DNA of 64,000 bases, from assembly GCF_023055435.1 (NCBI RefSeq), contig NW_025963791.1, positions 16,430,001 through 16,494,000 of the forward strand, in the 5' to 3' direction. Made by a program: the position numbers and the translations under genes. Below, in pieces: positions 1 through 64,000 of the stretch. Source of the DNA: Haliotis rufescens (taxonomy: Eukaryota). Positions within the stretch are counted from its first letter, which is position 1, and the number at the start of each line of letters is the position of its first letter. The notes under the pieces are model-generated. The model saw only the letters and a list, made by a program, of their open reading frames with translations, did not search any database and was not told where the DNA came from.

Positions 1-130
1 GACGCAACTCTGCACAGCGAATCGTGGCGCCTTAGACTACTGGGCCACCCGTGCCCCCGAAATATATATGAAATACCTATGCGCAATGCTACGTTATCAA
101 CACTGGATTCAGTACATTGCTATTTCTCAC

Positions 131-3100
131 CTGGCATTGTATTAGAATCGTTGTCACTTTTTTCCGAATGTCATCCTTGTTCTATAAATGTAGGAACAAG
201 CAAAATATATGGAGGGTAACCAAGAAATATGTTGAAAAATGGTAATATTGTTGGATTTTTTATGGTCCATTCATATAATTTTCATTACTTCTTTGTTTTT
301 TTTACTACCAATGGAGTCCTTTTCGGCAAATTATCAAGACTGATATATTTACTTCTTCCATGTTGCTGCTGCTACAGCTGCATCTACATCAACGTCTACA
401 TCTACATCTACATCTACATCTATATCTACATCTACTTTACATATAAGCTTCAGATATTTGAGATACATTTTTGTCAATCAGTGAGAATCAATAACATTTA
501 TATCCATACCTTGCTCTCCTTGACAGTTGACACAAGTATTTTCTTCATCTTGTCCTCGGGGCACTATGAACATATACGTGTAAAATCATACAGCTGAAGT
601 TGTCGCGAACATCTGGTATCATCACTATTTGATAGTGATTCATAAACGCATGCTCAAAATTAGGGCTGGAACGAGTCCACATTTACTACACGGGTACCCA
701 CACCCCTATTACCCGACACTACCCGGGTACCCGCTGTTGATGTTAAGAGATAGGTACAAAATGTCCGATTGGGAATAGTTTGCCAGTAGCCCTGGCAAAG
801 TGTATTTCGATACACGTATAAAACGATGTGGTCATGCATACACTGAAGTTGGCTGACGTTTTATCTTCGTTCAAACATATGTAAGTCAGAAGGAATGCCT
901 TCATAGTCATGAAGAAAAGCGAACATTAGAGACTTAAAGTTGTTGTGTAACCATGTAGTTATTTAGTGATTTTTTGTCATGAAACAATGTATCACGCGAC
1001 TAACCACGGGTCCGGGTAGTCCAGTGGGGAACCGGGTCCTACTCAGTACCCACCCGACTCGAGTACCCGAGTTACCCGTCCCAGCCCTACTCAAGATACG
1101 GTCAGAAACGTACATTCGGCTCTGGAAAGGGTTTTGTCGCTTATATTTAATTCAAAGTTTTCACAATGTGGAGGACATTTCTAAATTTGAAGCAACAGTG
1201 ACAAAAATGATGACCAATACAATTCCCTATTTCGGCATATATATTATCTGTTCCCTTGTTATTCAGGTGAACAATTGAGTTGCCTTTGCATGTGTTTGAG
1301 ACAGCTGCAACAGGTGGAGCAGGATCCCGTAACACCTGGTATCATTATTTGACAGTGATTCATAAACACATGCTTATGATATAGTCGTGATCGTATACTG
1401 GACTCTGTCTCTCCTATGATTATGGAAAGCATTTTGTCGCTTCTAATCTGGTTTGAATTTTTTGTGTTTACATACAAAAAAGGGATCAATATTTCTAAAA
1501 GTAGCATGCCTTTAAACCGAGTAAAGTGGTTGATTTGCATTATAATTTTCCATAATTGCTGCGTACTATTTGCAAAACATATTCTTGAAAGAGTAGTTTG
1601 TCTCGGAAAATTAAGCAGGGAAATGATACTTTTCAACAAACCAAACGCTATTTCAGTTTTGTTGAATGTTTGAAAGAACAATACTAAATGCACTTTCTTA
1701 CCACAAACTGTGTAAATGGTAAACGTCTTGCTTTTCACTGATCTACTTGTTGAATGAAGTATCGGATGAGCAACATAAACGGCACATCTCTTGACTGGAT
1801 GTTGTTTTTTGAATATACCCAATGGCGTACGAACTTTGTGTTATACCATTTGTCATTACCTTCAGTATTTCGATGCCACTCTTCTTTTTAGATTCTTCCA
1901 AAATCTGAAATGACAAGTGCAGCGGTCAGTTCTTCATCTTCAGTGTGTAGTGTCTGACACTCACAAAGATATCAAATGACATGCACGTTACGAGTATGTG
2001 TAACGTAGTCTCTCGGGAAAGCGTCACATTAACGAGAATGAACATATATAAGTTTTAAGTACGCATTGATAAATCTCGGATGAAACCATGTGTTTTCTTC
2101 TATGAAATACTGATTATTGCTTCAACTCTATAGCAAGAATAAGCGTCTTGCCTGTGTCAACTGTGTGCCAGGGCCTTGATGCAACCGGTTGGGCATGATA
2201 TTGTGATCTTTGTCTGAACACCTAGTGTCATCAAATCCAGATTTGTGTCTCCCGTTTACTTTTCATTTACAGAAACACAACTATATGGTTCCCATTAGGT
2301 TAGTCGTTGTAGTTAAATGAATATTTGAAACTCAGCTATATGATGTGCACACGACTTCACTACTTCACAATTAAGTGACTGAAATACACTGATTCTATTA
2401 TAAAGGTGAACAACACTGTCACTGTAAATAGACATGTAATTGGTAATAGTGGAGGTACAGACAAACATTATGACGGCTTTATCTGATATCAATGGTTAAA
2501 ATGTTCTTAACAAGTCCTTTTCTTACCTCTCGAAGTCTTTCCAGTAGTCCATATAGCCTATTGAAGATTCTCTTTCTCTGTAACAATCAGGATAATGGAT
2601 ATGAAGGCTTTTAAAACAATCGAGGTACGTACATATCTATGTAAGCACATTCATATCTATATACATTGTATGTACATGGAGGTATAACTATTTACCTTCC
2701 TGTCAGTGTTTATATGTACATCATGAATGGAACACATACCTCAAAATCCTTAAGGATGTAATCAAGGAAGAGTTTCTGTTCTAGCTCCCTCTGAAAGATC
2801 ACATGGAGTAGGATCAGCAATTTTAGGACATTACAGGTTCAATATATCTTTCCTGGTAGTCAGTATGGGCGGGATGTCCTCAAGAAACCCACGATTGTCG
2901 AAAGATTTGGAGAAGGGGTGGTAATAACCAATATTGCGCCTTTACAGGCTGACGTTACGATGTAGTTTGGATATTCACTCACGCTCCCACTCAGTTGATA
3001 TTAACTTAGTGCGGACCTGTTATTCATTTCATGTTCAAATTTCTAAATGCACAACGAAGACTTAACATACAATACGGTTCTATTATGAGCCGATAGACAA

Positions 3101-6100
3101 AATATTTGGTTCGCTATTTAAATGTCATTATTTTTCTAAACGATATATAACCTTTGTTTCCTTAAATGTTTTCCCGACAATCTTTTGAAGATCTCCACGG
3201 GTCTGAAACGTAAATATCATGAATTCAATTTATTTTAATTAATATACGAGTCTGGAAATACTATTACAGCAGGTATTAATATTAAAATGATATATAAGTT
3301 ATTGAAAACATGTATCATTCAAAACTGGCTTAAATGAAATTGTACCATAATGCTTTACAAATACTTTTCAATCAAATTACATCACTTATCTCCCTGCTAG
3401 TGTAGCTCTATAATTTACAAACAGCCTGGTATTGCAGTTTACGAACAGAAAAGTTGGAAGAATGATTTTGGATAAATACATTCACACCCTTCCAAGATCA
3501 AACATATACTGACTCGCTGAAAAAAGTAAAACACTCTTCGTCAAGCCTGGGGTATTTGTAACTTTTGTCATCTCGTCTTGAAATGTGTGATTTCGGATGA
3601 CATTCGGGTGAGCGTCTGTACATAACTGTCATTTGTGAGACTCATGCAAAAATGAAGTCAATTTCAGATTTTCTGAACTTTCATATTTCAAACCTCGATA
3701 TATTGGTCGACAAGGCAGATGTCCTCCAGATCTACAAGGCCATAGTCCAAAATGAACTCAACGCATTCTGTCTTTTCATGAACTAATGCTTCCCCGAGTA
3801 TCTTCTGAATAAGGTCATCTGAGTCTGCAGCTGAATGTAAATGTTACAACAAAACATATGTAATTGTGTAAAATGTAAGATTGATTGTGATAAACAGGAA
3901 CATTTCTCGGGGCAAACCTTAAAATGCTTAGACTAACCAGATTCGCTCTATTCCCGTTCCTAAGTAGTTTGAATACATTTGGTCGTATGAAAACTGGGTC
4001 ATGTAAGATGTTTGTATTAGGCTATGCTTCAATCCTGATCGACTATATATATTGGCCTCACTTTTTGTATGGCGTTAACAAATGAATATTCACAGCTCGC
4101 TAATGATATAGCTAACAATAATGAATGTATTTTGCCAATTGCATAGCAGACTCTTTAAAATCACATGTCTGATAAAACAAATCGATGAATCAGCAAATCA
4201 ACACTTACCATCCGAATTATCTGACGATCTCTTCTTTGCTTCCGCATATTTTGCGAATTTTTCGTCAGTATTCCGACTGAAGACAGGGGATGGGAGGTAC
4301 TCGTCCACAAGGGAAATCAAATCCGTATCCGATTTACCTGAAATATTAGTAAGCTATTGCCTTCAATGGAATTCTTAGTTTACAAATTGTGTATATAAAT
4401 GAAACGTTTCAACTGCAAGTATCAAATGCATTTTTCTATGGTGAGGTGCTTCATTTAGAGAATCTTCGGACCATGTGATTCGTTCCGATTATGAACCTGG
4501 ACCTGTCAATTACGATTACGACACCCAATTTAGACACTCACTCCAGGGAGGACTTTCAGCTACAATATTTTAAAGCAAACAATTAGTCACTTTTCGATGC
4601 ATACTTTTGACAACTGCAGATAGTATTCCTCTAAGGAAATCCATATCTTTGTTGAGGTCAACGACAGTGATGAGGTCCCGTCTTTGAAGACACTGAATGA
4701 TATCTTGAACTTGTTCGTCAGTTGATTCTGATTTGAATGTTCGACCAAGATCCGTTTTTATTTTCTTCTTTATTCTTTCATCAATCACCGTTCCTTGACT
4801 GAAAAAGGAAACTTTAATTGCATACATACATACATGTATACCATGGGATATGGGACACTGAATATTTTAGGAGTACATGGCACATGTACATATTATTGTA
4901 CCCAACTGACTGGTACTCAGTGTGTTCACTGACACAACATCGGATATTGCCCTCACTGCATGATTTGGATAGAATGTTAACCGCAAGTATTTGTTGCTTT
5001 ATTTCAATTCCATCATAGTAAAAATTGGTCGGTCTCTTAGATTACAGCTACAGTCCTACATTTATAAACACATTTCACCACACCAATTGTGTGTCTATAA
5101 AACATGTAACTGTATAGATACCCTTCATTCTTGATTCTTTCAATTTTGTTGTGGGACACAGCTTTGGATTCTTCATAGGCAGAAGATAACACATCAGCCA
5201 TTCCACCTGTGTTCTAGAAGAAAGTGATTGTTATATGACTATATCATGTTATCAGGCATAAAATCCCAAAAGAGAAACATATATTTGTGTATTCTGTAAC
5301 AACGTTACAATGGCATTGATGCAACAAATATAGACGAGCAACGTTAATTACATTAAAGTTATAAAACGGTTCTTTTTCATATTTCTTACATTTAGCTCTG
5401 AAGATACTGAACTTTTTAGACAGTAGATCACACTGATTCGTCCAATAGAGTATCAGATATGCCTTAATATGTATTACGATAAAAGGTCGTTGATTACGAT
5501 ATCGACTATTTTCTGTATTAAACGCAAACAAAAACAAATTTTAAAAGGAATAGCATATATCCATGAAAATAATGAATACATCATGACAGTGTCAACACCT
5601 ATCCTCTGTAAACGTAATCTCAGGCTGAAAGTAGCGTGCGGTAAATTGTCAGTTCACAAGTAAGTTTTGGATATGATCACCATCACACAAGCTTGCCAAC
5701 GACGCCTCACTGACGACACAATATGGCTGAGGAGGCCAGGGGGATGTTATTCAAGATAAGGACCAAGGCCTGACGTTGCTGGACCAACGTCATCGGTTTG
5801 TTTGGAAGTCGGCGTAAACGACGTTCCATTTCACCCAACACATACACGATGGGCGACAGATCTGGCGAAACAGCAGGTCAAGGGAGTATGTGAGTGACGT
5901 CCATGCGTCTGAAGGAAAGGGAGAATATAAGGACGGACAGTTTCGTCACTGTACCGTACACCTGTCCAATTGCAATAGATACCCAATAGACGAGTCCTGC
6001 TATGTGTAGTGATGCCTCCTGATATCATTACCCTCCCACAACCGACTGCAGAACGTTGAAAACAAATGCGTCATCGTAAGTTCAATCCGACGTTGGTTAA

Positions 6101-9100
6101 CACGCTGACTGCCGCCACTGTCTTTCAAGATGAAACCTGGACTAATCTTATAAAGTCATATAGCCTGGACCTCAGATGTTGTCTTGACTATGACATACGT
6201 GCAGTAATGTGCAAATTCAACGACATAATGGTTCATCATCACAGAGTGTTTGTTCATGTGATGCATAATTCTCAAAAATCCATGGCAATTTCATTTTAAT
6301 GTGATGTTTTATGGTGCACAGGATGTTTTTCGGCCTGTGTACGCTACGTGTTACTTGATTGTACAAAACAAAAAATTTAAACAATTAATGGAATATTTAA
6401 AAGAATAATTATATAGCTATAACAATAAGCTAATAACTGTTAATGTAAGAATATTGAAACAAAACGTTGAAATACCTTGGCAATGACAATTGGAACATTG
6501 TCTTTGATGAGATTTCTCACTCCTTCAAGATGAATAAGCTGACCACCATGAAGTATTGTCACTGTGGGAATCGCACTGGAACCTTCTTAAAAATATTGAT
6601 AACCTTAAATACAGACATATATGAGATCCTACAATTCGCTGTACAGAGTTGTGTTACTCAGTTCAAACCCCGAGCCATACAAGCCATACAAAGATATTCG
6701 ATTGTTGGTTCGAATTCCATGTTTGTCACGATTATTGTCCTCAGTGTGACCACACGAAGCTATCGGAGCTTTGCGACTTACTCCCACATACGCCCACTGA
6801 CTTACCGGGAATAAATGAAATATAGATCAAATACATGTAAAAGATCGACAGCAGAGAATAATCAGTCTTGATTATCTGCCGAAACAGATTCCTTTGAGCG
6901 TAAAGGCAAAATAATGAATTTTATATGAATGGATCACTGTGATCACATCAGTCAGTGATGACACCTGTTGTCCTCTAAAAGGGTAAGCCTTTCCTGCCCT
7001 ATCGGTAACACCCGCTACTCACAACATACAAACATAACTGAATTTGATAACGTAGGCCGCCGTGATATTGCTGGAGTGTTGCTAAAAGCGGTGTAAAACC
7101 CTATTCACTCACTCACTCATTCGATAACGTAGGATCGCATCTTTTATCTTAAAATAAATCAATGTACCCAAACTCTTGTTTCACGACAAATGTTTCTGAA
7201 TTTCTTATGGTACCATTGTTAAACCATGCTGATTTTTGGTATCATCAAATGGTGCAGGGAGGATACAAAAATATGGATCGTGAAACTGTTACAGTCTCAA
7301 CATAAAATATATATGTACCTCTATATTGAAATCAGTATCTATATAGTGCTTAAGTATGTGATCATGAATTACAAACGCCATGTCGAACGATAAAAAGTCT
7401 TGTACTGATTGCAACTTGATTGAAAGCTCACTGAAAAATACCATGTCAGAAATTGTTATAAGTAACAAGTACCATCTTTTAACGTCTTTTGGTGTGTTGT
7501 GGCCTGGGGATCGAACCACCGACCGTCTGCTTTCCGGGCAGACGCTCTATCCACAACACCACAGAGGCGGTCTCGTACCAAAATCGAATTCACACACATG
7601 TTTTATAGATATCTTCTCCAGATGTATCGCCTGATGTCAATACTGGGGGCCAGTTTCGGATACTGTATTACATAATCATACTTACAGTACTTTCAACGAT
7701 TTATCATATGTTGGCAAATGTTAATAGTTGATGAAACAGTGCATGTTTCACGCAAACAAATTGTGTGGATATATAGTAAGATTTCGTTTTATCATCCCAC
7801 GGGAGATATCGCTTGGGTGAGATCAAGCGATATCTAAACTGTCGATATCGCTGCAATGAAATTGCATCACAGTGCTTTTCAGACCATTGTGACGTCATTG
7901 TTACCATGACGTCACAATCAAATGACATCACTAATGGCTCTGCTACTGAAGCTGTTAGCAGTACTATTTACACTTAAGACATTACTTATTACTTTCTACA
8001 AGCTGAAAAAGTTGGAAGAATGATGTTGGATGATAAATAAAATCGGCGAGCCTCGGAGTTTTCCCACTTTTATCAACTCGTGTTGATATATTTGATATCA
8101 AAAGACACTCGGGTGAGATTCTCTATATCACAAATCCAATGGGACCGATAAAAGAAAGTGGGAACATGTTGATTGATATCAATATCAAATTAATAGATAT
8201 GCCTTGGCAGAATTTACATCAAAGATTGTTACTTGTGAAACTGATCCGTCTTACCAATGCCCCCTGCTGCGAGATCAGCAATCAGTCGTGCTTGAAATGA
8301 TAGGTTAGAGAGATCACACAGGTAGGATTCACGTGTTCCATTATCGGTCAGTAAGAAATGGCTTGTGGTCATCCCAAACTGTCGCAGGCTTGTTGAGTTC
8401 GTGTCATCAAGGTCATCTCTGAGCAAATAACCAACGTGTCTGTGACCTTTCTCATCCACCTAGTATACGAATATAGATCGAAATGTGACAATACATTGAC
8501 GTAGAGGTAACACTTTGTCTCACTAACTTCATGTACAGGTGTATACTGTGTATTACTTGGAGGGGAAAAGATTCAAGGACGATGTATGATGTGCAGTGAT
8601 TGATTTCAGCTTCATGCAGCTTTAAACAAAGATCTGGTTTTACACATTGTACCTACAACACAGCAGTTACATGTTTAAACATATGTACATAGTAAAATAC
8701 TAAAACTGACATGCAGAAACTAGGTCTTATAGAAAAAGTTGAAATAATTGTATTTAAGAAAGTGAAATGTTCAAATTATATTAATATGAAAATGCTTCAA
8801 CAAAGATGGCAAATGTTGTTACAGCACGTTAATACTTAAAAAGTATGTATCAAACATTCTTGGAAACTTTACGATATGTGCTGTAAGTGATTCGCTGATG
8901 CTCTTTACATTAACAATACCTGCATCGCCCCGAGGACGTCTTCAAAATTCCCCCAAGCACTACATCCAATAGAGGTAACACGCTCGTTTTCCTTCAGGTC
9001 AGAGATGAATTCGGCGACACCATTATGCAGGCCATCAGATATTATCCATATATCTATATTTGACAAAAGATTTTTGGATGAACGCTGTATCTTCGATTCA

Positions 9101-12100
9101 TGCTTTACATGTTGATATTAATTAACAGATTTCCTTTATACTCATATAGCATCTTATATAACGATGATAATTTGTTTTGAAATATAAATTATTTCAAACT
9201 TTTTAGATACATGTATTCAAAGAGAGGTCTTATAATCGTGATAAATCTGATATGAGGCATTATTGTAACATGATGTACAAATATCTACTCTGTTCAACAA
9301 ACCTGATGTTCCTAGTAACGTTTCCAAGGCACTTTCAAGTTCATACTCCATGTTGAAATTAGTATCTTCGGGTTTGGAACCGAGCAAGGCAAAAATCCAT
9401 TTTGGTCGAGTGAGGTGCCATATTTCGAACAGCAGGTATTTTACATAGTCCATTGAAACGTCTTCATCAATGCGTATAAACTGCAATAAAGAATTGCGAA
9501 CATGTTTCATTGGTTCCAGGACACAACATTCAGATAGTTGCTGGATTTATTGTGAGATACATGTATGTGAGTATATTGAGATCAACCCTTCTCATGTAGA
9601 TTTTACCTGCACTTCATGTTTCTCACTGACGTCGTTATCAGTATCTTCTTCACCTTCCATGAACTCTTGATCCGTGTCCGTTTTAACATAGATCGTTCCG
9701 TAGTTTTCCGTGGGTGTTGTTTTTGTGTTGACTTCCTTCTTCCATTTCGGACTGTCATTCTTGTCTGTGTGGTCGTCTTTATAGTGGCCGCATAAACAGA
9801 CGTTGTCAGATAACCTTCAGAGAGAAATGCATATGTCGTAAGTCAGTATTCACTGTCAACGCCTTAGAAAACATCTCAGAAAGTCCAGAATTGCAGTGAA
9901 TTGTAATAAAATAACGTTGAGTCTCTAGACAATAATATTTTTCATATATATAATATTAAGATAAACAAATACTACAGCACCAAGAACCAAGATGCCGTTG
10001 TTCGCGTTTTGCGACTGTCATAACAGCTTGATCAACTTGTGTAAACTGACCACACTTGAAACGGTACTTGGTGAGAAGCACTGTCTAAATCTAGCGCTCA
10101 ATTACATTGTTTGTTGTGGGCTTTGTTTCCGCCATCTGCAGTGAACCTGACATGACAATATGTCCAGAGAAAATTGTGTCAAGGGACACTAGCATGATTT
10201 ACAGTAGATCTGTGTCTCGATTACCTTTTCAATAGAACTGATGAAAATATTTTCAACATCACTGATTTCTAATGCTTCGGCTATTAGGCCTTTTTTGAAC
10301 AATACACATACTTTGAAAACATGAAACATTTTCTCTGTTTGACGTGTTCTTGAATCCAGGCGTCATGTTTCTTGTACCATGGTTCCTGAAATACAGACAC
10401 AGTGAACACAAGAGACAGAATAGCGTTGTACGATTCCTACTGTCAGTAGCATGTGTTTACGAATCACTACCAATACGTTGTGATACAATGTGTTCACGAA
10501 AATGTGAGTGTTTCCTGTCCCACTAGTAACTCAACGCCCAGGAGACCATTGAACTTATATGGAGTCACGATGAATTCTGACGAAGGATGGACGATTATGG
10601 ACATTCTATTGGTTAAGATTATGCCAGGTGTATGAAGTGACATCGTTTTTACAATGTTAATGGAGTTAGAATACATAACTTTGACGTCATATGCTGACCA
10701 GATACATGAAGATCCGGGGTAGAATAGGTCTTCAGCCACCCATGTTGCCGTAAGAGGCGACTATGCTGGTCGTAAGAGGCGACTGATGGGATCGGGTGGT
10801 CATGTCATCGATCCCAATTGCGTGGATTGATGCTCATGATGTCAATCACTCGATTGTCTGGTCCAGACTCGATTATTTTTAGACCGCCGTCATATAGCTG
10901 GAATATTGCTGAGTGCGGCGTTAAACAACAAACAAACAAACATGCTATTCATATGGGATTATTTCACACAACGGTGTGTTATATCCATTGTCCAACTACA
11001 GAATACAGCTATTTGACGGCGGTCTGTAAATAATCGAATCTGGACCAAACAATCCAGTGATTGGCATTACGAGCGCCGATATACACAATTAGGATACGAT
11101 GACATGCATCAACCAAAGCAGTGAGACTGACTACCCGATCCCGTTAGTCGCCTGTTACGACAAGCATGGATTATTGAAGACCAGTTCAGAACGGGATCCT
11201 CAGCCTGCACGTGTCCAGGTTGGACGATTCAGTGATCAAACCAATGCTGTGATGGACCTTCGCGGTCAGGACGACGTGCAGACAGAACACTGCTTTGATT
11301 AGTACGACGGCAGCCATTTGCAAAGAATACTTTCCTGAAGGTACCCCATCGACGTTGGTCCACCAGAACCTTGAGGAACCGCTTATGAGCAACAGGAATG
11401 GCGCCCAGCAGAGTCACCAAACTCCCCAAATACTTGCAGATCGCCATCAGAGGTTCCGTTCGGCATGTGTGTGCTGTAGGACGAAATGTAGCTGGATTCT
11501 GAGAACCTGTCGGAAACTCCATTGGTAAGACGAACGCAGGTCCGTGCTCCATGTCACTTTTGGGGGACTGGGTGTTTGGATTCACAGGCCTATATACCCA
11601 CGAACATCAGGCCAACTGATCTCCCACAATTACAAGCTGGTTCTGGTCACCATACAAGGCCATCTCATAGGTAATTATTACATCCGAGATGTCCTGGAAC
11701 CACTTGATGGCCCTCCATTTCGACAGCCACACACTCGCCGAAAGATCCCCTCGTTTCCGGGCAGCAACAGCCTACCTCCAGAACAATTCTGTGACGACTC
11801 TGCCTTGGCCCGCCATGAGTCCAGATCTAAATCTTCTGGACCACATTGAGACACCCTAGGGCGTAGTCTACATGAACCGAAGCCGCAAGTCCAGAATCTG
11901 CGTCTATTGGAAGCAGCTTTGCAACAGGAGCGGATGCAGTATCCCCTTGACAAGATCCGAAGGGATGAGACACACGTTGGTGGCCGTTCTCCGGGCATGT
12001 GGAGGGTTTAGTCGCTACTGAACTACGGGATTTGTCATCTAGGGACTCAAAGTGACACTTTTATCCAGATATGGACTCCGAAAATCATCACTGGTGATTG

Positions 12101-13031
12101 TGCTACATTATAGTGATAAAACTGACAATTTGTCAGGGGGTTGTTCTTACAGAACACATTCATTATCAATGCTCATTTTGTCTGTAATTTCATTCCAGCA
12201 ATTGTTTCATTAGTCATTAACATATTTTAGGGGTGCAAAACATATTTTCAGGTGTACAGCTGTATATGTTTTGTGTAAACGTGACTCATGACGCCTTAGT
12301 TATTTCAAGATTTGCTTCACTCTCAAACAGTACATGGACTTGAAACTTTGAATGTATGAGGCATGTAGTGTATATATTTATTTGTTTCACCCATCATCTC
12401 TGTTAATAAACCTACAATTCGCACCATATACCTTGAATGCATTGACCAACACGCTGACACAACAGTTCATTGTATATTGTTGGTTTCATCTTGAATATGC
12501 TAAACTCATACATAAATAGTATGTGCATGTTAGCTTCTAGAACAAGGCTACACATTTACACGTTTCAGTTCCTGAGAAAACATACTTCCTTACACGGGAT
12601 AACATGACGGTGAAAACTTGTACTGAAAGATTGACGGGAACTGCTGATATAAGTAAACAAATTGTATGTTTTGCAGCCTTAACATATCTGTACGATTGTT
12701 GATAGAAGCATACATACCACTTCCGCTGTATCGGACTCAATGGGGTCTACGCCAACGGGTGAATCTGGCGGCAATGAAATTCTTATGTATTTTCAATAAG
12801 ATCAGGATTTAAGGTCACAAAATGCAATCATAATCGCCAAGAAATAAAACTGGATATTATTAAGTCGTCATACATATTATGATAGTATTTTTATTTCGAT
12901 ATGTCGTAGTTTTAAGATATATGTAAACATTAGCAAATATGTAGAAGTTGAACATAACAAAAATTGGTAAGATTGTCGTTAATAATTATTATAATTCCTC
13001 TTAAAATTGCTTATTAAAAACTTCATACCAT
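131..13031 (-). CDS. TRPM: TRPM-family channel, gene B (tandem paralogue of gene A), N-terminal part; continues beyond left edge of window
   Basis: In-frame GT-AG exons: 13031-13029 (ATG), 10385-10312, 9814-9607, 9480-9303, 9053-8920, 8459-8255, 6585-6476, 5213-5122, 4798-4605, 4337-4209, 3830-3694, 3202-3152, 2790-2740, 2577-2527, 1904-1860, 563-510, 181-131. Exon phases, and often sizes (74, 178, 129, 51, 51, 51, 54, 51), match gene A. Peptides include PWYKKHDAWIQEHVKQRKC, VCLCGHY, IISDGLHNGV, SHFLLTDNGT, IQCLQRRD and LVHEKTECVEFILDYGLVD. Confidence 0.9.
381..436. repeat. (CATCTA)n hexamer microsatellite
   Basis: Direct reading. Confidence 0.9.
661..1089. mobile_element. hAT-type MITE
   Basis: TIR TAGGGCTGG..CCAGCCCTA, repeated TACCCG subterminal motifs and an 8-bp TSD ctcaaaat/ctcaagat. 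Confidence 0.8.
1098..1440 (+). mobile_element. Penelope-like 3' fragment (same family)
   Basis: SKFEATVTKMMTNTIPYF matches the 60130-60190 copy. Same ACACCTGGTATCAT..GTGATTCATAAACACATGC motif, also seen at 605-655. Confidence 0.6.
5700..6341 (-). mobile_element. Tc1-like transposase remnant (intron of gene B)
   Basis: MISGGITTHSRTRL..NWTGVRYSDETVRPYILPFLQ resembles Tc1 VWGGI..RT.L..LT..RY.DEIL.P. TA-flanked terminus TACACAGGCCGAAAAA near 6341. Confidence 0.65.
7461..7572 (-). mobile_element. SINE family 2 head fragment
   Basis: Matches the head and core of 19818. Confidence 0.7.
10707..11195. mobile_element. Two family-3 copies tail-to-tail (10707-10940 +, ~10990-11195 -)
   Basis: Both match the family-3 consensus. 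Confidence 0.8.
11200..12256 (+). mobile_element. Degenerate Tc1/mariner transposon
   Basis: Frame-broken peptides FGGLGVW..LVTIQGHL..YYIRDVLEP, WPAMSPDLNLL.HIE and RLLEAALQQE..IRR..GGFSRY*, typical of a Tc1 DDE C-terminus. Ends in a TIR-like ...ggtgTA. Confidence 0.75.
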
Positions 13032-13274
13032 TCATGCCGGCTGGCCTTTTGGCCCAGGATGAGACTCCTGAAAGAAATGTAAAGACGTATTTAATCTACA
13101 AAAGAAGAGAGAAAATATATTTGAGAACCGTGGACATGTACATATCTAGTAAGATTCGTAGTTTTCAATCTGATTTACAAAAGAACAGAGTCTGCTTAAT
13201 TACGTCAATTAGATACACGTTAAAATTGTACGGAAATGAAACACGTAAATGTGGAAGCGTTGCAGAAAAAGATG

Positions 13275-13408
13275 NNNNNNNNNNNNNNNNNNNNNNNNNN
13301 NNNNNNNNNNNNNNNNNNNNNNNNNNNNNNNNNNNNNNNNNNNNNNNNNNNNNNNNNNNNNNNNNNNNNNNNNNNNNNNNNNNNNNNNNNNNNNNNNNNN
13401 NNNNNNNN
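13275..13408. other. Assembly gap (N-run)
   Basis: Ns in the sequence. Confidence 1.
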
Positions 13409-14458
13409 TACCCTCATGCTGTTTAGTTGGCAATTCCATTTCAGCTCAGTATCAGCCAGCTGTAAATACATGTACATCTACAGTGCTATTGTAAACAGAT
13501 GAAATGAAATTTAACTGTGACACGGTAGTCATTTGCGATGCAAAATCGCTGTGCAGAAAAACTTCCTTACAGCATTGATAACACTGACAGAAGGAGTGAT
13601 ACATATATCAAATAATTTAATCATTATGTGAGTGTTTGTATTTGTTAACAGCGTTACAGGTACATTATTATAGCCTGTAAAGTCTGACACGCAGTGATGT
13701 AACGGAAATACTGTCCCACACGGTGTGTAATCTAACTCAGTCGGTAATTCTGATCATGAGACCACCGTGAGGTGATCACATGATCAGACAGGTCAACCTG
13801 TAAACATGTTTAAGTGTAGGAGTAAATACAAATAATCAAAGCCAATAAAAAATCAGTCAGATTCTGCTTGGAGTAAAATTAAAGTAGTGTCAAAGATTGT
13901 AAGAACAGATCACTGAAGATCAGTGACGACACGCGGTGAAAAGTGTATTCATGTCCCCTTCTACCGGTAGCAAACTATGCTATCCAGTACAACATGTAAC
14001 CCAGTAACTGACGATGTATATAAGTAAATATTTACAGTTCTTATACAAGTGAACATATACAGTTCACATCAAATCAGATCATAATTATTACTACATACAC
14101 ACACAATCGTTAATTTATCATGAAGATTAATATACATATAGTGACATTTCGGACAGAGTGAATCTAATACTAGTGTGTTAGGATCGCCAAGCATAACTAC
14201 ATGTACTCCACCTTATACTTTATTCATATATAGTTCCACTCATCTAATAACCAAGTTATCACACGCTAGTTCCCTCTTTACATGATATATTCAGTCAGTT
14301 ATTTCCTCTTGTCATACCTATAAGTCGCAGTTTAAGTATTGAGCAAAACTGTTAAAGTCAATAACATGTAAGACAATTCTCCGATATCCTCATGTGATGA
14401 GAACTAGTAAAATTGTATTTATTCCAACAATTGCATGTTTGGGACTTATGGCTACACA

Positions 14459-14620
14459 GGGGCGGTCGGGTAGCCTAGTGGTTAAAGCGTTCGCTCGTCA
14501 CGCCGAAGACCCGGGTTCGATTCCCGACATGGTACAATGTGTGAAGCCCATTTCTAGTGTCCCCCGACGTGATTTTGCTGGAATATTGCTAAAAGCGGCG
14601 TAAAGTCAAACTCACTCACT
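14459..14620 (+). mobile_element. SINE family 1 (tRNA-Asp-like head)
   Basis: A box TAGCCTAGTGG, anticodon-like GTC loop, B box GGTTCGATTCCC, tail GCTGGAATATTGCTAAAAGCGGCGTAAA-(ACTC)n. Confidence 0.85.
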
Positions 14621-14769
14621 ACTATGACTATACAACATGCACTGGTGAAATTATGATATTTCAAAAAGGGTACTTTAGAGGTTTTCATGAAGCATTTTAC
14701 TGCTACTTGAATGTGAGCAAATTGAAACACACATGTAGTGAAGCTTAGGCATAATTCCAATTTGAGAGA

Positions 14770-14933
14770 GGGGCGGTCGGGTAGCCTAGTGGTTAAAGCG
14801 TTCGCTCGTCACGCCGAAGACCCGGGTTTGATTCCCGACATGGGTACAAGGTGTGAAGCCCATTTCTTGTGTCCCCCTGCCGTGATATTGCTGGAATATT
14901 GCTAAAAGCGGCGTAAAACCATACTCACTCACT
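14770..14933 (+). mobile_element. SINE family 1
   Basis: Full copy with TSD ccaatttgaga. Confidence 0.88.
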
Positions 14934-15686
14934 CCAATTTGAGATAGGCGTAGAGAGATTTACGTTCACAGGTAACTTTAAATGCATTTACCGATAATGA
15001 TATTTGACACACCCTTGTTCATTGTCTATTTAGGGATCACAAACAGAAGATTGTTTTATATATGTCGTGGGCAACACCCAGTCTAGCGATGTTACCACTG
15101 CATCACAACACCTACCCACACTTTGACCCAACACACGGCATACATTCATATACGCTGGCGCTTAGTATCCTCACGTCACGCATGTTGATTCCATTTATAC
15201 TGTATATCTTAAACGTCTGAAAAGAGAAAAGCTGTAGAAATCTATGACATTCCCATCGTAGGTTGACACGATTTGGGGGACGGACACTCGCCTTAGGCGT
15301 CGCAAGGAGATGTGTTGCGTCCATTAGGCGTGCCAGAAACCTATGATCGTGGGTGAGGATAAACCCACCGTTTCCCAGATAATGTGTTTGGGGATGTCAG
15401 TACCATACCCGTGCTTGAGGATTTCTCATGAGTGCTAATCGTCTAAAACCTGCATAAACATCGAGCTTTCCTCTCCCATTAAGCTAACATGCTGTGATGT
15501 AGCAGAAATACTGTTCAAAGCGGCGATACAAACATACTCACTCACACAGGCATTCGCCTTGCCAGCAACACATTTAATCAAATCAATATTGCATATGGCA
15601 TTTAGTAAGAACATAAATGCATGTCTTGGTTATACCCTATACAAGTTAAGTTACATCATATACTAGATCATTTCTAATTTCTAATT

Positions 15687-15855
15687 GGGGCGGTCGGGTA
15701 GCCCAGAGGTTAAAGCGTTCGCTCGTCACGCCGAGGACACGGGATCGATTCCCGACATGGGTACAATGTGTGAAGCCCATTTCTGGTGTCCCCCGCCATG
15801 ATATTGCTGGCATATTGCGAAGAGCGGCGTAAAACCATACTCATTCACCCACTCA
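15687..15855 (+). mobile_element. SINE family 1
   Basis: Full copy with TSD ctaatttctaatt. Confidence 0.88.
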
Positions 15856-16274
15856 CTAATTTCTAATTACATGTACTTTATAAAACTCATATATCATTGA
15901 CACCATCTGTCTATTTAGAACAGTCTTGGTTACCTGTATAAAATGCCGAACACTTGTGAACACATGCTGTGTAGTATCATTTACATACTTGTAAATGTGA
16001 TGTTGATGATAACAGAATAGTTTGCATACAAATCGTGTGCAAACAATAAAATATTCCAAATAGCAATAACAGTACACTGAAAACATGTCATGTCCCAACC
16101 ACATACATTTTGCTCTGGAGAAACTTATCAACTGTCTAATCTATTCTAATCGATCACATAGATTAGTTATATTATACAATGAGTGAGTGAGTTTGCGTTA
16201 ACACCACGCAACAGCCTAGTGTTGATGGAAATACCAATGTGACCGACAGTGCTGCTACTAATGGCTAACTTGAT

Positions 16275-16431
16275 GAGCGAGTGAGTGAGTGAGTGAGTGA
16301 TGATATACCCGCAATATCACAGCGATTGACACCATAAATGAGCTTCACACATTGTACCCATGTCGGGAATCGAACCCGGGTCTTCGGCGTGGCGAGCGAA
16401 CGCCTTAACCACTAGGCTTCCCGACCACCCC
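16275..16431 (-). mobile_element. SINE family 1
   Basis: Reverse copy with TSD ctaacttgatga. Confidence 0.8.
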
Positions 16432-17927
16432 TCTAACTTGATGAAACCAATTATCAGGGGTATGATGCTATGTAGGATTCGAACCCACGATGAAGGAGGT
16501 CAAATATTTTGTGGAACCACATGGATCAACAGCGGGGGATACCCAATAGGTTAAGGAAAACAATATCTTGCACTCAAATGTGTAGTCCAAAATGAGTCTT
16601 TGGCGTAAATAATTAACATCGAATATCCGAAGAAACAGAACACATAGACGTACAAATCAAAATAGAGGTGAAAATAATATGAATGGATCACTCAAAACCA
16701 GTGCTTAGAATAGTTTATACTCATTTTCGGCATTGTGAAGAAATCATCAAACAGCAGTATAATTAACAATGGCGTAGGATGTTCAAGATACAGTATTCCA
16801 GGCAATATAAATGATGCTTTGGGTTATTTTTACACATGTTTAGTAAACAGTAAACAGTAGAGTATGTTCAACTTACCAATACCTCCATTTCTAAGGTAAA
16901 ACCTCCATGCGAGTCAAATCTTGGACTTATCCCACCGTTATACACGGAGGGATTCGATTACACTTAATTTCTCAACAATTTCATTTTCACCCATCTGCTA
17001 TTGTTCGTAAAAGTACTACTTTAAAAGCGAAGTAGGTCCTTACTGTTATTACTTAAGACATAGCTTCCGCGTGAATGCGAACTGCCAGTGCAAGTGTACA
17101 TGTTTACTTCCATCAGCTGACCATGAAATCCATGAGACATGAACACAAATCCTGAAATAGGCAGCAGTGATAGCTGCAATGTTATGATGGTCGACGCATG
17201 TACGTAATCCATATATACAAAGAAGGCAGTGCGAGCCCCAACTGTAGAACGTTAACACCTATCATGTTGCTAAATATATCCGTGTGGCTTATGAACTGTA
17301 CGTATGTGAAAGTATGTGAAATCAATCAACTGTCTTTTCTAGCGATACAAAGCGCACACACTCAAATGACAGGCTATTATAACACGAATTTCAATGTGGA
17401 CAATTCTTGATGATATTGATTCATTGATAAGTGATGAAGCGTTAGTACAGTACAGTTGAATAGTACAAAGCAAACTTGGTACATGTCTGTCTCTTTGCTA
17501 ACATAATGAGTGAGTCAATTGATGTCTCAATGACAATAAAGCAAGCTGTTTCATGTGATAACCCTGTCAAACTTGAGGTAACTGTGATACTTAGTATTCA
17601 CCCAACGTGTATTGTGGAGTGGTTGTTTTAGTGTTGATAAATGAGATGATTTTTCAATGATCCATTCGCATAATTGTCAATGCTATTTTGACTTTTACGC
17701 CCAATGGAATCTGTTTCGGTAGATAATTGAGACTAAATATTCTGTCTCTGACATTTTATATATATTTGAATTTTAGTTATTGTATCAGGAATGTCAGTAG
17801 GCGTATGACGATGAAAATCTCACAATTGCGCAATTCCAGTATGTCACGTATGTCATGGCGTGACTAAGGAAAGCCTTACAGATTTACCACTGTGGTAACT
17901 ATGGTTTATTTGTTTGTTGTTTAACGC

Positions 17928-17929
<2 letters not shown>

Positions 17930-18001
<72 letters not shown>
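17930..18001. repeat. (TA)n microsatellite
   Basis: Direct reading. Confidence 0.95.
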
Positions 18002-18003
<2 letters not shown>

Positions 18004-18378
18004 CGTCACAGTTGTAATTTATGACATCATCATAAGTATGACGTCATTCATATGTCATTGTCATGAGACAGTGAAAGTACTGTCTGAAACTGATATAAAG
18101 AAGATGTTGGACTAAAGTGGACTTTATTATTTTATAAAATAGGAATGTCAACCAAACGAATCCGCTACAGGGGAATCGACACCCTAAACCTAACTAACAA
18201 ACACTGCCCCGATGATAAACAGCAATACTGGTTTACTGTAAAGTACTGATGTAGTAAATGGGGAAACAAGTTGAATCCACAACATATAACGAGCTTCAGC
18301 TCGTAAAATAATTTTTTAACGTTTATGTTATTTGTTAAGTGCATGAACTAGCCAAAGGATAAAACCGGAACAACTTAC

Positions 18379-18440
18379 CTACATGTACATGTCTTACAGT
18401 CTTTTCCCACGAGTGACAATGTCTGAATGAAACACACAGG
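18379..18440 (-). other. Putative upstream 5'UTR exon of gene B (5' end undefined)
   Basis: Donor ATGTAG|gtaagtt at 18379, in the position equivalent to 58602 of gene A. Confidence 0.4.
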
Positions 18441-18894
18441 TACCTTCGTGCAGTGGGAGTAACTATGACGAAGGGATATCACGTTCGGTGCTCCTATTGA
18501 TCAGTGGGGGTGGTACTTTTGTCATGAGGAACATTATAGTAAGATAGTCAACTCGACCTGAGCTTGAATGCAATTCGCGATCTACGCTTGAATGCAGTAT
18601 TATGCACTGACCTCGTTATTCAGTGAGAGCGGGTATGTACACATGTACAAGTTGCTTGGCCCTCCCATGAACTGATATGTTGGGTGTGACAAGGTCTCCT
18701 TTCATAGTTATTGTAGCTAGCATTCATGTCTGACTTGAGTCTGTCCTCGTTATCATTGTGCTGAATATCATACTTTAGGTTGACCTTTCGAGACTGTACA
18801 GTCACCTCCATGGTGGAGTGATATCGATGTAAGCCATTGTGTCCTTCGTTCACATGCAACAGGTAAACATTTCTTTCGTTTATGTATGGTTTTT

Positions 18895-19262
18895 TTTGTT
18901 TGTTTTGTTGTTTAACACCGCACTCAGCAATATTCCAGCTATACGAAGGCGATCTGTAAATAATCGAGTCCTACACCTACATCCAACTCTTTGTTGCTTT
19001 GTTCAAAAGTTTGTTTTTGTTTGTTTATTGTTTAATGCCGTACTATTCCAGTTATGACGGCGGTCTGCAAATAATGGAGTCTGGACCAGACAATCCAGTA
19101 AATGACATCATGAGCATCGATCCACGCAATTGGGATACGATGATATGCATCAACCAAGTCAGCGAGCCTGACCCCCCGATCCCGTTAGTCGCCTCTTACG
19201 ACAAGCGTAGTAGCCATTTACGGCTAGTATGGGTTGCTGAAGACCTATTCTACCCCGGATCG
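18895..19262 (-). mobile_element. Composite family-3 copy
   Basis: Tail fragment, then a 150-bp patch shared with 59708-59857, then the body. Confidence 0.8.
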
Positions 19263-19817
19263 TTACATCACGTTTATGTATGCATGCGTGCGTGCGTGCG
19301 TGTCACTCTACACATCATTGTATGTATATTTGGCGGGTGCATGGAGGTTGTATGAATGTTACCAACCAATTTCACCCACTAAGCAAGCATGTAACTAGGT
19401 ATGTTTGAGTGTTTGTTTGAGTCTACTAATTAATTAGTGTGAACAAGTGTGAAAGATAATTCTCGCGATATGAAAAGGGAAATTACGGTACATACAGCTT
19501 TGATATTCTGGCAACAACGCTTTCATTTGCTTGGACCGGAAAATGCTTCGTGTCAAGTTACCAACTTAAGTTATAGCTCATTTTCAGCAAACAACTACTT
19601 TGTAACCCTGGATCACTGATGTAACTTTATAAGCTCAAAAAAAGAATTCACATGTTTTACATCCACGGCACACTAGTCGTCTGCTTGTTTACTTCCCTGG
19701 AGTAAATGTCACGTAACCAGACACGTGATGTCGTCGTCAAACAAGTGAAGGTAATTTCTTATAGAAAGCTTGATGCTTTTGGAGAACTTCTGTCTCTACA
19801 ATGTTATGGAAGATAAA

Positions 19818-20116
19818 ACCGCCTACGTGGTCTTGTGGTAGAGCGTCCGCCCGGAGAGCGGAAGGTCCGGGGTCGATTCCCGGCCGCGTCATACCAAATG
19901 ACGTCAACAGATGGTACTTGTTGTTTCCCTGTCTTGGGCTCGACATTAAGGGACTAAAACAAGGACTGGTCGGCTTGGAGTCAGTATACTGTGTCTGAGT
20001 GGGGTATTCATGTTAAACTGCGGCATGGTATCTCAGTGAGCTAGCACTATAAATCGGCATCAGTCCGGACTAGTACAACTAGCCTCACACGACGTTAAAG
20101 CCAATTTCACCTCACC
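19818..20116 (+). mobile_element. SINE family 2 (tRNA head + Meta-like core)
   Basis: GTCATACCAAATGAC..ATGGTACTTGTTG..CATTAAGGG core and a 13-bp TSD tatggaagataaa. Confidence 0.85.
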
Positions 20117-20299
20117 TATGGAAGATAAAGTTTAATTTTCACAGGTTTTGACCAATGGTGAACCAACCAGAAGAGGCAACATTTATATGGGCAATATTTG
20201 TCTGCAGGCCTCGACAATGCATATAAAATTGTTTTGGATAGGATGGCAATTAGGAAAGCTGCCACTACCTTTGCTGTTCCATTTGCTACACTTGATGAC

Positions 20300-20880
20300 A
20301 CTAAAAGGGACTTGTGGAGAGTCATACCCCACCATCAGTAGTCCCATCGAGTCAGAGAACTCCAGCTGCGGCACTACAACTGTGATAGGTTGCGGCAATG
20401 CGTCTGGTAATTCTTTACCACCGTATTTTGCATTCAAGGGCAAGAGGATGAGGGAAGACATACTTTCAGGAAGTACACCTGGAGCAGCAGGCACTGTAAA
20501 CGACTGGCTTGTCAAACAGATTATCAACACTATCTGACAGAGCATTTCCTGAAGCATGCTGTCGCCGCGTCTGCAGATAGTCAACTTCTTATTGTGTACG
20601 ATGGTCATATATCTCACGTGTCTATTCCACTCATCGAATGGCCACGTCAGCCTCACATTATTTTGTTTGTACTGCCTGCACACACGTCCCATGTTTTAAA
20701 GCCAACAGAACAACAACTACGGGCATAAGTGTATGCGGGATAAAGTTCAGTTGATAAACATTCGGTTTGTGAACTTGGCTGTAGAACTTATAACCTGTCG
20801 CTGACACCAACACATTTGCAATCCTCTTTCAGGAAATGTGGACACATTTGACAAGTCTACCACAACCAATATTAACTTTG
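20300..20880 (+). mobile_element. pogo/CENP-B-like DDE transposase remnant
   Basis: TTVIGCGNASGNSLPPYFAFKGKRM..GSTPGAAG, then after frameshifts EHFLKHA..LLIVYDGHISHVSIPLIEW..HIILFVLPAHTSHVL. Confidence 0.8.
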
Positions 20881-21602
20881 CGCCATCAACAGTTCGCACA
20901 CGGGTTCGTGTTCGTGTGTCGATATTCTGAGTTTTGGTGCCCCTGTCCCGATGAGCTTGAAGAAAAACTCCCTGCATCAACCTTGTAAATAAGCTGGATA
21001 TGTGTGACTTTTGATCGTTTGTTCAACATTAAAACATAACACGAACGTTCCATGGACAAAAAATATCATAAAACCTCTGTGGAATGCTCTAATTCGGAGT
21101 TGGACACAAGAGATCGTCCATACATGTCATCCCTGTTACGTGACAAGCCAGCCAATCAAATGATTGAACTTGTGTGACGTTGCTTTCTGGGTCACTTCTG
21201 TTGTGCCCTGGGTGTCAGTTTCAGTTGAAATAGCTAGAATCCGAAATGTTTGACATATTTGATATATGAAAATTAGATCATATGAATATTACTCTGAATA
21301 GTCAGCGATTTTTCGTAAGTGATGGAACTTCCATGACACGAGGATATGTATGGTTTGATAGTTGTACATGAAGTGTCCCATAAGACCTTATCGGCAGGAT
21401 TCCTGGAGCAACACAAAACTGGATAATCAACGAAACCAAGTAGTTGAGTAGTATAGGTAATGGGGGTTCTGGACCACTTCCACTGGAGCCAGATTCATAT
21501 ACCTATACTGCTACTACAGGTGGCATTTTTTATGCCAAAATGATGATGCGATTCAACGATAGTCATAAGTCGTATTAAAAGAAACATCAATATTAATTAA
21601 TA

Positions 21603-22553
21603 ATGGATAAAATTTACTATAGCCCACGAGGATATTGGAAAGGTGTAGGAGCAATAAAAAAATTAGCCACCGCGGCTAAGGTATCTAAAGATGTGGCCAA
21701 GGATTGGTTATAGAAACAATCGATGTGGCAAATATATTTACCGGCACCGCGTTATATACCGAGGAAGAAGTTTGATATTTTTACAACGAATGAAGTTCAT
21801 CAGGCTGACCTCTTGTTTCTTCCCCACGATAAGGTAAAACGCAAAACGTATAAATACGCTTTAACAGTAGTGGATGTGGCTAGTCGATACAAAGAGGCTG
21901 AGCCATTAACTTCGAAAGATTCAACAGAAGTAGCTAATGCACTGAGCCGCATATATAAACGCGGACCGCTAAAATGGCCTAAGCTATTTCAAGTAGATCC
22001 CGGTCGCGAGTTTATGGGATCGGTAACTAAACTGTTAACAAAGAACGATGTCGAAATCGTCCGTGGTGAAAGAGAGGCCCACCGCAGTCAAGCTATCGTC
22101 GAAAGATTTAACAGGACATTAGCGGAACGTTTGTTTGGCTATCATTATGGGATCGAAATGAAATCCGAGCGATTGAGATCAACCGAATGGGTGACACGAT
22201 TATCAGCTGTTGTATCAGCGCTGAATAATGAAGTAACGAGATTAATAGGGAAGAAACCATCCGATGCTATTAAAATGAAATCCGTGACTTCCGAATCTTC
22301 AGCATCGAGGAGAGGCAAAGAACGAAAACTTCCGGATAGAGTAAGGGTAAGATATTTATACCAGGCAGGTGAACTCGAAGGAGGCCTACGTCGCGCAACC
22401 GATCCCATATGGTCCCTAAAGACGTATAACATTAGTCGATTGATTATGAAAGAAGGAGAGCCTATTCTATATTATCTTCAAGATGGACCGGGTAGGGCAT
22501 TTGTACGAGAAGAGTTGTTCATAGTTCCCGACGGTACGGTATTACCACCATAA
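21603..22553 (+). pseudogene. Polinton/Maverick (adintovirus-like) retroviral-type DDE integrase with one premature stop
   Basis: MDKIYYSPRGYWKG..KDWL*KQSMWQIYLPAPRYIPR. Catalytic residues in HQADLL, VDPGREF and IVERFNRTL. In-frame TAG at 21711-21713. Ends YYLQDGPGRAFVREEL..LPP. Confidence 0.88.
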
Positions 22554-23362
22554 CCATAAACATAGGTAGTTACACCATCATTATCAATCCATCTCTTTGT
22601 ATGTAAGGGGGATAATGGTGTCTTGTTCATTCTTAATCCATATATCCTATGATTGTAACTTCTTAAAGAGTTCATCTCGTGTTTGAACGTTCTACCGTTG
22701 AATAATGATACTTTATACTGTTCGTCTTGATATGCTTTTTTACAACATACTTCTTAACACCCTTATCTTTTCTTATTTCTCCATTATCGGACTTCTTTAT
22801 AGAATACATCTTAGGTCTTAATCCGACATACTCGGCTATAGGGGTCCCAGCACATTCATCCTTCATCTTACCTAACACCTTTTTATTTACAACGCTGTGC
22901 AGTGGATTATCTTTAGGGTAATCGCTCGTGTCGTACATATCTATTTTTTCTGCCATATCTTTATACACATCCTCGGTTTGTATTTCCATCAACAAAGAAT
23001 CTGTGTCGGTATATAAAACCTCGCATCTATCACCGTATTGCTTCTTAAGTTCGTTGTAATAAAAGTCATACATTAAGTGTTTTGACAAGTCGAGAATACT
23101 CATACCGACGTACACCGGTCTGTTGAATTTTATATTACTCTTCTGCATATGTAGTGCAGCTAAGTCGTTATCGAATATCTTGCTTCTGTTAAAAGCCGGA
23201 CTGGCTATAAGTTTCCTGAGTCTTTCTTCCTCATTAGATCTGACTAATTTAACATCAACACGCTTCCTTAGATTCTCCATAGTTTTACCAAATACTGAGT
23301 TATTCATGAGCTTAAACAGGTTCTTTTCGAAATCGCTGGTAGCTATCTTTCTTAAATCTAGT
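22478..23362 (-). pseudogene. Polinton/adintovirus protein-primed family-B DNA polymerase, C-terminal fragment with frameshift
   Basis: FEKNLFKLMNNSVFGKTMEN (motif B), YTDTDS (motif C), NKKVLGKMKDE, GLRPKMYS, KGVKK. A 1-nt frameshift near 22725 leads into HEQYK..MNSLRSYNH..KTPLSPLHTKRWI..YGY. The 5' part is missing. Confidence 0.9.
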
Positions 23363-23712
23363 TGTGTTGTTTGTCCAGCAACAGAAAAAATTACATGAAT
23401 TTGTTTTTCACAATATAACATAATATAATCACAAGGTGGGACAAGCGGTCCAAAAGCTATGCCATTGTATTCAATTCATGCCTTAAGATATTGCTGACAC
23501 GTGATCTCACTGTGGACGGACCGTGGTGTAGGGGATTGCTGCCGTGGTGTAGTAGAGAGAACCTTTGTCCACAGATTTAAAGGTCGGTGGTTCCATCCCT
23601 GTGCTCCGTCATACCAAGAAGACGTTACTAATCGTAGTTGTGTTACCCTTAAAGGGGTTAAAACAAGGATTGGCCATATCCACACTGTAGAAACCAGAAC
23701 TACAAACCAGAC

Positions 23713-23880
23713 TTCTTTCAGTGTCATTTAGAAGTTGGTGTGATGAAGTAAGACGAGTTCTATGGTTGAACAACTTCTTTATTACAAATAGTGCGACGTT
23801 TCGGTGTAGATTCTAACACCTTTATAGTCGCACTAATTGTAATAAAGAAGTTGTTCATCCATAGAACTCGTCTTACTTCA
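23713..23880. mobile_element. Palindromic Penelope-pLTR-derived mini-insertion with 11-bp TSD
   Basis: 54-bp inverted arms 23744-23797 and 23827-23880 around a half hammerhead (GGTGT..ACACC GAAACGTC GCAC). TSD ACAAACCAGAC at 23702-23712 and 23881-23891. Confidence 0.7.
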
Positions 23881-24579
23881 ACAAACCAGACCTGGCATTC
23901 GAGCTTCAACCGTCGAGACGCATGCTATTTAAACCACTTCAAGTTTATATACATGATAATAACAGAGTAAAACACAACGGAAATCAAAGTAATGCATCTG
24001 AATGCTGGACGTCACTTGCGAGCAAAGAGGGGAATAGACAGGGAGCAAGATAACGCCCTGCAGACCGCAGGCTCTTGACTGGGGAGATTGTGCCTATAAA
24101 ACATATGAATGTAAACCTACAGTGTCATACCTGTGCCATTTGGTTTTGTTTTACATGAGTACTATTGTATAATGTACACATATTCTTTGTGTGGTATTTA
24201 TCTTGCTTACATCGGTGTTATTATTGATGTATTGGAAATATAATAACATAATCATTAAACATCATTTCTGGAACTTTATTTTAGCTATCCGGGAATAAAT
24301 GACTGCAGTAACGTAGCGTCTACCCCTGTTAAATTCGTATTTACAATTTCGCTCCTTGACACGACCCCCATGCTTTTGTCAGCTGTTGTCTGGTTGAAAT
24401 TCAGTGAAGTCACGATCTCTAGGCCCAACTCAACAATACAATGTAAAGCCTTTGACGTTGTGCTCAACGAAGCGTAGCATCATTTACTACATTGTAAATG
24501 GAGGTTGACGATACCATGGTGTGCCACATACCAGTCATGTGCAACCAGTAAAATGATCTTAAAAGAAATATTAATGCAG

Positions 24580-24778
24580 TTTAACGTGAATACCCCACTC
24601 AGGCACAGTATACTGGCTCCGGGCCGACCAGTTCTTGCTTTAGCCCCTTAATGCCGAGCGCCAGACAGGGTAACAAGTACCATCTTTAAACGTCTTTTGA
24701 CATGACGCGGCTTGGGGCGAACCCCGGATCTTCCGCTCTCCGGGCGTACGCTCTACCACTAGACCACGTAGGCGGTCG
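24580..24778 (-). mobile_element. SINE family 2 (partial)
   Basis: Head and core match the 19818 copy. Confidence 0.8.
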
Positions 24779-25040
24779 CTTGGCATATAATGATCTGATG
24801 GACTTGTTATGACAGTAATGCACCATGTACGTTTTAAGTGCCCAGGAGATGGAATGTCTGTGAAGGAATCACGTACATGTAAGGTTTTTAGCCAAGACAA
24901 TTGTCGGACCCTCAATGACAAGGTTAGTATCCAGTACAAGGGATTTCAGTTATCTCCAAATACACGAGGTTATATGTGGGTCTACGTAAACGTTAAGGTA
25001 CATACTCATAATAGGCCTGCAGTGTCTCTAGGCGGGATCT

Positions 25041-25043
<3 letters not shown>

Positions 25044-25103
<60 letters not shown>
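25044..25103. repeat. (TA)n(CA)n microsatellite
   Basis: Direct reading. Confidence 0.95.
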
Positions 25104-25104
<1 letters not shown>

Positions 25105-25325
25105 AAGGAAACATAGCACATCATCCGCAACGGAGCTGCATCCAACCTTATAGCGAAGGACAAAGTTCGTCCCGCACAAAGTGAGCTTTATAGACAACAT
25201 ATTAGCTTTCAAAAATAGGGATCAAGAAAAAACAGTATTTCCTATTATGTGGCAATGTAAGCTAACAACCTGTGTTAAACATATTTTCTAACTGGTGACA
25301 AACTGAATTCGATACCATTGGAGAT

Positions 25326-25945
25326 GTGAGGTGAAATGGGGTTTAAACATTACGTTCAAGATTATGCAACGTGTATGTACGTGTGTGTGTCTGTGTGGCT
25401 GCTTGTGCAAGTCCAGACTAGTCCATTGAGTGGCACGTGGTCCTGTGTACAGCACACAGGTCACAAATCAGGTGTTGGTTGCGGGGAGTAGTGGGATGGG
25501 TGACCGCGTTTGGCAGCTGATCCATACTGAAGCACATGTAGCACATGTTGTATCTCCTTAGACAAGTATCTCTTTTTGCAAACATGCCTCTGTTTAGGCA
25601 GCAGAGAATGGATACTCTGGTAGGATGAGATGGTAATGTGACTGTTAACCTTCTTATTTCTAGCGCCTCGCAAACAGCTTGGGTTGTATACTACCCAAGG
25701 TGCTGAGAATGAAAATCGAGTGCACAATGATCCATTGACCGGGGAAATAATGTAGTCCTTTAAGCATGCCTTAGGCTGTAGATTTGGCGCATAATAAATA
25801 TGCACATAATAAATACCATGCCGCAGTTTAACATCGATACCCAACTCAGGCACATCATGCTGACTCCGAGACGACCAATCCTTGCTTTATCTCCTTAATG
25901 CAGAGCGCCAGGCAGGGTAACAAAGTGTATGGTAAGACGCGGCCA
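25326..25945 (-). mobile_element. SINE family 2, split by ~380 bp of unrelated sequence
   Basis: Tail at 25326-25430 and core at 25815-25945. Confidence 0.6.
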
Positions 25946-26279
25946 GTGGACTCGGCAAAGGGTGTATATTGAAGACTTGCATTCGATCTTGTCCCACCTT
26001 GTCACACAAGTGCCTGCGATAATAGTCTCATTGTAAGCATTGGACGTAAATCGATCCTCAAATACTAAATACCTGTTTGATGTGTTACAAAAACGCTCAC
26101 TGTAATATAATAGTCGAAATCCGACTCCTTGCGACCAGAGAGGTAGTCTCCATCCGGGGTTTGACGCATTGAACTCTACCTTATTACCGTCTGACCAAGC
26201 TATCAGACAACAAAAAGCAAAGGTACCACATCGGGCATAAGGAAGGGAATATATGGATGTCAACTTCTTATTTGACGTA

Positions 26280-26319
26280 CACAACGTTTCGGAGTATATG
26301 CTTACTCCTTCATCGGGTG
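26280..26319 (-). ncRNA. Minimal type-I hammerhead-ribozyme-like motif (Penelope pLTR type)
   Basis: Minus strand CAC-CCGAUGA-A-GGAGUA-AGCAUA-UACUCC-GAAA-CG-UU-GUG: stem I, core with a U4>C change, 6-bp stem II, GAAA and a palindromic stem III. Followed by AATAAGAAGTTG..CATCCATA, as in the 23.8 kb copy. Confidence 0.6.
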
Positions 26320-27705
26320 AATGATTTAGTGCATTCGTAGGTGTGTAATCTGCCGATTGTCTGGATTATCTGCCGAAACTAATTCCATTGGATGTGAGAG
26401 ACAAAATAGTGTTGAATATTATATGAATGGATCACTGAAATCAATGATGACACCAGGTGTTCGCGAATAGGGTGAGCATGGCACCCGCACGACGGCGACC
26501 TGTAAACAATCAATTCATGACCAAGTGATCGTGAGACAGACACACCAGTGACACGATAGCGCTTTTACCGATTTTGTTGGAACTAAAAACGACATGGGAA
26601 GTTTGATTTACGTCTAGTAAGTAGAGTGCAGAGGTTATCCTACTTACAAGTAAAGAGAAATACCATCAAGACTACCAACAATGAATAAAACATGACCATG
26701 TCTCGAAAACCAAAAGTACTCAAATGATATCATATGGATACATATTGATATCTCTGACTTTCTTTCAATAAATCTAGATATCGAAAAAATGAAAGGCGAT
26801 ATAACTGGATGATATATATTGCTTTTTAGGTTGGTTCAAATCAATAAACTTCTGTATTGCTGGATGCTGTATTTTTTTAATTTTTAACAAACAGACTGAA
26901 AAGTTTTGTATCATCATTGATAGATAGTTTGTTAAATCTTGGGCATATTTTTGCTGTGTCATATTCGTGGGATTAGCCTCCTACCATCTGCTTATACACA
27001 TCAAGTTCTACGCTGACGAAGGTCTCAGGCAGACATTAGAAATAGGGAATAGGGAACATGATCCCGAATAAATCAAGAAAATGACCTAAATATGAGCGTC
27101 AATACATTACGATTTTTGCTTCATGTTTTTCTCCAACTAAAGCAATTTAGTCATGCATTTTACATAAATACATGGGCAAACATTAACATTTCTTTCGCAT
27201 TCTGCTTCAGTATCTACAAGGGATAATTGTAGCATTCTTGTTCATGCCGTCTCTTTTACGTTTTCACAATCAATATGTAGTTCTTTAGCATTGATGTGTT
27301 TAGGCGTGTAGGGTTCTGGATACATGGACATTAAGCCCTTTTACCTGACGTTGACGATGTCTTATATTCGTCAATACTTACAATGTAACTTTCCTATCAA
27401 CGAACCATTACAGTCGGTTACCTGACCTGAACATGTGAGACCACTGTGTCACGTCACACAATAGGCCAAATGAAGCCTACTCAATTCTCATCTATACATG
27501 AAATCATAGGTTTTCATTGTGTTTGTCAAGTTTTATTTCAACTTCACGCTTACGAGAGTCAGACATATAACTTTGTATTTCATCTGTCAATGTATTTCTA
27601 TAACTTGTACTAACTTAAAAGCATCGTGCAGCAAATGAACAAATCAGAACATATTGACATCAAGCATAATTTACAGGATGACTTGAGAAACATCAACACG
27701 CACAT

Positions 27706-28080
27706 AATAATAATAATAATAATAATAATAATGTGTACTTAAAAAGCGCTAGCATCCATGTAGAGAACATGCTCAAAGCGCTACATTCAAATGTCACTCT
27801 GGAAAGCATTTTTGAACCAATTTGTCTTTAGTTTTGCTTCGAATGTCTGAAATGTTAAGGAAAGTCTAATCTCAAGTGGAAGATCATTCCATAACTTTGG
27901 GGCAGCTACACTGAAAGTATTTAGTCCATAGCTGGAAAGTCTATACTGAGGAAAAGATAGCAGGTGTTGAATTGCTGATCGAAGAGTTCTTGGTGGATTA
28001 TGAAGCTGGAGCAGAGTGGAGAGATAAGCTGGAGCCTGGTTGTTGACACACGTGTAAGTCAAAGACAGCATTTTGTACAT
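27706..28080 (-). mobile_element. 3' end of an L2/CR1-group LINE with (TTA)n tail
   Basis: APAYLSTLL..PPRTLRS..YG..TFSVAAPKLWNDLPLEIR..F..KLKT.. followed by a short UTR and (TTA)n at 27706-27732. Confidence 0.85.
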
Positions 28081-28389
28081 CTATCTAGTAAATTATAGTA
28101 TATTAGTATTTAGTATTTTATAAGGTATCATGGTGACAGCAGAAGCCACATGGACAGAAAAAGGATAGTGATGACAAAATAGTATTGTAAGTAAGCATGT
28201 CATTTCTTTTACAAAAAAAACATTTGTTGTGATAGAAGAAAACAACAAAAAGACAACTAACACTAGTTAAAACTAGAACGTCTTTTCGCAAACTATACAG
28301 CAAACAATATACAAGAAGAATACATTTTAAGAATTGTTAAAGGATCATTATGTCTCAATTGAGGAAAGTGCGCAAAGGTGAAGTAACGT

Positions 28390-28900
28390 ACGTCGATATG
28401 AAATGCGGTCCTGGGCCCAATGGCTTCACAGCAGAATTATTAAAATTCTTTGGAGAGAATGAAAAGTATTCAATACCCACACAAGTACGGGTTAGTCACA
28501 TGCATTCAAAACGAAAATAGAAGTAAACGTGGCCTATATCCCTGATAGATGTGTTGTATTAACTACGAACAGAATATAAGCGATGTTGACAAATATCAGG
28601 GCAGAAGAACATATATTTCTTATCTGGACGATTTATGTCGATTTATTACACGTTTAGGTTATTAAATAATGCACGACTAAAAACACATTTGATACAGTTG
28701 ACTTGCATTTTATGCATTTGCTTGTCATGTAATTTCAACATTGACTTTTCTTGTCAGAATCAAGAGTGAGTTATGTAATTATTACAGAGGTTCACATGTC
28801 TATATCTTTGTAATCTAAATATACACAGTCAAACATCAACTTTGGAAATAAAACATAAGTAATTTTACATACCTTAACTGGCGTATATGTCAAGCTTGGC
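28390..28900 (+). mobile_element. Highly decayed L1/Tx1-like RT fragment
   Basis: GPGPNGFTAELLKFF resembles L1-type PGPDGFTAEFYK. The remainder is heavily mutated. Confidence 0.4.
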
Positions 28901-29507
28901 TATTTAATTATTAAAATGTAAACTATTCTATTATAACTATTCTAATGCAAAGCATGATCATGAAAACAGTACAAATATTGTGTGAGCTCCATGTATTGGA
29001 ATAGCTTCGTTTGTTGAGGTAAACATCCTTGGTTATGGATATGGTTCGATTTTCTATTTGGACGTATCCCTTCACCTAAAGGCTGTAATTACTGTATTGA
29101 CTAAAAGATGCATTTTCCGCAACTACCAACGCAGATGAACTAAGCTCATACATATTCAATAAATGCGTCAAAACCCTTTCTATAATCATCAGAAATCATT
29201 AATAAGATATGAATAAACATTGCTGCCTGTTGTTAAATAATGTCGGATGAGTAGGATACCAACATTGGTGCTCTTTAAATGAATAGTTTGAAAAGGGAAT
29301 TGACAATCTGACTTCACAGAAATTGAAGGCACAAGCTTGCTTTCATAGAATGCCAGAGAATGATCAGTCTCGATGATCTGCAGAAACAGATTCCACTGGG
29401 CGTAAAATACAAAACAATAGCGTTGCAAAGTATATGACTGAATCACTTAAAATCAGTGGTAACACCAGGTGTTGGCGAAAAGGTGAGCATATCCTGCCCC
29501 ACCAAGG

Positions 29508-32500
29508 TCAATCCTTTGACTGCTCAGTTTGCATGTAGAATTCTGCGTTCGCTCTCTCGAATACATCTAGTGAATCTTCAAGTTGTTGCTCCCCTTCGGC
29601 GAATATATCATCATTGGATTCAATCTCACAATCAGCAGAAAGGTACTGATATGGGTCTTCGTAACCACTGACTGCGTTGTTAGATTTGACAGTTCCACCC
29701 CCATCTGCAAAATGAATATACTGTGCAGCTTATCAATATTAGAATATATTTAAATACCATATACTAGTATTATTCACATTTCAATGTACATCTAGCTGTA
29801 CCCATTGCAGCGGACATAATATTTACGCACACCATTGTGGGATTTGCACAACACATTCTCAGGTCAGCCATATCCATGTGATTAAGGATATATGTCTGCG
29901 TCAAGCTGATCAGGTAAGACTCTTATGTGGAGTAATGGCAGACAATGCTTCATTATTTTGACAAGTATATTTTTAATATAGCTACGTATCTCAAATTAAC
30001 ATCTCGTAGGCAAGACAGCTTCCAAAACATATTATATAACGGTGGACCTATGATTATTAGTAGTTATGATCTAATTACCTTCATATGGATCACCATAACC
30101 CTCTTCATCATATGAAAATAAAGAAAAGTATTTAGATTCATAACACGATTGCTCATCACGATATGGCTGAAATATTGCCGATGTGACGTAAAGCATTAAC
30201 TCACTCACTCATAACACGATTGGTTATTACAATAAAACCATTTATTGCATTTTATGAGTCTCTGAAATAAATGAAAAGGTTCAATGTTTCAGCAGACATC
30301 GAACGTATTTACTATTGGGCCGTTAAACCGTTAACATATACGCGTTGATGCAGAACGTTTCCTATCCAAAAACGAGATCAGTAAAATTGCTGGGAATAGT
30401 TTCGTACCTGGATCTTCTTCTATTTCATCCCAGATGTTTTCATAATAATAATATTCTGGAAGAGAAAGCGTATTAATTGCCATTACAAAACACTGACTAC
30501 CATGTCCAAAGTACATGGAAATAAAGAAAATAAAAGAATCTGTATTTAACCATGAACTTAATTTGAACATAGAAACCGCACAATTCCTGATATGTAATTC
30601 AGTAAGTGGAGTACAATTGAGCAAGTTTTGATTGGGTTGCGCTTTCAACTAGTACCACGTGCGAGTCTCATCAGGTCACAACTGATGAATGGACATGAAG
30701 TTGTAACGTATAGTTACTTGATATCATGACAATTGGGGAATACCATGATGTCACAACACCAAGGTGACAATGGACAAATAACTTACGCCTTTACATTTAA
30801 CTTCGGCGCAATTCATGATTGAAATGTTGCTCATTTTGAAACAATGTAGGTTCATCATGAAAATAACTATACGTTACAACTTCATGTCTGTTAATCATTT
30901 ATGGCCTGATGAGACTCGTATGTGGTACGAGTTGAAAGCCCTTTGTAAGGTAGCTTCATGTTTGAGCATATCCTTAATAACCATTTTTTAAACTGAGAGT
31001 ATGCACTTCTACCTTCTGTGATATTCATTGCAACAGAGCTCTAAGATCTTTTACCCTATCAAGTATCCGTCTCTTAAATGATTGTAAATTTCTGAAATGT
31101 TTTCGTCGCTCTGTTTGTCATGTGATTATATGTTTAAAATCTGTAAGCACTTGTACATATGTACAAAGAATTCCTTTGCGGCCGGTGATAAAGTTTTGTC
31201 ATTGTCATGGTCATTACGTACCGTGACTTTCGCCATCGTGTGTATCTTCACCTTATGAAAGGAAATATATATATTTCATATCAATATGTTAAAGAAACAA
31301 AGACATTTGAAAAAATGTAAAGCATACTCAAAAACTAAACATTTGAATGTGAAAGCCAACATGACATTCATCGTAGTTTTAACAGGTACATGTAACGTGA
31401 ATCTAAACAAATGAAGTGTTGCATACTGTTATGAAGAAGATGAATGAATGGAAACTTAAACAAAGCAGTGCATGGAATTCGTGGTGCTAGACATGGTCAT
31501 GACTGATCCGTGTTATAGTCAGATGAACATACCATTCGTTATGATATGAATGTAAAAGTTCAGACTTGCACGATTTAATATGAAATAGCATGGTTCGTCT
31601 TGATTGGGAAATACATTCGAAAACATCACATTTATTAAGCTGTACTAAGACATCAATAAAATCAATATCAACAGATTCCTTGACAAATATTAAAAAAAGA
31701 ATAATTATCTGCGCATTACAAAGGTTGAGAGGAAAACGCGAATCATAACGCAAGTGAGGCATTTTCTTTAATTGCTCGCCAAATATAAGGTAAATCTTGT
31801 TCTTAAATGATTTCAAAGCTGATCACATGGATTGGAACGCTTCAGCGCATACCTTCAGCTATATACACGGGCATAAACGATTCAATTATTGTTGTTTTTA
31901 AATGAGTGTTGATTCATCCCACTTTCAACAGATTTTCAGTGACTCTCATGTTGGGTTAGATATGCCTTCACTAGGCGGCAATAATGCATTCGTTATGCAT
32001 TAAATTATTCGTTCGAAATAACTTGCACAGTGTTATGAACGTCTGTTTGAAACGCGTTCCCGTTACTAAGCGCATTTACGTAAAATAAAAGGGTTAGTGC
32101 TATAAACACCGGAGTATTGTGAAAGGGTTCAATACTCTTTCAGACGTCACATATATGATATCTATGTTTGCGCAATACTTTACATATAACGTCATGCTGC
32201 TTACCTGTTGTGTCTATATGCTGTCTAATTTCCCGAAGATTGACACTATTATCCTCCTCCAGGCCTTTTCCTGCAAAGGTAATAACATACACATAACAGA
32301 GATATTTCTAGATAACCCTGTCCGTTAGATAACCCGAACATTTAACACCTCACGCTTCGATTTTAAATTCAATTTAGCGCGGTTAAATCTGTAGGTAACC
32401 AAGCTAAACATAGAAAACACAGTGTGTTTCTCTCCATTCTACCATGACAAAACCTAGCGCAAACTCATTTACGGAAATATTGATTGACTCCAATGTTTTG

Positions 32501-35500
32501 AGTGGGTTGTGGGTCTGAATAAAATAAAAACCGATACTACCCTTTAAACAAACTAGGACGTTTCCGTATGATAAGATAGTTTGTTTTCATCAATATACTG
32601 GCATATATGACAAGCACTGAAAGGGTGTAGCACAGATACATGTACATGTACTTCGTAAACCAAAATGAAGGCAACCCTTGAAAGGTTTGGCCCTGCGTCA
32701 CTATCATGACGTCACTATCATGACGTCACACTCCTCACTATGACACAAATATCAAGCACTCTGTTGTCCTCAGATTTGAAATAAACTTTCTTAGTTGAAA
32801 AGCGTTTTGGCACACGTACTTTGAATATTGTAGTAGCCTAGAGTTTGCACTTTGTAACCTATAATGTTTTTTATAAGGTGTTTTTTTGTGAAACCTCTGA
32901 TTCACCAGTGTCGAGTAGTTTCCTAATTCGTTGTATCCGTTTAATCCATGGCTATGTATATCATTGACCTAAAATTGGACAAATACATTTTAGGTTTGAC
33001 CAAATATTTATTTCATAAGCCTGTATGGAAAATACACCATGGTTCTGAAGCATTATAGCAGTCATGACTACACCAAACACTAAACCTGCCAAAGGGATCA
33101 ATGTGCAATTAATAAAAGAGAATCGTGATAAAACATCCACTTTATAATCAAGGTTTTCCTCAATTCTGATTCATGAACTACTTACGCTTGTCCTTTCTCT
33201 TTATGCATAGGATGCAAAACGTGAGTTTCTTTGCCAAACTTCCAAGTCTCCACAGGATCGAGAACGGTAAAGGAAGTGGTGGTTTTCTGTCATACTCAAC
33301 CATTAAACGACACTTTTGCCAGGCCCATATTTCATCAGCTTTCTGTCTAACATCTTCAAAGATGTGGCTGAAAAAGAGGTTCAAAGACGTAGAATTGTTG
33401 TTCATGAACGAAAACATATGAATGATTCAAAGGGTGCAATATAGTATCAGTATAGTTTAAGGGCTCATTTTTATTACTTAAATTATTCAACTGTTCTACT
33501 TCAAGAATTTCATCGGGCACCTTACAGTATGAACATTAAGACATAAAGGAAGACTATTGCCCATGACATGAGCGATCACAGCATCAGTAATATAAACGCT
33601 ATTAAGGAATTTATATAGAACATACTTGAAATGTCTCAATATATCGAGATTGATCACAAACACAAAACAAAGCAGTGTTAGGCAAGGTCTGGTACTACGA
33701 GTAACATGTGTCATAGGGATTGCAAATGTAAGCGACACAACTCTTTCGATAATCAAAAGAAATCCATTGTACGATTCCGACTAAATCATAAGCATGTGTT
33801 TGCGAACGGGTGAGGGTATCCTGCCCCACTCGCATGATTATTGCAATGTGACCAATGGAACACCAGGTGACCGAAGTTTAACTCGCACACCAAGACACAT
33901 TTAACCAATGTATCATTATCAGTCCACAAGTAACCATGTAACAAACTGAAACGTTTGTGTGAAAAAACAGATCTACTATGTGCCATACAATGGACTTGCA
34001 GTGTGGTTACTAAAGTGCCAAAAATGTCAGTGACTAAGGAATCTGATAGCTAGGTTGTTTGATGAGTAAATATGAGTCTTAACCGACCTATTGGTATCAA
34101 CTTGTAAATAATACATACTTGAACAGTGCAATCACAATGTTCAAGAGCAAAACGTGCGTCATGATCATGTATACTGCGAGCATTAATGGCACCCATATTC
34201 TTCCAGCGTTAGGTATGCAGCTCCCATCGCATTTCTCGCCGACGCCTGGAAAATAGAAAATATATCACACAACTAGTCATCTACACTTTCTGGTAATATT
34301 GGAATTATTAGAGTTTCGTCTTATCATGCTTCTTCAGTAACTGGACTTACAATCTGGTAGCGTCTACTTTCGTATTATCAGATGGTCACATTCATATTCC
34401 ATTCAGTTTTCAGCGTAGTTTCTTCACCTTCGTTAATAAGGCGATGACAAACATTATGTCAAAATGGGAAGATCAATCTTCCAGAAACGTGGAATGACCA
34501 TTCTGTTCATACTTAAACCAACATTTAACTGAAAATAGCGATAACTATTCTATTTATAGGAATGAACAAACACACCCTTGATTTCATCCAAAAAGAGCTC
34601 TCCGAATATCTGCCAAAATCCCTTGCCAAAGTCAAAGACGAACGATGGGCTGTCAAATATATTTCGGCCGGGTGGGTGAAGGATCGCTTCAGAGGCAACG
34701 GCATAGGAACATATGGCCACGAAGAAGATCACAAGGAAAGGGATGAGATCCGTAACCTGGATAGGTTGTAAGGTGGGTTTCATATGTACAATGTGCATTG
34801 AATTGTTTTATTTTGTTTGTTTGTTTGTTTGTTTGTTTGTTTGTTTGTTGTTTAACGCTGAACTCAGCAATATTCCAGCTTTATGACGGCGGTCTGTAAG
34901 TAATCGAATCTGGACTAGACAATCCAGTTTCTGACATCATGAGCATCGAACAACGCATCTGGGATTCGATGACATGCATCAACCAAGTCAGCGAGCCTGA
35001 CCACCCGATCTCGTTAGTCGCCTCTTACGACAAGCATAGTCTCCTTTTACGGCAAGCATTGGTTGCTGAGGACCTATTCTACCCCGGATCTTCACGGGTC
35101 ATTGAATTGTAACCTTTTGAATAAGATGTAACCCTTAGAATAAGACAGTATTACGTGGTCCACCGAAAACGTAATTAACATGACAGGAGTATAATAATTC
35201 TAAAGTAATGAGTACTTTTGCCTAATATATCGCAAATCTTAGAATAAATGAAACGTAGCAATAAGGCGACTTGTTTTCACATAAATACAACGTGTATGCT
35301 TTACGTTGTTTTTGCATAAAGGACAATATTAATAATTTCAATACTCTGAATAGAGAAAAACAAATGTTAATTACACTAATGTCCATAAAAAGGTCACTTC
35401 GTGTCATCACTTCAACCGCCTATTGCCAAGAATTCAGGATCAAACCTGTTATCATTGTTAATCATTGTTAATTTGAATGATAACAGGATGCAAATGCAGA

Positions 35501-38500
35501 TTTTAAGAAAGAAACCCATTGACTAATGACTAAAGAGGGACTATGCTCCGAGCAAATATTGTTATTAGTGATGTGTCGAACTAAGACATGATCTATGTGT
35601 AATCAAGGCATTCAAGACCAGATAATCTTATAGACATAATCAAATCTAACAAAGAGGGTTTTGAATTATTTGAAGCAAATTGTCAGATACTGACTTGCAC
35701 GAGACTAGTCCCCCTTTAAGGACTTGCATTAAAAGAAAGTATTTTTCAAAACGTGATATAGTACCATTCTGAAGACCATGTACAGCATGGGTCCGATTGA
35801 CTTGCTGGGCGTACAGGCTTGAAGCAATCTCCAGAAGAAGAACATGAAATTGATGCTGAGGCAAAGCCTCCCGTAACCGAACAGGTGCATTTCCTTGTAC
35901 TCATTGAAAAACACAGGCAATATACGTAACGTGTACCCAATGATAAACCCAATAATACACAAGCTGTCAAGCATGTTCCATTTGTCCTGGTAATATATTT
36001 TAATGTGTTTGTTTAGCAACCACACCGCTGACTTCAGACGGTTCAAACACCCTGAGTTTGGTCCACGGTTCAAGGCTATGAATTCGTTTCTTTCTACTGC
36101 AAACTGCAAAACCTGCAACATATGGGATGACAAAATCGTAACCAAAGTTAATAACTTCGCAAGTAAATTATAGTACTATGAGAGTCAACAAAAGTTATGT
36201 CTATAATATCAATAAAACATATCATCTATATATCTTTGTCTAAAAAGCTGTTGGTACATGTAACCTTCATAAATAATTAAACTTGGACCTTTGATTCTGT
36301 CAGCTCATTTTGTATCTCATATCATAATTCTATTTCACTCCGTGTGTTAAATGAATTGTTTAAATAAGTTTGGAAACAATGAGTTAATCGTGACAAAACA
36401 AATACAAAACAGATTTTGGAAGGAGTGGTCTTCACGATCGTTTGACGTCTGATACATATGAAAAAATAGCGAAAAATAACTAAACTCGATATGAGTATTT
36501 GTCTTTTCTGTTCCCACATAAGCTAAAGGTACATACATTATAACTGAATCTGACACTGAGAACCAAAAGGGCCTTTGTTGGTATGTTACTGCTATCGCGA
36601 AATCAGAAGTCTTTTACATCTCATATGGTCAAAAGCATTTGACTCAAAGATCAAACCAATATTTATGTAATGAGCAGGAAAGATATAGGGATTCCCAATG
36701 TTGATGTCACCAAGGAGCATACATAAAACTTGTACATATTTATTAATATTTATCTGTAAAAAGTAATGTGATGTACATGTATGTGGTTTTATCCAATATA
36801 TACACACCGAGATACATATACATAGCTAAAGCTTTGGCTAGTGTTGGATAAATCAATTTTGTCTTCCCGTTGATTTTGCTTTGTGTGGTATTTTAATTTG
36901 TCTGCAATACATTTTAAGTTTTTGAATGAATCGAGCAGATTATTTTTTAATTTGTTGTGTCAACAAAGTCATGACAGGTACAAATCTTTGACAACTGTTT
37001 ATGCACCAATCAAGAGTCATGTAGGGTTGTACACTTTTGCAATAATTAGAATATTAGAGTCAAAACCCTTTCCATGTTCAAAAGAAATCTCTGCTAAAAG
37101 CAGAGTCGATTTATGATTCTGACTATATCATGACCATGTGTTTATTAATCACTATCAAATAGTAATGATTTATTGTGAGGAAGAAATACTGGTACACAAT
37201 AAGCAAAATACTTACGACCGTGTTCATTGTTTATCAATGTATGTTGGTTGTATTATTTTCTAAGGAATATGTAAAAACACAAACAAATGTCAGCAAGTAA
37301 TCTTTAACTTCAGCACTAAATATATCTGATATCTACTTGTATTGCAACTTTGAATGCATTGTTATTCGCTATATGGACCAGTGTTCCTATGTACAATAAG
37401 AGCTATAACTTGACATTTTACTTGCTCAGATAAAATGGCCAGGAGAAATGGTTATGACATAATAGCAATGCTTATGATACTAGTTAAGTCGTTTATATTA
37501 TGAAAAAGGAAATACCAGTACCTGAATCATCTCTTCAAGAAGGAAGGCTGACATCCAGATAAGAAGAGGTATTTCCCACCTTCGCTTGTAGTCCTCCTCC
37601 AGCTTGTTCAACAGCAAGTGCGCATACAAGCCGAGGAATACACAGTACACGATCTGAAGTACAATTAAGCCAACACACTTTCAGTCCACAACAAACAATT
37701 GTACATATATGTTTTCGAAACTGAGGGTAATTGATGTTTTTTGTCTTCTTGGGTGGGTGATCAGTAAGTGATTCAATGAGTTGATCAGTGAGTGAGTGCG
37801 TGAATGAGTGAGCGTGCTTACAACTTTCATAAAATCCCCTAAACATGTGTATGGTGCTGAGAGATCATGGATTATAATCCTATACTAGCAGAAGTGGGAT
37901 TGAAAGCTGATCCTGGTATGACGGAACATTGTATAACACCTTTTGTGTAACATCATAAATATTTTTCAATTTTGCCGAAACACATGTTGCGGTTTTTGGT
38001 TACAGTTGGAATGTCAATAAAGGGTTGTTATTGATCCTTTATGTTATGTTTCTATTTGTACTCTGCGTAGTATTTTCATATTTGTCCCCCTTCTGAGTGG
38101 AAAGTCTGTTCACGATAAGGCCTAAATCACATATATATTGGACTAACCAGATTCAAAATGACCTTGACAATTGGTGTACTGTAAAACCTTCCAAGTCGTC
38201 CGCAGATTCCGACCCTGGGCGAGCTGCAAAGTGCATATTTTTAACACATTAAATAATAAATAGAAGCGCCCATATATTGACATATTTTGTTTTACAACCA
38301 ACAAATTAGTGAACAACCTCCTTAGCAAAAGAGAATATAAAAGATACAAATAAATGTATAACCTTTCTCTATCCACAGGGTCCGAACTGTATTTTCCTCC
38401 AATCGTTGTCGGGTTCGGAGTCTTCTTCATGGGTTGTGTCCCGATGAGGATCCACATCAGAAAGGGAAGAATGGCGCAAACAACAATCTTAAAAAAATCG

Positions 38501-41500
38501 GGACTTCTTTCAAATTCTTATTTAAAATTGATTAAACATTGTAAATGTACCATATACAGTAATACACATATGCTATAATGCACTGATCTAGTAACTATTC
38601 ACATTGAAAACATGCTTCTGTTCATTAGTATTCCCCAAAAAGAATGTCCAATTAGGATTATATTACTTACTCTCCAGACCCGTGAAGATCCGGGTTAGAA
38701 TTGGTCTTCAGCATTCCATGCTAGTCGTAAGAAGCGACTAACGGGAACGGGTGGCCAAGCTCGCTGACTTGGTAGATGCATGTCATCGTATGCCAATTGC
38801 GTAACTCGACGCTCATGATATCAATCACTGGATTGTCTAGTTCAGACTCGATTATTTACAGACCGCCGTCATATAGCTGAAATATTGCTGAGTTTGGCGT
38901 TAAACAACAAAGAAACAAGTGCAAAAGTGAGCGTGGCTCACTAATACCTCCGACCCGCCTAGTGTGTCAGTAGTTACAAATTAAATAGCTAGGGTAGGGT
39001 CAGGGTTTGAAAAATTCATAAAAAAATGGAAATTAATAAAAACATTTTTTTCTTTCTTTTGACTGCACCCCTCCATATGACACATTATATGTACTAAGTT
39101 TGAGATGAATCCTCTAAATAGTGTAAGAGAAATCGCGCGGACAAAGTTTTCGGACAGACAGACAGACAGACAGACAGGCAGACGGTCGGACGGAACCTTG
39201 GTATAACTATATACCCCCGACATTTTGTCGGGGGTATAAAAAAAGAAACAACCTTACTCTCCATGTTGATGTTTTCTTTGGAATATCTCCCATCCACTTT
39301 GAGTACGTGTAGTATGCCATCCCTTCACTTATGAAGATGCTGTTATTCTGTTTTTCAAAGGCAAGGGCAAGAAAATCAATGTTCCAACAATTCGTTGATA
39401 TGTTTCTTTCCACCAAATGAACAGTTTTCTCCTTGTCATCTCTGTAGCATGCAGCCAGTGTTCCGGTGGCGTGCGACCTATAGAATCTAGAACAAAAGCA
39501 TTTGTTACAACTATTGATCATCTGGTATTTTAGGAATCCTCATACGGTCGAATGTAATTATCAACTTTATGGCAGAGGTGTTCCATTCCGAGTTACATGA
39601 GTGTGAAATAAAAGCTCATTATACATGCAGTACATGGAAAGTGAAGTTTATAAATACAATGACAACATGAATATGACTTACTTGGAACTTTCTTCTCTCA
39701 GAGCTTTCTTTTTGTTATTGAAAGTCCCTTGTGCAATAGTGTCCATTATAGTTCCTGCAGCCAGTGACGCGGTCACAAGATCCTTACAAACGTAAAAACA
39801 TGTAAGATGAGAAAACTCGCGGTTCTCTAAATTTGTACTCGTTCCCGTCTATAATATTCATATAAAATGTACTATTTACTGATTTCCAAAATCTATCTTA
39901 ACTATTTTAGACAGGAATATCGCTTAAAGTATTTTTAAAAAAACCAACACGATACAATGTAGTCCACGTGGCCTTCAAAATGCAATTTTCATTACATACT
40001 CGCAAAGGATCGATGAATGTTACTCAAATGTTTCAAAGGGTATTGCATCTTGGAGATTCACATTTGTCACTTACCTTGCCCCGTTTCCAAAAGGCCAGGG
40101 CCAGAGAGTTCCTGTTTGAGAGGACTGCCCACACGAATAACCTCCGATACGCCTCCTCAACTTCCAAATCATCATCAATCTGGAAAAAACAAAACATTCA
40201 TAGTCATAAGAAATCCATTGGACGATTCTGACTTTATCATGTGATTATCACATTCAATAGTGATGATACCAGGTGTTCGTGAAAACGTGATCGGATTCTG
40301 CCCAATCAATTGCACCCATCATAAACACATGCAAAGACATTTGTTACACCGGATCATATGAGACAGAGGTAATAGGGGAATGTAATTTGTCAACGAAGTG
40401 TGATTATGAAACCAATATGTCTAAAGCATTCTACAGCAAACACTAGTACATAGAAATATGACAAAGTGAAATTCTCAGCAGGGGCAACACCTGATGTGTT
40501 TAAACTCTTACATTGTGTTTCATGTGTCCATCGTCGATGAAACAGCTGAATGGCAGGTAGGCGTATGTAATTCTTCGCATCAAAACTGCAATGGGATCGT
40601 AGAGACGTTTCTCTGTTTCTGAGGCCTGGAGAAAAACAAAAGAAAACTCTCTTGAATTACAGTGACTACCTTACATTACAAATTACTATTGTTTTCATGT
40701 GAATAAATATATATAGGCCTGTATTGTATGATGACCATGTGTTACGTCCACGCATTTTAACTAATCTTAATACGCCTGCAAATCTACTTTTAAGTGCTCA
40801 TAAACTTATGTGGAACAATAGCGTATGTCACATCTCAAGTCCCATTGATTTAGGCACTGATAGGTTCCTGATAGTTTTACGGCGATTATCACCGTGTCGT
40901 GTAATGTGTAATCGAAGCCTTTCCACGCCTTTGACGGGATCTCCTGTAAGAAATATAACGAGAAAGTGAAAGCACATGAGTCATGCAGAGCATGAGTTTT
41001 CTATTCAGTCTTAGATCTATTGTGTATTTGTCACTCAACGTGATGACCATAGATATAACAGCTTTGTCCCAGTCTTTTAGAGGTTTGCCAATAGAAAATT
41101 AAAGCAAATATCATCTGAAGTTTACTGAGAAAACAATATGTGAAATGCCGGACTTCCTCATTGATAACATATGTTAAATTTGGAGATATGACCTTTAGAA
41201 GTATGCATCCCCCTGGGCACCAATTGTGGTTCCCTCGTTGCTGATCTATAATTTGGCCAAGGAGTTTAGCTTCACCAATCAGATATACATGTAGTTTAAT
41301 AATGGTCAAACAGTCCCTTTCACTAATCAACACACAAGAGCTAGAAGTAGAATAAACGAGTGAAATATTTAGCTCTATGTCAAAAGATTCAGTGTGACAA
41401 AACACCCTTCACCAGATTGTATGACAAGAGAGATTACTTCAGCTTTCCAATAGTCAACTTTTCGTTTATGTCCAGTAATATTCCAGCAGCTCTAGCCTGT

Positions 41501-44500
41501 AGTGTCACAACTTTTGAGGTACATTCAATCATGTTTCTTCTACGTCATATGCTTCATTCTCAAAAAGTTGTTTGATCAGTTTTAAAACTTTCAAGGCCTC
41601 GATATACCTTCCAATATGTTTAATAGTAGACATTTGGATGTCTGATACAGTTCCCTAATTTGACTTGTACCATACGTTTAGTTCCCGTGTTTTTCAGGTG
41701 AACAATTTACTTGCCTTTGCATGTGTTTGTTACGATGCCATCGGTGGCCCATTGTACGCTCACCTTTTGGTGAACACCTGGTATGAAAACTATTTGATAG
41801 TGATTCATAAATATTTGCTTAATGGGGCACGGATGGCCCAGTCGTCTAAAGGCGCCGCTGTTCGCTGTGTAGAGATATGTCTTTTGGGCAGGCCAGAAAT
41901 ATATGGTCGTTTGTTCGAATCCTGGTTCGCCCGAAATATGTTTCTAGGTTTTTCAGCACCATGTCCATGCTCATGAGTATAATCAAAGTGGTAAATGTCT
42001 GAGACCTGCATCATTTGGGGCTTTCCTCCCACATGAAGCTGACACGTCGTGATATTACTGGAATATTGTTCATTTCACTCACTAAATGTTCTGCTGATGG
42101 TAGGAATCGTACAATGGACTCTGCTATTAGCAGAGTTTTCTTATGATAATGGAAATGGCTTATCACTTTAATTTGTATTAGTTTTATTGCAGTAATGCTG
42201 ATTTTGGGCGTGTAAATCGTATGTGTTTCGTAGGATGTGATCCCTACCTGTGTTGATGTCTCTAACTCTGTTGCCTCTTCATGACCACTTTCCTGTAAAA
42301 TGAACATTTTGCTTGTTAATAGAAATGCTTTGCGCGAAATTGGCATTACGTTGGTTGGTTTGTTGTTTAACGCCGCACTCAGCAATATGGCATTAAGTAT
42401 TGAATATAACTGCATGCACCTTAAACGCCACTAAGTAGTTGTAGATTTGTAATGTGTCTTAAACAATGTAACATCTTTGGTCTTTAAATCCAAATAATAT
42501 TTAAAAATCACATTTAACTCATTAGTATATCATTATCGTTACATTTGATCAACGCTTTCATTTCCATATTCGAAAAAAAATTACACACCTCATTTACAAA
42601 GCGAAATGCCTTCGACAGCTCAGTCTGGGCCTGAAATAAGGATATATCTGTCTAGAAACGTCAAATATTCTGCAGGTCATGTGGTTTTACTCAATATGTA
42701 AAATATATTTATTAGCACAAAGCTCATGAATGAGATAATATGAAACATAAACAATTACACCAAACTATTGTATGGTACTTATCCAATATGTAAATGCGTT
42801 TTATATTTCCAGTGTTTCCAACAACTTCATAATAACATCGCTTTGCAAATGACATTTCCGATATATAACATGTCTTAAGAATTACTTTCTATCATCATCG
42901 GTTTAATGATGCCTCTAAGTCGCGCGTCTCACTTTGAATACTCTCAAATTATTTCCTAGATGTTGATGGTTGTAATTTGTGTCTGAGGCCATCTGTATAG
43001 AGATCTTGACGTTCACGCAAGAGTTGTTCTTTCAATAGGGCAGGGCATGCTTACACATGTACCTGTTTCATAAACACCTACGGGCATCATTTCTGAATTT
43101 TAATATGATTTTATAATGAATTTGTTGCACTACCTAATGGATGAGTGAGTTGGGTTTAACGTCACTTTCAACGGTATTTCTGTTATGACACCGCATGTCA
43201 GGTTAATGTGGGAGAAAAGCGCGAAGTGATGCAGGTCTCAGACGTTTACCATTTTGGTGCAATGGGTATGGTGCTGACAAATCTAGTGAGTTAGTTGATT
43301 TAACGCCGCTTTTAACTGTATTCCAGTTATATCACGGTGTGTGGACGGAAAGCCCGAAGTGATTCAGGTTTCAGACGTTTACCACTTCGGTGAATCCCAC
43401 GAGCACGGGTATGGTGCTGACAAACCTAGAAACATAATCGGGGTGAACCGGGATTCGAACACACGATCATAGGTTTCTGGCGTGCCAAAGACCCGCAACT
43501 CGACACAGAGAATCGCGGCGCCTTAGTCGACAGGGCCACCCGTGCCCCCTGCACTAATTAATTAGACAGACATTCAAGGTATTAATAGATACCCATATGG
43601 GTTGAGTGAGTGAGTATGGTTTTACGCCGCTTTTAGCAATATTCCAGCAATATCACGGCAGGAGACACCAGAAATGGGCTTCACACATTGTACCCATGTC
43701 GGGAATCGAACCCGGGTTTTCGGCGTGACGAGCGAACGCTTTAACCACTAGGCTACCCGACAGCCCCATTACACATATGGAAATGGACAATGGAAATACT
43801 ACTATATTTTAGCCCGGTGTAAAGGGACTTGTCTGCTAGTTCCTAAGGTCCTGGGACACTGGTTTCAGGGATACATTGTTCTAACCGGAAATCCAGGCCT
43901 GGTATACATGCGACGAGGACAATAAGTACTGGAGGCATGATCTGTCCTTTTACAACAGCCAAAGTGTCTGATTAGGGAACACAATCCGTGCAATATTTAC
44001 ATAATGATGAGATATATTAGTGTATCTCATGTTCAGGATGTACGGGATTTCCCGCAGCATCCCCGTGGTCTAGAGGTATCGTGAAGACGATTAAGGGGTC
44101 CAGAGAATTGACGGTAAGTTATAAGGTGAAACTTTTGAGTTCGAATACCACAAGTGTGAAAATGAAAAGAACGTACACATTTGATTTGACTATAATACGT
44201 ACTGAATGTTTCATGATTTCATGTTTTATAAAATATGTCTTGCTTTTTCTGTAGTTTAAAGGTCGTAAAGAGCGATATTCACGCAAACTGTATTTCTTTG
44301 CGGATGTAACTACTTGTATATAGATACAAGGGTGGAGAGGCAAGGTTTACAATAATTGGCCACCTATTTTACCCATGCCACTGACCCGCAATATCAGAGA
44401 AAAGCGGCTCATATTACTTGGGAAAAGTATATCCATAATATTGTGTGTATGCCAATGTTTTACATGTGTATGCAATTGTTTATTTGTTCATCAATTCATA

Positions 44501-47500
44501 CATATGAAGAATTGTTTTGTGACACACTTATTGTTTTATCTGTTGATTGAGCATGGTGCTTTTTAGATTCCACATCGATGACAGAAAAATCCCAATTACA
44601 ACGAGATACTAGTATATGGAGAAAAACAAAAGATTTTGGAATTAGAATTATTATTTTTTCTCTGGATACTCCAATATCTTACCATGTTTTCATCATATAC
44701 AGAGTGATTATCAGTAATAATCCATGAATGTAATTATACTCATAAAATTTACATTGTATACTGTAGAACATACCAAACTGAAGATAATAAATTACCTGAC
44801 ATTCTTTTAGGATCTTGGTAATCTTACTGGTTACTTGGGCCTTGGTCTGCAATAAGAAGAGGTTGACTTTGTGAATCGCAATATCATGTTATGTCCAATA
44901 AATAAATCAAATGAATGGCTTAGCCCAACCGTCATTTGAAGCCATTTTGAAAAAAATAACAGGATAACCGTCCGTGATTAGGCTGAGGGTCGTAAGAGTA
45001 ATGCGACCCTATTTAATCGATTCAGCACTTACCTGGTTCAACATTTTGTCAAATTAATTGAAATCAGATGATAATACTAACGCGTTGTTGATACCTACCG
45101 AGGAATCTTTGACAATGTCAACAACGGTCTTCTTCATGTCTTCATCTGGCAGCTGAAACATATCCTCACACATGTATACATACTTTTCACAAAAGTATTC
45201 ACATTATAAAACGCAATAAGTAGATGCTGTTGGCGCTTTCATTTATACTGCCTAAGAAAGTCATAACCCCAAAATTATATTTTCAGTCTCTACATTGTCT
45301 CGCCCTCCCTCTTTTCAACATGTATGCAAATTATTTGTAATTCACAAGAAAACTATGCATAATTGTGAATACTGTGTATGCATAATAAATTCAAACATGT
45401 TCTGGAATATATGTACATTATTTGAACCAAATTTTCCTTATTTATTACCGGTAGTTTACATCAATCACACACATACCTGGAATATCCGAAGTTTGTTTAG
45501 TCTTTTGATGTCCATTGTCTACAACAACAAAATCAGGTACTGCAATAATGTCTATTGAAACTCTTCACTTCATGATACAGATTTCTTATAGAAGAGCTTT
45601 GAAAAGCCATTCAGGTCTAAAGATGAAAACAATAATTCAAAACAGCATGCTTAATATATAAAAAATCAACGATGGCTTCATACAGTGTTTCTTGGGAAAA
45701 GTACTGTAGAGTAGAAACTGTATAATTTAATGAAAAAATGTATTGTGGTTTACTCTTAAGATTAAATGGGATCTCTTTGGTTACATACAAACTTCAGGCA
45801 GTGGAGAAATCCGTAAAATCTCTTGAGGACCCCCTTTCTCTGAAAAATGGCATTGTTGGTGATAATATGAACATGACATGACGACGATGAATAATTGTAC
45901 ACACTCATAAAGAGTAAACAAGCCACATAGAAAACCCTCAAGAAGGATCATACGTCAGAATGCTACATAAGTGTATTGGTTGGTATTGCCTAAGCCTTTA
46001 AAATGGATCTTAAATGTACATAAAATCACATCAAGACAACAATGCTTTGTGTTTATTAAAATATAATGTCACGTGAATAGTAGGTTTGGCAATTAAACTT
46101 CCACCAAGACATATTATATACATACCTCCCAACCTTTAAAGATGTACTCAACAATCAGTCTGAGTTCCATGTCATCCTAAACAGTAGAAAGAAATGCAGT
46201 GTATTTCCATTCTCTAATATCTGCTTGAAAATTAAATTGATAAGTCCTTTAGATCAGTACTAACACATTTAGATGGTACGTTTATGACAGAAATTGCTTG
46301 CTTTTGTTTGAGTGAGTGAGTGAGTGAGTGAGTGAGTGAGTGAGTATGGTTTTACGCCGCTTTTAGCAATATTCCAGCAATATCACGGCGGGGGACACCC
46401 GAAATGGGCTTCACACATTGTACCCATGTCGGGAATCGAACCCGGGTCTTCGGCGTGACGAGCAAACGCTTTAACCACTTTACCACTAGTTTTGTTTGAT
46501 GACAGATACATTTAACTGAATGCTGTAAGAACACACATAGAAACGTTACCTTGGTTTCTGTGAACATCCGAGCAACATTATTTGGAAGATCTGCAATTGT
46601 CTGAAAGATTCATAGAAATAGTCATTACAGCTAGCTATTGTGTGTGTTACACAGGGTACTGCTATATAAGTCATTCTTGTTATCTTCGCCTAGGCTAGTG
46701 ATATTACTTACATTATAAACATATAGCGCGTGTTATTAAATGAAAAGTGAGTTGAATATTCTACCTTGGAGTACAGTGCAATGAGGTCGACACTCGTAAT
46801 GTCAACAAGGCCATAATCAAGCAGGAACTCCACACACTCGGTCTTTTCGTGAACCATGGCTTCCACAAGGATTTCTTGGACAGTCTCAAAATCTGAGAAG
46901 AAAATAGATTAATAGTCTTTTTTGTCCATGTTGTTCTCAATAGGTAAGACCAATGTCGATATATCAGGACGTCAATGGGGCTAAATGCTTCACTGATAAA
47001 GTCTTTATTTGGAAATCTACGATCTGGTTTTAAAGAAGATATCAGAAGATTGTTTGTTGGAAAAGTTTTTGCAAAATTCAAGTTCTTGAGAAAACATAAG
47101 CAGACCCATACAGAGACCAGAAATAAAAATACAAAATCTTAAAACATCCCCATTTACAAAGGGGTGCTTAAATATAGCCCATAACATATTTCTTATGTAC
47201 AGTTTGCAATATTTAGTTCAGAGGAAATGAAAGTTTATGTTTCCAATACGTCAATCTTAACGTAAGACAACCTGTGACATTTTGGTGCATTCTTGTCTTT
47301 GAGTCGACAAATTTCTCAATTTTGTCCTTCGTGTGGCGGTTGTAGACAGGCGAAGGAAGGTATTCATCAACTAAGGCGATAAGGTCTTCGTTTGACTTGC
47401 CTGCAATCAAAGACTTTCTTTAACTTCATTTCAGAATAGTTAGTTGTTACTAGTCTATAAGACAAAATGGCACAACAGATTTGTAACATGGCACTTTTAT

Positions 47501-50500
47501 GTCTCATGTGGTGCATTTTATTCAGTCGCTGCAGCGACACATGGGCGATGTCATCAGGACCAGGCCATGACATCAAACATAGTTCAAGTTGAGACCCGAA
47601 TTTAAGGCTTCAGATCAGAACAATGATAGGATCCTGATCACTTGGTTTGCACTCACGGATGTGTCGCATCAAGGTCAGTTAGGGGTATATAGACCAGCTT
47701 TACTTTAAACGGGACAAAGAACGCCTACGTTATTTGTTGGATAACACATAGAGAATGCATATATTTCAAAACTATCTGTTTGGGATCTGTATGACAGCTA
47801 CCTCTGTCTCGATTTTCTTTAAATGGAAAAACAATCTTATTATTTGTTTGTAACCTTGTCAAGGGGAGATGATACCTTCTTGGAGTGTTGTAGTGTAACC
47901 TGTAATAAGGGGAGACAATTCCGGATGGACAAGCCCTTCCATTTTGTGTATGGTACAAGGGTCACTGTCATTTGTATATTTCTTGACGGTAGCATCATGT
48001 TAATAACCACCAAATTTGCAGTTGTCAGAATGTGCTTGAAGTATTTCTATACCAACGCTTTCTTTCCCGAGGGACCTGTTTGTCATAATCTTAAGTTCAT
48101 GTCAATTAATAAACTTGTTACCGCCAACGTATCTATTGTATTACGTTATTTAAGTTGATAGCTATGGCAACAATTGGTAACCAGTAACAACAAAGATTTA
48201 AAAGGGGTCCTTAAGTTTGCTGCTGTTATTTTTAGTATATGCTAGTATATGTTTACGTACTCTTAGTCATGGCGGAGATAATTCCCTGAAAGAGATTAAA
48301 GACCCCTTCAACAACTGTGATGCGATCTCTTCTCTGGAGGCACTGGATGACGATCTGGACATGCTCGTCAGTTGTGTCTCGCCCGCCAAACTGCTTCACG
48401 AGTCCCTCTTTTATTTTCTTCTTTAGTGTGTCGTCAATAACGGTTCCATTCCTTGAAAACCATGACATCATATACATGATTATATGTGATTATTAATCAT
48501 AATAACACATACATGAACACAGCGCCAGCAATGAAGAACATTGTGCATTTACTCATATATTAGCATTGTATGTTGCATAATAAGATTTTAACAAACGTTC
48601 TTTCATGGTGAGACATACATACATAATTGCGTTGATATGTTTATCCATACCCTCCACTGTTTCTTCCTCTATTTCCACGAGACATTGGTTTAGATTCTTC
48701 AAATGCAGTACAAATCACGTCAGCTATGCCCCCTCTTTCCTACAACACACTCATCCGATTTCAATATGTACTAATGGTCGTATTTTATTCAGAAAAGCAG
48801 GACAATATATTTCATTCTAAGCATTTACCTTGATAATCACAACAGGGATATTTTCCTGGATGTGATTTTTTAGTCCTTCCAGGTGAGACAATTCTCCCCC
48901 ATGTAGGATGGCTACTGCAGGAATGGCGCCAGAACCTGCAGTTGACAAAAAGTCAAAATGGGCATTTACAGATATATTTGGTGTAACGTACTTTGGTATC
49001 CATGTCTCCGTAAATGTTTCTGCAAGCAAAACATGTAAAATGTCAACCAAAGTCAGGATATGAACAAATTCAATAAACACATTGTCACATATTTGAGACC
49101 CCAGAGATGACAGCAAAATATTTTCAAGAATAAGATCCTCCGTGTTGATCCACCTTTAAGGTACATATACTTACAGTGTCAAATTTTCGAAAATAGACGT
49201 ACCCATTTCCACTTCTGTCCCAGCCTCGGATGCTGCCAGACTTGCAACCAGTCTCGCGCGGAACGACATGGTGGACAAATCACAAAGATATGGCTGACGT
49301 GTTCCATTATCAACCAGAAACATGTGAGATACATTTGTCCCAATCTGTTTTGGTCCTGTAATCGCCTCTGTTCCTTGTTTGAGAAAGTACGTCATCTTCC
49401 TGTACCCATCCTCGTCCTCCTGCACCATAGCAGGTATACATTGATGTGGCAGTTATACAACATGTGGACACATCTTGCACGTAAAACCATTGTCAAACTT
49501 GAAATGGTAAGTCAAACCTTCTGAGATTAAACTATGTATTCCTAATATAAGATATTGGATATGACATGTAAATGATAGTTTTCTATGCGCGGTTTGCGGA
49601 GAACAAATAAGTTTTTTGTAGAAAATATAGATTAGTTCAGCTACATTAAGCAAAAGGGCGACTATAGTATCTTGCGCATACGTTTGTTTCATTAAGATCC
49701 CTAAATTCGGTAAAACTCTTGACATACCTGCATGCCTTTGAAAACATCATGGTCACCCAAGATACCCCAAGATGAACATCCTATGGATGTAATACGTTCC
49801 AGCGACTTTGCACCAACAAGGTGCTCTGAGACTCCATTGTGTAAGCCGTCAGATACGATGCAGAGATCTGTTGCGAATTCAAAGTCAGATGAATAAACAC
49901 TCTTTAGTAGGACCAATTAAAAGTAAAAACCATGAGTAAAACAGTATATATGCTGTGCAGAAAAATTGTAAAATTTATATATCTTATACATTTATAAACT
50001 AATGAAATTATATTTTTTTAAATAAAAGCGACACATCCCTTTCAATATTCATAAGAAATCCCTGCCAAAAGTAGAATCGATTGTATCATTCCGACTTGAT
50101 AATGAGCATGTGTTTATGAATCACTTTCAAATAGTGATGATGCCAGGTGTTCGCGAAAGAATTCTCAAAATATTATGTTACTACTTTACACAATGTAACT
50201 GACGAAATAGGATAAGGGCCTTTGGCCTACTGTAAATGTCCAACGCTTTGGAATATTGGTACGAAAATGATCAAATATGTTTAAATGGCTGACAACTAAC
50301 CTTTTGTCTTTACACGTGAAAGTTTAGGTCTTGTGGCATGATCAAAGTTGTGAAAAGGGACGATTTTTCCACTTTCAAGAGAAACTCTTGTTATGAGTCC
50401 ATTACCCAAGATGCATTTCCCCCATGTTAGTAATGTCGTTATCCCTTAGAAAATTAGCCTAGATTACAGACTCCATCATGTTCAGATATAAACTAAAATG

Positions 50501-53500
50501 TTTCCTTAAAAACCTCTAGTCACACCTTTTCGTTACAACTTTCACCAAAAATATCTAAATGTTTTGCTACTAGCTGCTGTGTGGCCAAAAGGCTCTTACC
50601 ATATCTTGTCCTCTTTTAAATGTATTTTAAAGTTAAACAAAAGTGACATATTTTATGCGTATTTGCCATATGCCATATTTGAATTACCCACAAAATCCGT
50701 AGTCTTTCAGAAAACTATTACAATTATACCAGAATGAGATTTGTTTTTTTGTATTTATCAATATGTCATGTACATTTTTATTCATAAATAATAATTCAGG
50801 GTTGCAATGTATATACTAGGCACCAACATGAGACACTGTACATGAGAAACTTGACACGTGAAATTTGGATTCATCTGTGAACATGACGTTCCTCCGCCAA
50901 TAAATAGGAGGACGGATGTGGTGATTACGCCACGGTAGACGAAGCTGCCGATGTCTTAGCGATTTGTAGGTCAGCGCAAACCCATTACGTGCTCTCGCAG
51001 CTGGTGTCTGACGGTATAGGTATGAATCCGTCCATCATTTGGAATAAACTGTGCAGTGGTTACGATATTCAAAATCCTGTTATCCAAGTGAATCCATCTT
51101 TACTGGTCAGAGTTTGTAACTCTTGGATGTCCAGAACGTGGTCGGTCATTGACGGGCAAGTGCAGACATGGTTTCAGAAATGTTTCGATTGATCTTCAAT
51201 CAATGGCTTTATTAGACTCAACGTTTGACAGACACGTTCTGATCAATGTCGTATGGTGACAGGGCGGTGGGGAAGCCTTGTGGTTAAAGCTTTCGCCTAG
51301 GCCCGGGTTCGATTCTCCACATGGGTAAAATATGCGAAGCCCATTTCGCCGTCTTATTGCTGGAATATTTCTAAAAGCGGCGTAAAACCATACTCACTCT
51401 TTATGATGGCGATTAAATGCACCCTCTATCAACTAGTAAAATCAATGACAAATGAATTTGCATTGTCAGCATTATCATCCATGACATTCACGTGCGTAAT
51501 GCTTCGAGTGGCTTACCGCAGCGCGTGTGAAGGTGGGACATTGGCCGTGCATTTGAGTTTGTGCGTGCTCCAGTGTTTTGTTCCCACAGATCCAAAAGAT
51601 CAAATCCAAAGATACAACACAAAATTATATGCACAGTTTATGTTGGTGTCTAGTATAATTATGAAAAACAAACCTGCTCTGTCCCATAGTTTCTTCAGTG
51701 CCCTTTTGACCACAGCTTTTGACAACCGTGTGAATAGTTCATCTTGTGTTCCCATCAGTGAGATTATCCACTTCGGCCTGTTCACGTTCCACACATTGAA
51801 CAATAAAGATTTGATGTCCCCCATTGGTATATCCTCATCTACGCGCAAGAACTGCAATTTGGAATACAGACATAGTAAATAAGATAAGGTGTCAACAATA
51901 TATCATAACCATAGTAACCATTGCTCAAAATATTATTGAACTTTTACAAAATCGTGAACATTACCTCCAATGCATGGCCCGATTCTTCTGTCGGAACCCT
52001 ATCTGGGGCTTTGGTGACGCTACTGTCATTTTCTGCCTTATCATTTGTACTCCTCACTAGTTGTTTGATAAGCAGTGTTCCATAGTATTCGGAAGGGTCC
52101 GTCGATGTATTGACTTCCTTCTTCCATTTCTTATTGCTGTCCTCTTCATCGTGTTCAGCTTTCAAGTGCCCACATACGCAACGTTCCTCATTTTCTTCTG
52201 TAAATCTGTAATAACGTTTACCGTTTGTGTACTCATGCACAGTATACTCCAGGTACTCCCTGTCAAGATCCAGGTTTGAATTAGTCAACATAATATCTTG
52301 GTAATGATTTTGGTTCACATCTGTGCTGTACAATGAAATGCATTAAACCACCAAGTGACTGTTGCGGAGGGAGTACAGTACAACTGCCTTATTGTTCAGT
52401 GACATTAATATAATATTCCTTCTGAAATGTTTCTGATAATGTAAGTGTCCCTTAACAAGCATCCAAAGAGTTCATATTGGGGTCATCGCTAGTGTATTAT
52501 TCCCACCGAGTTACAATTTGTTCGTGCATTCATTACCATGTCTCTAATTAAATCTGTGTTGAACTTCAAACTCTTTTATATGATCTAAATTGTATCACAG
52601 GGTTGGCAACTCTTGAACTCGTACATTTATGCATGAATGCGACGTGTAAATAACCACTATTTAGGTGGGGTCAAATACCTCGAATACACGGAACATTTCC
52701 TCTGTTGAACGTGTTTCTTGATCCATTCAGCATGCCGTTCATACCAGGGCACCTACAAAGATGATCAAAACATATCCCACCACTTACCATAATGATTGCT
52801 ATATACTATTAGTTAGGTACATACTTTTAGAAATTGATTGAGATTGGTGCAATAGCACGTACATATTTTTTCGCACAAGATGACAAAGGGATGCAAACTC
52901 GTGGAGATTCCGGGTTAATAGTTTTTTGGTCCCCAGTAACCTATGCTTGTCTTCATAGAAAAATAGGCCACTTATATCAAATGTATAGTGTGGTCAGGAT
53001 CGGTGACTTGGTTTATTGCGTGCCATCGTTTCCTGGCGGTTAGGGTGTTACTCATAAGATGAACAACTGATTGGTTTGATCCAGACTCAATTCTTTTCAG
53101 GCCATCGTGATAATGCTGAAATATTTCTGACTGTGGCGTATGGCAACAAAGACAACGATGTGATACATCGGTTTAGATGACTGCAATAGGAAGGTAGTAT
53201 ATCCACGAACGCAGGTTCTAACTGTACACCAGATATTAAAATCTATAGCTTCTGGACTGATACATTTATCCCATATGAACCTGTTTGAGAGTTCAGAACT
53301 TGTAAATGGCAATTTACACCGACGTTGGACCACATACCCTTCGAAGGTTAAGGTTCGTATGGATATCCGAGTTGATATTATTAAGTTGTACTTACTTCGC
53401 TGTTCGATCGAATAAGTATTCCTGTCACATCAAATGTTAGGGCTGATAACAAATAAAAAATCAAATAGAAAATAACACAATTATGGTACAGTATATTATT

Positions 53501-54225
53501 AAGGTACATTGTTAGATAAGGGTACAATCAATAGTCTTAATCTGATGTGTCCATTTAGTTTCTTTTTGCGTATAAAGTGTAAATATGCATACGAATAAAT
53601 ACACACGATGAACATAATGTCTTCTATATCCTTACAATTATAGAATATATGGTCATTAAAATTAATGCAAGTGGCCTCTTTTTCTTCTGTACTCTACAAT
53701 GGCATAATAGACACTTTAGTAGAAAGAAATCCCGTGACATTCTTGGTGAGAATTGATCTTCAGCAACCTACATTCAACACAATCAAACCCTGTGAAGATT
53801 CGGGGTAGAATTGCTCTACATGATCAGTAACACCTGTGTGTGGTAAGAGGTGACCAACGGGATCGGGTGGTCAATGCATGACTTGTTTAATGCATGTCAT
53901 CGTATCTCAATATCAATTGCGCAGATCGATGCTCATGATGTCAATCATTAGATTTTCCAGACTCCATTATTTACAGACCGCCGTCATATATCGAATATTG
54001 CTGCGTGCGGCTTCAAACAACAAACAAAAAGTAGAAAGAAACGTTTGATTAACGTGCAAATTCATCAACAAGCATGCCTACTCTTACATCATGTGAATTA
54101 GTCTTCGGTTAAGTTAAAGAAAAATTGAAATTCGTGAAATGTTGTTCAGTTTTCAGCAGGCTGGCGTGGAAGCGTACAACTTAAATATTGATATTGACTA
54201 ACTTCAACAACAGTAATCATACCAT
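29508..54225 (-). CDS. TRPM: TRPM-family (TRPM2-like pore) cation channel, gene A, apparently complete, ~1360 aa, 35 coding exons
   Basis: Manually spliced GT-AG exons keep one open frame (sum 4089 nt incl. stop): 54225-54223 (ATG), 52752-52679, 52325-51965, 51851-51674, 49867-49728, 49419-49203, 48935-48829, 48739-48651, 48451-48261, 47400-47272, 46892-46765, 46600-46550, 46176-46126, 45839-45789, 45518-45477, 45152-45099, 44846-44796, 42630-42589, 42292-42248, 40625-40512, 40179-40075, 39782-39682, 39486-39258, 38487-38363, 38223-38148, 37653-37522, 36112-35765, 34756-34576, 34245-34119, 33367-33186, 32270-32205, 31251-31222, 30455-30408, 30102-30079, 29704-29508. TRPM motifs: WIKKHVQQRKC, RCVCGH, SHMFLVDNGT, RLFVWAVLSNRNSLALAFWKRG, FYSTPIVKVILN, FWQIFGELFLDEI, LLLNIVIALFN, TRP box IWAWQK..EYDRKPPLPLPF, LDVFE. 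The last small exons are less certain. Confidence 0.9.
30641..30939. repeat. MITE-like element with ~76-bp inverted arms
   Basis: 30641-30716 is the imperfect reverse complement of 30864-30939. Confidence 0.75.
33186..38487 (-). CDS. TRPM: Gene A pre-S1, S1-S6 transmembrane, pore and TRP-helix exons
   Basis: IVYCVFLGLYAHLLL (S1), IWMSAFLLEEMIQ (S2), DKWNMLDSLCII (S3), FFFWRLLQACTPSKSIGPMLYMVFRM (S4 and linker), DLIPFLVIFFVAICSYAVASEAILHP (S5), FWQIFGELFLDEI (pore), WVPLMLAVYMIMTHVLLLNIVIALFN (S6), EIWAWQKCRLMVEYDRKPPLPLPFS (TRP). Confidence 0.93.
34812..35100 (-). mobile_element. SINE-like family 3
   Basis: Full reverse copy with a (TTTG)n tail. Confidence 0.85.
38677..38918 (+). mobile_element. 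SINE-like family 3 (no tRNA head; GACCCGTGAAG start)
   Basis: GACCCGTGAAGATCCGGG..GTCGTAAGA(A/G)GCGACTAA..CTGGATTGTCT..GACCGCCGTCATATAGCTG(G/A)AATATTGCTGAG..GGCGTTAAAC(AAAC)n. Confidence 0.85.
38914..39243 (+). mobile_element. Non-autonomous Helentron-like element (HINE)
   Basis: AACAAG start, internal (CAGA)n microsatellite, 3' hairpin ATACCCCCGACA-TTT-TGTCGGGGGTAT, then an A-run. Confidence 0.65.
41390..41820 (+). mobile_element. Penelope-like (Naiad/Chlamys-type) RT 3' fragment
   Basis: TRLYDKRDYFSFPIVNFSFMSSNIP..QKLFDQ, followed by the shared 3' motif ..AACACCTGGT..TTTGATAGTGATTCATAAA. Confidence 0.7.
41824..42083 (+). mobile_element. SINE family 4
   Basis: Matches the 43286-43549 copy. 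Confidence 0.7.
43286..43549 (-). mobile_element. SINE family 4 (tRNA-Leu-like head)
   Basis: GGGGCACGGGTGGCCC..CTAAGGCGCC..GTTCGAATCC head with the shared tail. Other copies at 41824-42083 (+), 15275-15545 (+), 1-58 (-) and 43141-43285 (-). Confidence 0.75.
43603..43767 (-). mobile_element. SINE family 1
   Basis: Full reverse copy. Confidence 0.88.
46309..46478 (-). mobile_element. SINE family 1 (5'-truncated) with (GAGT)n tail
   Basis: Reverse copy lying between micro-exons of gene A. Confidence 0.85.
46765..52752 (-). CDS. TRPM: Gene A N-terminal MHR1/2 (SLOG) to MHR3/start of MHR4 exons
   Basis: Exon peptides FLRVDED..WNVNRPKWIISLMG, IVSDGLHNGV..IGCSSWG, SHMFLVDNGT, IPAVAILHGG..IPVVIIK, GGIADVIC and EAMVHEKTECVEFLLDYG follow the order of TRPM N-terminal motifs. 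Confidence 0.88.
50880..51255 (-). mobile_element. Tc1-like transposase N-terminal remnant
   Basis: The minus strand encodes NDRPRSGHPRVT, the conserved HTH-linker motif of Tc1 transposases. Confidence 0.55.
51262..51399 (+). mobile_element. SINE family 1 (degenerate)
   Basis: Head and tail recognisable, with internal deletions. Confidence 0.7.
53787..54028 (+). mobile_element. SINE-like family 3
   Basis: Matches the consensus. Confidence 0.75.
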
Positions 54226-54270
54226 GTAAAGAGCCTGGCTTTGGCACCCAAACACCTCCACCAGGACGTT
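54223..54270 (-). other. Gene A start exon (5'UTR, ending in the ATG)
   Basis: tttcag|AACGTCC...GCCAAAGCCAGGCTCTTTACATG|gtatga. The paralogous exon at 13067-13029 also ends in ATG|gtatga, and both splice in phase 0 to xPWY. Confidence 0.7.
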
Positions 54271-54769
54271 CTGAAACGAGTTATTAATACATGTATGTTG
54301 AATATGTGGTAGATGTCAGTTTCGGGGCCTATGACATAGCATGTGTCTTCATGATGAAACCACAAGATGACCACAGGAGGACGTCATGAACTATCAATAA
54401 CGAGTGTGTCTAGATATGGCACCATCTCAGAAAATCGGATTGTAGATGGATAACATGCCACTAATTAGAGTTTTATCTGAGTTCAACATATACAACAGAC
54501 TACCTACAATGAATTACTTTCTCATTTGTCGTCATTGTGTAGGTAGATGAGTGAATGTTAGTCGGCTGTGTCAACTGTCTAACATAAAGTTGAAAACGAT
54601 TGATTGCAATGACTGCACATGTATATCTGAAAACTAAAACCAACATACTTGAAATATAACCTGTCCTTACCACGTTTGGGGGCGTCTTGAGACGAGTCTG
54701 CACCCTCTGGATCAGACATAGCGGCCATCAGTACCTTAACATTGATGTTATTAATAGAATGATATTGAG

Positions 54770-54836
54770 GAAGTGAGGTGAAATGGGATTTAACGTCGCG
54801 TCCAAGATTGTTGCACTTATATAGCGAGGTGCATGC

Positions 54837-54908
<72 letters not shown>

Positions 54909-55162
54909 CTGCTTGTACTAGTCCGGACTGATGCCGATTTATTGTGCTGGCACACTGAGATACCATGCCGCAGTTTAACATGAATACCCCACTCAGACAC
55001 AGTATACTGATTCCGAGCCGACCAGTCCTTGTTATAGCCCCTTAATGCCGAGCGCCAGACATGGCAACTTTTAACGTCTTTTGGTATGACGCGGTCGGGG
55101 ACAGAACCCCGGTCTTTCCGCTCTCCGGGCAGACGCTCTACCACTAGACCACGGAGGCAGTC
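54770..55162 (-). mobile_element. SINE family 2 with internal (CA)n
   Basis: Reverse copy with TSD tgatattgag and (GT)n at 54839-54906. Confidence 0.85.
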
Positions 55163-55864
55163 TGATATTGAGAAGGGTTGAGTAGGTGGGATATAATGAG
55201 ATGAAAGGAGTCGCAATACTGTGTTTTCTGAAGATAGTATTACACAAAGTGTGCCTCGCCCCTGTATTATAGCTGGAATATCGCTGACTTCTATGACAAC
55301 GTCACACAATCATTTACTGATCATTGTAACCACCACATACCAATTATGGTAATTAAAATGTCACTACATCAAACCCACACTGGGGTTACGCCATATACAT
55401 GCAGTGTTATGTGCCATGTCTATATTCAAAGAGTTTTAAAATTATATCGTGTTAGTTAAAGGCGTTAATTGTGGTCATGTTGGTGACTCCCTCGAACACG
55501 AGGTGTTGTCAGATGAATAATCATAATTGGAGGATCATGTCAGTCAAGGGGAACAACTATGTATGTATACATGTAGTTCCGTTCTCGTAGACGTTGTACA
55601 GACCCTTACCGCGAGGCCAGTGATACTAAGTCGGATTTGAACGCACAACCATGTGATACCCTTGTCTAGAACTCCTTATGTTCCAATTATGATGATAGAA
55701 AGAGAACATCTTATAACTCGCGACATATATTTTTGTCAGGTTTAGGGTGAAAACACATTTTAGATAATGCCATAAAGATATACGCCTTCTACTGACGAGA
55801 CTATGAATCCTCAATGTGCTATAGCCAATGAAACTATTGTTTCTATTGTTCTGAACTATTGTTC

Positions 55865-55990
55865 AAAATGAGGTTGCACCATATGTATCATACATAAGGA
55901 GGCTTGGGTATGGTACCACAGTAAAATGAGGTTACACCATAGGTATCATACAGGTATAGGAGGCTTGGGTATGGTACCACAGTAAAATGA
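55865..55990. repeat. ~60-bp tandem duplication
   Basis: AAAATGAGGTT.CACCATA.GTATCATACA..AGGAGGCTTGGGTATGGTACCACAGT occurs twice. Confidence 0.85.
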
Positions 55991-56480
55991 ATTACTTCTC
56001 ATCAAGGAAATGGAAATGCCATCGCAATATGTTTTCTCTTTTCATTTTATGTTTACAGTCACTTGGTTTATAAACTAGAAAAAATAAATGAATAAAAGAT
56101 ACATTTGACCTGATAGTGATCAATAAACACATGCTTTTCATTCAGTCGGAATCGTACAATGGACTCTGCTTACGGTAGATATTTCTTATGATAATAGAAT
56201 CTTTTGTCGCGTTTATTTTATATGATGTTATTTGGGGCTATGGGGGAAGAACATAGTTAGATATTGCATTGTCGTTCATCAATGCATCATCAATAACATC
56301 AATGCACCAATAACCCATATATTTTATTCATGAATTCTTACCACATGATTACACTCTGTGTGTGTGTGTGTGTGTGTGCGTGTGCGCGTGCGTGCGCGTG
56401 CGCACATTTGTATACCATATCATTTTCAGAGGTACATGTTGCTTTGTTGCCCAAGGCGTGGGCTCCAACCCCTTGATTAA

Positions 56481-57133
56481 AGGGCAAGTTCACACGGAAA
56501 TTAACCAATTTTTCTTGTACTTTTTCCACATTAAAAGTGTTAACATAGAAGTGTCATAGACAAAAATATAAAAACATCATATTTAATTAACATATTTTTT
56601 GCATTAAAACGATTTATATTTTTCACATTTACCAAGTGTTCTATTTCCATAACAAAAACACTATGGCTTATGCACCTTGCAATATGACGTCATTGGTGCC
56701 AATTGATAAACATTATGACGTCATCATGCTTTGTTAGAGCCGCTTCACGTGGTGTAGGTACAGTTTTGTGATTCTAGCGACTCAGATGCCAGCCAGAATT
56801 GTGTTATGCTGAGTCACCACTGCGCCGGAGTGTGTCGTAGACCATGTTGTTTTACCGCAAACTGGTCCTTGATATCTTTTGCGTTGAGAATAGACAGGGA
56901 CCCAGTTGAATTGGCACCAATTACGTCATAATCTAAGGGGGATAACTCAGGCCTATTTCGCTCGTAAAACGAAGGTTTCATAACGGCATATCATTTTAAC
57001 ACTATTGTGAGCTTCCTACTTTCACCGTGAAAAAAAATGAGTGTATATTTTCAAACACAGATACTAACTAATTCTAAAATTGCGTTTTGTTTAGAAAAAG
57101 AAAGAAAGTGATTTTTGCGTGTACAGTTCCCCT
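56481..57133. mobile_element. Kolobok-type non-autonomous DNA transposon
   Basis: TTAA|AGGGCAAGTTCACACG...CGTGTACAGTTCCCCT|TTAA: imperfect TIRs with a TTAA TSD. Confidence 0.65.
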
Positions 57134-58285
57134 TTAAGTGTCTTCCCACCATGAACGCACTTGTTTGTTGTATCAAAGTGGTAAACGACCAGTGGTGTAA
57201 CTGAAATACTGTTAAAAGCTGCGGTAAAATCAAATAATTCACTCAGTCGTAAGAAAGGTGGGTTATTCATCATGTGCATTTAAAGCATACCTATTCACAT
57301 CGTCAGTGGTGTTTGTATTATACCATGTGTCTGTGTCTGTTTGTGTATGTGTGTGTGGGGCGGGGGTGGTGTGTGTGTGGGGGGGGGGGGGGGGGGGGGG
57401 GGTAAGGGAGTTATTGAAGTCGAGAGTATAGAATGTAGGTGTCGTGTTTCATTTGAACAAAGACAGCAAATGGACATAGGGGCCTTTGACAACGTCTTTC
57501 AAGACAGACTACAAAGCCTTGTTTACAAATAAGCAATAGGTTCATGTTACTATTATGCTAAGGGATCTTAAGGGATTTCCCAGTGTGCAATACTGGAAGT
57601 TGTTTAGCGTTGCGAATTTATTTCGTAAATACGATTGTACATAATTTCATTCAACCTCCATGACCCGTTTAGTGACATTAAAAGTCTTGATTCGATGTAA
57701 AACTACACTTTTAGTAAGTTTTATGTCTTAATAGATTTGTACTAAAACGCATCTATTTTACCCTGCTCTGAACAGTAGTTCACAGATTGTGTCACAGTTC
57801 AATGTCACTGATGAGAGTGATTTACTGACACTCCGTTTGGATAAGGTATAGCTTCTGGACGACTTAATTTCTGTACAGTGTACTAAGGAAGACTATTTGA
57901 CATGCTGTAATATATCTAATCTCAATTGAGCCATTGTACAACACAGCAGTTCATTACGTAGTATTAGGACATTTAGAGCCTCTATCACTTAGCCAGTAAT
58001 CTCGTGGGTCGTATCGGTTATCACATCCATAGTATACATCTACACTGTTAGTCAGTACTATTGTTATAGTGACCCATTTGCTCTAGTATTCCTTAAAATA
58101 CATTTTGATATTTGGTTATTACAACTTGCATACAGCTTTTAATATTACATAATATTACATTACAGAAAGGAGATCCACGAGGCTCTTGCGCGCTTTCAAT
58201 TGTTATCATCGGAACAAACATGTGAAATTTCAGTTCATGACGTCTAGTGGTCGATGTTTACAGATGTCGACGATGCCGGACATAA

Positions 58286-58451
58286 NNNNNNNNNNNNNNN
58301 NNNNNNNNNNNNNNNNNNNNNNNNNNNNNNNNNNNNNNNNNNNNNNNNNNNNNNNNNNNNNNNNNNNNNNNNNNNNNNNNNNNNNNNNNNNNNNNNNNNN
58401 NNNNNNNNNNNNNNNNNNNNNNNNNNNNNNNNNNNNNNNNNNNNNNNNNNN
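58286..58451. other. Assembly gap (N-run)
   Basis: Ns in the sequence. Confidence 1.
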
Positions 58452-58453
58452 CT

Positions 58454-58503
<50 letters not shown>

Positions 58504-58601
58504 GGTGAATCGTCAACGTATATATTGTTTGTTATCTGCATAAAGTTGTAGACAAGCCATATGACCATATTAAGGATTCAAAATAAACCGCATTAACTTA
58601 C

Positions 58602-58700
58602 CTACATCTGGATTTGTTGTGGTAGATTCCCATGACTGTGAATGACTGGGTGAAATACGCCACGTAAATGTTTTAGTAAGAAATGCAAAGAAGACCAGGC
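58602..58700 (-). other. Putative upstream 5'UTR exon of gene A (5' end undefined)
   Basis: Strong donor ATGTAG|gtaagtt at 58602. The same ATGTAG|gtaagtt donor lies at 18379 upstream of gene B. Confidence 0.4.
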
Positions 58701-59934
58701 ATTCAGGTCACGCAGCTATCAGTGGCGTTGGTTCTTCTGTGGTAAAGGGGGTAAGGGTAAGATCAAAGTACGGAACGAACTCGAGATTCAATGAAAGTGC
58801 GTGTATTGATACATATACAATGTTCTTGGCCTGCCGATGAATTGATATCTTAGGTGCGGCAAGTTTTCTTTCAATGGCAAATTTAAAAGAATTCATCTCT
58901 GACTTAATCACGTCTTTGTGAATACTATCTTGAATGTCATGTTTTCGTCCTGTAAGTGCATGCTGTAGAGTTAATGGAATGACAAAACCTACTGGGAATG
59001 TTTTCTTTCCTACACTCAAAGGGCACAATATGTCATAACTACATGATATACATAAATACATAAATAGTCTACATGCACCTGTCTTTGAAGTGTTACCACA
59101 CAATAACACAATATGATAATAATATTGACTATAGACAAAACTCTTTAGCAAAATATAGGTACAGTTTGGCAGTCTGACATAATTCTCTTCATGTAGTTCA
59201 GAAAGCTGGCAATGGTTTCACAGTCAACCATTATCCTCTACCTGTGTATCACTGGTTTGCACACAACCATATATATCCTGTTTGCATATGTATTGAATCA
59301 GCACAGGGAAACAATGAATAGAGGATATTATATGAGAGTTCATGTCATACTATGTTTACGACACGAGTGACGAAATTCCAGTATTTCCCGAGCGAGAGCA
59401 ACAATCTTCAGCTATGGCGTCGTTTCTAGAGTGACGTCATTCCGACCTCACGTCACAATAAGATTCGAACGAATCAACAATGCCGCCCGGATTACGGAAA
59501 CAATACACTGTTGTCTCGTGACGTGATATGACCCTAGGGCACATATGATTTTTGTGAACCCCGATATGTTTGCCCTCGTAGGTAATAAAAATGATTATTA
59601 TGATTCTTATATAATCTTCATATGCATACAGATACATTGGCAGTCCAATTATCTCTATATAGATATAAGTGCAAAGTTATTTATACTTAAGTTCCTTACA
59701 CAGTGTATACACCTACATCCCACTCTTTGTTGCTTTGTTCAAAAGTTTGTTTTTATTTGTTTATTGTTTAATGCCGTACTATTCCAGTTATGACGGCGGT
59801 CTGCAAATAATGGAGTCTGGACCAGACAATCCAGTGATTGACATCACAAGCATCGATTAGTTGATGAACTAATATGAATACCATTAAGAAGGAAAAGAGA
59901 AAAAATGAGACATGAGTTCCATCAGGTAATTAAT

Positions 59935-60370
59935 ATGTCGTGACCGTTTGTTCCCCTTTATGTCGAGCAATATACCAGTGTCTACTTTTTACAGCTTTTG
60001 GGGTACAATGCTCTTTCATACGACTCATACCACTCTTGCTCAAAAGTTGTTTGATCAAGGTTACAACATTCAAGGCCTCAGTAAAGCTTTTGAAAGGTTT
60101 TATGGTTGATATTTTGAATTTGGAGTTGGACTTTTCCAAATTTGACACATCAGTGACAAAAATGTTGTCCAATGCAATTCCCTATTTTGACTTGTAGCAC
60201 GTTCCCTTGTTTTTCTTGGTGAACAATCGACTTTCCTTAGTATGTGTGTATGCTGTGTGCCACCGGTTCCGTAATCACTTGGTATCATCACTCTTTGATA
60301 GTGATTCACAAACACATGTTCATGACTTTGTCGGAGTCGTACAGTGGTCTATGGAGTTTTGTCGCTTGTA
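59935..60370 (+). mobile_element. Penelope-like RT 3' fragment (same family)
   Basis: Broken ..SNIPVS.. and AQKLFDQGYNIQGLSKAFERFYG..SKFDTSVTKML, followed by the same 3' motif. Confidence 0.65.
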
Positions 60371-61174
60371 TTTTTATGTACAATGTCATTTGAGCACAAG
60401 TCTGATATGTTGATTTCATTGTTGTAATGTTGGGAGATTTTGTGGTCGTTTTATATTTTAGTATTACGAAATGACAATGCGTATTTTATTATTTGCGGTA
60501 TGCGAGGACGAGTTATGTCCCTTTGAACGGAAGTCAGGGAGAGAGCACATGTTATGAGTGGAAGAATGCGATGCGGTGACATATGCGGGATTTGCGAAAA
60601 CGATTGCCTTACACATTGAAGTTGTCAAGTGAAAGTGTATGTTTTCGACGATGTATTATGCTCTCCTGAATCCTAACAATGTTTTTTTCGGGGCCAACGA
60701 TGACGGGTTCCAGCAATAAATCAATCAATAATCATGAAATGTGTTGCGTCTCATGGTTACATCACGAAGAGCATGGACCATCAACTAGATGCGTGGAATA
60801 AGCTTAAACCACCAAATCAAGAACCGTTACAATTGTCATTTCAGTAATTATGTTCGTCGTGTCTGTCTGCAGTGGATACTTTGTTGCTCTTTCAGCTAGA
60901 ACAATAGCTACATGTCCAAACATATTCTTCACTTTGTTGCCGATTTCTGCAATGTATTTCACCATTATCACCTATTAGATTGTTATACACATGATTGTTA
61001 TATATTAGTTAGACTATCCTTATCTTCATAACATATTTCTTGTTTTGTTTATGTTATATTGTATGTAGAATTATTTTTGAATTGTAACAATATTATCTTC
61101 AACAAAGCGCGATTACTAAGTGAATATTTCTTTCGTTTGATTTGATAGTACGTCACGTACGTCAATAATAAGAA

Positions 61175-61370
61175 TAATTTGCTGTTCAACGGCGGAATCA
61201 AATATATTCCAGCTATATGACGGCATTCTGTGAATATTCGGATTTGGAACGGAGAATTCAGTGATTGACATCATGAGCATCAAATCTATCCAATTTGGAA
61301 ACGATGACATGAAATCCACCAAGTCACGGAACCTGACCTCTCGATTCATATAGTCGCCTTTTACGACAAG
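61175..61370 (-). mobile_element. SINE-like family 3 (degenerate)
   Basis: Matches the consensus with many substitutions. Confidence 0.6.
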
Positions 61371-61439
61371 AAGTCTTTGAACTTGAACATTCCATATTAA
61401 TTAACTTTTTATCCTTGAGTGATTATGTGATTATCTCGT

Positions 61440-62950
61440 ATTGATGGGCGATTTCAAAGCTGAAACGAGTAACCTATGTGACCACTGTACCATAGAGTAA
61501 CACATACCTGAAGCTTTGGATATAGTCATAAATGATTTACCAAGGCCTTTGACAAAGTGTGGATAAAAGGTTTTTGGCAAAAAATAATCAAAAGTGCCGT
61601 CACTGGTAAATTTCTAATTCTAATTAAAACATTATACAGCGGTATTAAATCATATGTTTTAGTAAAAAACATCAGATTTTCCCCAAGCCTTTCACGAGTT
61701 CGACAAAGAGAAAATTTATCCCCATTTCTATTGTCATTGTATAAAAATGACCTTAGGGCAATCTCTATTGGAACATAACTGTCATGCTGTAAATGTTGAT
61801 TACAATCTTGGTGATGATGCAACCCTATTATTACAATTTATAAAACTACTGTATTCTGATGATGCAGTCGTATTAGATGCCCAGCTGATTTACAGAACAC
61901 TCTCGACTCGTTTAGAATAAACTGCACTAAATGGAACTTATTTTAACATTTCAGAAACAAAAAAGAATGACACGATATGATATGAATTAAAAACTCCAGT
62001 TCATGTTTGATCGAACTAGTTGACAGCCAAGTTTACCTGAGCTACATGTAACTTTCCACAGCAATCGAAGGATGGTAAGGGCAATTTAATGTTTTGCCTC
62101 TAATACCAAGAAAGCCAGGTTGTCTTCTGAAGAGCGCCAGGAATATTTTTTTACCTCTCGATTGAGTTATCTCGGTTATAAGGTTTAGAAATATGGGGTT
62201 ACGAAAATCTAGAAATTATTGAGAGTGTTCATTTCAAATTTCTATAATATGCCACTGGATAAAGAGCATCAACTCCACATTTTATGGTTTATGGGGAATT
62301 AGACAGGGTACCTCTACACATAACTATCTCAAAACGGCAAATAACATTCTGACCTAATATCGCAACACTTACCTGTGATAAGACCCTTTCACAAATGACT
62401 TACCATTGTGCTGAACGGAATTATGATGTAATACGTGGCTAGTATCAATAGATTTAAACTATATTAAATAACTGGGGATTTTTCTACAACCCTTTGACCT
62501 GTTATACCACATGGCTGGTTGCTAAGGTAAGCGAGGCAGTACAGAATGGACAAGCAATATGGTATTCTGTATCAGACAGAGACGCCAAAATTTGAACGAT
62601 ACCATTTATTGACAAAAACAAATTATATTCAGTCTTAAAATTCAGAACATGTGATCATAAATTACCAATTGAAACCGGTCGTTGGAGTAATGTAAAAGAA
62701 GCAGATCCTATGTATGAACTGTGCAACTCTCCTTCAGTTGCAGACAAAATCCATTATTTGTTTAGATACCAGGCTCTGTTAAAACATAGCCTTGTGTACT
62801 TACCAAATGCTTAACAGAATAAATGGACTAATCTGTACACATTCAAGAGTTTAATGTCCAGTCACAACGCTAGAGATCACAAGACCCTATCGAGATTTAT
62901 CGATGAAATATTTAAGGCTGTAAGAAAATACAAAACAGAAAAGATATATT
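61440..62950 (+). mobile_element. Degenerate non-LTR retrotransposon RT and C-terminal region
   Basis: KAFDKVW..WQKIIKSAVTGKFLILIKTLYSGIKS..VRQRENLSPFLLSLY, LLYSDDAVV, YGELDRVPL, FRTCDHKLPIETGRW..LCN..ADKIHYLF, with many stops and frameshifts. Confidence 0.8.
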
Positions 62951-64000
62951 ACATACCCATGCTGTCATCTTGTCATATAATAATAATAATTTTATGTGAA
63001 CATGCTTATCTTTTTACCCTATGTACCACCGCCTGATATTTGAAGAGAAAAAAACAAAACAATAAACTGTTTAAAAATTTATACCGACTTTACCACATTG
63101 AAAACGGAATGTCCCAAATACAATAGATATTATCGAATCCAATTTATTGAAGAACAATACTCCCATCCGAAACAATGTACCACACTGCTTGATAATTGTG
63201 AAAAGCATGTATGAAGAGCAACATTTTTAGAACAACATGACCACAAGAGTTCGTGAAAGGTATATACAGTAGGCCACCATCGAAACTAGACGGTGGCATC
63301 GTGCATTGATGTAAAAGCACAACCGACCAATGCAGAGGCTGGCAGCCGATCAGCGAAACGAGCCATAGGGATGATACCGAAGGACACGATCTCACGCTTA
63401 TGTAGCAAGGCCTTCAACTGTTTCCGTCACAAACCTGATACATGCAGATAGGCGAGACAGGTTGGACATCAGAGAGGCCAAAAACGGGTACACCACGTGC
63501 CACAACACCCAACGGCGACTGGTGGATGCGGACAATTCCTCTCCGTAATGGCTTCCGGACAGTGACGTCATCAGCGGCAAATGAGTTTGATCAACCCATG
63601 AGGTTCAGTCGCTAAAAATATTTTTGATTTTACATTGAACGAGAGTAAGCAAGAATATGCACTAAAATCATGACACGAGTTTCTGAAGGCAACATGTAAA
63701 ACAACTGTATTTTACTTACATCTTTAACGTTGATAAAATAAACTGGTTGGTTGATGAATAGTTGGTTTGGTAAAAGGTCGATGAACAAAGTAAAATATCA
63801 AAATACACAACACGTCATAACACGAGTTATTGGGCTTAAAACATTTGAACAGCAGATTACACTCAACAACGATACTTGTAGAATTCAACCGATATTGTGC
63901 CATTTGTTTAAAAATAAACCAGGTCCGAATTTTGTGACAGTTTAGTTTCTGAGGAGATAATGCTAAAATTTGTTCCAGAATTGAAGTATATTTGTTCAAT

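What the first reader, a model, noticed from the sequence alone, without database searches (positions are those of the whole stretch)
131..3202. Same micro-exon array conserved exon-for-exon in paralogue B despite rapid sequence change
Seen: gene B has exons of 51, 51, 51, 45, 54 and 51 nt, all phase 0 (TRGDLQKIVGKTFKETK, RELEQKLFLDYILKDFE, RKRIFNRLYGLLERLRE, ILEESKKKSGIEILK, CPEDKMKKILVSTVKESK, NKDDIRKKVTTILIQCQ). They pair one-to-one with gene A's first six micro-exons while the introns share no similarity. Lengths and the hydrophobic register are kept but surface residues differ. Inference: the exons are real, predate the duplication, and may be diversifying on an exposed face.
Basis: partly seen in the sequence, partly recalled or inferred. 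Interest (0 to 1): 0.7.

Follow-up and report, generated by a model that had tools for sequence, protein, structure and literature searches.

The report
Copied mini-exons enlarge abalone TRPM channel
Six short exons are spliced in a row into an abalone TRPM-type ion-channel gene; they likely arose by repeated copying of one ancestral exon and are predicted to fold into an extra helix bundle inside the cell, and in this gene they do not change unusually fast.

Summary
The six exons are real: phase 0, AG/GT-flanked, in the RefSeq model, and exons 1-4 are joined in spliced contigs of 4 of 4 runs (4 studies), with exon 5 at the loose end of 3. Five of six lengths match gene A (exon 4: 45 vs 42 nt). 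The host is an abalone TRPM-like channel, one of four neighbouring paralogues. Other TRPMs in the genome carry a single 51-63-nt phase-0 exon here; exons 1, 5, 6 (weakly 2) are copies of one unit in donor-anchored register. The array predates the A/B split and probably the C/D split; C and D here lack copies 2-5, which a relative's C-like protein keeps. AlphaFold predicts a helical bundle (pLDDT 86) at the MHR4 spot next to which TRPM3 contacts G-beta-gamma. Diversifying selection in B is not supported: orthologue identity 77% vs 81-83% for SLOG (n.s.); A/B pN/pS 0.53 with saturated silent sites. Only C vs D shows raised replacement change. An unchecked earlier scan note describes a different micro-exon array in an octopus TRPM. 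Verdict: new variant of a known kind, interest 0.42.

The parts
131..12765 (-). In-window part of gene B, TRPM-like channel (RefSeq P0002, 1420 aa); continues about 12 kb left of the window
3694..3830 (-). Gene B exon ending the conserved MHR helix just before the array (phase-0 donor)
3152..3202 (-). B short exon 1 (51 nt); positional equivalent of the single ancestral TRPM exon; repeat unit
2740..2790 (-). B short exon 2 (51 nt); weak, diverged copy of the unit; predicted to extend the exon-1 helix
2527..2577 (-). B short exon 3 (51 nt); one predicted helix; kinship to the unit not shown
1860..1904 (-). B short exon 4 (45 nt; A 42 nt); predicted loop, least conserved
510..563 (-). B short exon 5 (54 nt); copy of the unit; one predicted helix
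   Evidence: (loose ends = window 534-563)
131..181 (-). B short exon 6 (51 nt); copy of the unit; one predicted helix
   Evidence: no joint seen directly
29511..54728 (-). Gene A, paralogous TRPM-like channel (RefSeq P0001, 1389 aa)
44796..46600 (-). Gene A short exons 1-6: 46600-46550, 46176-46126, 45839-45789, 45518-45477, 45152-45099, 44846-44796 (51, 51, 51, 42, 54, 51 nt)
40512..42630 (-). Gene A further phase-0 exons 42630-42589, 42292-42248, 40943-40893, 40625-40512 (42, 45, 51, 114 nt): acidic linker, then the conserved MHR4 helix

Best explanation
The six exons are spliced in a row in an abalone TRPM-type channel gene and likely arose by in-frame tandem copying of the one short phase-0 exon that TRPM genes carry at this place; they are predicted to fold into an extra helix bundle on the cytoplasmic MHR4 region that likely serves as a conserved docking or regulatory surface rather than a hypervariable one. 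Shown: exon structure, splicing of exons 1-5, repeat kinship of exons 1/5/6, a single 51-63-nt exon at this site in other TRPMs of the genome, conservation among orthologues. Inferred: order of events (expansion on the stem of the A/B/C/D clade, divergence into distinct helices, later loss of copies 2-5 in C and D). Predicted: fold. Untested: any partner or effect on gating. Because every exon is phase 0, gains and losses keep the frame, so the insert behaves as an evolutionary accordion between paralogues.
For: Spliced joints 3694>3202, 3152>2790, 2740>2577, 2527>1904 in 4 of 4 runs. The single module of gene C ranks B6 1st and B1 3rd of 1404 17-aa windows of B, and A6, A5, A1 1st, 4th, 6th of 1373 windows of A, in exact donor register. 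Alpha-type TRPM on C1 has a 51-nt phase-0 exon here; three other loci have 60-63-nt candidates. In 27 of 108 non-abalone TRPMs the best module-like window ends 17-21 residues after the LxxLY motif. Segment between anchors is 221-238 aa in A, B and the H. rubra C-like protein vs median 114 in 125 other TRPMs. H. rubra C-like P0036 has windows best matching exons 1, 2, 5, 6 in order, while C and D here keep only exon 1 plus downstream short exons. Tree ((B,A),D) support 1.0, sister P0011 lacks the array. Models: pLDDT 85.6, pTM 0.82 in context and 0.74 alone; helix ends fall near exon joints 2/3, 4/5, 5/6, 6/7. TRPM3 N548, a G-beta contact in 8DDX (PMC12799613, passages), is the second residue after the equivalent 17-aa segment.
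Against: Exons 3 and 4 do not score as copies (ranks 237-879) and exon 2 only weakly; amphipathic Lys-rich helices resemble each other anyway. One-exon-one-helix fails for exons 1+2 (one long predicted helix) and 4. P0036 exon boundaries were not seen, only inferred from protein. Two of the fetched canonical loci (C24, C583) show no separate short exon and C235 is unclear. The insert model rests on 9 near-identical-family sequences. The TRPM3 exon-17 G-beta-binding peptide (residues 591-603) has no counterpart in the A/B alignment, so a docking role is analogy only. C vs D shows excess replacement change.
Confidence: 0.68

Rival explanations
1. The array is a diversifying, exposed recognition surface under positive selection.
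For: A/B identity 38/101 vs 573/1097 elsewhere (p 0.007); C vs D replacement changes 11 in 82 sites vs 0.035 elsewhere; run X14 differs at 5/198 micro-exon bases vs 5/554 in large exons (p 0.14).
Against: No excess among B orthologues against SLOG; pN/pS 0.53 with saturated pS; 20-37% of all 101-aa windows are as divergent or more; the insert is cytoplasmic; exons 7-10 and pre-S1 are more variable.
Confidence: 0.1
2. The symmetric exons are a splicing cassette that yields many isoforms by skipping or mutually exclusive use, as in schistosome micro-exon genes or TRPM3 exons 15 and 17.
For: All phase 0; vertebrate TRPM3 has alternatively spliced short exons in the same MHR4 region (PMC9043526, PMC6583685, passages).
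Against: No skipping joint in 4 of 4 runs (contigs drop rare forms); the three distinct RefSeq isoform proteins of B differ by 1-2 residues outside the array; the predicted bundle would be broken by skipping.
Confidence: 0.12
3. The insert is a tolerated, functionally neutral outgrowth or an ordinary sequence split by later intron gains, not a copied module with a role.
For: C and D live without copies 2-5; this MHR4 segment varies from about 60 to over 190 aa across TRPMs; no fold match.
Against: Register-exact kinship of exons 1, 5, 6 is not expected from intron gain; 77-97% orthologue identity and kept hydrophobic core show constraint.
Confidence: 0.1

Closest known systems
Divergent 'TRPM-like' clade of Pacific abalone (PMC12980990; main-text passages and rows of supplement Tables S2, S3 read; figures not seen)
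   Same: SLOG plus six TM, no Nudix; Hdh-TRPM-like_12 (1418 aa, 38 exons) and _11 (1277 aa, 31 exons) share a scaffold, matching B (1420 aa) and C/D (1283 aa) by length and linkage (inferred, not aligned)
   Different: The paper's main text has no occurrence of 'exon' or 'tandem'; the repeat-built insert is not described
Vertebrate TRPM3 MHR4 short exons (exon 17 G-beta-gamma site, exon 15) (PMC12799613, PMC9043526, PMC6583685; passages)
   Same: Short exons in the same MHR4 segment of a TRPM; a G-beta contact (N548) lies at the insertion point
   Different: There they are alternatively spliced single exons; here about six consecutive exons, no skipping seen, no exon-17-like peptide, and not an alpha-TRPM
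Tandem duplication of symmetric (same-phase) exons (PMC3632108, PMC9741552; search listing and abstract start only)
   Same: Frame-neutral copying of a 0-0 exon
   Different: Copies are included together and predicted ordered, not mutually exclusive or disordered
Schistosoma micro-exon genes (features recalled, no call)
   Same: Run of short symmetric exons
   Different: Exons are 42-54 nt, make about 7% of a large channel, are cytoplasmic and conserved

Membership tests
TRPM family | N-terminal SLOG (PF18139) | tested here: met
   76.9 bits vs cut-off 25.7 for P0002
TRPM family | MHR3/4 TRPM2-like domain (PF25508) | tested here: met
   82.6 bits vs cut-off 27; Foldseek top hits TRPM8/4/2
TRPM family | Six-TM Ion_trans domain followed by TRP helix | tested here: met
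   PF00520 54.3 bits; residues 921-1230 align to nvTRPM2 6co7, E 1.5e-67
TRPM family | Tetrameric cation-channel activity | not testable with these tools
   needs expression and recording
TRPM2 proper | C-terminal Nudix (NUDT9-H) domain | tested here: not met
   No Nudix family at E <= 1; tail is acidic low-complexity
alpha-TRPM (TRPM1/3/6/7) | Groups with TRPM1/3 in a tree; keeps the MHR4 exon-17-type peptide | tested here: not met
   A, B, D form a long-branch Haliotis clade apart from the TRPM1 clade; no counterpart of the peptide
TRPS (ced-11-like) | Groups with ced-11 | not tested
   No named TRPS was among the tree rows
Mutually exclusive tandem duplicated exons | Only one copy per mRNA | tested here: not met
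   Consecutive copies joined in 4 of 4 runs
Schistosoma-type micro-exon genes (features recalled) | Coding sequence made mostly of very short symmetric exons | tested here: not met
   6 exons of 42-54 nt give 101 of 1420 residues
Schistosoma-type micro-exon genes (features recalled) | Frequent exon skipping | tested here: inconclusive
   No skipping joint in contigs, which drop rare forms
Any known helical domain (death fold, vinculin-type bundle) | Fold match well above background | tested here: inconclusive
   Foldseek no E <= 0.001; VIA best Z 6.1, rmsd 3.9, 102 aligned, generic bundles

The most novel reading that the evidence does not exclude
Abalone TRPM-like channels have built a new cytoplasmic domain by multiplying one exon at the surface where TRPM3 docks G-beta-gamma, and paralogues tune their regulation by gaining, losing and (in C/D) rapidly changing these modules: an exon-count dial on a channel's regulatory face.
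Probability: 0.22. Interest if true: 0.68.

Novelty: new variant of a known kind. Interest (0 to 1): 0.42.

Why it matters
It is a traceable case of a new folded domain being born from one ancestral exon inside a conserved channel, with natural long (A, B, H. rubra C-like) and short (C, D) versions side by side. These give a ready comparison for what the poorly resolved MHR4 outer segment does in TRPM regulation, and for sensory or thermal adaptation in abalone. The mechanism itself (symmetric exon duplication) is well known, and no function is shown.

Tried and rejected
No RNA holder on record was listed for the stretch; the runs laid are 'RNA?' contigs. True dN/dS: A vs B silent sites saturated; no orthologous DNA was at hand, so orthologues were compared as proteins. 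Word-based homologue searches gave only Haliotis proteins and one rotifer TRPM. ESM Atlas: best 0.83, TRPM2-like clusters, lead only. Pfam: no family on the insert. Fold searches of the insert: nothing above background, which shows neither a new nor a different fold. Death-fold idea (six helices, about 100 aa): pyrin/death-domain rows only Z 4.4-4.5; dropped. Remnants of lost exons in C and D introns: none at score >= 24 with splice flanks. Repeats in the sister gene's MHR4 intron looked like a second exon array but are a 43-bp minisatellite. A first tree run timed out; the FastTree used 133 of 153 rows (>= 60% filled), 710 columns, insert left out, midpoint root. My tree label tying P0011 to the fetched C113 locus was a guess and is not used. 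PMC7682392 was not held. Searches found no description of this array; subscription papers and figure-only supplements are not covered. No complex prediction was run.

Full report
Observation. RefSeq proteins labelled Haliotis rufescens map onto genes A (P0001) and B (P0002) exon by exon, including every short exon. Lengths are 51, 51, 51, 45, 54, 51 nt in B and 51, 51, 51, 42, 54, 51 nt in A. Left of the window B has four more short phase-0 exons (54, 48, 81, 111 nt; A 42, 45, 51, 114). Introns share only dispersed repeats.

Transcripts. Contigs of 4 of 4 runs laid (4 studies; recorded only as probable RNA) skip exactly the GT-AG introns between the upstream exon and exons 1, 2, 3, 4; the loose ends of X1, X3 and X14 are the first 30 bases of exon 5; contig X2 runs 97 bases beyond exon 4, which fits exon 5 plus most of exon 6 (inferred). 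No skipping joint was listed, but contigs drop rare forms. The stored isoform proteins of B differ by 1-2 residues outside the array.

Host genes. Both carry SLOG, the TRPM2-like MHR domain and Ion_trans above cut-off and no Nudix. The locus holds four paralogues: B, A, C on the minus strand and D, an inverted copy of C about 95% identical in exons. In a FastTree of 133 of 153 proteins with the insert left out, ((B,A),D) has support 1.0 and its sister is another Haliotis protein without the array; no non-abalone orthologue appeared among the best 150 hits. A 2026 survey of Pacific abalone TRPs places six such genes in a divergent TRPM-like clade; two on one scaffold have 1418 aa/38 exons and 1277 aa/31 exons, likely B and C/D (by length and linkage only) (PMC12980990, passages and supplement rows).

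Origin of the array. The exons sit between the LxxLY helix and the next conserved MHR4 helix. That segment is 221-238 aa in A, B and the H. rubra C-like protein against a median of 114 in 125 other TRPMs (131 of 153 rows had both anchors; four non-abalone rows also exceed 190). Of seven other TRPM loci of this genome examined, the alpha-type one has a single 51-nt phase-0 exon here, three have a single 60-63-nt candidate, one is unclear and two show none. The lone module of gene C, scored against every 17-residue window, picks B6 (1st) and B1 (3rd) of 1404, and A6, A5, A1 (1st, 4th, 6th) of 1373, all ending exactly at splice donors; exon 2 is weaker (A2 18th, B2 238th), exons 3 and 4 do not score. 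In 27 of 108 non-abalone TRPMs the best module-like window falls on the equivalent helix. I infer tandem copying of the ancestral 0-0 exon. The H. rubra C-like protein P0036, on a contig of the same length as that of the B orthologue, has windows best matching exons 1, 2, 5 and 6 in order, whereas C and D here go from exon 1 straight to the downstream short exons, without remnants. So the array probably predates the (A,B)/(C,D) split and was trimmed in C/D; its exon boundaries in H. rubra were not seen. Turnover continues: D has a 15-nt exon that C lacks and has deleted a 51-nt exon that C keeps.

Rates. Among B orthologues exons 1-6 are 98/101, 78/101 and 78/101 identical, against 237/240, 200/240, 194/240 for SLOG (n.s.) and 294/298, 262/298, 257/298 for TM (p 0.38, 0.014, 0.041); between the two distant orthologues 93% vs 93% and 92%. 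A vs B: 38/101 vs 573/1097 (p 0.007); dN 0.50 vs 0.40 (SLOG) and 0.27 (TM); pS about 0.7-0.87 everywhere, so dS is saturated and pN/pS 0.53 (0.39-0.71) overstates omega. This is mildly relaxed purifying selection. Against my reading: C vs D have 11 replacement changes in 82 sites in their two short exons against 0.035 elsewhere (p 2e-4), though the N:S ratio is not significantly different (p 0.34; 25 of 29 exons used as background, gapped ones dropped).

Structure and mechanism. AlphaFold2 on orthologue pieces gives pLDDT 85.6 (pTM 0.82 in MHR context with 58 rows; 0.74 alone with 9 rows): exons 1+2 form one long helix, exons 3, 5, 6 and 7 one helix each, exon 4 mostly a loop; exons 8-9 are low-confidence acidic linker. 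No fold match stands above background. In mouse TRPM3 the residue N548, reported as an extra G-beta contact, is the second residue after the equivalent 17-residue segment, and the alternatively spliced exon 17 that binds G-beta-gamma lies in the same MHR4 stretch (PMC12799613 and PMC9043526, passages). The most likely working model is a fixed, basic (27 K/R vs 17 D/E in B) helical appendage on the outer cytoplasmic face that alters partner docking or gating; this last step is analogy and untested, and B lacks the exon-17 peptide.

Novelty. Exon duplication and TRPM are both known; this insert was not found in print in searches. An unchecked earlier scan note reports a different micro-exon linker in an octopus TRPM. 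Verdict: new variant of a known kind; interest 0.42.

Noticed in passing
L001:9110-9700 (left of window, gene B intron after the 54-nt exon): About 15 copies of a 38/39-nt minisatellite whose unit contains a donor-like GTRAGT word; 38-nt units break frame and it is not in the RefSeq model.
   Followed up: partly
right of window, window-frame coordinates 68500-120000 (C, minus) and 148436-201869 (D, plus); L011-L020, L031-L032: Inverted duplicate pair about 95% identical; D has a private 15-nt phase-0 exon (182360) and lacks C's 51-nt exon; raised replacement change in their short exons.
   Followed up: partly
window 20136-23475: Transposon relics between genes A and B: DDE_1 fragment (20411-20725), rve integrase ORF (21714-22550, above cut-off) and an opposite-strand 267-aa ORF (22675-23475) without Pfam hit that looks polymerase-like by eye.
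   Followed up: no
L029:394-2607 and L023:6200-7030: Minisatellites (43 bp x 49; and a 39-bp repeat copying the end of the preceding exon with its donor) in the same MHR4 introns of two other TRPM genes; the second could be a template for how exon ends get copied at this site.
   Followed up: partly
P0013, P0015, P0016, P0018, P0019 (other molluscs): These predicted TRPM proteins lack the ~17-residue helix after LxxLY, as expected if gene prediction missed a short exon there.
   Followed up: no
P0002 C-terminal tail (left of window, about -10600 to -12177): Acidic low-complexity tail with short tandem EPVA/EPDA repeats whose number differs between orthologues.
   Followed up: no

What the first reader, a model, noticed from the sequence alone, without database searches (positions are those of the whole stretch)
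29508..32270. Acidic tyrosine-motif cassette built from phase-1 micro-exons in the channel's C-terminal tail
Seen: between the TRP helix and the rib-helix motif LDVFERANAEFY, symmetric phase-1 exons of 66, 30, 48 and 24/33 nt plus the last exon encode ..EYYYYENIWDEIEEDP..EGYGDPYE..GYEDPYQYL... Established: acidic-context YENI (YxN) and YxxP are typical tyrosine-kinase/SH2 docking motifs (Grb2- and Crk/Nck-type) and are not a standard TRPM feature. Inference: a receptor-like phosphotyrosine signalling tail grafted onto a TRPM channel and tunable by exon skipping, possibly in immune or haemocyte signalling.
Basis: partly seen in the sequence, partly recalled or inferred. Interest (0 to 1): 0.7.

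Follow-up and report, generated by a model that had tools for sequence, protein, structure and literature searches.

The report
Abalone ion channel's acidic tyrosine loop
An abalone TRPM-like ion channel has a long acidic loop, built from four small spliced exons, that likely tunes gating by charge; its tyrosine docking motifs occur only in this one gene copy, and the channel and its three neighbours end before the coiled coil that most related channels carry.

Summary
The exons are real. Spliced contigs from 6 runs join the TRP exon, exons of 66, 30, 48 and 24 nt and the last exon, and RefSeq XP_048248277.1 (Haliotis rufescens) has the same tail. The 33-nt form has no AG acceptor, and no skipped form was seen. 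Phase-1 symmetry is forced, because the exons arose inside one phase-1 intron. The region is a predicted-disordered insert in the cytosolic TRP loop. It is unusually tyrosine-rich (9 Tyr), but YxN is at chance level (p=0.39) and YxxP x2 is marginal (p=0.016). Sister paralogue B has 0-1 Tyr; paralogues C and D have 9-12 Tyr and no YxxP. What the clade keeps is an acidic loop with 5-7 aromatics and a lengthened polybasic S2-S3 loop beside an intact Ca2+ site. All 11 clade proteins also stop 15-18 residues after the rib motif, so the pole coiled coil is absent. Best reading: a charge-based gating regulator (0.45). A true SH2 docking tail (0.25) is not excluded. Tuning by skipping and an immune role have no support.

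The parts
29508..54728 (-). Gene A, TRPM-like channel, coding span (RefSeq XP_048248277.1, 1389 aa)
   Evidence: exon map by tblastn; Pfam SLOG, TRPM2-like, Ion_trans
37522..37542 (-). End of S2 with Ca2+ ligands E986 and Q989 (nvTRPM2 E893, Q896)
   Evidence: alignment; residue numbers; places; ligands named in PMC5976436 section 9
35981..36109 (-). Lengthened basic S2-S3 loop (44 aa, net +4; +5 to +9 in paralogues B-D)
35966..35980 (-). Start of S3 with Ca2+ ligands N1035 and D1038
34580..34615 (-). Pore helix and filter, nearly identical to nvTRPM2 (FGELFLDEI against YGELFLDEI)
33186..33367 (-). TRP-box exon with W1222, E1232, TRP helix 2 and basic end (KRKDKR); phase-1 donor
32205..32270 (-). 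66-nt exon, phase 1-1
31222..31251 (-). 30-nt micro-exon, phase 1-1
30408..30455 (-). 48-nt micro-exon, Y1302-Y1305; YENI at 30444-30433; WDEI follows
30079..30102 (-). 24-nt micro-exon, Y1319 (YGDP; YDDP in run X1) and Y1323; weak acceptor; the 33-nt form has no AG
29508..29704 (-). Last exon: Y1339 (YEDP, 29663-29652), Y1343, Y1345, acidic run, terminal helix, stop TGA 29510-29508
29511..29591 (-). Predicted terminal helix holding the rib motif LDVFERANAEFY (29570-29535); protein ends 17 residues after FE, no pole coiled coil
   Evidence: PSSM 15.1 bits, 0 of 1000 shuffles; helix at pLDDT about 75
28800..29507 (-). 3' UTR, at least 700 nt, continuous with the last exon in contigs
   Evidence: X6 record 14 spans 28800-29690 unbroken; X1 record 2 spans 29384-29704
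131..13439 (-). 5' part of tandem paralogue B (XP_048248272.1); its tail lies left of the window (stop at G000:C13:16417820)

Best explanation
The four small exons and the start of the last exon encode an acidic insert, predicted to be disordered, in the cytosolic TRP loop of an abalone TRPM-like channel that is likely Ca2+-gated, and the insert likely works as a charge-based regulator of gating rather than as a conserved SH2 docking cassette. Shown: exon structure and splicing; the insert's place; all five Ca2+-site residues and an nvTRPM2-like filter are kept; paralogues A-D all carry an acidic insert (net -21 to -60) with 5-7 aromatics in its last 60 residues (Tyr in A, C, D; Phe/Trp in B); the same proteins have a long basic S2-S3 loop; all stop after the first half of the rib helix. 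Inferred: the insert grew by exon gain inside one phase-1 intron; it would bind the basic S2-S3 loop and the basic end of TRP helix 2, next to the Ca2+ and PIP2 sites, and so set their sensitivity; Tyr phosphorylation of gene A would add charge and may give a gene-specific input; without the pole coiled coil the tetramer would rest on the swapped membrane domains and the MHR rings.
For: Low confidence over the insert (pLDDT under 50 at residues 1293-1303 and 1315-1355) with a helix at 1363-1388. TRP-W to rib-FE distance 151 (A), 170-263 (B-D), 106 (Gigantopelta) against median 64, maximum 90 in 77 of 119 other TRPMs with a recognisable motif. Composition kept while motifs are not: B 0-1 Tyr, C/D no YxxP. 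S2-S3 loop 35-45 aa, net +4 to +9 in 10 Haliotis clade proteins against median 20 aa, +1 in 75 others (one of them a Haliotis rubra fragment of the same kind); Gigantopelta has a weak loop (+1) and a weak insert (-7). The S2-S3 linker forms the Ca2+ site, a lipid sits beside it and the TRP loop runs on the periphery (PMC5976436). Sister paralogue P0161 has one phase-1 intron here. A sister lineage carries an FN3 domain in the same loop, so the loop tolerates inserts.
Against: No contact between insert and basic loop was tested. The co-gain is one event on the Haliotis stem; across 11 related proteins the charge correlation is not significant (rho -0.46, p=0.15). Gene A has the least basic loop of the Haliotis set and the densest Tyr cluster (9 against at most 7 in 149 outsiders). 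Both YxxP survive in the runs that can be read, one as YDDP and one through a synonymous Tyr change, which fits selection on the motifs. Channel activity is untested; TRPM8 without its coiled coil does not gate properly (PMC9805079, passages).
Confidence: 0.45

Rival explanations
1. One reading: in gene A the insert is a phosphotyrosine docking platform. A Src- or Syk-type kinase would phosphorylate Y1305, Y1319 and Y1339, and Grb2- and Crk/Nck-type SH2 adaptors would bind, linking the channel to receptor signalling.
For: Motifs match Grb2 pYxNx and CrkII pYxx(P/L) (PMC10279719). YxxP x2 p=0.016. Highest Tyr count in an acidic window among 164 proteins. Run X1 has YDDP at Y1319; run X10 has a synonymous change in the Y1339 codon; no change of a readable Tyr in 4 runs. 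TRPM8 is phosphorylated by LCK at C-terminal Y1022 (PMC9167300). The loop is exposed.
Against: YxN is at chance level; YxxP is not significant after 5 motif classes (about 0.08). Absent from sister B (0-1 Tyr); C and D have no YxxP and YxN only in D. Orthologue depth is only 2-3%, and the letters of the YENI exon are not readable in the lay tables. No annotated orthologue of A was found in three protein searches. No skip isoform seen.
Confidence: 0.25
2. The insert is a largely neutral spacer. The TRP loop tolerates length, low-complexity acidic exons accumulate and turn over, and the tyrosines and motifs are incidental.
For: Exon number and length differ between paralogues (A 4 exons, B 3, C 5, D 4; C and D differ by one 78-nt exon). 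B carries a tandem EEP repeat of variable length. 3 of 7 readable last-exon differences are non-synonymous. Tails of A, B and C/D share only the rib motif visibly.
Against: All four exons keep their length in the runs that span them (100 letters between 29704 and 32203 in X1, X9, X10). The last exon differs less than the UTR in X1 (4/204 against 37/591, p=0.016; X7 p=0.11). Acidic and aromatic make-up is kept in all four paralogues.
Confidence: 0.2
3. The aromatic-acidic stretches are trafficking or turnover signals: YxxPhi (YENI, YQYL) for clathrin adaptors, or an Atg8-binding [WFY]xx[LIV] core such as WDEI, controlling where the channel sits. The motif definitions are recalled, not taken from a call.
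For: Gene A has 4 [WFY]xx[LIV] cores (1.79 expected, p=0.076) and 2 YxxPhi; all four B proteins have one core in an acidic setting.
Against: None is significant. C and D of H. rufescens have no such core and no YxxPhi.
Confidence: 0.1

Closest known systems
Nematostella TRPM2 (PDB 6CO7; PMC5976436) and beta-TRPM channels TRPM2/4/5/8
   Same: Best PDB sequence match (E 5e-67); SLOG, MHR, six-TM domain, TRP box, five Ca2+-site residues, similar filter; S3-TRP model aligns at Z 12-13, rmsd about 4 A over 215-225 residues.
   Different: TRP loop about 90 residues longer and acidic; S2-S3 loop longer and basic; rib helix cut to its first half; no pole coiled coil; no NUDT9-H domain.
Pacific abalone 'TRPM-like' clade (Kim and Sohn 2026, PMC12980990)
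   Same: Six Hdh-TRPM-like genes form a clade apart from alpha and beta TRPM. Hdh-TRPM-like_12 (1418 aa, best outside hit XP_041363917.1 = P0015) and _11 (1277 aa, high in gill) share a scaffold and by length look like gene B and a C/D type (matched by inference, no sequences given).
   Different: The main text has 0 hits for 'tyrosine' and 'tandem' and does not mention the acidic loop or a missing coiled coil in the passages read. No listed gene has gene A's length. Fig. S6, which draws coiled coils, is an image I could not see.
Tyrosine-phosphorylated TRPM8 (LCK, Y1022; PMC9167300)
   Same: Tyrosine-kinase control of a TRPM through its C-terminal region is known.
   Different: A single conserved Tyr acting through 14-3-3 and assembly, not a multi-Tyr acidic insert.
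Multi-YxxP/YxN scaffolds (p130Cas, paxillin, PEAK3; PMC10279719; LAT and SLP-76 recalled)
   Same: Several Tyr in a disordered cytosolic stretch matching Grb2 and Crk SH2 consensus.
   Different: Only three matching sites, in one paralogue, with no shown phosphorylation, binding or deep conservation.
FN3-bearing TRPM-like channels (P0019 H. asinina, P0021)
   Same: Same wider clade (100/98) and an insert in the same TRP loop.
   Different: The insert is a folded FN3 domain (E 1.2e-8) and the protein goes on past the rib motif.

Membership tests
TRPM channels (canonical alpha/beta architecture) | N-terminal SLOG/MHR region | tested here: met
   PF18139 E 2.3e-20, PF25508 E 9.7e-19
TRPM channels (canonical alpha/beta architecture) | Six-TM channel domain with TRP box | tested here: met
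   PF00520 E 2.3e-19; alignments; fold matches
TRPM channels (canonical alpha/beta architecture) | Rib (stretcher) helix after the TRP loop | tested here: inconclusive
   Sequence match of the first half (PSSM 15.1 bits, 0 of 1000 shuffles) and a predicted helix; docking not shown: 49 of 50 structural alignments stop by model residue 236 and the model lacks the MHR domains
TRPM channels (canonical alpha/beta architecture) | C-terminal pole coiled coil | tested here: not met
   Stop 17 residues after FE, continuous with the UTR in contigs; 11 of 11 clade proteins stop at 15-18. Filed as TRPM-like, not canonical TRPM
TRPM2 (ADPR-gated) | C-terminal NUDT9-H domain | tested here: not met
   No such Pfam hit; protein ends at 1389
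Ca2+-activated beta-TRPM type | Five Ca2+-site residues in S2, S3 and the TRP helix | tested here: met
   E986, Q989, N1035, D1038, E1232 align to nvTRPM2 E893, Q896, N918, D921, E1110 (E1232 by counting 20 residues from the last aligned column shown)
Ca2+-activated beta-TRPM type | Ca2+-gated cation current | not testable with these tools
   Needs patch clamp
Abalone TRPM-like clade (PMC12980990) | Branches apart from alpha and beta TRPM with other Haliotis TRPM-like proteins | tested here: inconclusive
Phosphotyrosine SH2 docking scaffold | Consensus YxN / YxxP in a disordered cytosolic region | tested here: met
   Y1305, Y1319, Y1339
Phosphotyrosine SH2 docking scaffold | Motifs above chance for the composition | tested here: inconclusive
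   YxN p=0.39; YxxP p=0.016 uncorrected
Phosphotyrosine SH2 docking scaffold | Motifs conserved in paralogues | tested here: not met
   0 YxxP in 10 of 10 other clade proteins; YxN only in the two D proteins, at another place
Phosphotyrosine SH2 docking scaffold | Motifs conserved in orthologues | tested here: inconclusive
   Readable Tyr codons kept in 4 runs at 2-3% divergence; YENI exon letters not readable
Phosphotyrosine SH2 docking scaffold | Phosphorylation and SH2 binding | not testable with these tools
   Needs phosphoproteomics and pull-downs
Alternatively spliced micro-exon cassette | Frame-preserving small exons | tested here: met
   All phase 1-1
Alternatively spliced micro-exon cassette | Skipped isoforms exist | tested here: inconclusive
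   None in the complete joint table (4 runs) or the 15 shown rows (43 hidden); one RefSeq isoform; contigs drop rare variants

The most novel reading that the evidence does not exclude
A gastropod TRPM-like lineage lost the pole coiled coil and turned its TRP loop into a regulatory arm. In gene A that arm is a kinase-read phosphotyrosine switch that both recruits Grb2/Crk-type adaptors and releases a charge clamp on the Ca2+/PIP2 site: a working TRPM channel without the umbrella shaft, doubling as a receptor-like scaffold.
Probability: 0.15. Interest if true: 0.75.

Novelty: new variant of a known kind. Interest (0 to 1): 0.42.

Why it matters
The coiled coil is held to be needed for TRPM assembly or gating (TRPM8 deletions; PMC9805079). 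Here a four-gene cluster, expressed and with intact pore and Ca2+-site residues, has done without it since at least the split from Gigantopelta, if that weakly supported branch holds. That offers a natural test of what the rib-pole umbrella is for. The loop also shows how exon gain in one intron builds regulatory tails: acidic in A-D, FN3 in a sister lineage. If gene A's tyrosines prove to dock SH2 adaptors it would be a new way to couple a TRPM to tyrosine-kinase signalling, but present evidence does not single that out.

Tried and rejected
33-nt exon form: no AG acceptor. No listed RNA holder was on record as RNA; the six runs laid are 'RNA?' by guess, and I rely on their GT-AG joints. Orthologue of gene A in protein collections: none; the 50% cluster search shows only P0001. 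First rib HMM was contaminated by three newly fetched clade proteins and was redone as a PSSM. Scan for a hidden pole exon downstream of A-D: nothing above 4.4 bits, but the held-out controls P0161 and P0025 also failed, so the scan is uninformative. Complex prediction of the terminal helix on residues 470-900: no verdict, score 0.00, alignment not used. ESM Atlas on the tail: best score 0.81, chance level. Run X7 has two contigs over the 48-nt exon with uneven depth; by my reading this fits two alleles better than skipping, since its upstream contig runs on into the start of the 30-nt exon, but it cannot be resolved. Earlier findings: none. Paper searches: abalone+TRPM+Haliotis+hemocyte 0 papers; TRPM+lacks+coiled-coil+invertebrate+C-terminal+truncated 4 papers, none on this by listing; six SH2 motif terms together 0 papers. 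Supplement search of PMC12980990 for three tail motifs: 0 hits.

Full report
Setting. The window is G000:C13:16430001-16494000. A search with the TRP-box exon returned a 100% match named by NCBI as Haliotis rufescens LOC124152055, XP_048248277.1, 1389 aa. This is gene A, minus strand 54728-29508. It has SLOG, TRPM2-like and Ion_trans domains and its best PDB match is Nematostella TRPM2. It sits in a cluster of four paralogues on C13: B (partly in the window), C and D.

Observation. I laid 6 of the 24 listed runs (six studies, six organism labels; all are contigs, RNA by guess). The three 3' joints appear in 4 of 4 runs in each lay, and the 30/66 joint in 3 of 4. X1 record 2 and an X7 record link the 66-nt exon to the TRP exon by their record positions. 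The 33-nt form lacks an AG. The stop runs on into at least 700 nt of UTR in unbroken contigs.

Skipping. No skip joint appears in the complete joint table or in the 15 rows shown (43 hidden). Gene A's cluster holds one RefSeq protein; B's isoforms differ by 1-2 residues only. Contigs drop rare forms, so skipping is not excluded. The symmetry itself says little. In sister paralogue P0161 one phase-1 intron separates the TRP exon from the rib exon, so any exon gained there must be 1-1, and every tail exon of A, B, C and D is. C and D differ by a whole 78-nt exon, which is gain or loss between genes. A link between phase symmetry and disorder is reported for human genes (PMC3632108, search listing only).

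Anatomy. AlphaFold2 on residues 1029-1389 gives a confident S3-TRP part that matches TRPM structures (Z 12-13, rmsd about 4 A, 215-225 residues), a low-confidence insert and a last helix at 1363-1388. The insert replaces the TRP loop, which in nvTRPM2 runs on the periphery of the cytosolic ring into the stretcher (rib) helix, followed by the coiled coil (PMC5976436, passages and section 9; bioRxiv 2023.08.26.554973, passages). A PSSM from 76 outside TRPMs picks LDVFERANAEFY as the rib motif (0 of 1000 shuffles; 0-2 of 1000 for the other ten clade proteins). TRP-W to rib-FE is 151 residues in A, 170-263 in B-D and 106 in Gigantopelta XP_041363917.1, against median 64 and maximum 90 in the 77 of 119 outside proteins with a recognisable motif. 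Among the 42 not counted are P0019 and P0021, which carry an FN3 domain in this loop, so long inserts are not unique to A-D. The five Ca2+-site residues and the filter are kept.

Tyrosines. The insert has nine (1302-1305, 1319, 1323, 1339, 1343, 1345). That is more than in outside linkers (p=0.012), and 9 in a 50-aa acidic window exceeds all 149 outside proteins (maximum 7; C and D reach 6-8). YENI and the two YxxP match the Grb2 and CrkII consensus (PMC10279719, passages). Shuffling the insert gives YxN p=0.39 and YxxP p=0.016 among five motif classes; the GY.DPY repeat is reached by 35 of 400 shuffles. Gene A is sister to B (97/88), and B has 0-1 Tyr in four proteins from four Haliotis sources. 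C and D have 9-12 Tyr, no YxxP, and YxN only in D. What all share is net charge -21 to -60 and 5-7 aromatics in the last 60 residues, Phe/Trp in B. In the runs, differences seem to be listed only about 31 letters or more from a piece end (my reading of the tables), so the YENI exon cannot be read. In the last exon the three Tyr are unchanged in X1, X7, X9 and X10, with one synonymous Tyr change; 4 of 7 differences are synonymous. X1 has YDDP at Y1319. At 2-3% divergence this is weak support. No annotated orthologue of A was found.

All 11 clade proteins (isoforms dropped) end 15-18 residues after FE. None of the 77 outside proteins with a recognised motif ends within 25 (shortest 27, median 140). 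That set leans to long tails because the PSSM was trained on them. 21 of 119 outside proteins have 100 or fewer residues after the TRP W; most are short fragments, but of the 17 printed four are 877-1211 aa long, so short-tailed TRPM-likes occur elsewhere as annotated. In P0161 the rib exon continues to a phase-2 donor and later coil-like exons; in A-D a stop falls inside the rib exon. Gigantopelta joins A-D at 98/71, which is not firm. TRPM8 lacking the coiled coil was not expressed in one study and formed tetramers that did not gate properly in another (PMC9805079, passages). The ten Haliotis clade proteins also have a long basic S2-S3 loop (35-45 aa, +4 to +9, against median 20 aa and +1 in 75 others), directly at the Ca2+ site.

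Mechanism. I commit to a charge-based regulator (0.45): the acidic, aromatic-dotted arm would bind the basic S2-S3 loop and the basic end of TRP helix 2 and set Ca2+ and PIP2 sensitivity, with phosphorylation as a possible extra input in gene A. The contact is inferred from co-occurrence in one lineage (rho -0.46, p=0.15) and is untested. Rivals: SH2 docking (0.25), neutral spacer (0.2), trafficking motifs (0.1). Tyrosine-kinase control of a TRPM C-terminus is already known for TRPM8 Y1022 (PMC9167300, passages).

What is known. Kim and Sohn 2026 (PMC12980990; abstract, passages, section 19, supplement table rows) describe six abalone TRPM-like genes outside the alpha and beta clades. Two lie on one scaffold, with lengths that fit B and a C/D type, and one of them is high in gill. 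The text has no hit for 'tyrosine'. Their Fig. S6 draws coiled coils and may already show the loss; I could not see it. Himmel 2020 (PMC7306681, passages) has no hit for 'coiled'. Searches listed no paper on this loop or on haemocyte expression; the library lacks most subscription papers.

Verdict. A real, expressed feature; a new variant of a known channel type. Interest 0.42.

Noticed in passing
window 23475-22675 (-): A 267-aa open frame between genes A and B with YTDTDSL and NNSVFGKT motifs, which I recall as B-family DNA polymerase motifs of Polinton or adintovirus-like elements. No relevant Pfam or PHROGs hit. Described only.
   Followed up: partly
window 20411-20725 (+): DDE_1 transposase fragment (E 6e-6).
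   Followed up: partly
window 11671-11856 (+), 5877-5710 (-), 28080-27790 (-): Short frames that look like Tc1-type transposase and LINE-tail remnants (recalled likeness; no Pfam hit).
   Followed up: partly
L016+L015 (G000:C13 about 26561250-26560860, minus strand; gene E): A fifth C13 paralogue also has a long exon before a rib-like motif (MGDFERSMGE), but it is Ser/Arg-rich rather than acidic; candidate exons follow downstream.
   Followed up: no
P0019 residues 1120-1202 (H. asinina), P0021 1117-1183: Fibronectin type III domain inside the cytosolic TRP loop of a TRPM-like channel; FN3 appears in the legend of Fig. S6 of PMC12980990.
   Followed up: partly
Gene A residues about 560-740 (window about 46600-40500): A stretch between the MHR parts that does not align to nvTRPM2 or TRPM4 and is encoded by many short exons of about 45-55 nt; B shows the same pattern.
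   Followed up: no
L012 (G000:C13 about 16497700-16495000): Array of about 163-bp repeats just downstream of paralogue C's stop, each with strong splice-like sites.
   Followed up: no
window about 30150-30211 and 34860-35000: Very abundant interspersed repeat fragments inside gene A introns, matched by thousands of contigs.
   Followed up: no
P0151 (Mytilus californianus, 1088 aa), P0048 (Dimorphilus, 1213 aa), P0127, P0156, P0079: Other TRPM-like proteins that as annotated also end near the rib position, on separate branches where placed: loss of the coiled coil may have happened more than once, or these are annotation cuts.
   Followed up: partly

Follow-up and report, generated by a model that had tools for sequence, protein, structure and literature searches.

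The window analysed here comprises 64,000 nucleotides of the Haliotis rufescens genome (contig NW_025963791.1, positions 16,430,001 to 16,494,000) and contains a complete gene for a TRPM-like channel, designated gene A, together with part of a neighbouring paralogue, gene B (Table 1). Two further paralogues, C1 and C2, belong to the same tandem cluster. The protein encoded by gene A (P0001) has the domains of canonical TRPMs such as nvTRPM2 (6CO7), TRPM4 (9YVP/6BQV), TRPM5 and TRPM2: a SLOG domain (LSDAT_euk, PF18139) at residues 156–384 (E value 2.3e-20; 73.6 bits, cutoff 25.7), a TRPM2-like (MHR3/4) domain (PF25508) at residues 739–850 (69 bits), and a six-transmembrane ion-transport domain (PF00520) at residues 942–1218 (70 bits). 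Matches in the PDB are to TRPM2, 4, 5, 8, 3 and 7, the best with an E value of 5e-67 over an alignment in three separate stretches, which indicates only a distant relation to the solved channels. In a quick tree that contained no labelled gamma, beta-like or TRPS references, the A, B and C proteins group with divergent unnamed sequences, outside the group formed by lamprey TRPM2, TRPM5 and a TRPM3-like protein. The named TRPM subfamilies are alpha, beta, beta-like, gamma and TRPS (PMC13143021, PMC7306681), and six TRPM-like proteins of H. discus hannai form a clade of their own (PMC12980990). Word-indexed searches for related proteins turned up none outside Haliotis, a result that the sensitivity of the tool may account for. 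The Pfam scan of three intergenic open reading frames was empty, and short block profiles run through hmmsearch yielded no usable result.

Table 1 Features of the TRPM-like cluster. Positions are those of the window unless a contig is named.
Feature	Position	Strand	Description
Gene A	54728-29511	-	XP_048248277.1, 1389 aa, 38 exons
Exon 13, gene A	46765..46892	-	128 nt; ends ...EFLLDYGLVDITSVDLIALYSK, then phase-0 intron; exact spliced map of P0001
E1 (exon 14)	46550..46600	-	51 nt, phase 0-0; ancestral micro-exon, outside the insert
E2 (exon 15)	46126..46176	-	51 nt, phase 0-0
E3 (exon 16)	45789..45839	-	51 nt, phase 0-0
E4 (exon 17)	45477..45518	-	42 nt, phase 0-0; weak A–B conservation (13% identity)
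E5 (exon 18)	45099..45152	-	54 nt, phase 0-0; similar to E1 and to the canonical 'helix 1' profile
E6 (exon 19)	44796..44846	-	51 nt, phase 0-0; weak resemblance to E1
E7 (exon 20)	42589..42630	-	42 nt, phase 0-0; fast-evolving
E8 (exon 21)	42248..42292	-	45 nt, phase 0-0; acidic
E9 (exon 22)	40893..40943	-	51 nt, phase 0-0; ninth micro-exon
E10 (exon 23)	40512..40625	-	114 nt, phase 0-0; ancestral; ahead of the conserved ...LFVWAVLSNR block
Exon 24	40075..40179	-	105 nt; next conserved block; Pfam TRPM2-like domain match starts here
Paralogue B array, E1'-E6'	131..3202	-	3152-3202, 2740-2790, 2527-2577, 1860-1904, 510-563, 131-181; exact spliced map of P0085
Paralogue B, E7'-E10'	G000:C13:16427051-16429752	-	before window start
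Paralogues C1, C2	G000:C13:16.50-16.63 Mb		XP_048248279.1, P0090; same tandem cluster

Exon 13 is the last conserved exon ahead of an array of very short exons, and the intron that follows it occupies the same position in B, C1, C2 and the canonical TRPM genes of this genome. The initial annotation described eight micro-exons of 51, 51, 51, 42, 54, 51, 42 and 45 nt with GT-AG sites, phase 0-0 and 129 encoded amino acids. These were confirmed, as the RefSeq protein matches them residue for residue and its exact spliced mapping reproduces every boundary. The array does not end with E8, however; a ninth micro-exon (E9) had been overlooked, as had E10, which lies ahead of the next conserved block. 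Gene A therefore has nine adjacent exons alike in length (42–54 nt) and in phase, among 38 of which the remainder are mixed in phase and 24–348 nt long. Twelve consecutive phase-0 introns run across the array, versus 8 of 25 elsewhere in the gene; together with the matching exons of paralogue B, this exceeds what chance would give. The splice sites of the array exons are ordinary, with pyrimidine-rich AG acceptors and GT donors, and E1–E6 each occur once in the genome and do not derive from transposable elements. All these exons are already part of the existing RefSeq gene model.

The expectation that this MHR4 segment is normally much shorter was borne out. Between conserved flanking anchors that align, it measures 184 residues in gene A, compared with 79 in nvTRPM2 and 82 in TRPM4, so that canonical TRPMs, at ~80 residues in the solved structures, do not carry an equally long segment. 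The array extends a normally short cytoplasmic loop by about 100–130 residues, and the gene A linker exceeds its canonical counterparts by ~100 residues and eight extra exons of 42–54 nt. Intron positions were compared within this genome. The introns that follow '...LY(S/N)x' and surround E1 and E10 in gene A also occur in the canonical genes, and in one canonical TRPM gene the E1-equivalent exon joins the E10-equivalent exon directly, with nothing between. A 51-nt exon occupies the E1 position in B, C1 and C2, and one of ~60 nt does so in the canonical gene; the equivalent of E10, also present in the canonical gene, measures 111 nt in B and 90 nt in C1 and C2. E1 had been counted as part of the insert, which these equivalent exons contradict. 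Flanked by the ancestral E1 and E10, the eight exons E2–E9 make up the lineage-specific part and encode 129 aa in A and 145 aa in B. Canonical exon peptides from this genome, aligned with gaps to A, B and C, gave no significant match for E2 or for E10, so that E1 and E10 are identified as homologous by their exon position. A simple correspondence of E1–E3 to the ordinary TRPM helices, which in TRPM3 are helix 1, the ICF helix and helix 3, is in view of this alignment a lead only.

Paralogue B, the neighbour of A, has retained every exon of the array with order and phase unchanged; its E1–E8 measure 51, 51, 51, 45, 54, 51, 54 and 48 nt. The tree joins A and the B proteins of four Haliotis species as sister groups (support 97) and places C as sister to this pair (support 100). 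The array thus arose before the Haliotis species diverged and was retained in both copies, which identifies its exons as maintained coding sequence. Exact exon maps of C1 and C2 show E1 and E10 as in A and B, in unchanged phase, with small symmetric exons between them here too. There are just two of these in each, however (63 and 51 nt in C1, 15 and 48 nt in C2, encoding 38 or 21 aa), with sequences unrelated to E2–E9, and C2 has one exon deleted. Identity between A and B is 33% over the array versus 52% over the rest of the protein; among B orthologues the corresponding values are 68% and 81%. E2 is 35% identical between A and B, and E2 of B is 82–94% conserved among Haliotis species. The array is conserved, yet evolves faster than the remaining protein.

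An alternative history is that the long segment was ancestral and was deleted from other TRPMs rather than gained by A and B. Losses do occur, since the H. asinina C-type protein P0089 keeps E2-like and E3-like units that are missing from H. rufescens C1 and C2, and a 51-nt exon was lost from C2 by deletion. Nonetheless, the short form is found in every outgroup examined (cnidarian, vertebrate, echinoderm, bivalve, other gastropods and both canonical Haliotis genes) as well as in the sister lineage P0057, and an ancestral long segment is highly improbable.

Gene A is represented by a single model named 'uncharacterized', and has the longest branch in its clade; no orthologue of it is annotated for the three further Haliotis species in the database. 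The missing orthologues and the long branch mean that the gene may be decaying or poorly expressed. Taken further, gene A could be a decaying, unexpressed duplicate whose array exons owe their place in the model solely to homology with B. All 38 exons nevertheless retain open frames and GT-AG sites, and the gene is still open although it split from B before the species radiation, which argues for selection; we consider such decay very unlikely.

The initial annotation also proposed that the exons share a register and arose by tandem exon duplication. The shared register received weak support, as the scores of exon-peptide pairs barely exceed those of shuffled sequences (top-five mean in A, p 0.07; best pair in B, E1–E5 with a score of 27, p 0.03). 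E5 of A scores 28 against E4 of B. A profile of the canonical helix 1 finds its best match in E5 in both A and B (p 0.002–0.03). For tandem duplication the evidence is similarly weak: the resemblance among E1, E5 and E6 (p ~0.03) is in its favour and the other exons are not, the likeness being limited to these three and E4 of B. The entire array might descend from E1 as a founding 'one-helix' exon, duplicated serially in tandem, given the similar sizes (42–54 nt) and identical phase of the exons, the motif common to E1, E5 and E6, and the preference of the helix-1 profile for E5. Yet the mean pairwise score is not above shuffles overall (p 0.05 in A, 0.49 in B), E2, E3, E4 and E7–E9 have no mutual similarity, K/E-rich amphipathic helices easily converge in sequence, and a trace at the DNA level is absent. 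An exon located inside a phase-0 intron must itself be of phase 0-0, which explains the uniform symmetry of the array; that symmetry is thus evidence neither of skipping nor, independently, of duplication. An origin of the whole array from one exon is on balance unlikely.

The amphipathic character assigned to the exons held for part of gene A and little of B: the helical hydrophobic moment exceeds that of shuffles (p below ~0.05) for 5 of 9 exons in A and for only 1 of 9 in B. The added 129–145 residues contain few glycines and prolines and are partly amphipathic in E2–E6 and acidic and fast-evolving in E7–E9. In the AF2 model of C2, confident helices flank a low-confidence region from E1 to E10, with pLDDT below 50 at residues 342–426. 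The array may be helical in part; for the putative arrangement of one helix per exon, crude measures give mixed results.

Combinatorial splicing, as proposed for the array, finds no support within the annotation. Eight annotated protein forms were compared (one of gene A, three of B from H. rufescens, two of B from H. rubra and two of C2; the five B forms include four isoforms), and none of the eight omits a micro-exon. The B isoforms differ by 1–2 codons. In H. rubra, one of these differences is a NAGNAG site located precisely where E8 meets E9, which we take to imply transcript support across this junction. On our reading the exons are probably constitutive, in gene A on the strength of a Gnomon model.

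In-frame variation of the N-terminal cytoplasmic region is known to change channel function in vertebrate TRPMs. TRPM2-deltaN lacks aa 538–557 (PMC5943913), and some TRPM3 variants are without the ICF region, L518–Y527 (PMC7027284). Our reading of the alignments places the vertebrate splice sites putatively within the homologous linker. These vertebrate events are single and use alternative splice sites in ordinary exons, with no micro-exon array, and isoforms of their kind are not annotated for the abalone genes. The symmetric micro-exons could still form a combinatorial cassette, subsets of which vary by cell to give a variable cytoplasmic sensor or interaction surface. The nine exons and their flanking exons are all of phase 0-0, so that any skip would preserve the reading frame, as the initial annotation stated; exon gain and loss between paralogues is tolerated at this position; and the vertebrate variants provide precedents. 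Against this stand the eight annotated forms, the ordinary splice sites, a symmetry that the phase-0 intron imposes, and the intronic sequence near the exons, in which no element is conserved between A and B. A cassette is accordingly improbable, and more doubtful still is its strongest version, in which the nine micro-exons are an alternatively spliced set and abalone sensory tissues express many channel versions that differ in a cytoplasmic helical module. If true, this would be an ion-channel counterpart to the variation of micro-exon genes.

Micro-exon genes (MEGs) encode small secreted proteins that consist almost wholly of short symmetric exons, and they vary through exon skipping. The array resembles the MEGs of Schistosoma (bioRxiv 10.1101/2023.06.21.545858) in its run of short symmetric exons with long introns between them. 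It differs from them in forming one loop of a 1389-residue channel and in the lack of skipping in annotated forms. We do not regard the array as a new kind of system.

The more probable explanation is a lineage-specific expansion of a variable TRPM loop, in which eight short exons accreted in the ancestor of A and B and are constitutively included. Genes A and B belong to a Haliotis-specific clade of divergent TRPM-like channels. All TRPMs possess a variable cytoplasmic linker between the last MHR3-type helices and the conserved '...LFxWAVLxNR' helices, and in this genome phase-0 introns already split it into the ancestral E1 micro-exon and the E10 exon. Before A and B diverged, E2–E9 would then have built up inside the phase-0 intron that separated E1 from E10, probably in part by duplication of an E1-type exon (E5 and E6). 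Included in every transcript, they would add a peripheral extension, helical and disordered, to the cytoplasmic MHR3/4 layer. Its function is most likely that of a lineage-specific regulatory or docking surface.

If lineage-specific expansion is correct, the locus offers a clean natural case of a variable loop in a conserved channel growing by short symmetric exons within a phase-0 intron, with intermediate states surviving in neighbouring paralogues (the canonical gene has no extra exons, C1 and C2 have two each, and A and B eight each). Structure-function work on TRPMs would gain a natural site in the MHR3/4 layer at which insertions of more than 100 residues are tolerated, and abalone sensory biology two candidate lineage-specific channels. 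An Atlas feature search with residues 550–733 returned a sole match (0.85), to TRPM2-like clusters, which is at most a lead.

Gene A, which carries the micro-exon array, lies on the minus strand of the window (G000:C13:16430001-16494000, Haliotis rufescens) and has the Pfam domains that define a TRPM-type channel (LSDAT_euk, TRPM2-like domain and Ion_trans). A phmmer search with one transmembrane exon of the gene recovered protein P0001 (XP_048248277.1, 1389 residues, 99% identity), named "uncharacterized protein LOC124152055 [Haliotis rufescens]" in the database. When P0001 was mapped to the window with exact splicing, 38 coding exons resulted, from 54728 to 29511. The eight phase-0 micro-exons proposed in the initial annotation coincide exactly with exons 14-21, splice sites and phases included; however, the array had been ended too early, missing a ninth micro-exon (E9) and a longer exon (E10) before the next conserved block. 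The array exons are genuine and conserved, and were annotated already. All twelve introns between exon 13 and exon 25 are phase 0; in the rest of the gene phase 0 is found in 8 of 25 introns. Runs of N occur in the window at 13275-13408 and 58286-58451.

Micro-exons of gene A and adjoining coding segments (window coordinates).
Feature	Position	Strand	Length (nt)	Splice sites	Phase	Gene A exon	Remark
E1	46550-46600	-	51	AG...GT	0-0	14	
E2	46126-46176	-	51	AG...GT	0-0	15	
E3	45789-45839	-	51	AG...GT	0-0	16	
E4	45477-45518	-	42	AG...GT	0-0	17	
E5	45099-45152	-	54	AG...GT	0-0	18	
E6	44796-44846	-	51	AG...GT	0-0	19	
E7	42589-42630	-	42	AG...GT	0-0	20	
E8	42248-42292	-	45	AG...GT	0-0	21	
E9	40893-40943	-	51			22	ninth micro-exon
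E10	40512-40625	-	114			23	before next conserved block
Next conserved block after E10	40075-40179	-					

The array expands a variable TRPM linker in a lineage-specific manner. When P0001 was compared by phmmer with all solved structures, both flanks aligned to TRPM channels and the array segment was left unaligned. Query positions 558 and 742 correspond to nvTRPM2 residues 499 and 578 (184 versus 79 residues), and positions 557 and 740 to TRPM4 residues 472 and 554 (183 versus 82 residues), in agreement with the earlier statement that a much shorter loop is normal here. In a canonical TRPM gene on contig C223 of this genome (orthologue of P0029), an exon ending "...LYNR/gt", an E1-equivalent of ~60 nt and the E10-equivalent are consecutive, and the intron position after the "...LYNR" exon recurs in an alpha-type TRPM gene (contig C1). 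Together with the E1- and E10-like exons of the paralogues C1 and C2, this makes E1, E10 and the associated introns ancestral. Only E2-E9 are lineage-specific, 129 residues in A and 145 in its paralogue B, so that the segment is indeed expanded but each end of the originally proposed insert moves by one exon, with E1 removed as ancestral and E9 added. The host intron is phase 0 and can take up only exons of phase 0-0; the array exons are thus symmetric as a result of their location, which is no sign of a design for skipping.

In a canonical TRPM gene, the intron after the "...FCQLYNR" exon, which corresponds in position to the array start in A and B, contains an 83-bp unit tandemly repeated ~82 times with 92% matches (L015:785-7449; G000:C223:62872285-62878949). 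The unit consists of the last ~63 nt of that exon, the GT donor and ~20 nt of intron, which puts ~82 decoy donor sites into this intron.

Four TRPM-like paralogues are clustered at G000:C13:16423000-16632000 with consecutive RefSeq accessions (XP_048248272-80); three of them (B, A and C1) are read from the minus strand, and C2 has the opposite orientation. The 5' half of gene B (XP_048248272-76, "TRPM7-like") is inside the window, and mapping of its protein on the window and the adjoining 10 kb shows an array matching that of A exon for exon in the same phases (51, 51, 51, 45, 54, 51, 54, 48 and 81 nt, then 111 nt). Overall identity of the A and B proteins is only 49%. A quick maximum-likelihood tree groups A as sister to the B proteins of four Haliotis species with a support of 97, which indicates that the array is older than the splits of those species and has stayed open in both genes. 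The protein database yielded no orthologue of A, despite an A/B split that predates the species; for B and C, orthologues are annotated in H. rubra, H. asinina and one more Haliotis species. Evolution is faster in E2-E9 than in the remaining protein, with identities of 33% versus 52% between A and B and 68% versus 81% between B of H. rufescens and H. rubra. B orthologues conserve E2 and E5 well and vary most in E7-E9.

Between E1 and E10, exons are gained and lost in the genomic DNA itself. A whole-genome search placed C1 at 16498311-16542431 (minus strand) and C2 at 16587711-16631869 (plus strand). In both, E1 is again 51 nt and the E10-equivalent 90 nt, with only two small phase-0 exons between them (63 and 51 nt in C1, 15 and 48 nt in C2). 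These recent paralogues are 92% identical, yet the small-exon content of the interval differs. The 51-nt exon of C1 is missing from C2 by a genomic deletion (C2 intron, G000:C13:16616174-16616251; L010:674-751), the 63-nt exon is rearranged, and the C2 model uses instead the 15-nt exon 3.5 kb upstream (16612360-16612374). A C-type protein of H. asinina retains E2-like and E3-like units, which both C1 and C2 of H. rufescens lack. A series of 0, 2 and 8 extra exons is thus visible within one genome.

The proposed origin by tandem exon duplication may hold for part of the array. All exon peptides were scored against one another (best ungapped BLOSUM62 score), and the results were set against 500 composition-preserving shuffles. 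The gene A peptides gave p values of 0.07 for the top-5 mean and 0.05 for the overall mean, and in gene B only the best pair stood out (E1-E5, score 27, p 0.03). E1, E5 and E6 have their highest scores with one another; between E5 of A and E4 of B the score is 28. With a small profile of the canonical "helix 1" block, E5 was the top match in gene A (p 0.002) and also for three B proteins (p 0.02-0.03). From these sequence similarities, duplication of an E1-type exon appears a reasonable origin for E5 and E6. The pairwise scores revealed nothing linking E2, E3, E4 and E7-E9 to one another. Canonical exon peptides of this genome with the conserved leucine-rich helix gave no significant alignment to E2 or E10; by-eye matches to this helix, including that of TRPM3, we take as leads only. 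The array exons are single copy in the genome, and only an intronic SINE is repeated. This very young element follows a (GAGT)n run in the E1-E2 intron (window 46316-46479), occurs also at ~43600-43760 and 43285-43549, and was scored in >40 copies elsewhere in the genome at 96-99% identity; related elements are the only DNA common to the A and B introns.

Crude structural measures bearing on the suggested helix per exon were mixed. Glycines and prolines are few, helix propensity is >=1 throughout, and E8 and E9 are acidic; the helical hydrophobic moment exceeded that of shuffles in 5 of 9 exons of A and 1 of 9 of B. For the shorter isoform of C2 (P0091), the AF2 model (mean pLDDT 60) has confident helices to residue 341 and from residue 427, and everything from E1 to the E10-equivalent has pLDDT <50. 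As modeled, this region would fit a peripheral, poorly constrained stretch.

Combinatorial splicing of the array, as initially proposed, is unsupported among annotated proteins and seems to us very improbable. None of the annotated forms of A, B (H. rufescens and H. rubra) or C2 skips an exon of 14-18 residues. Gene A has one form; the three B isoforms of H. rufescens differ at residue 305 and residues 1364-65; the second C2 isoform is an N-terminal truncation. The two B isoforms of H. rubra differ by one lysine at the E8/E9 junction, where the H. rufescens E9 acceptor (tag/AAG) is a NAGNAG site, and we infer that this pair suggests that transcripts do cross E8-E9. Conserved intronic elements often accompany regulated exons; the A versus B comparison of array DNA revealed none, only SINEs and one flanking exon being shared.

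Schistosome micro-exon genes encode small secreted proteins. They resemble the array in their symmetric short exons (bioRxiv 10.1101/2023.06.21.545858). In-frame splice variants of the N-terminal cytoplasmic region are described for vertebrate TRPM2-deltaN, without residues 538-557 (PMC5943913), and for the TRPM3 ICF region, L518-Y527 (PMC7027284); unlike the array, these are single splice events. A 2026 TRPM evolution study describes no such array (PMC13143021), and a 2026 survey of H. discus hannai, of which exon analysis was not part, places six TRPM-like proteins in their own clade (PMC12980990).

Between genes A and B, a 267-residue open frame without a Pfam match occupies window 22675-23475 on the minus strand. 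A second run of symmetric short exons is found in the C-terminal tail of gene A, where exons 34-37 (window 30079-32270) measure 66, 30, 48 and 24 nt and are all phase 1-1.
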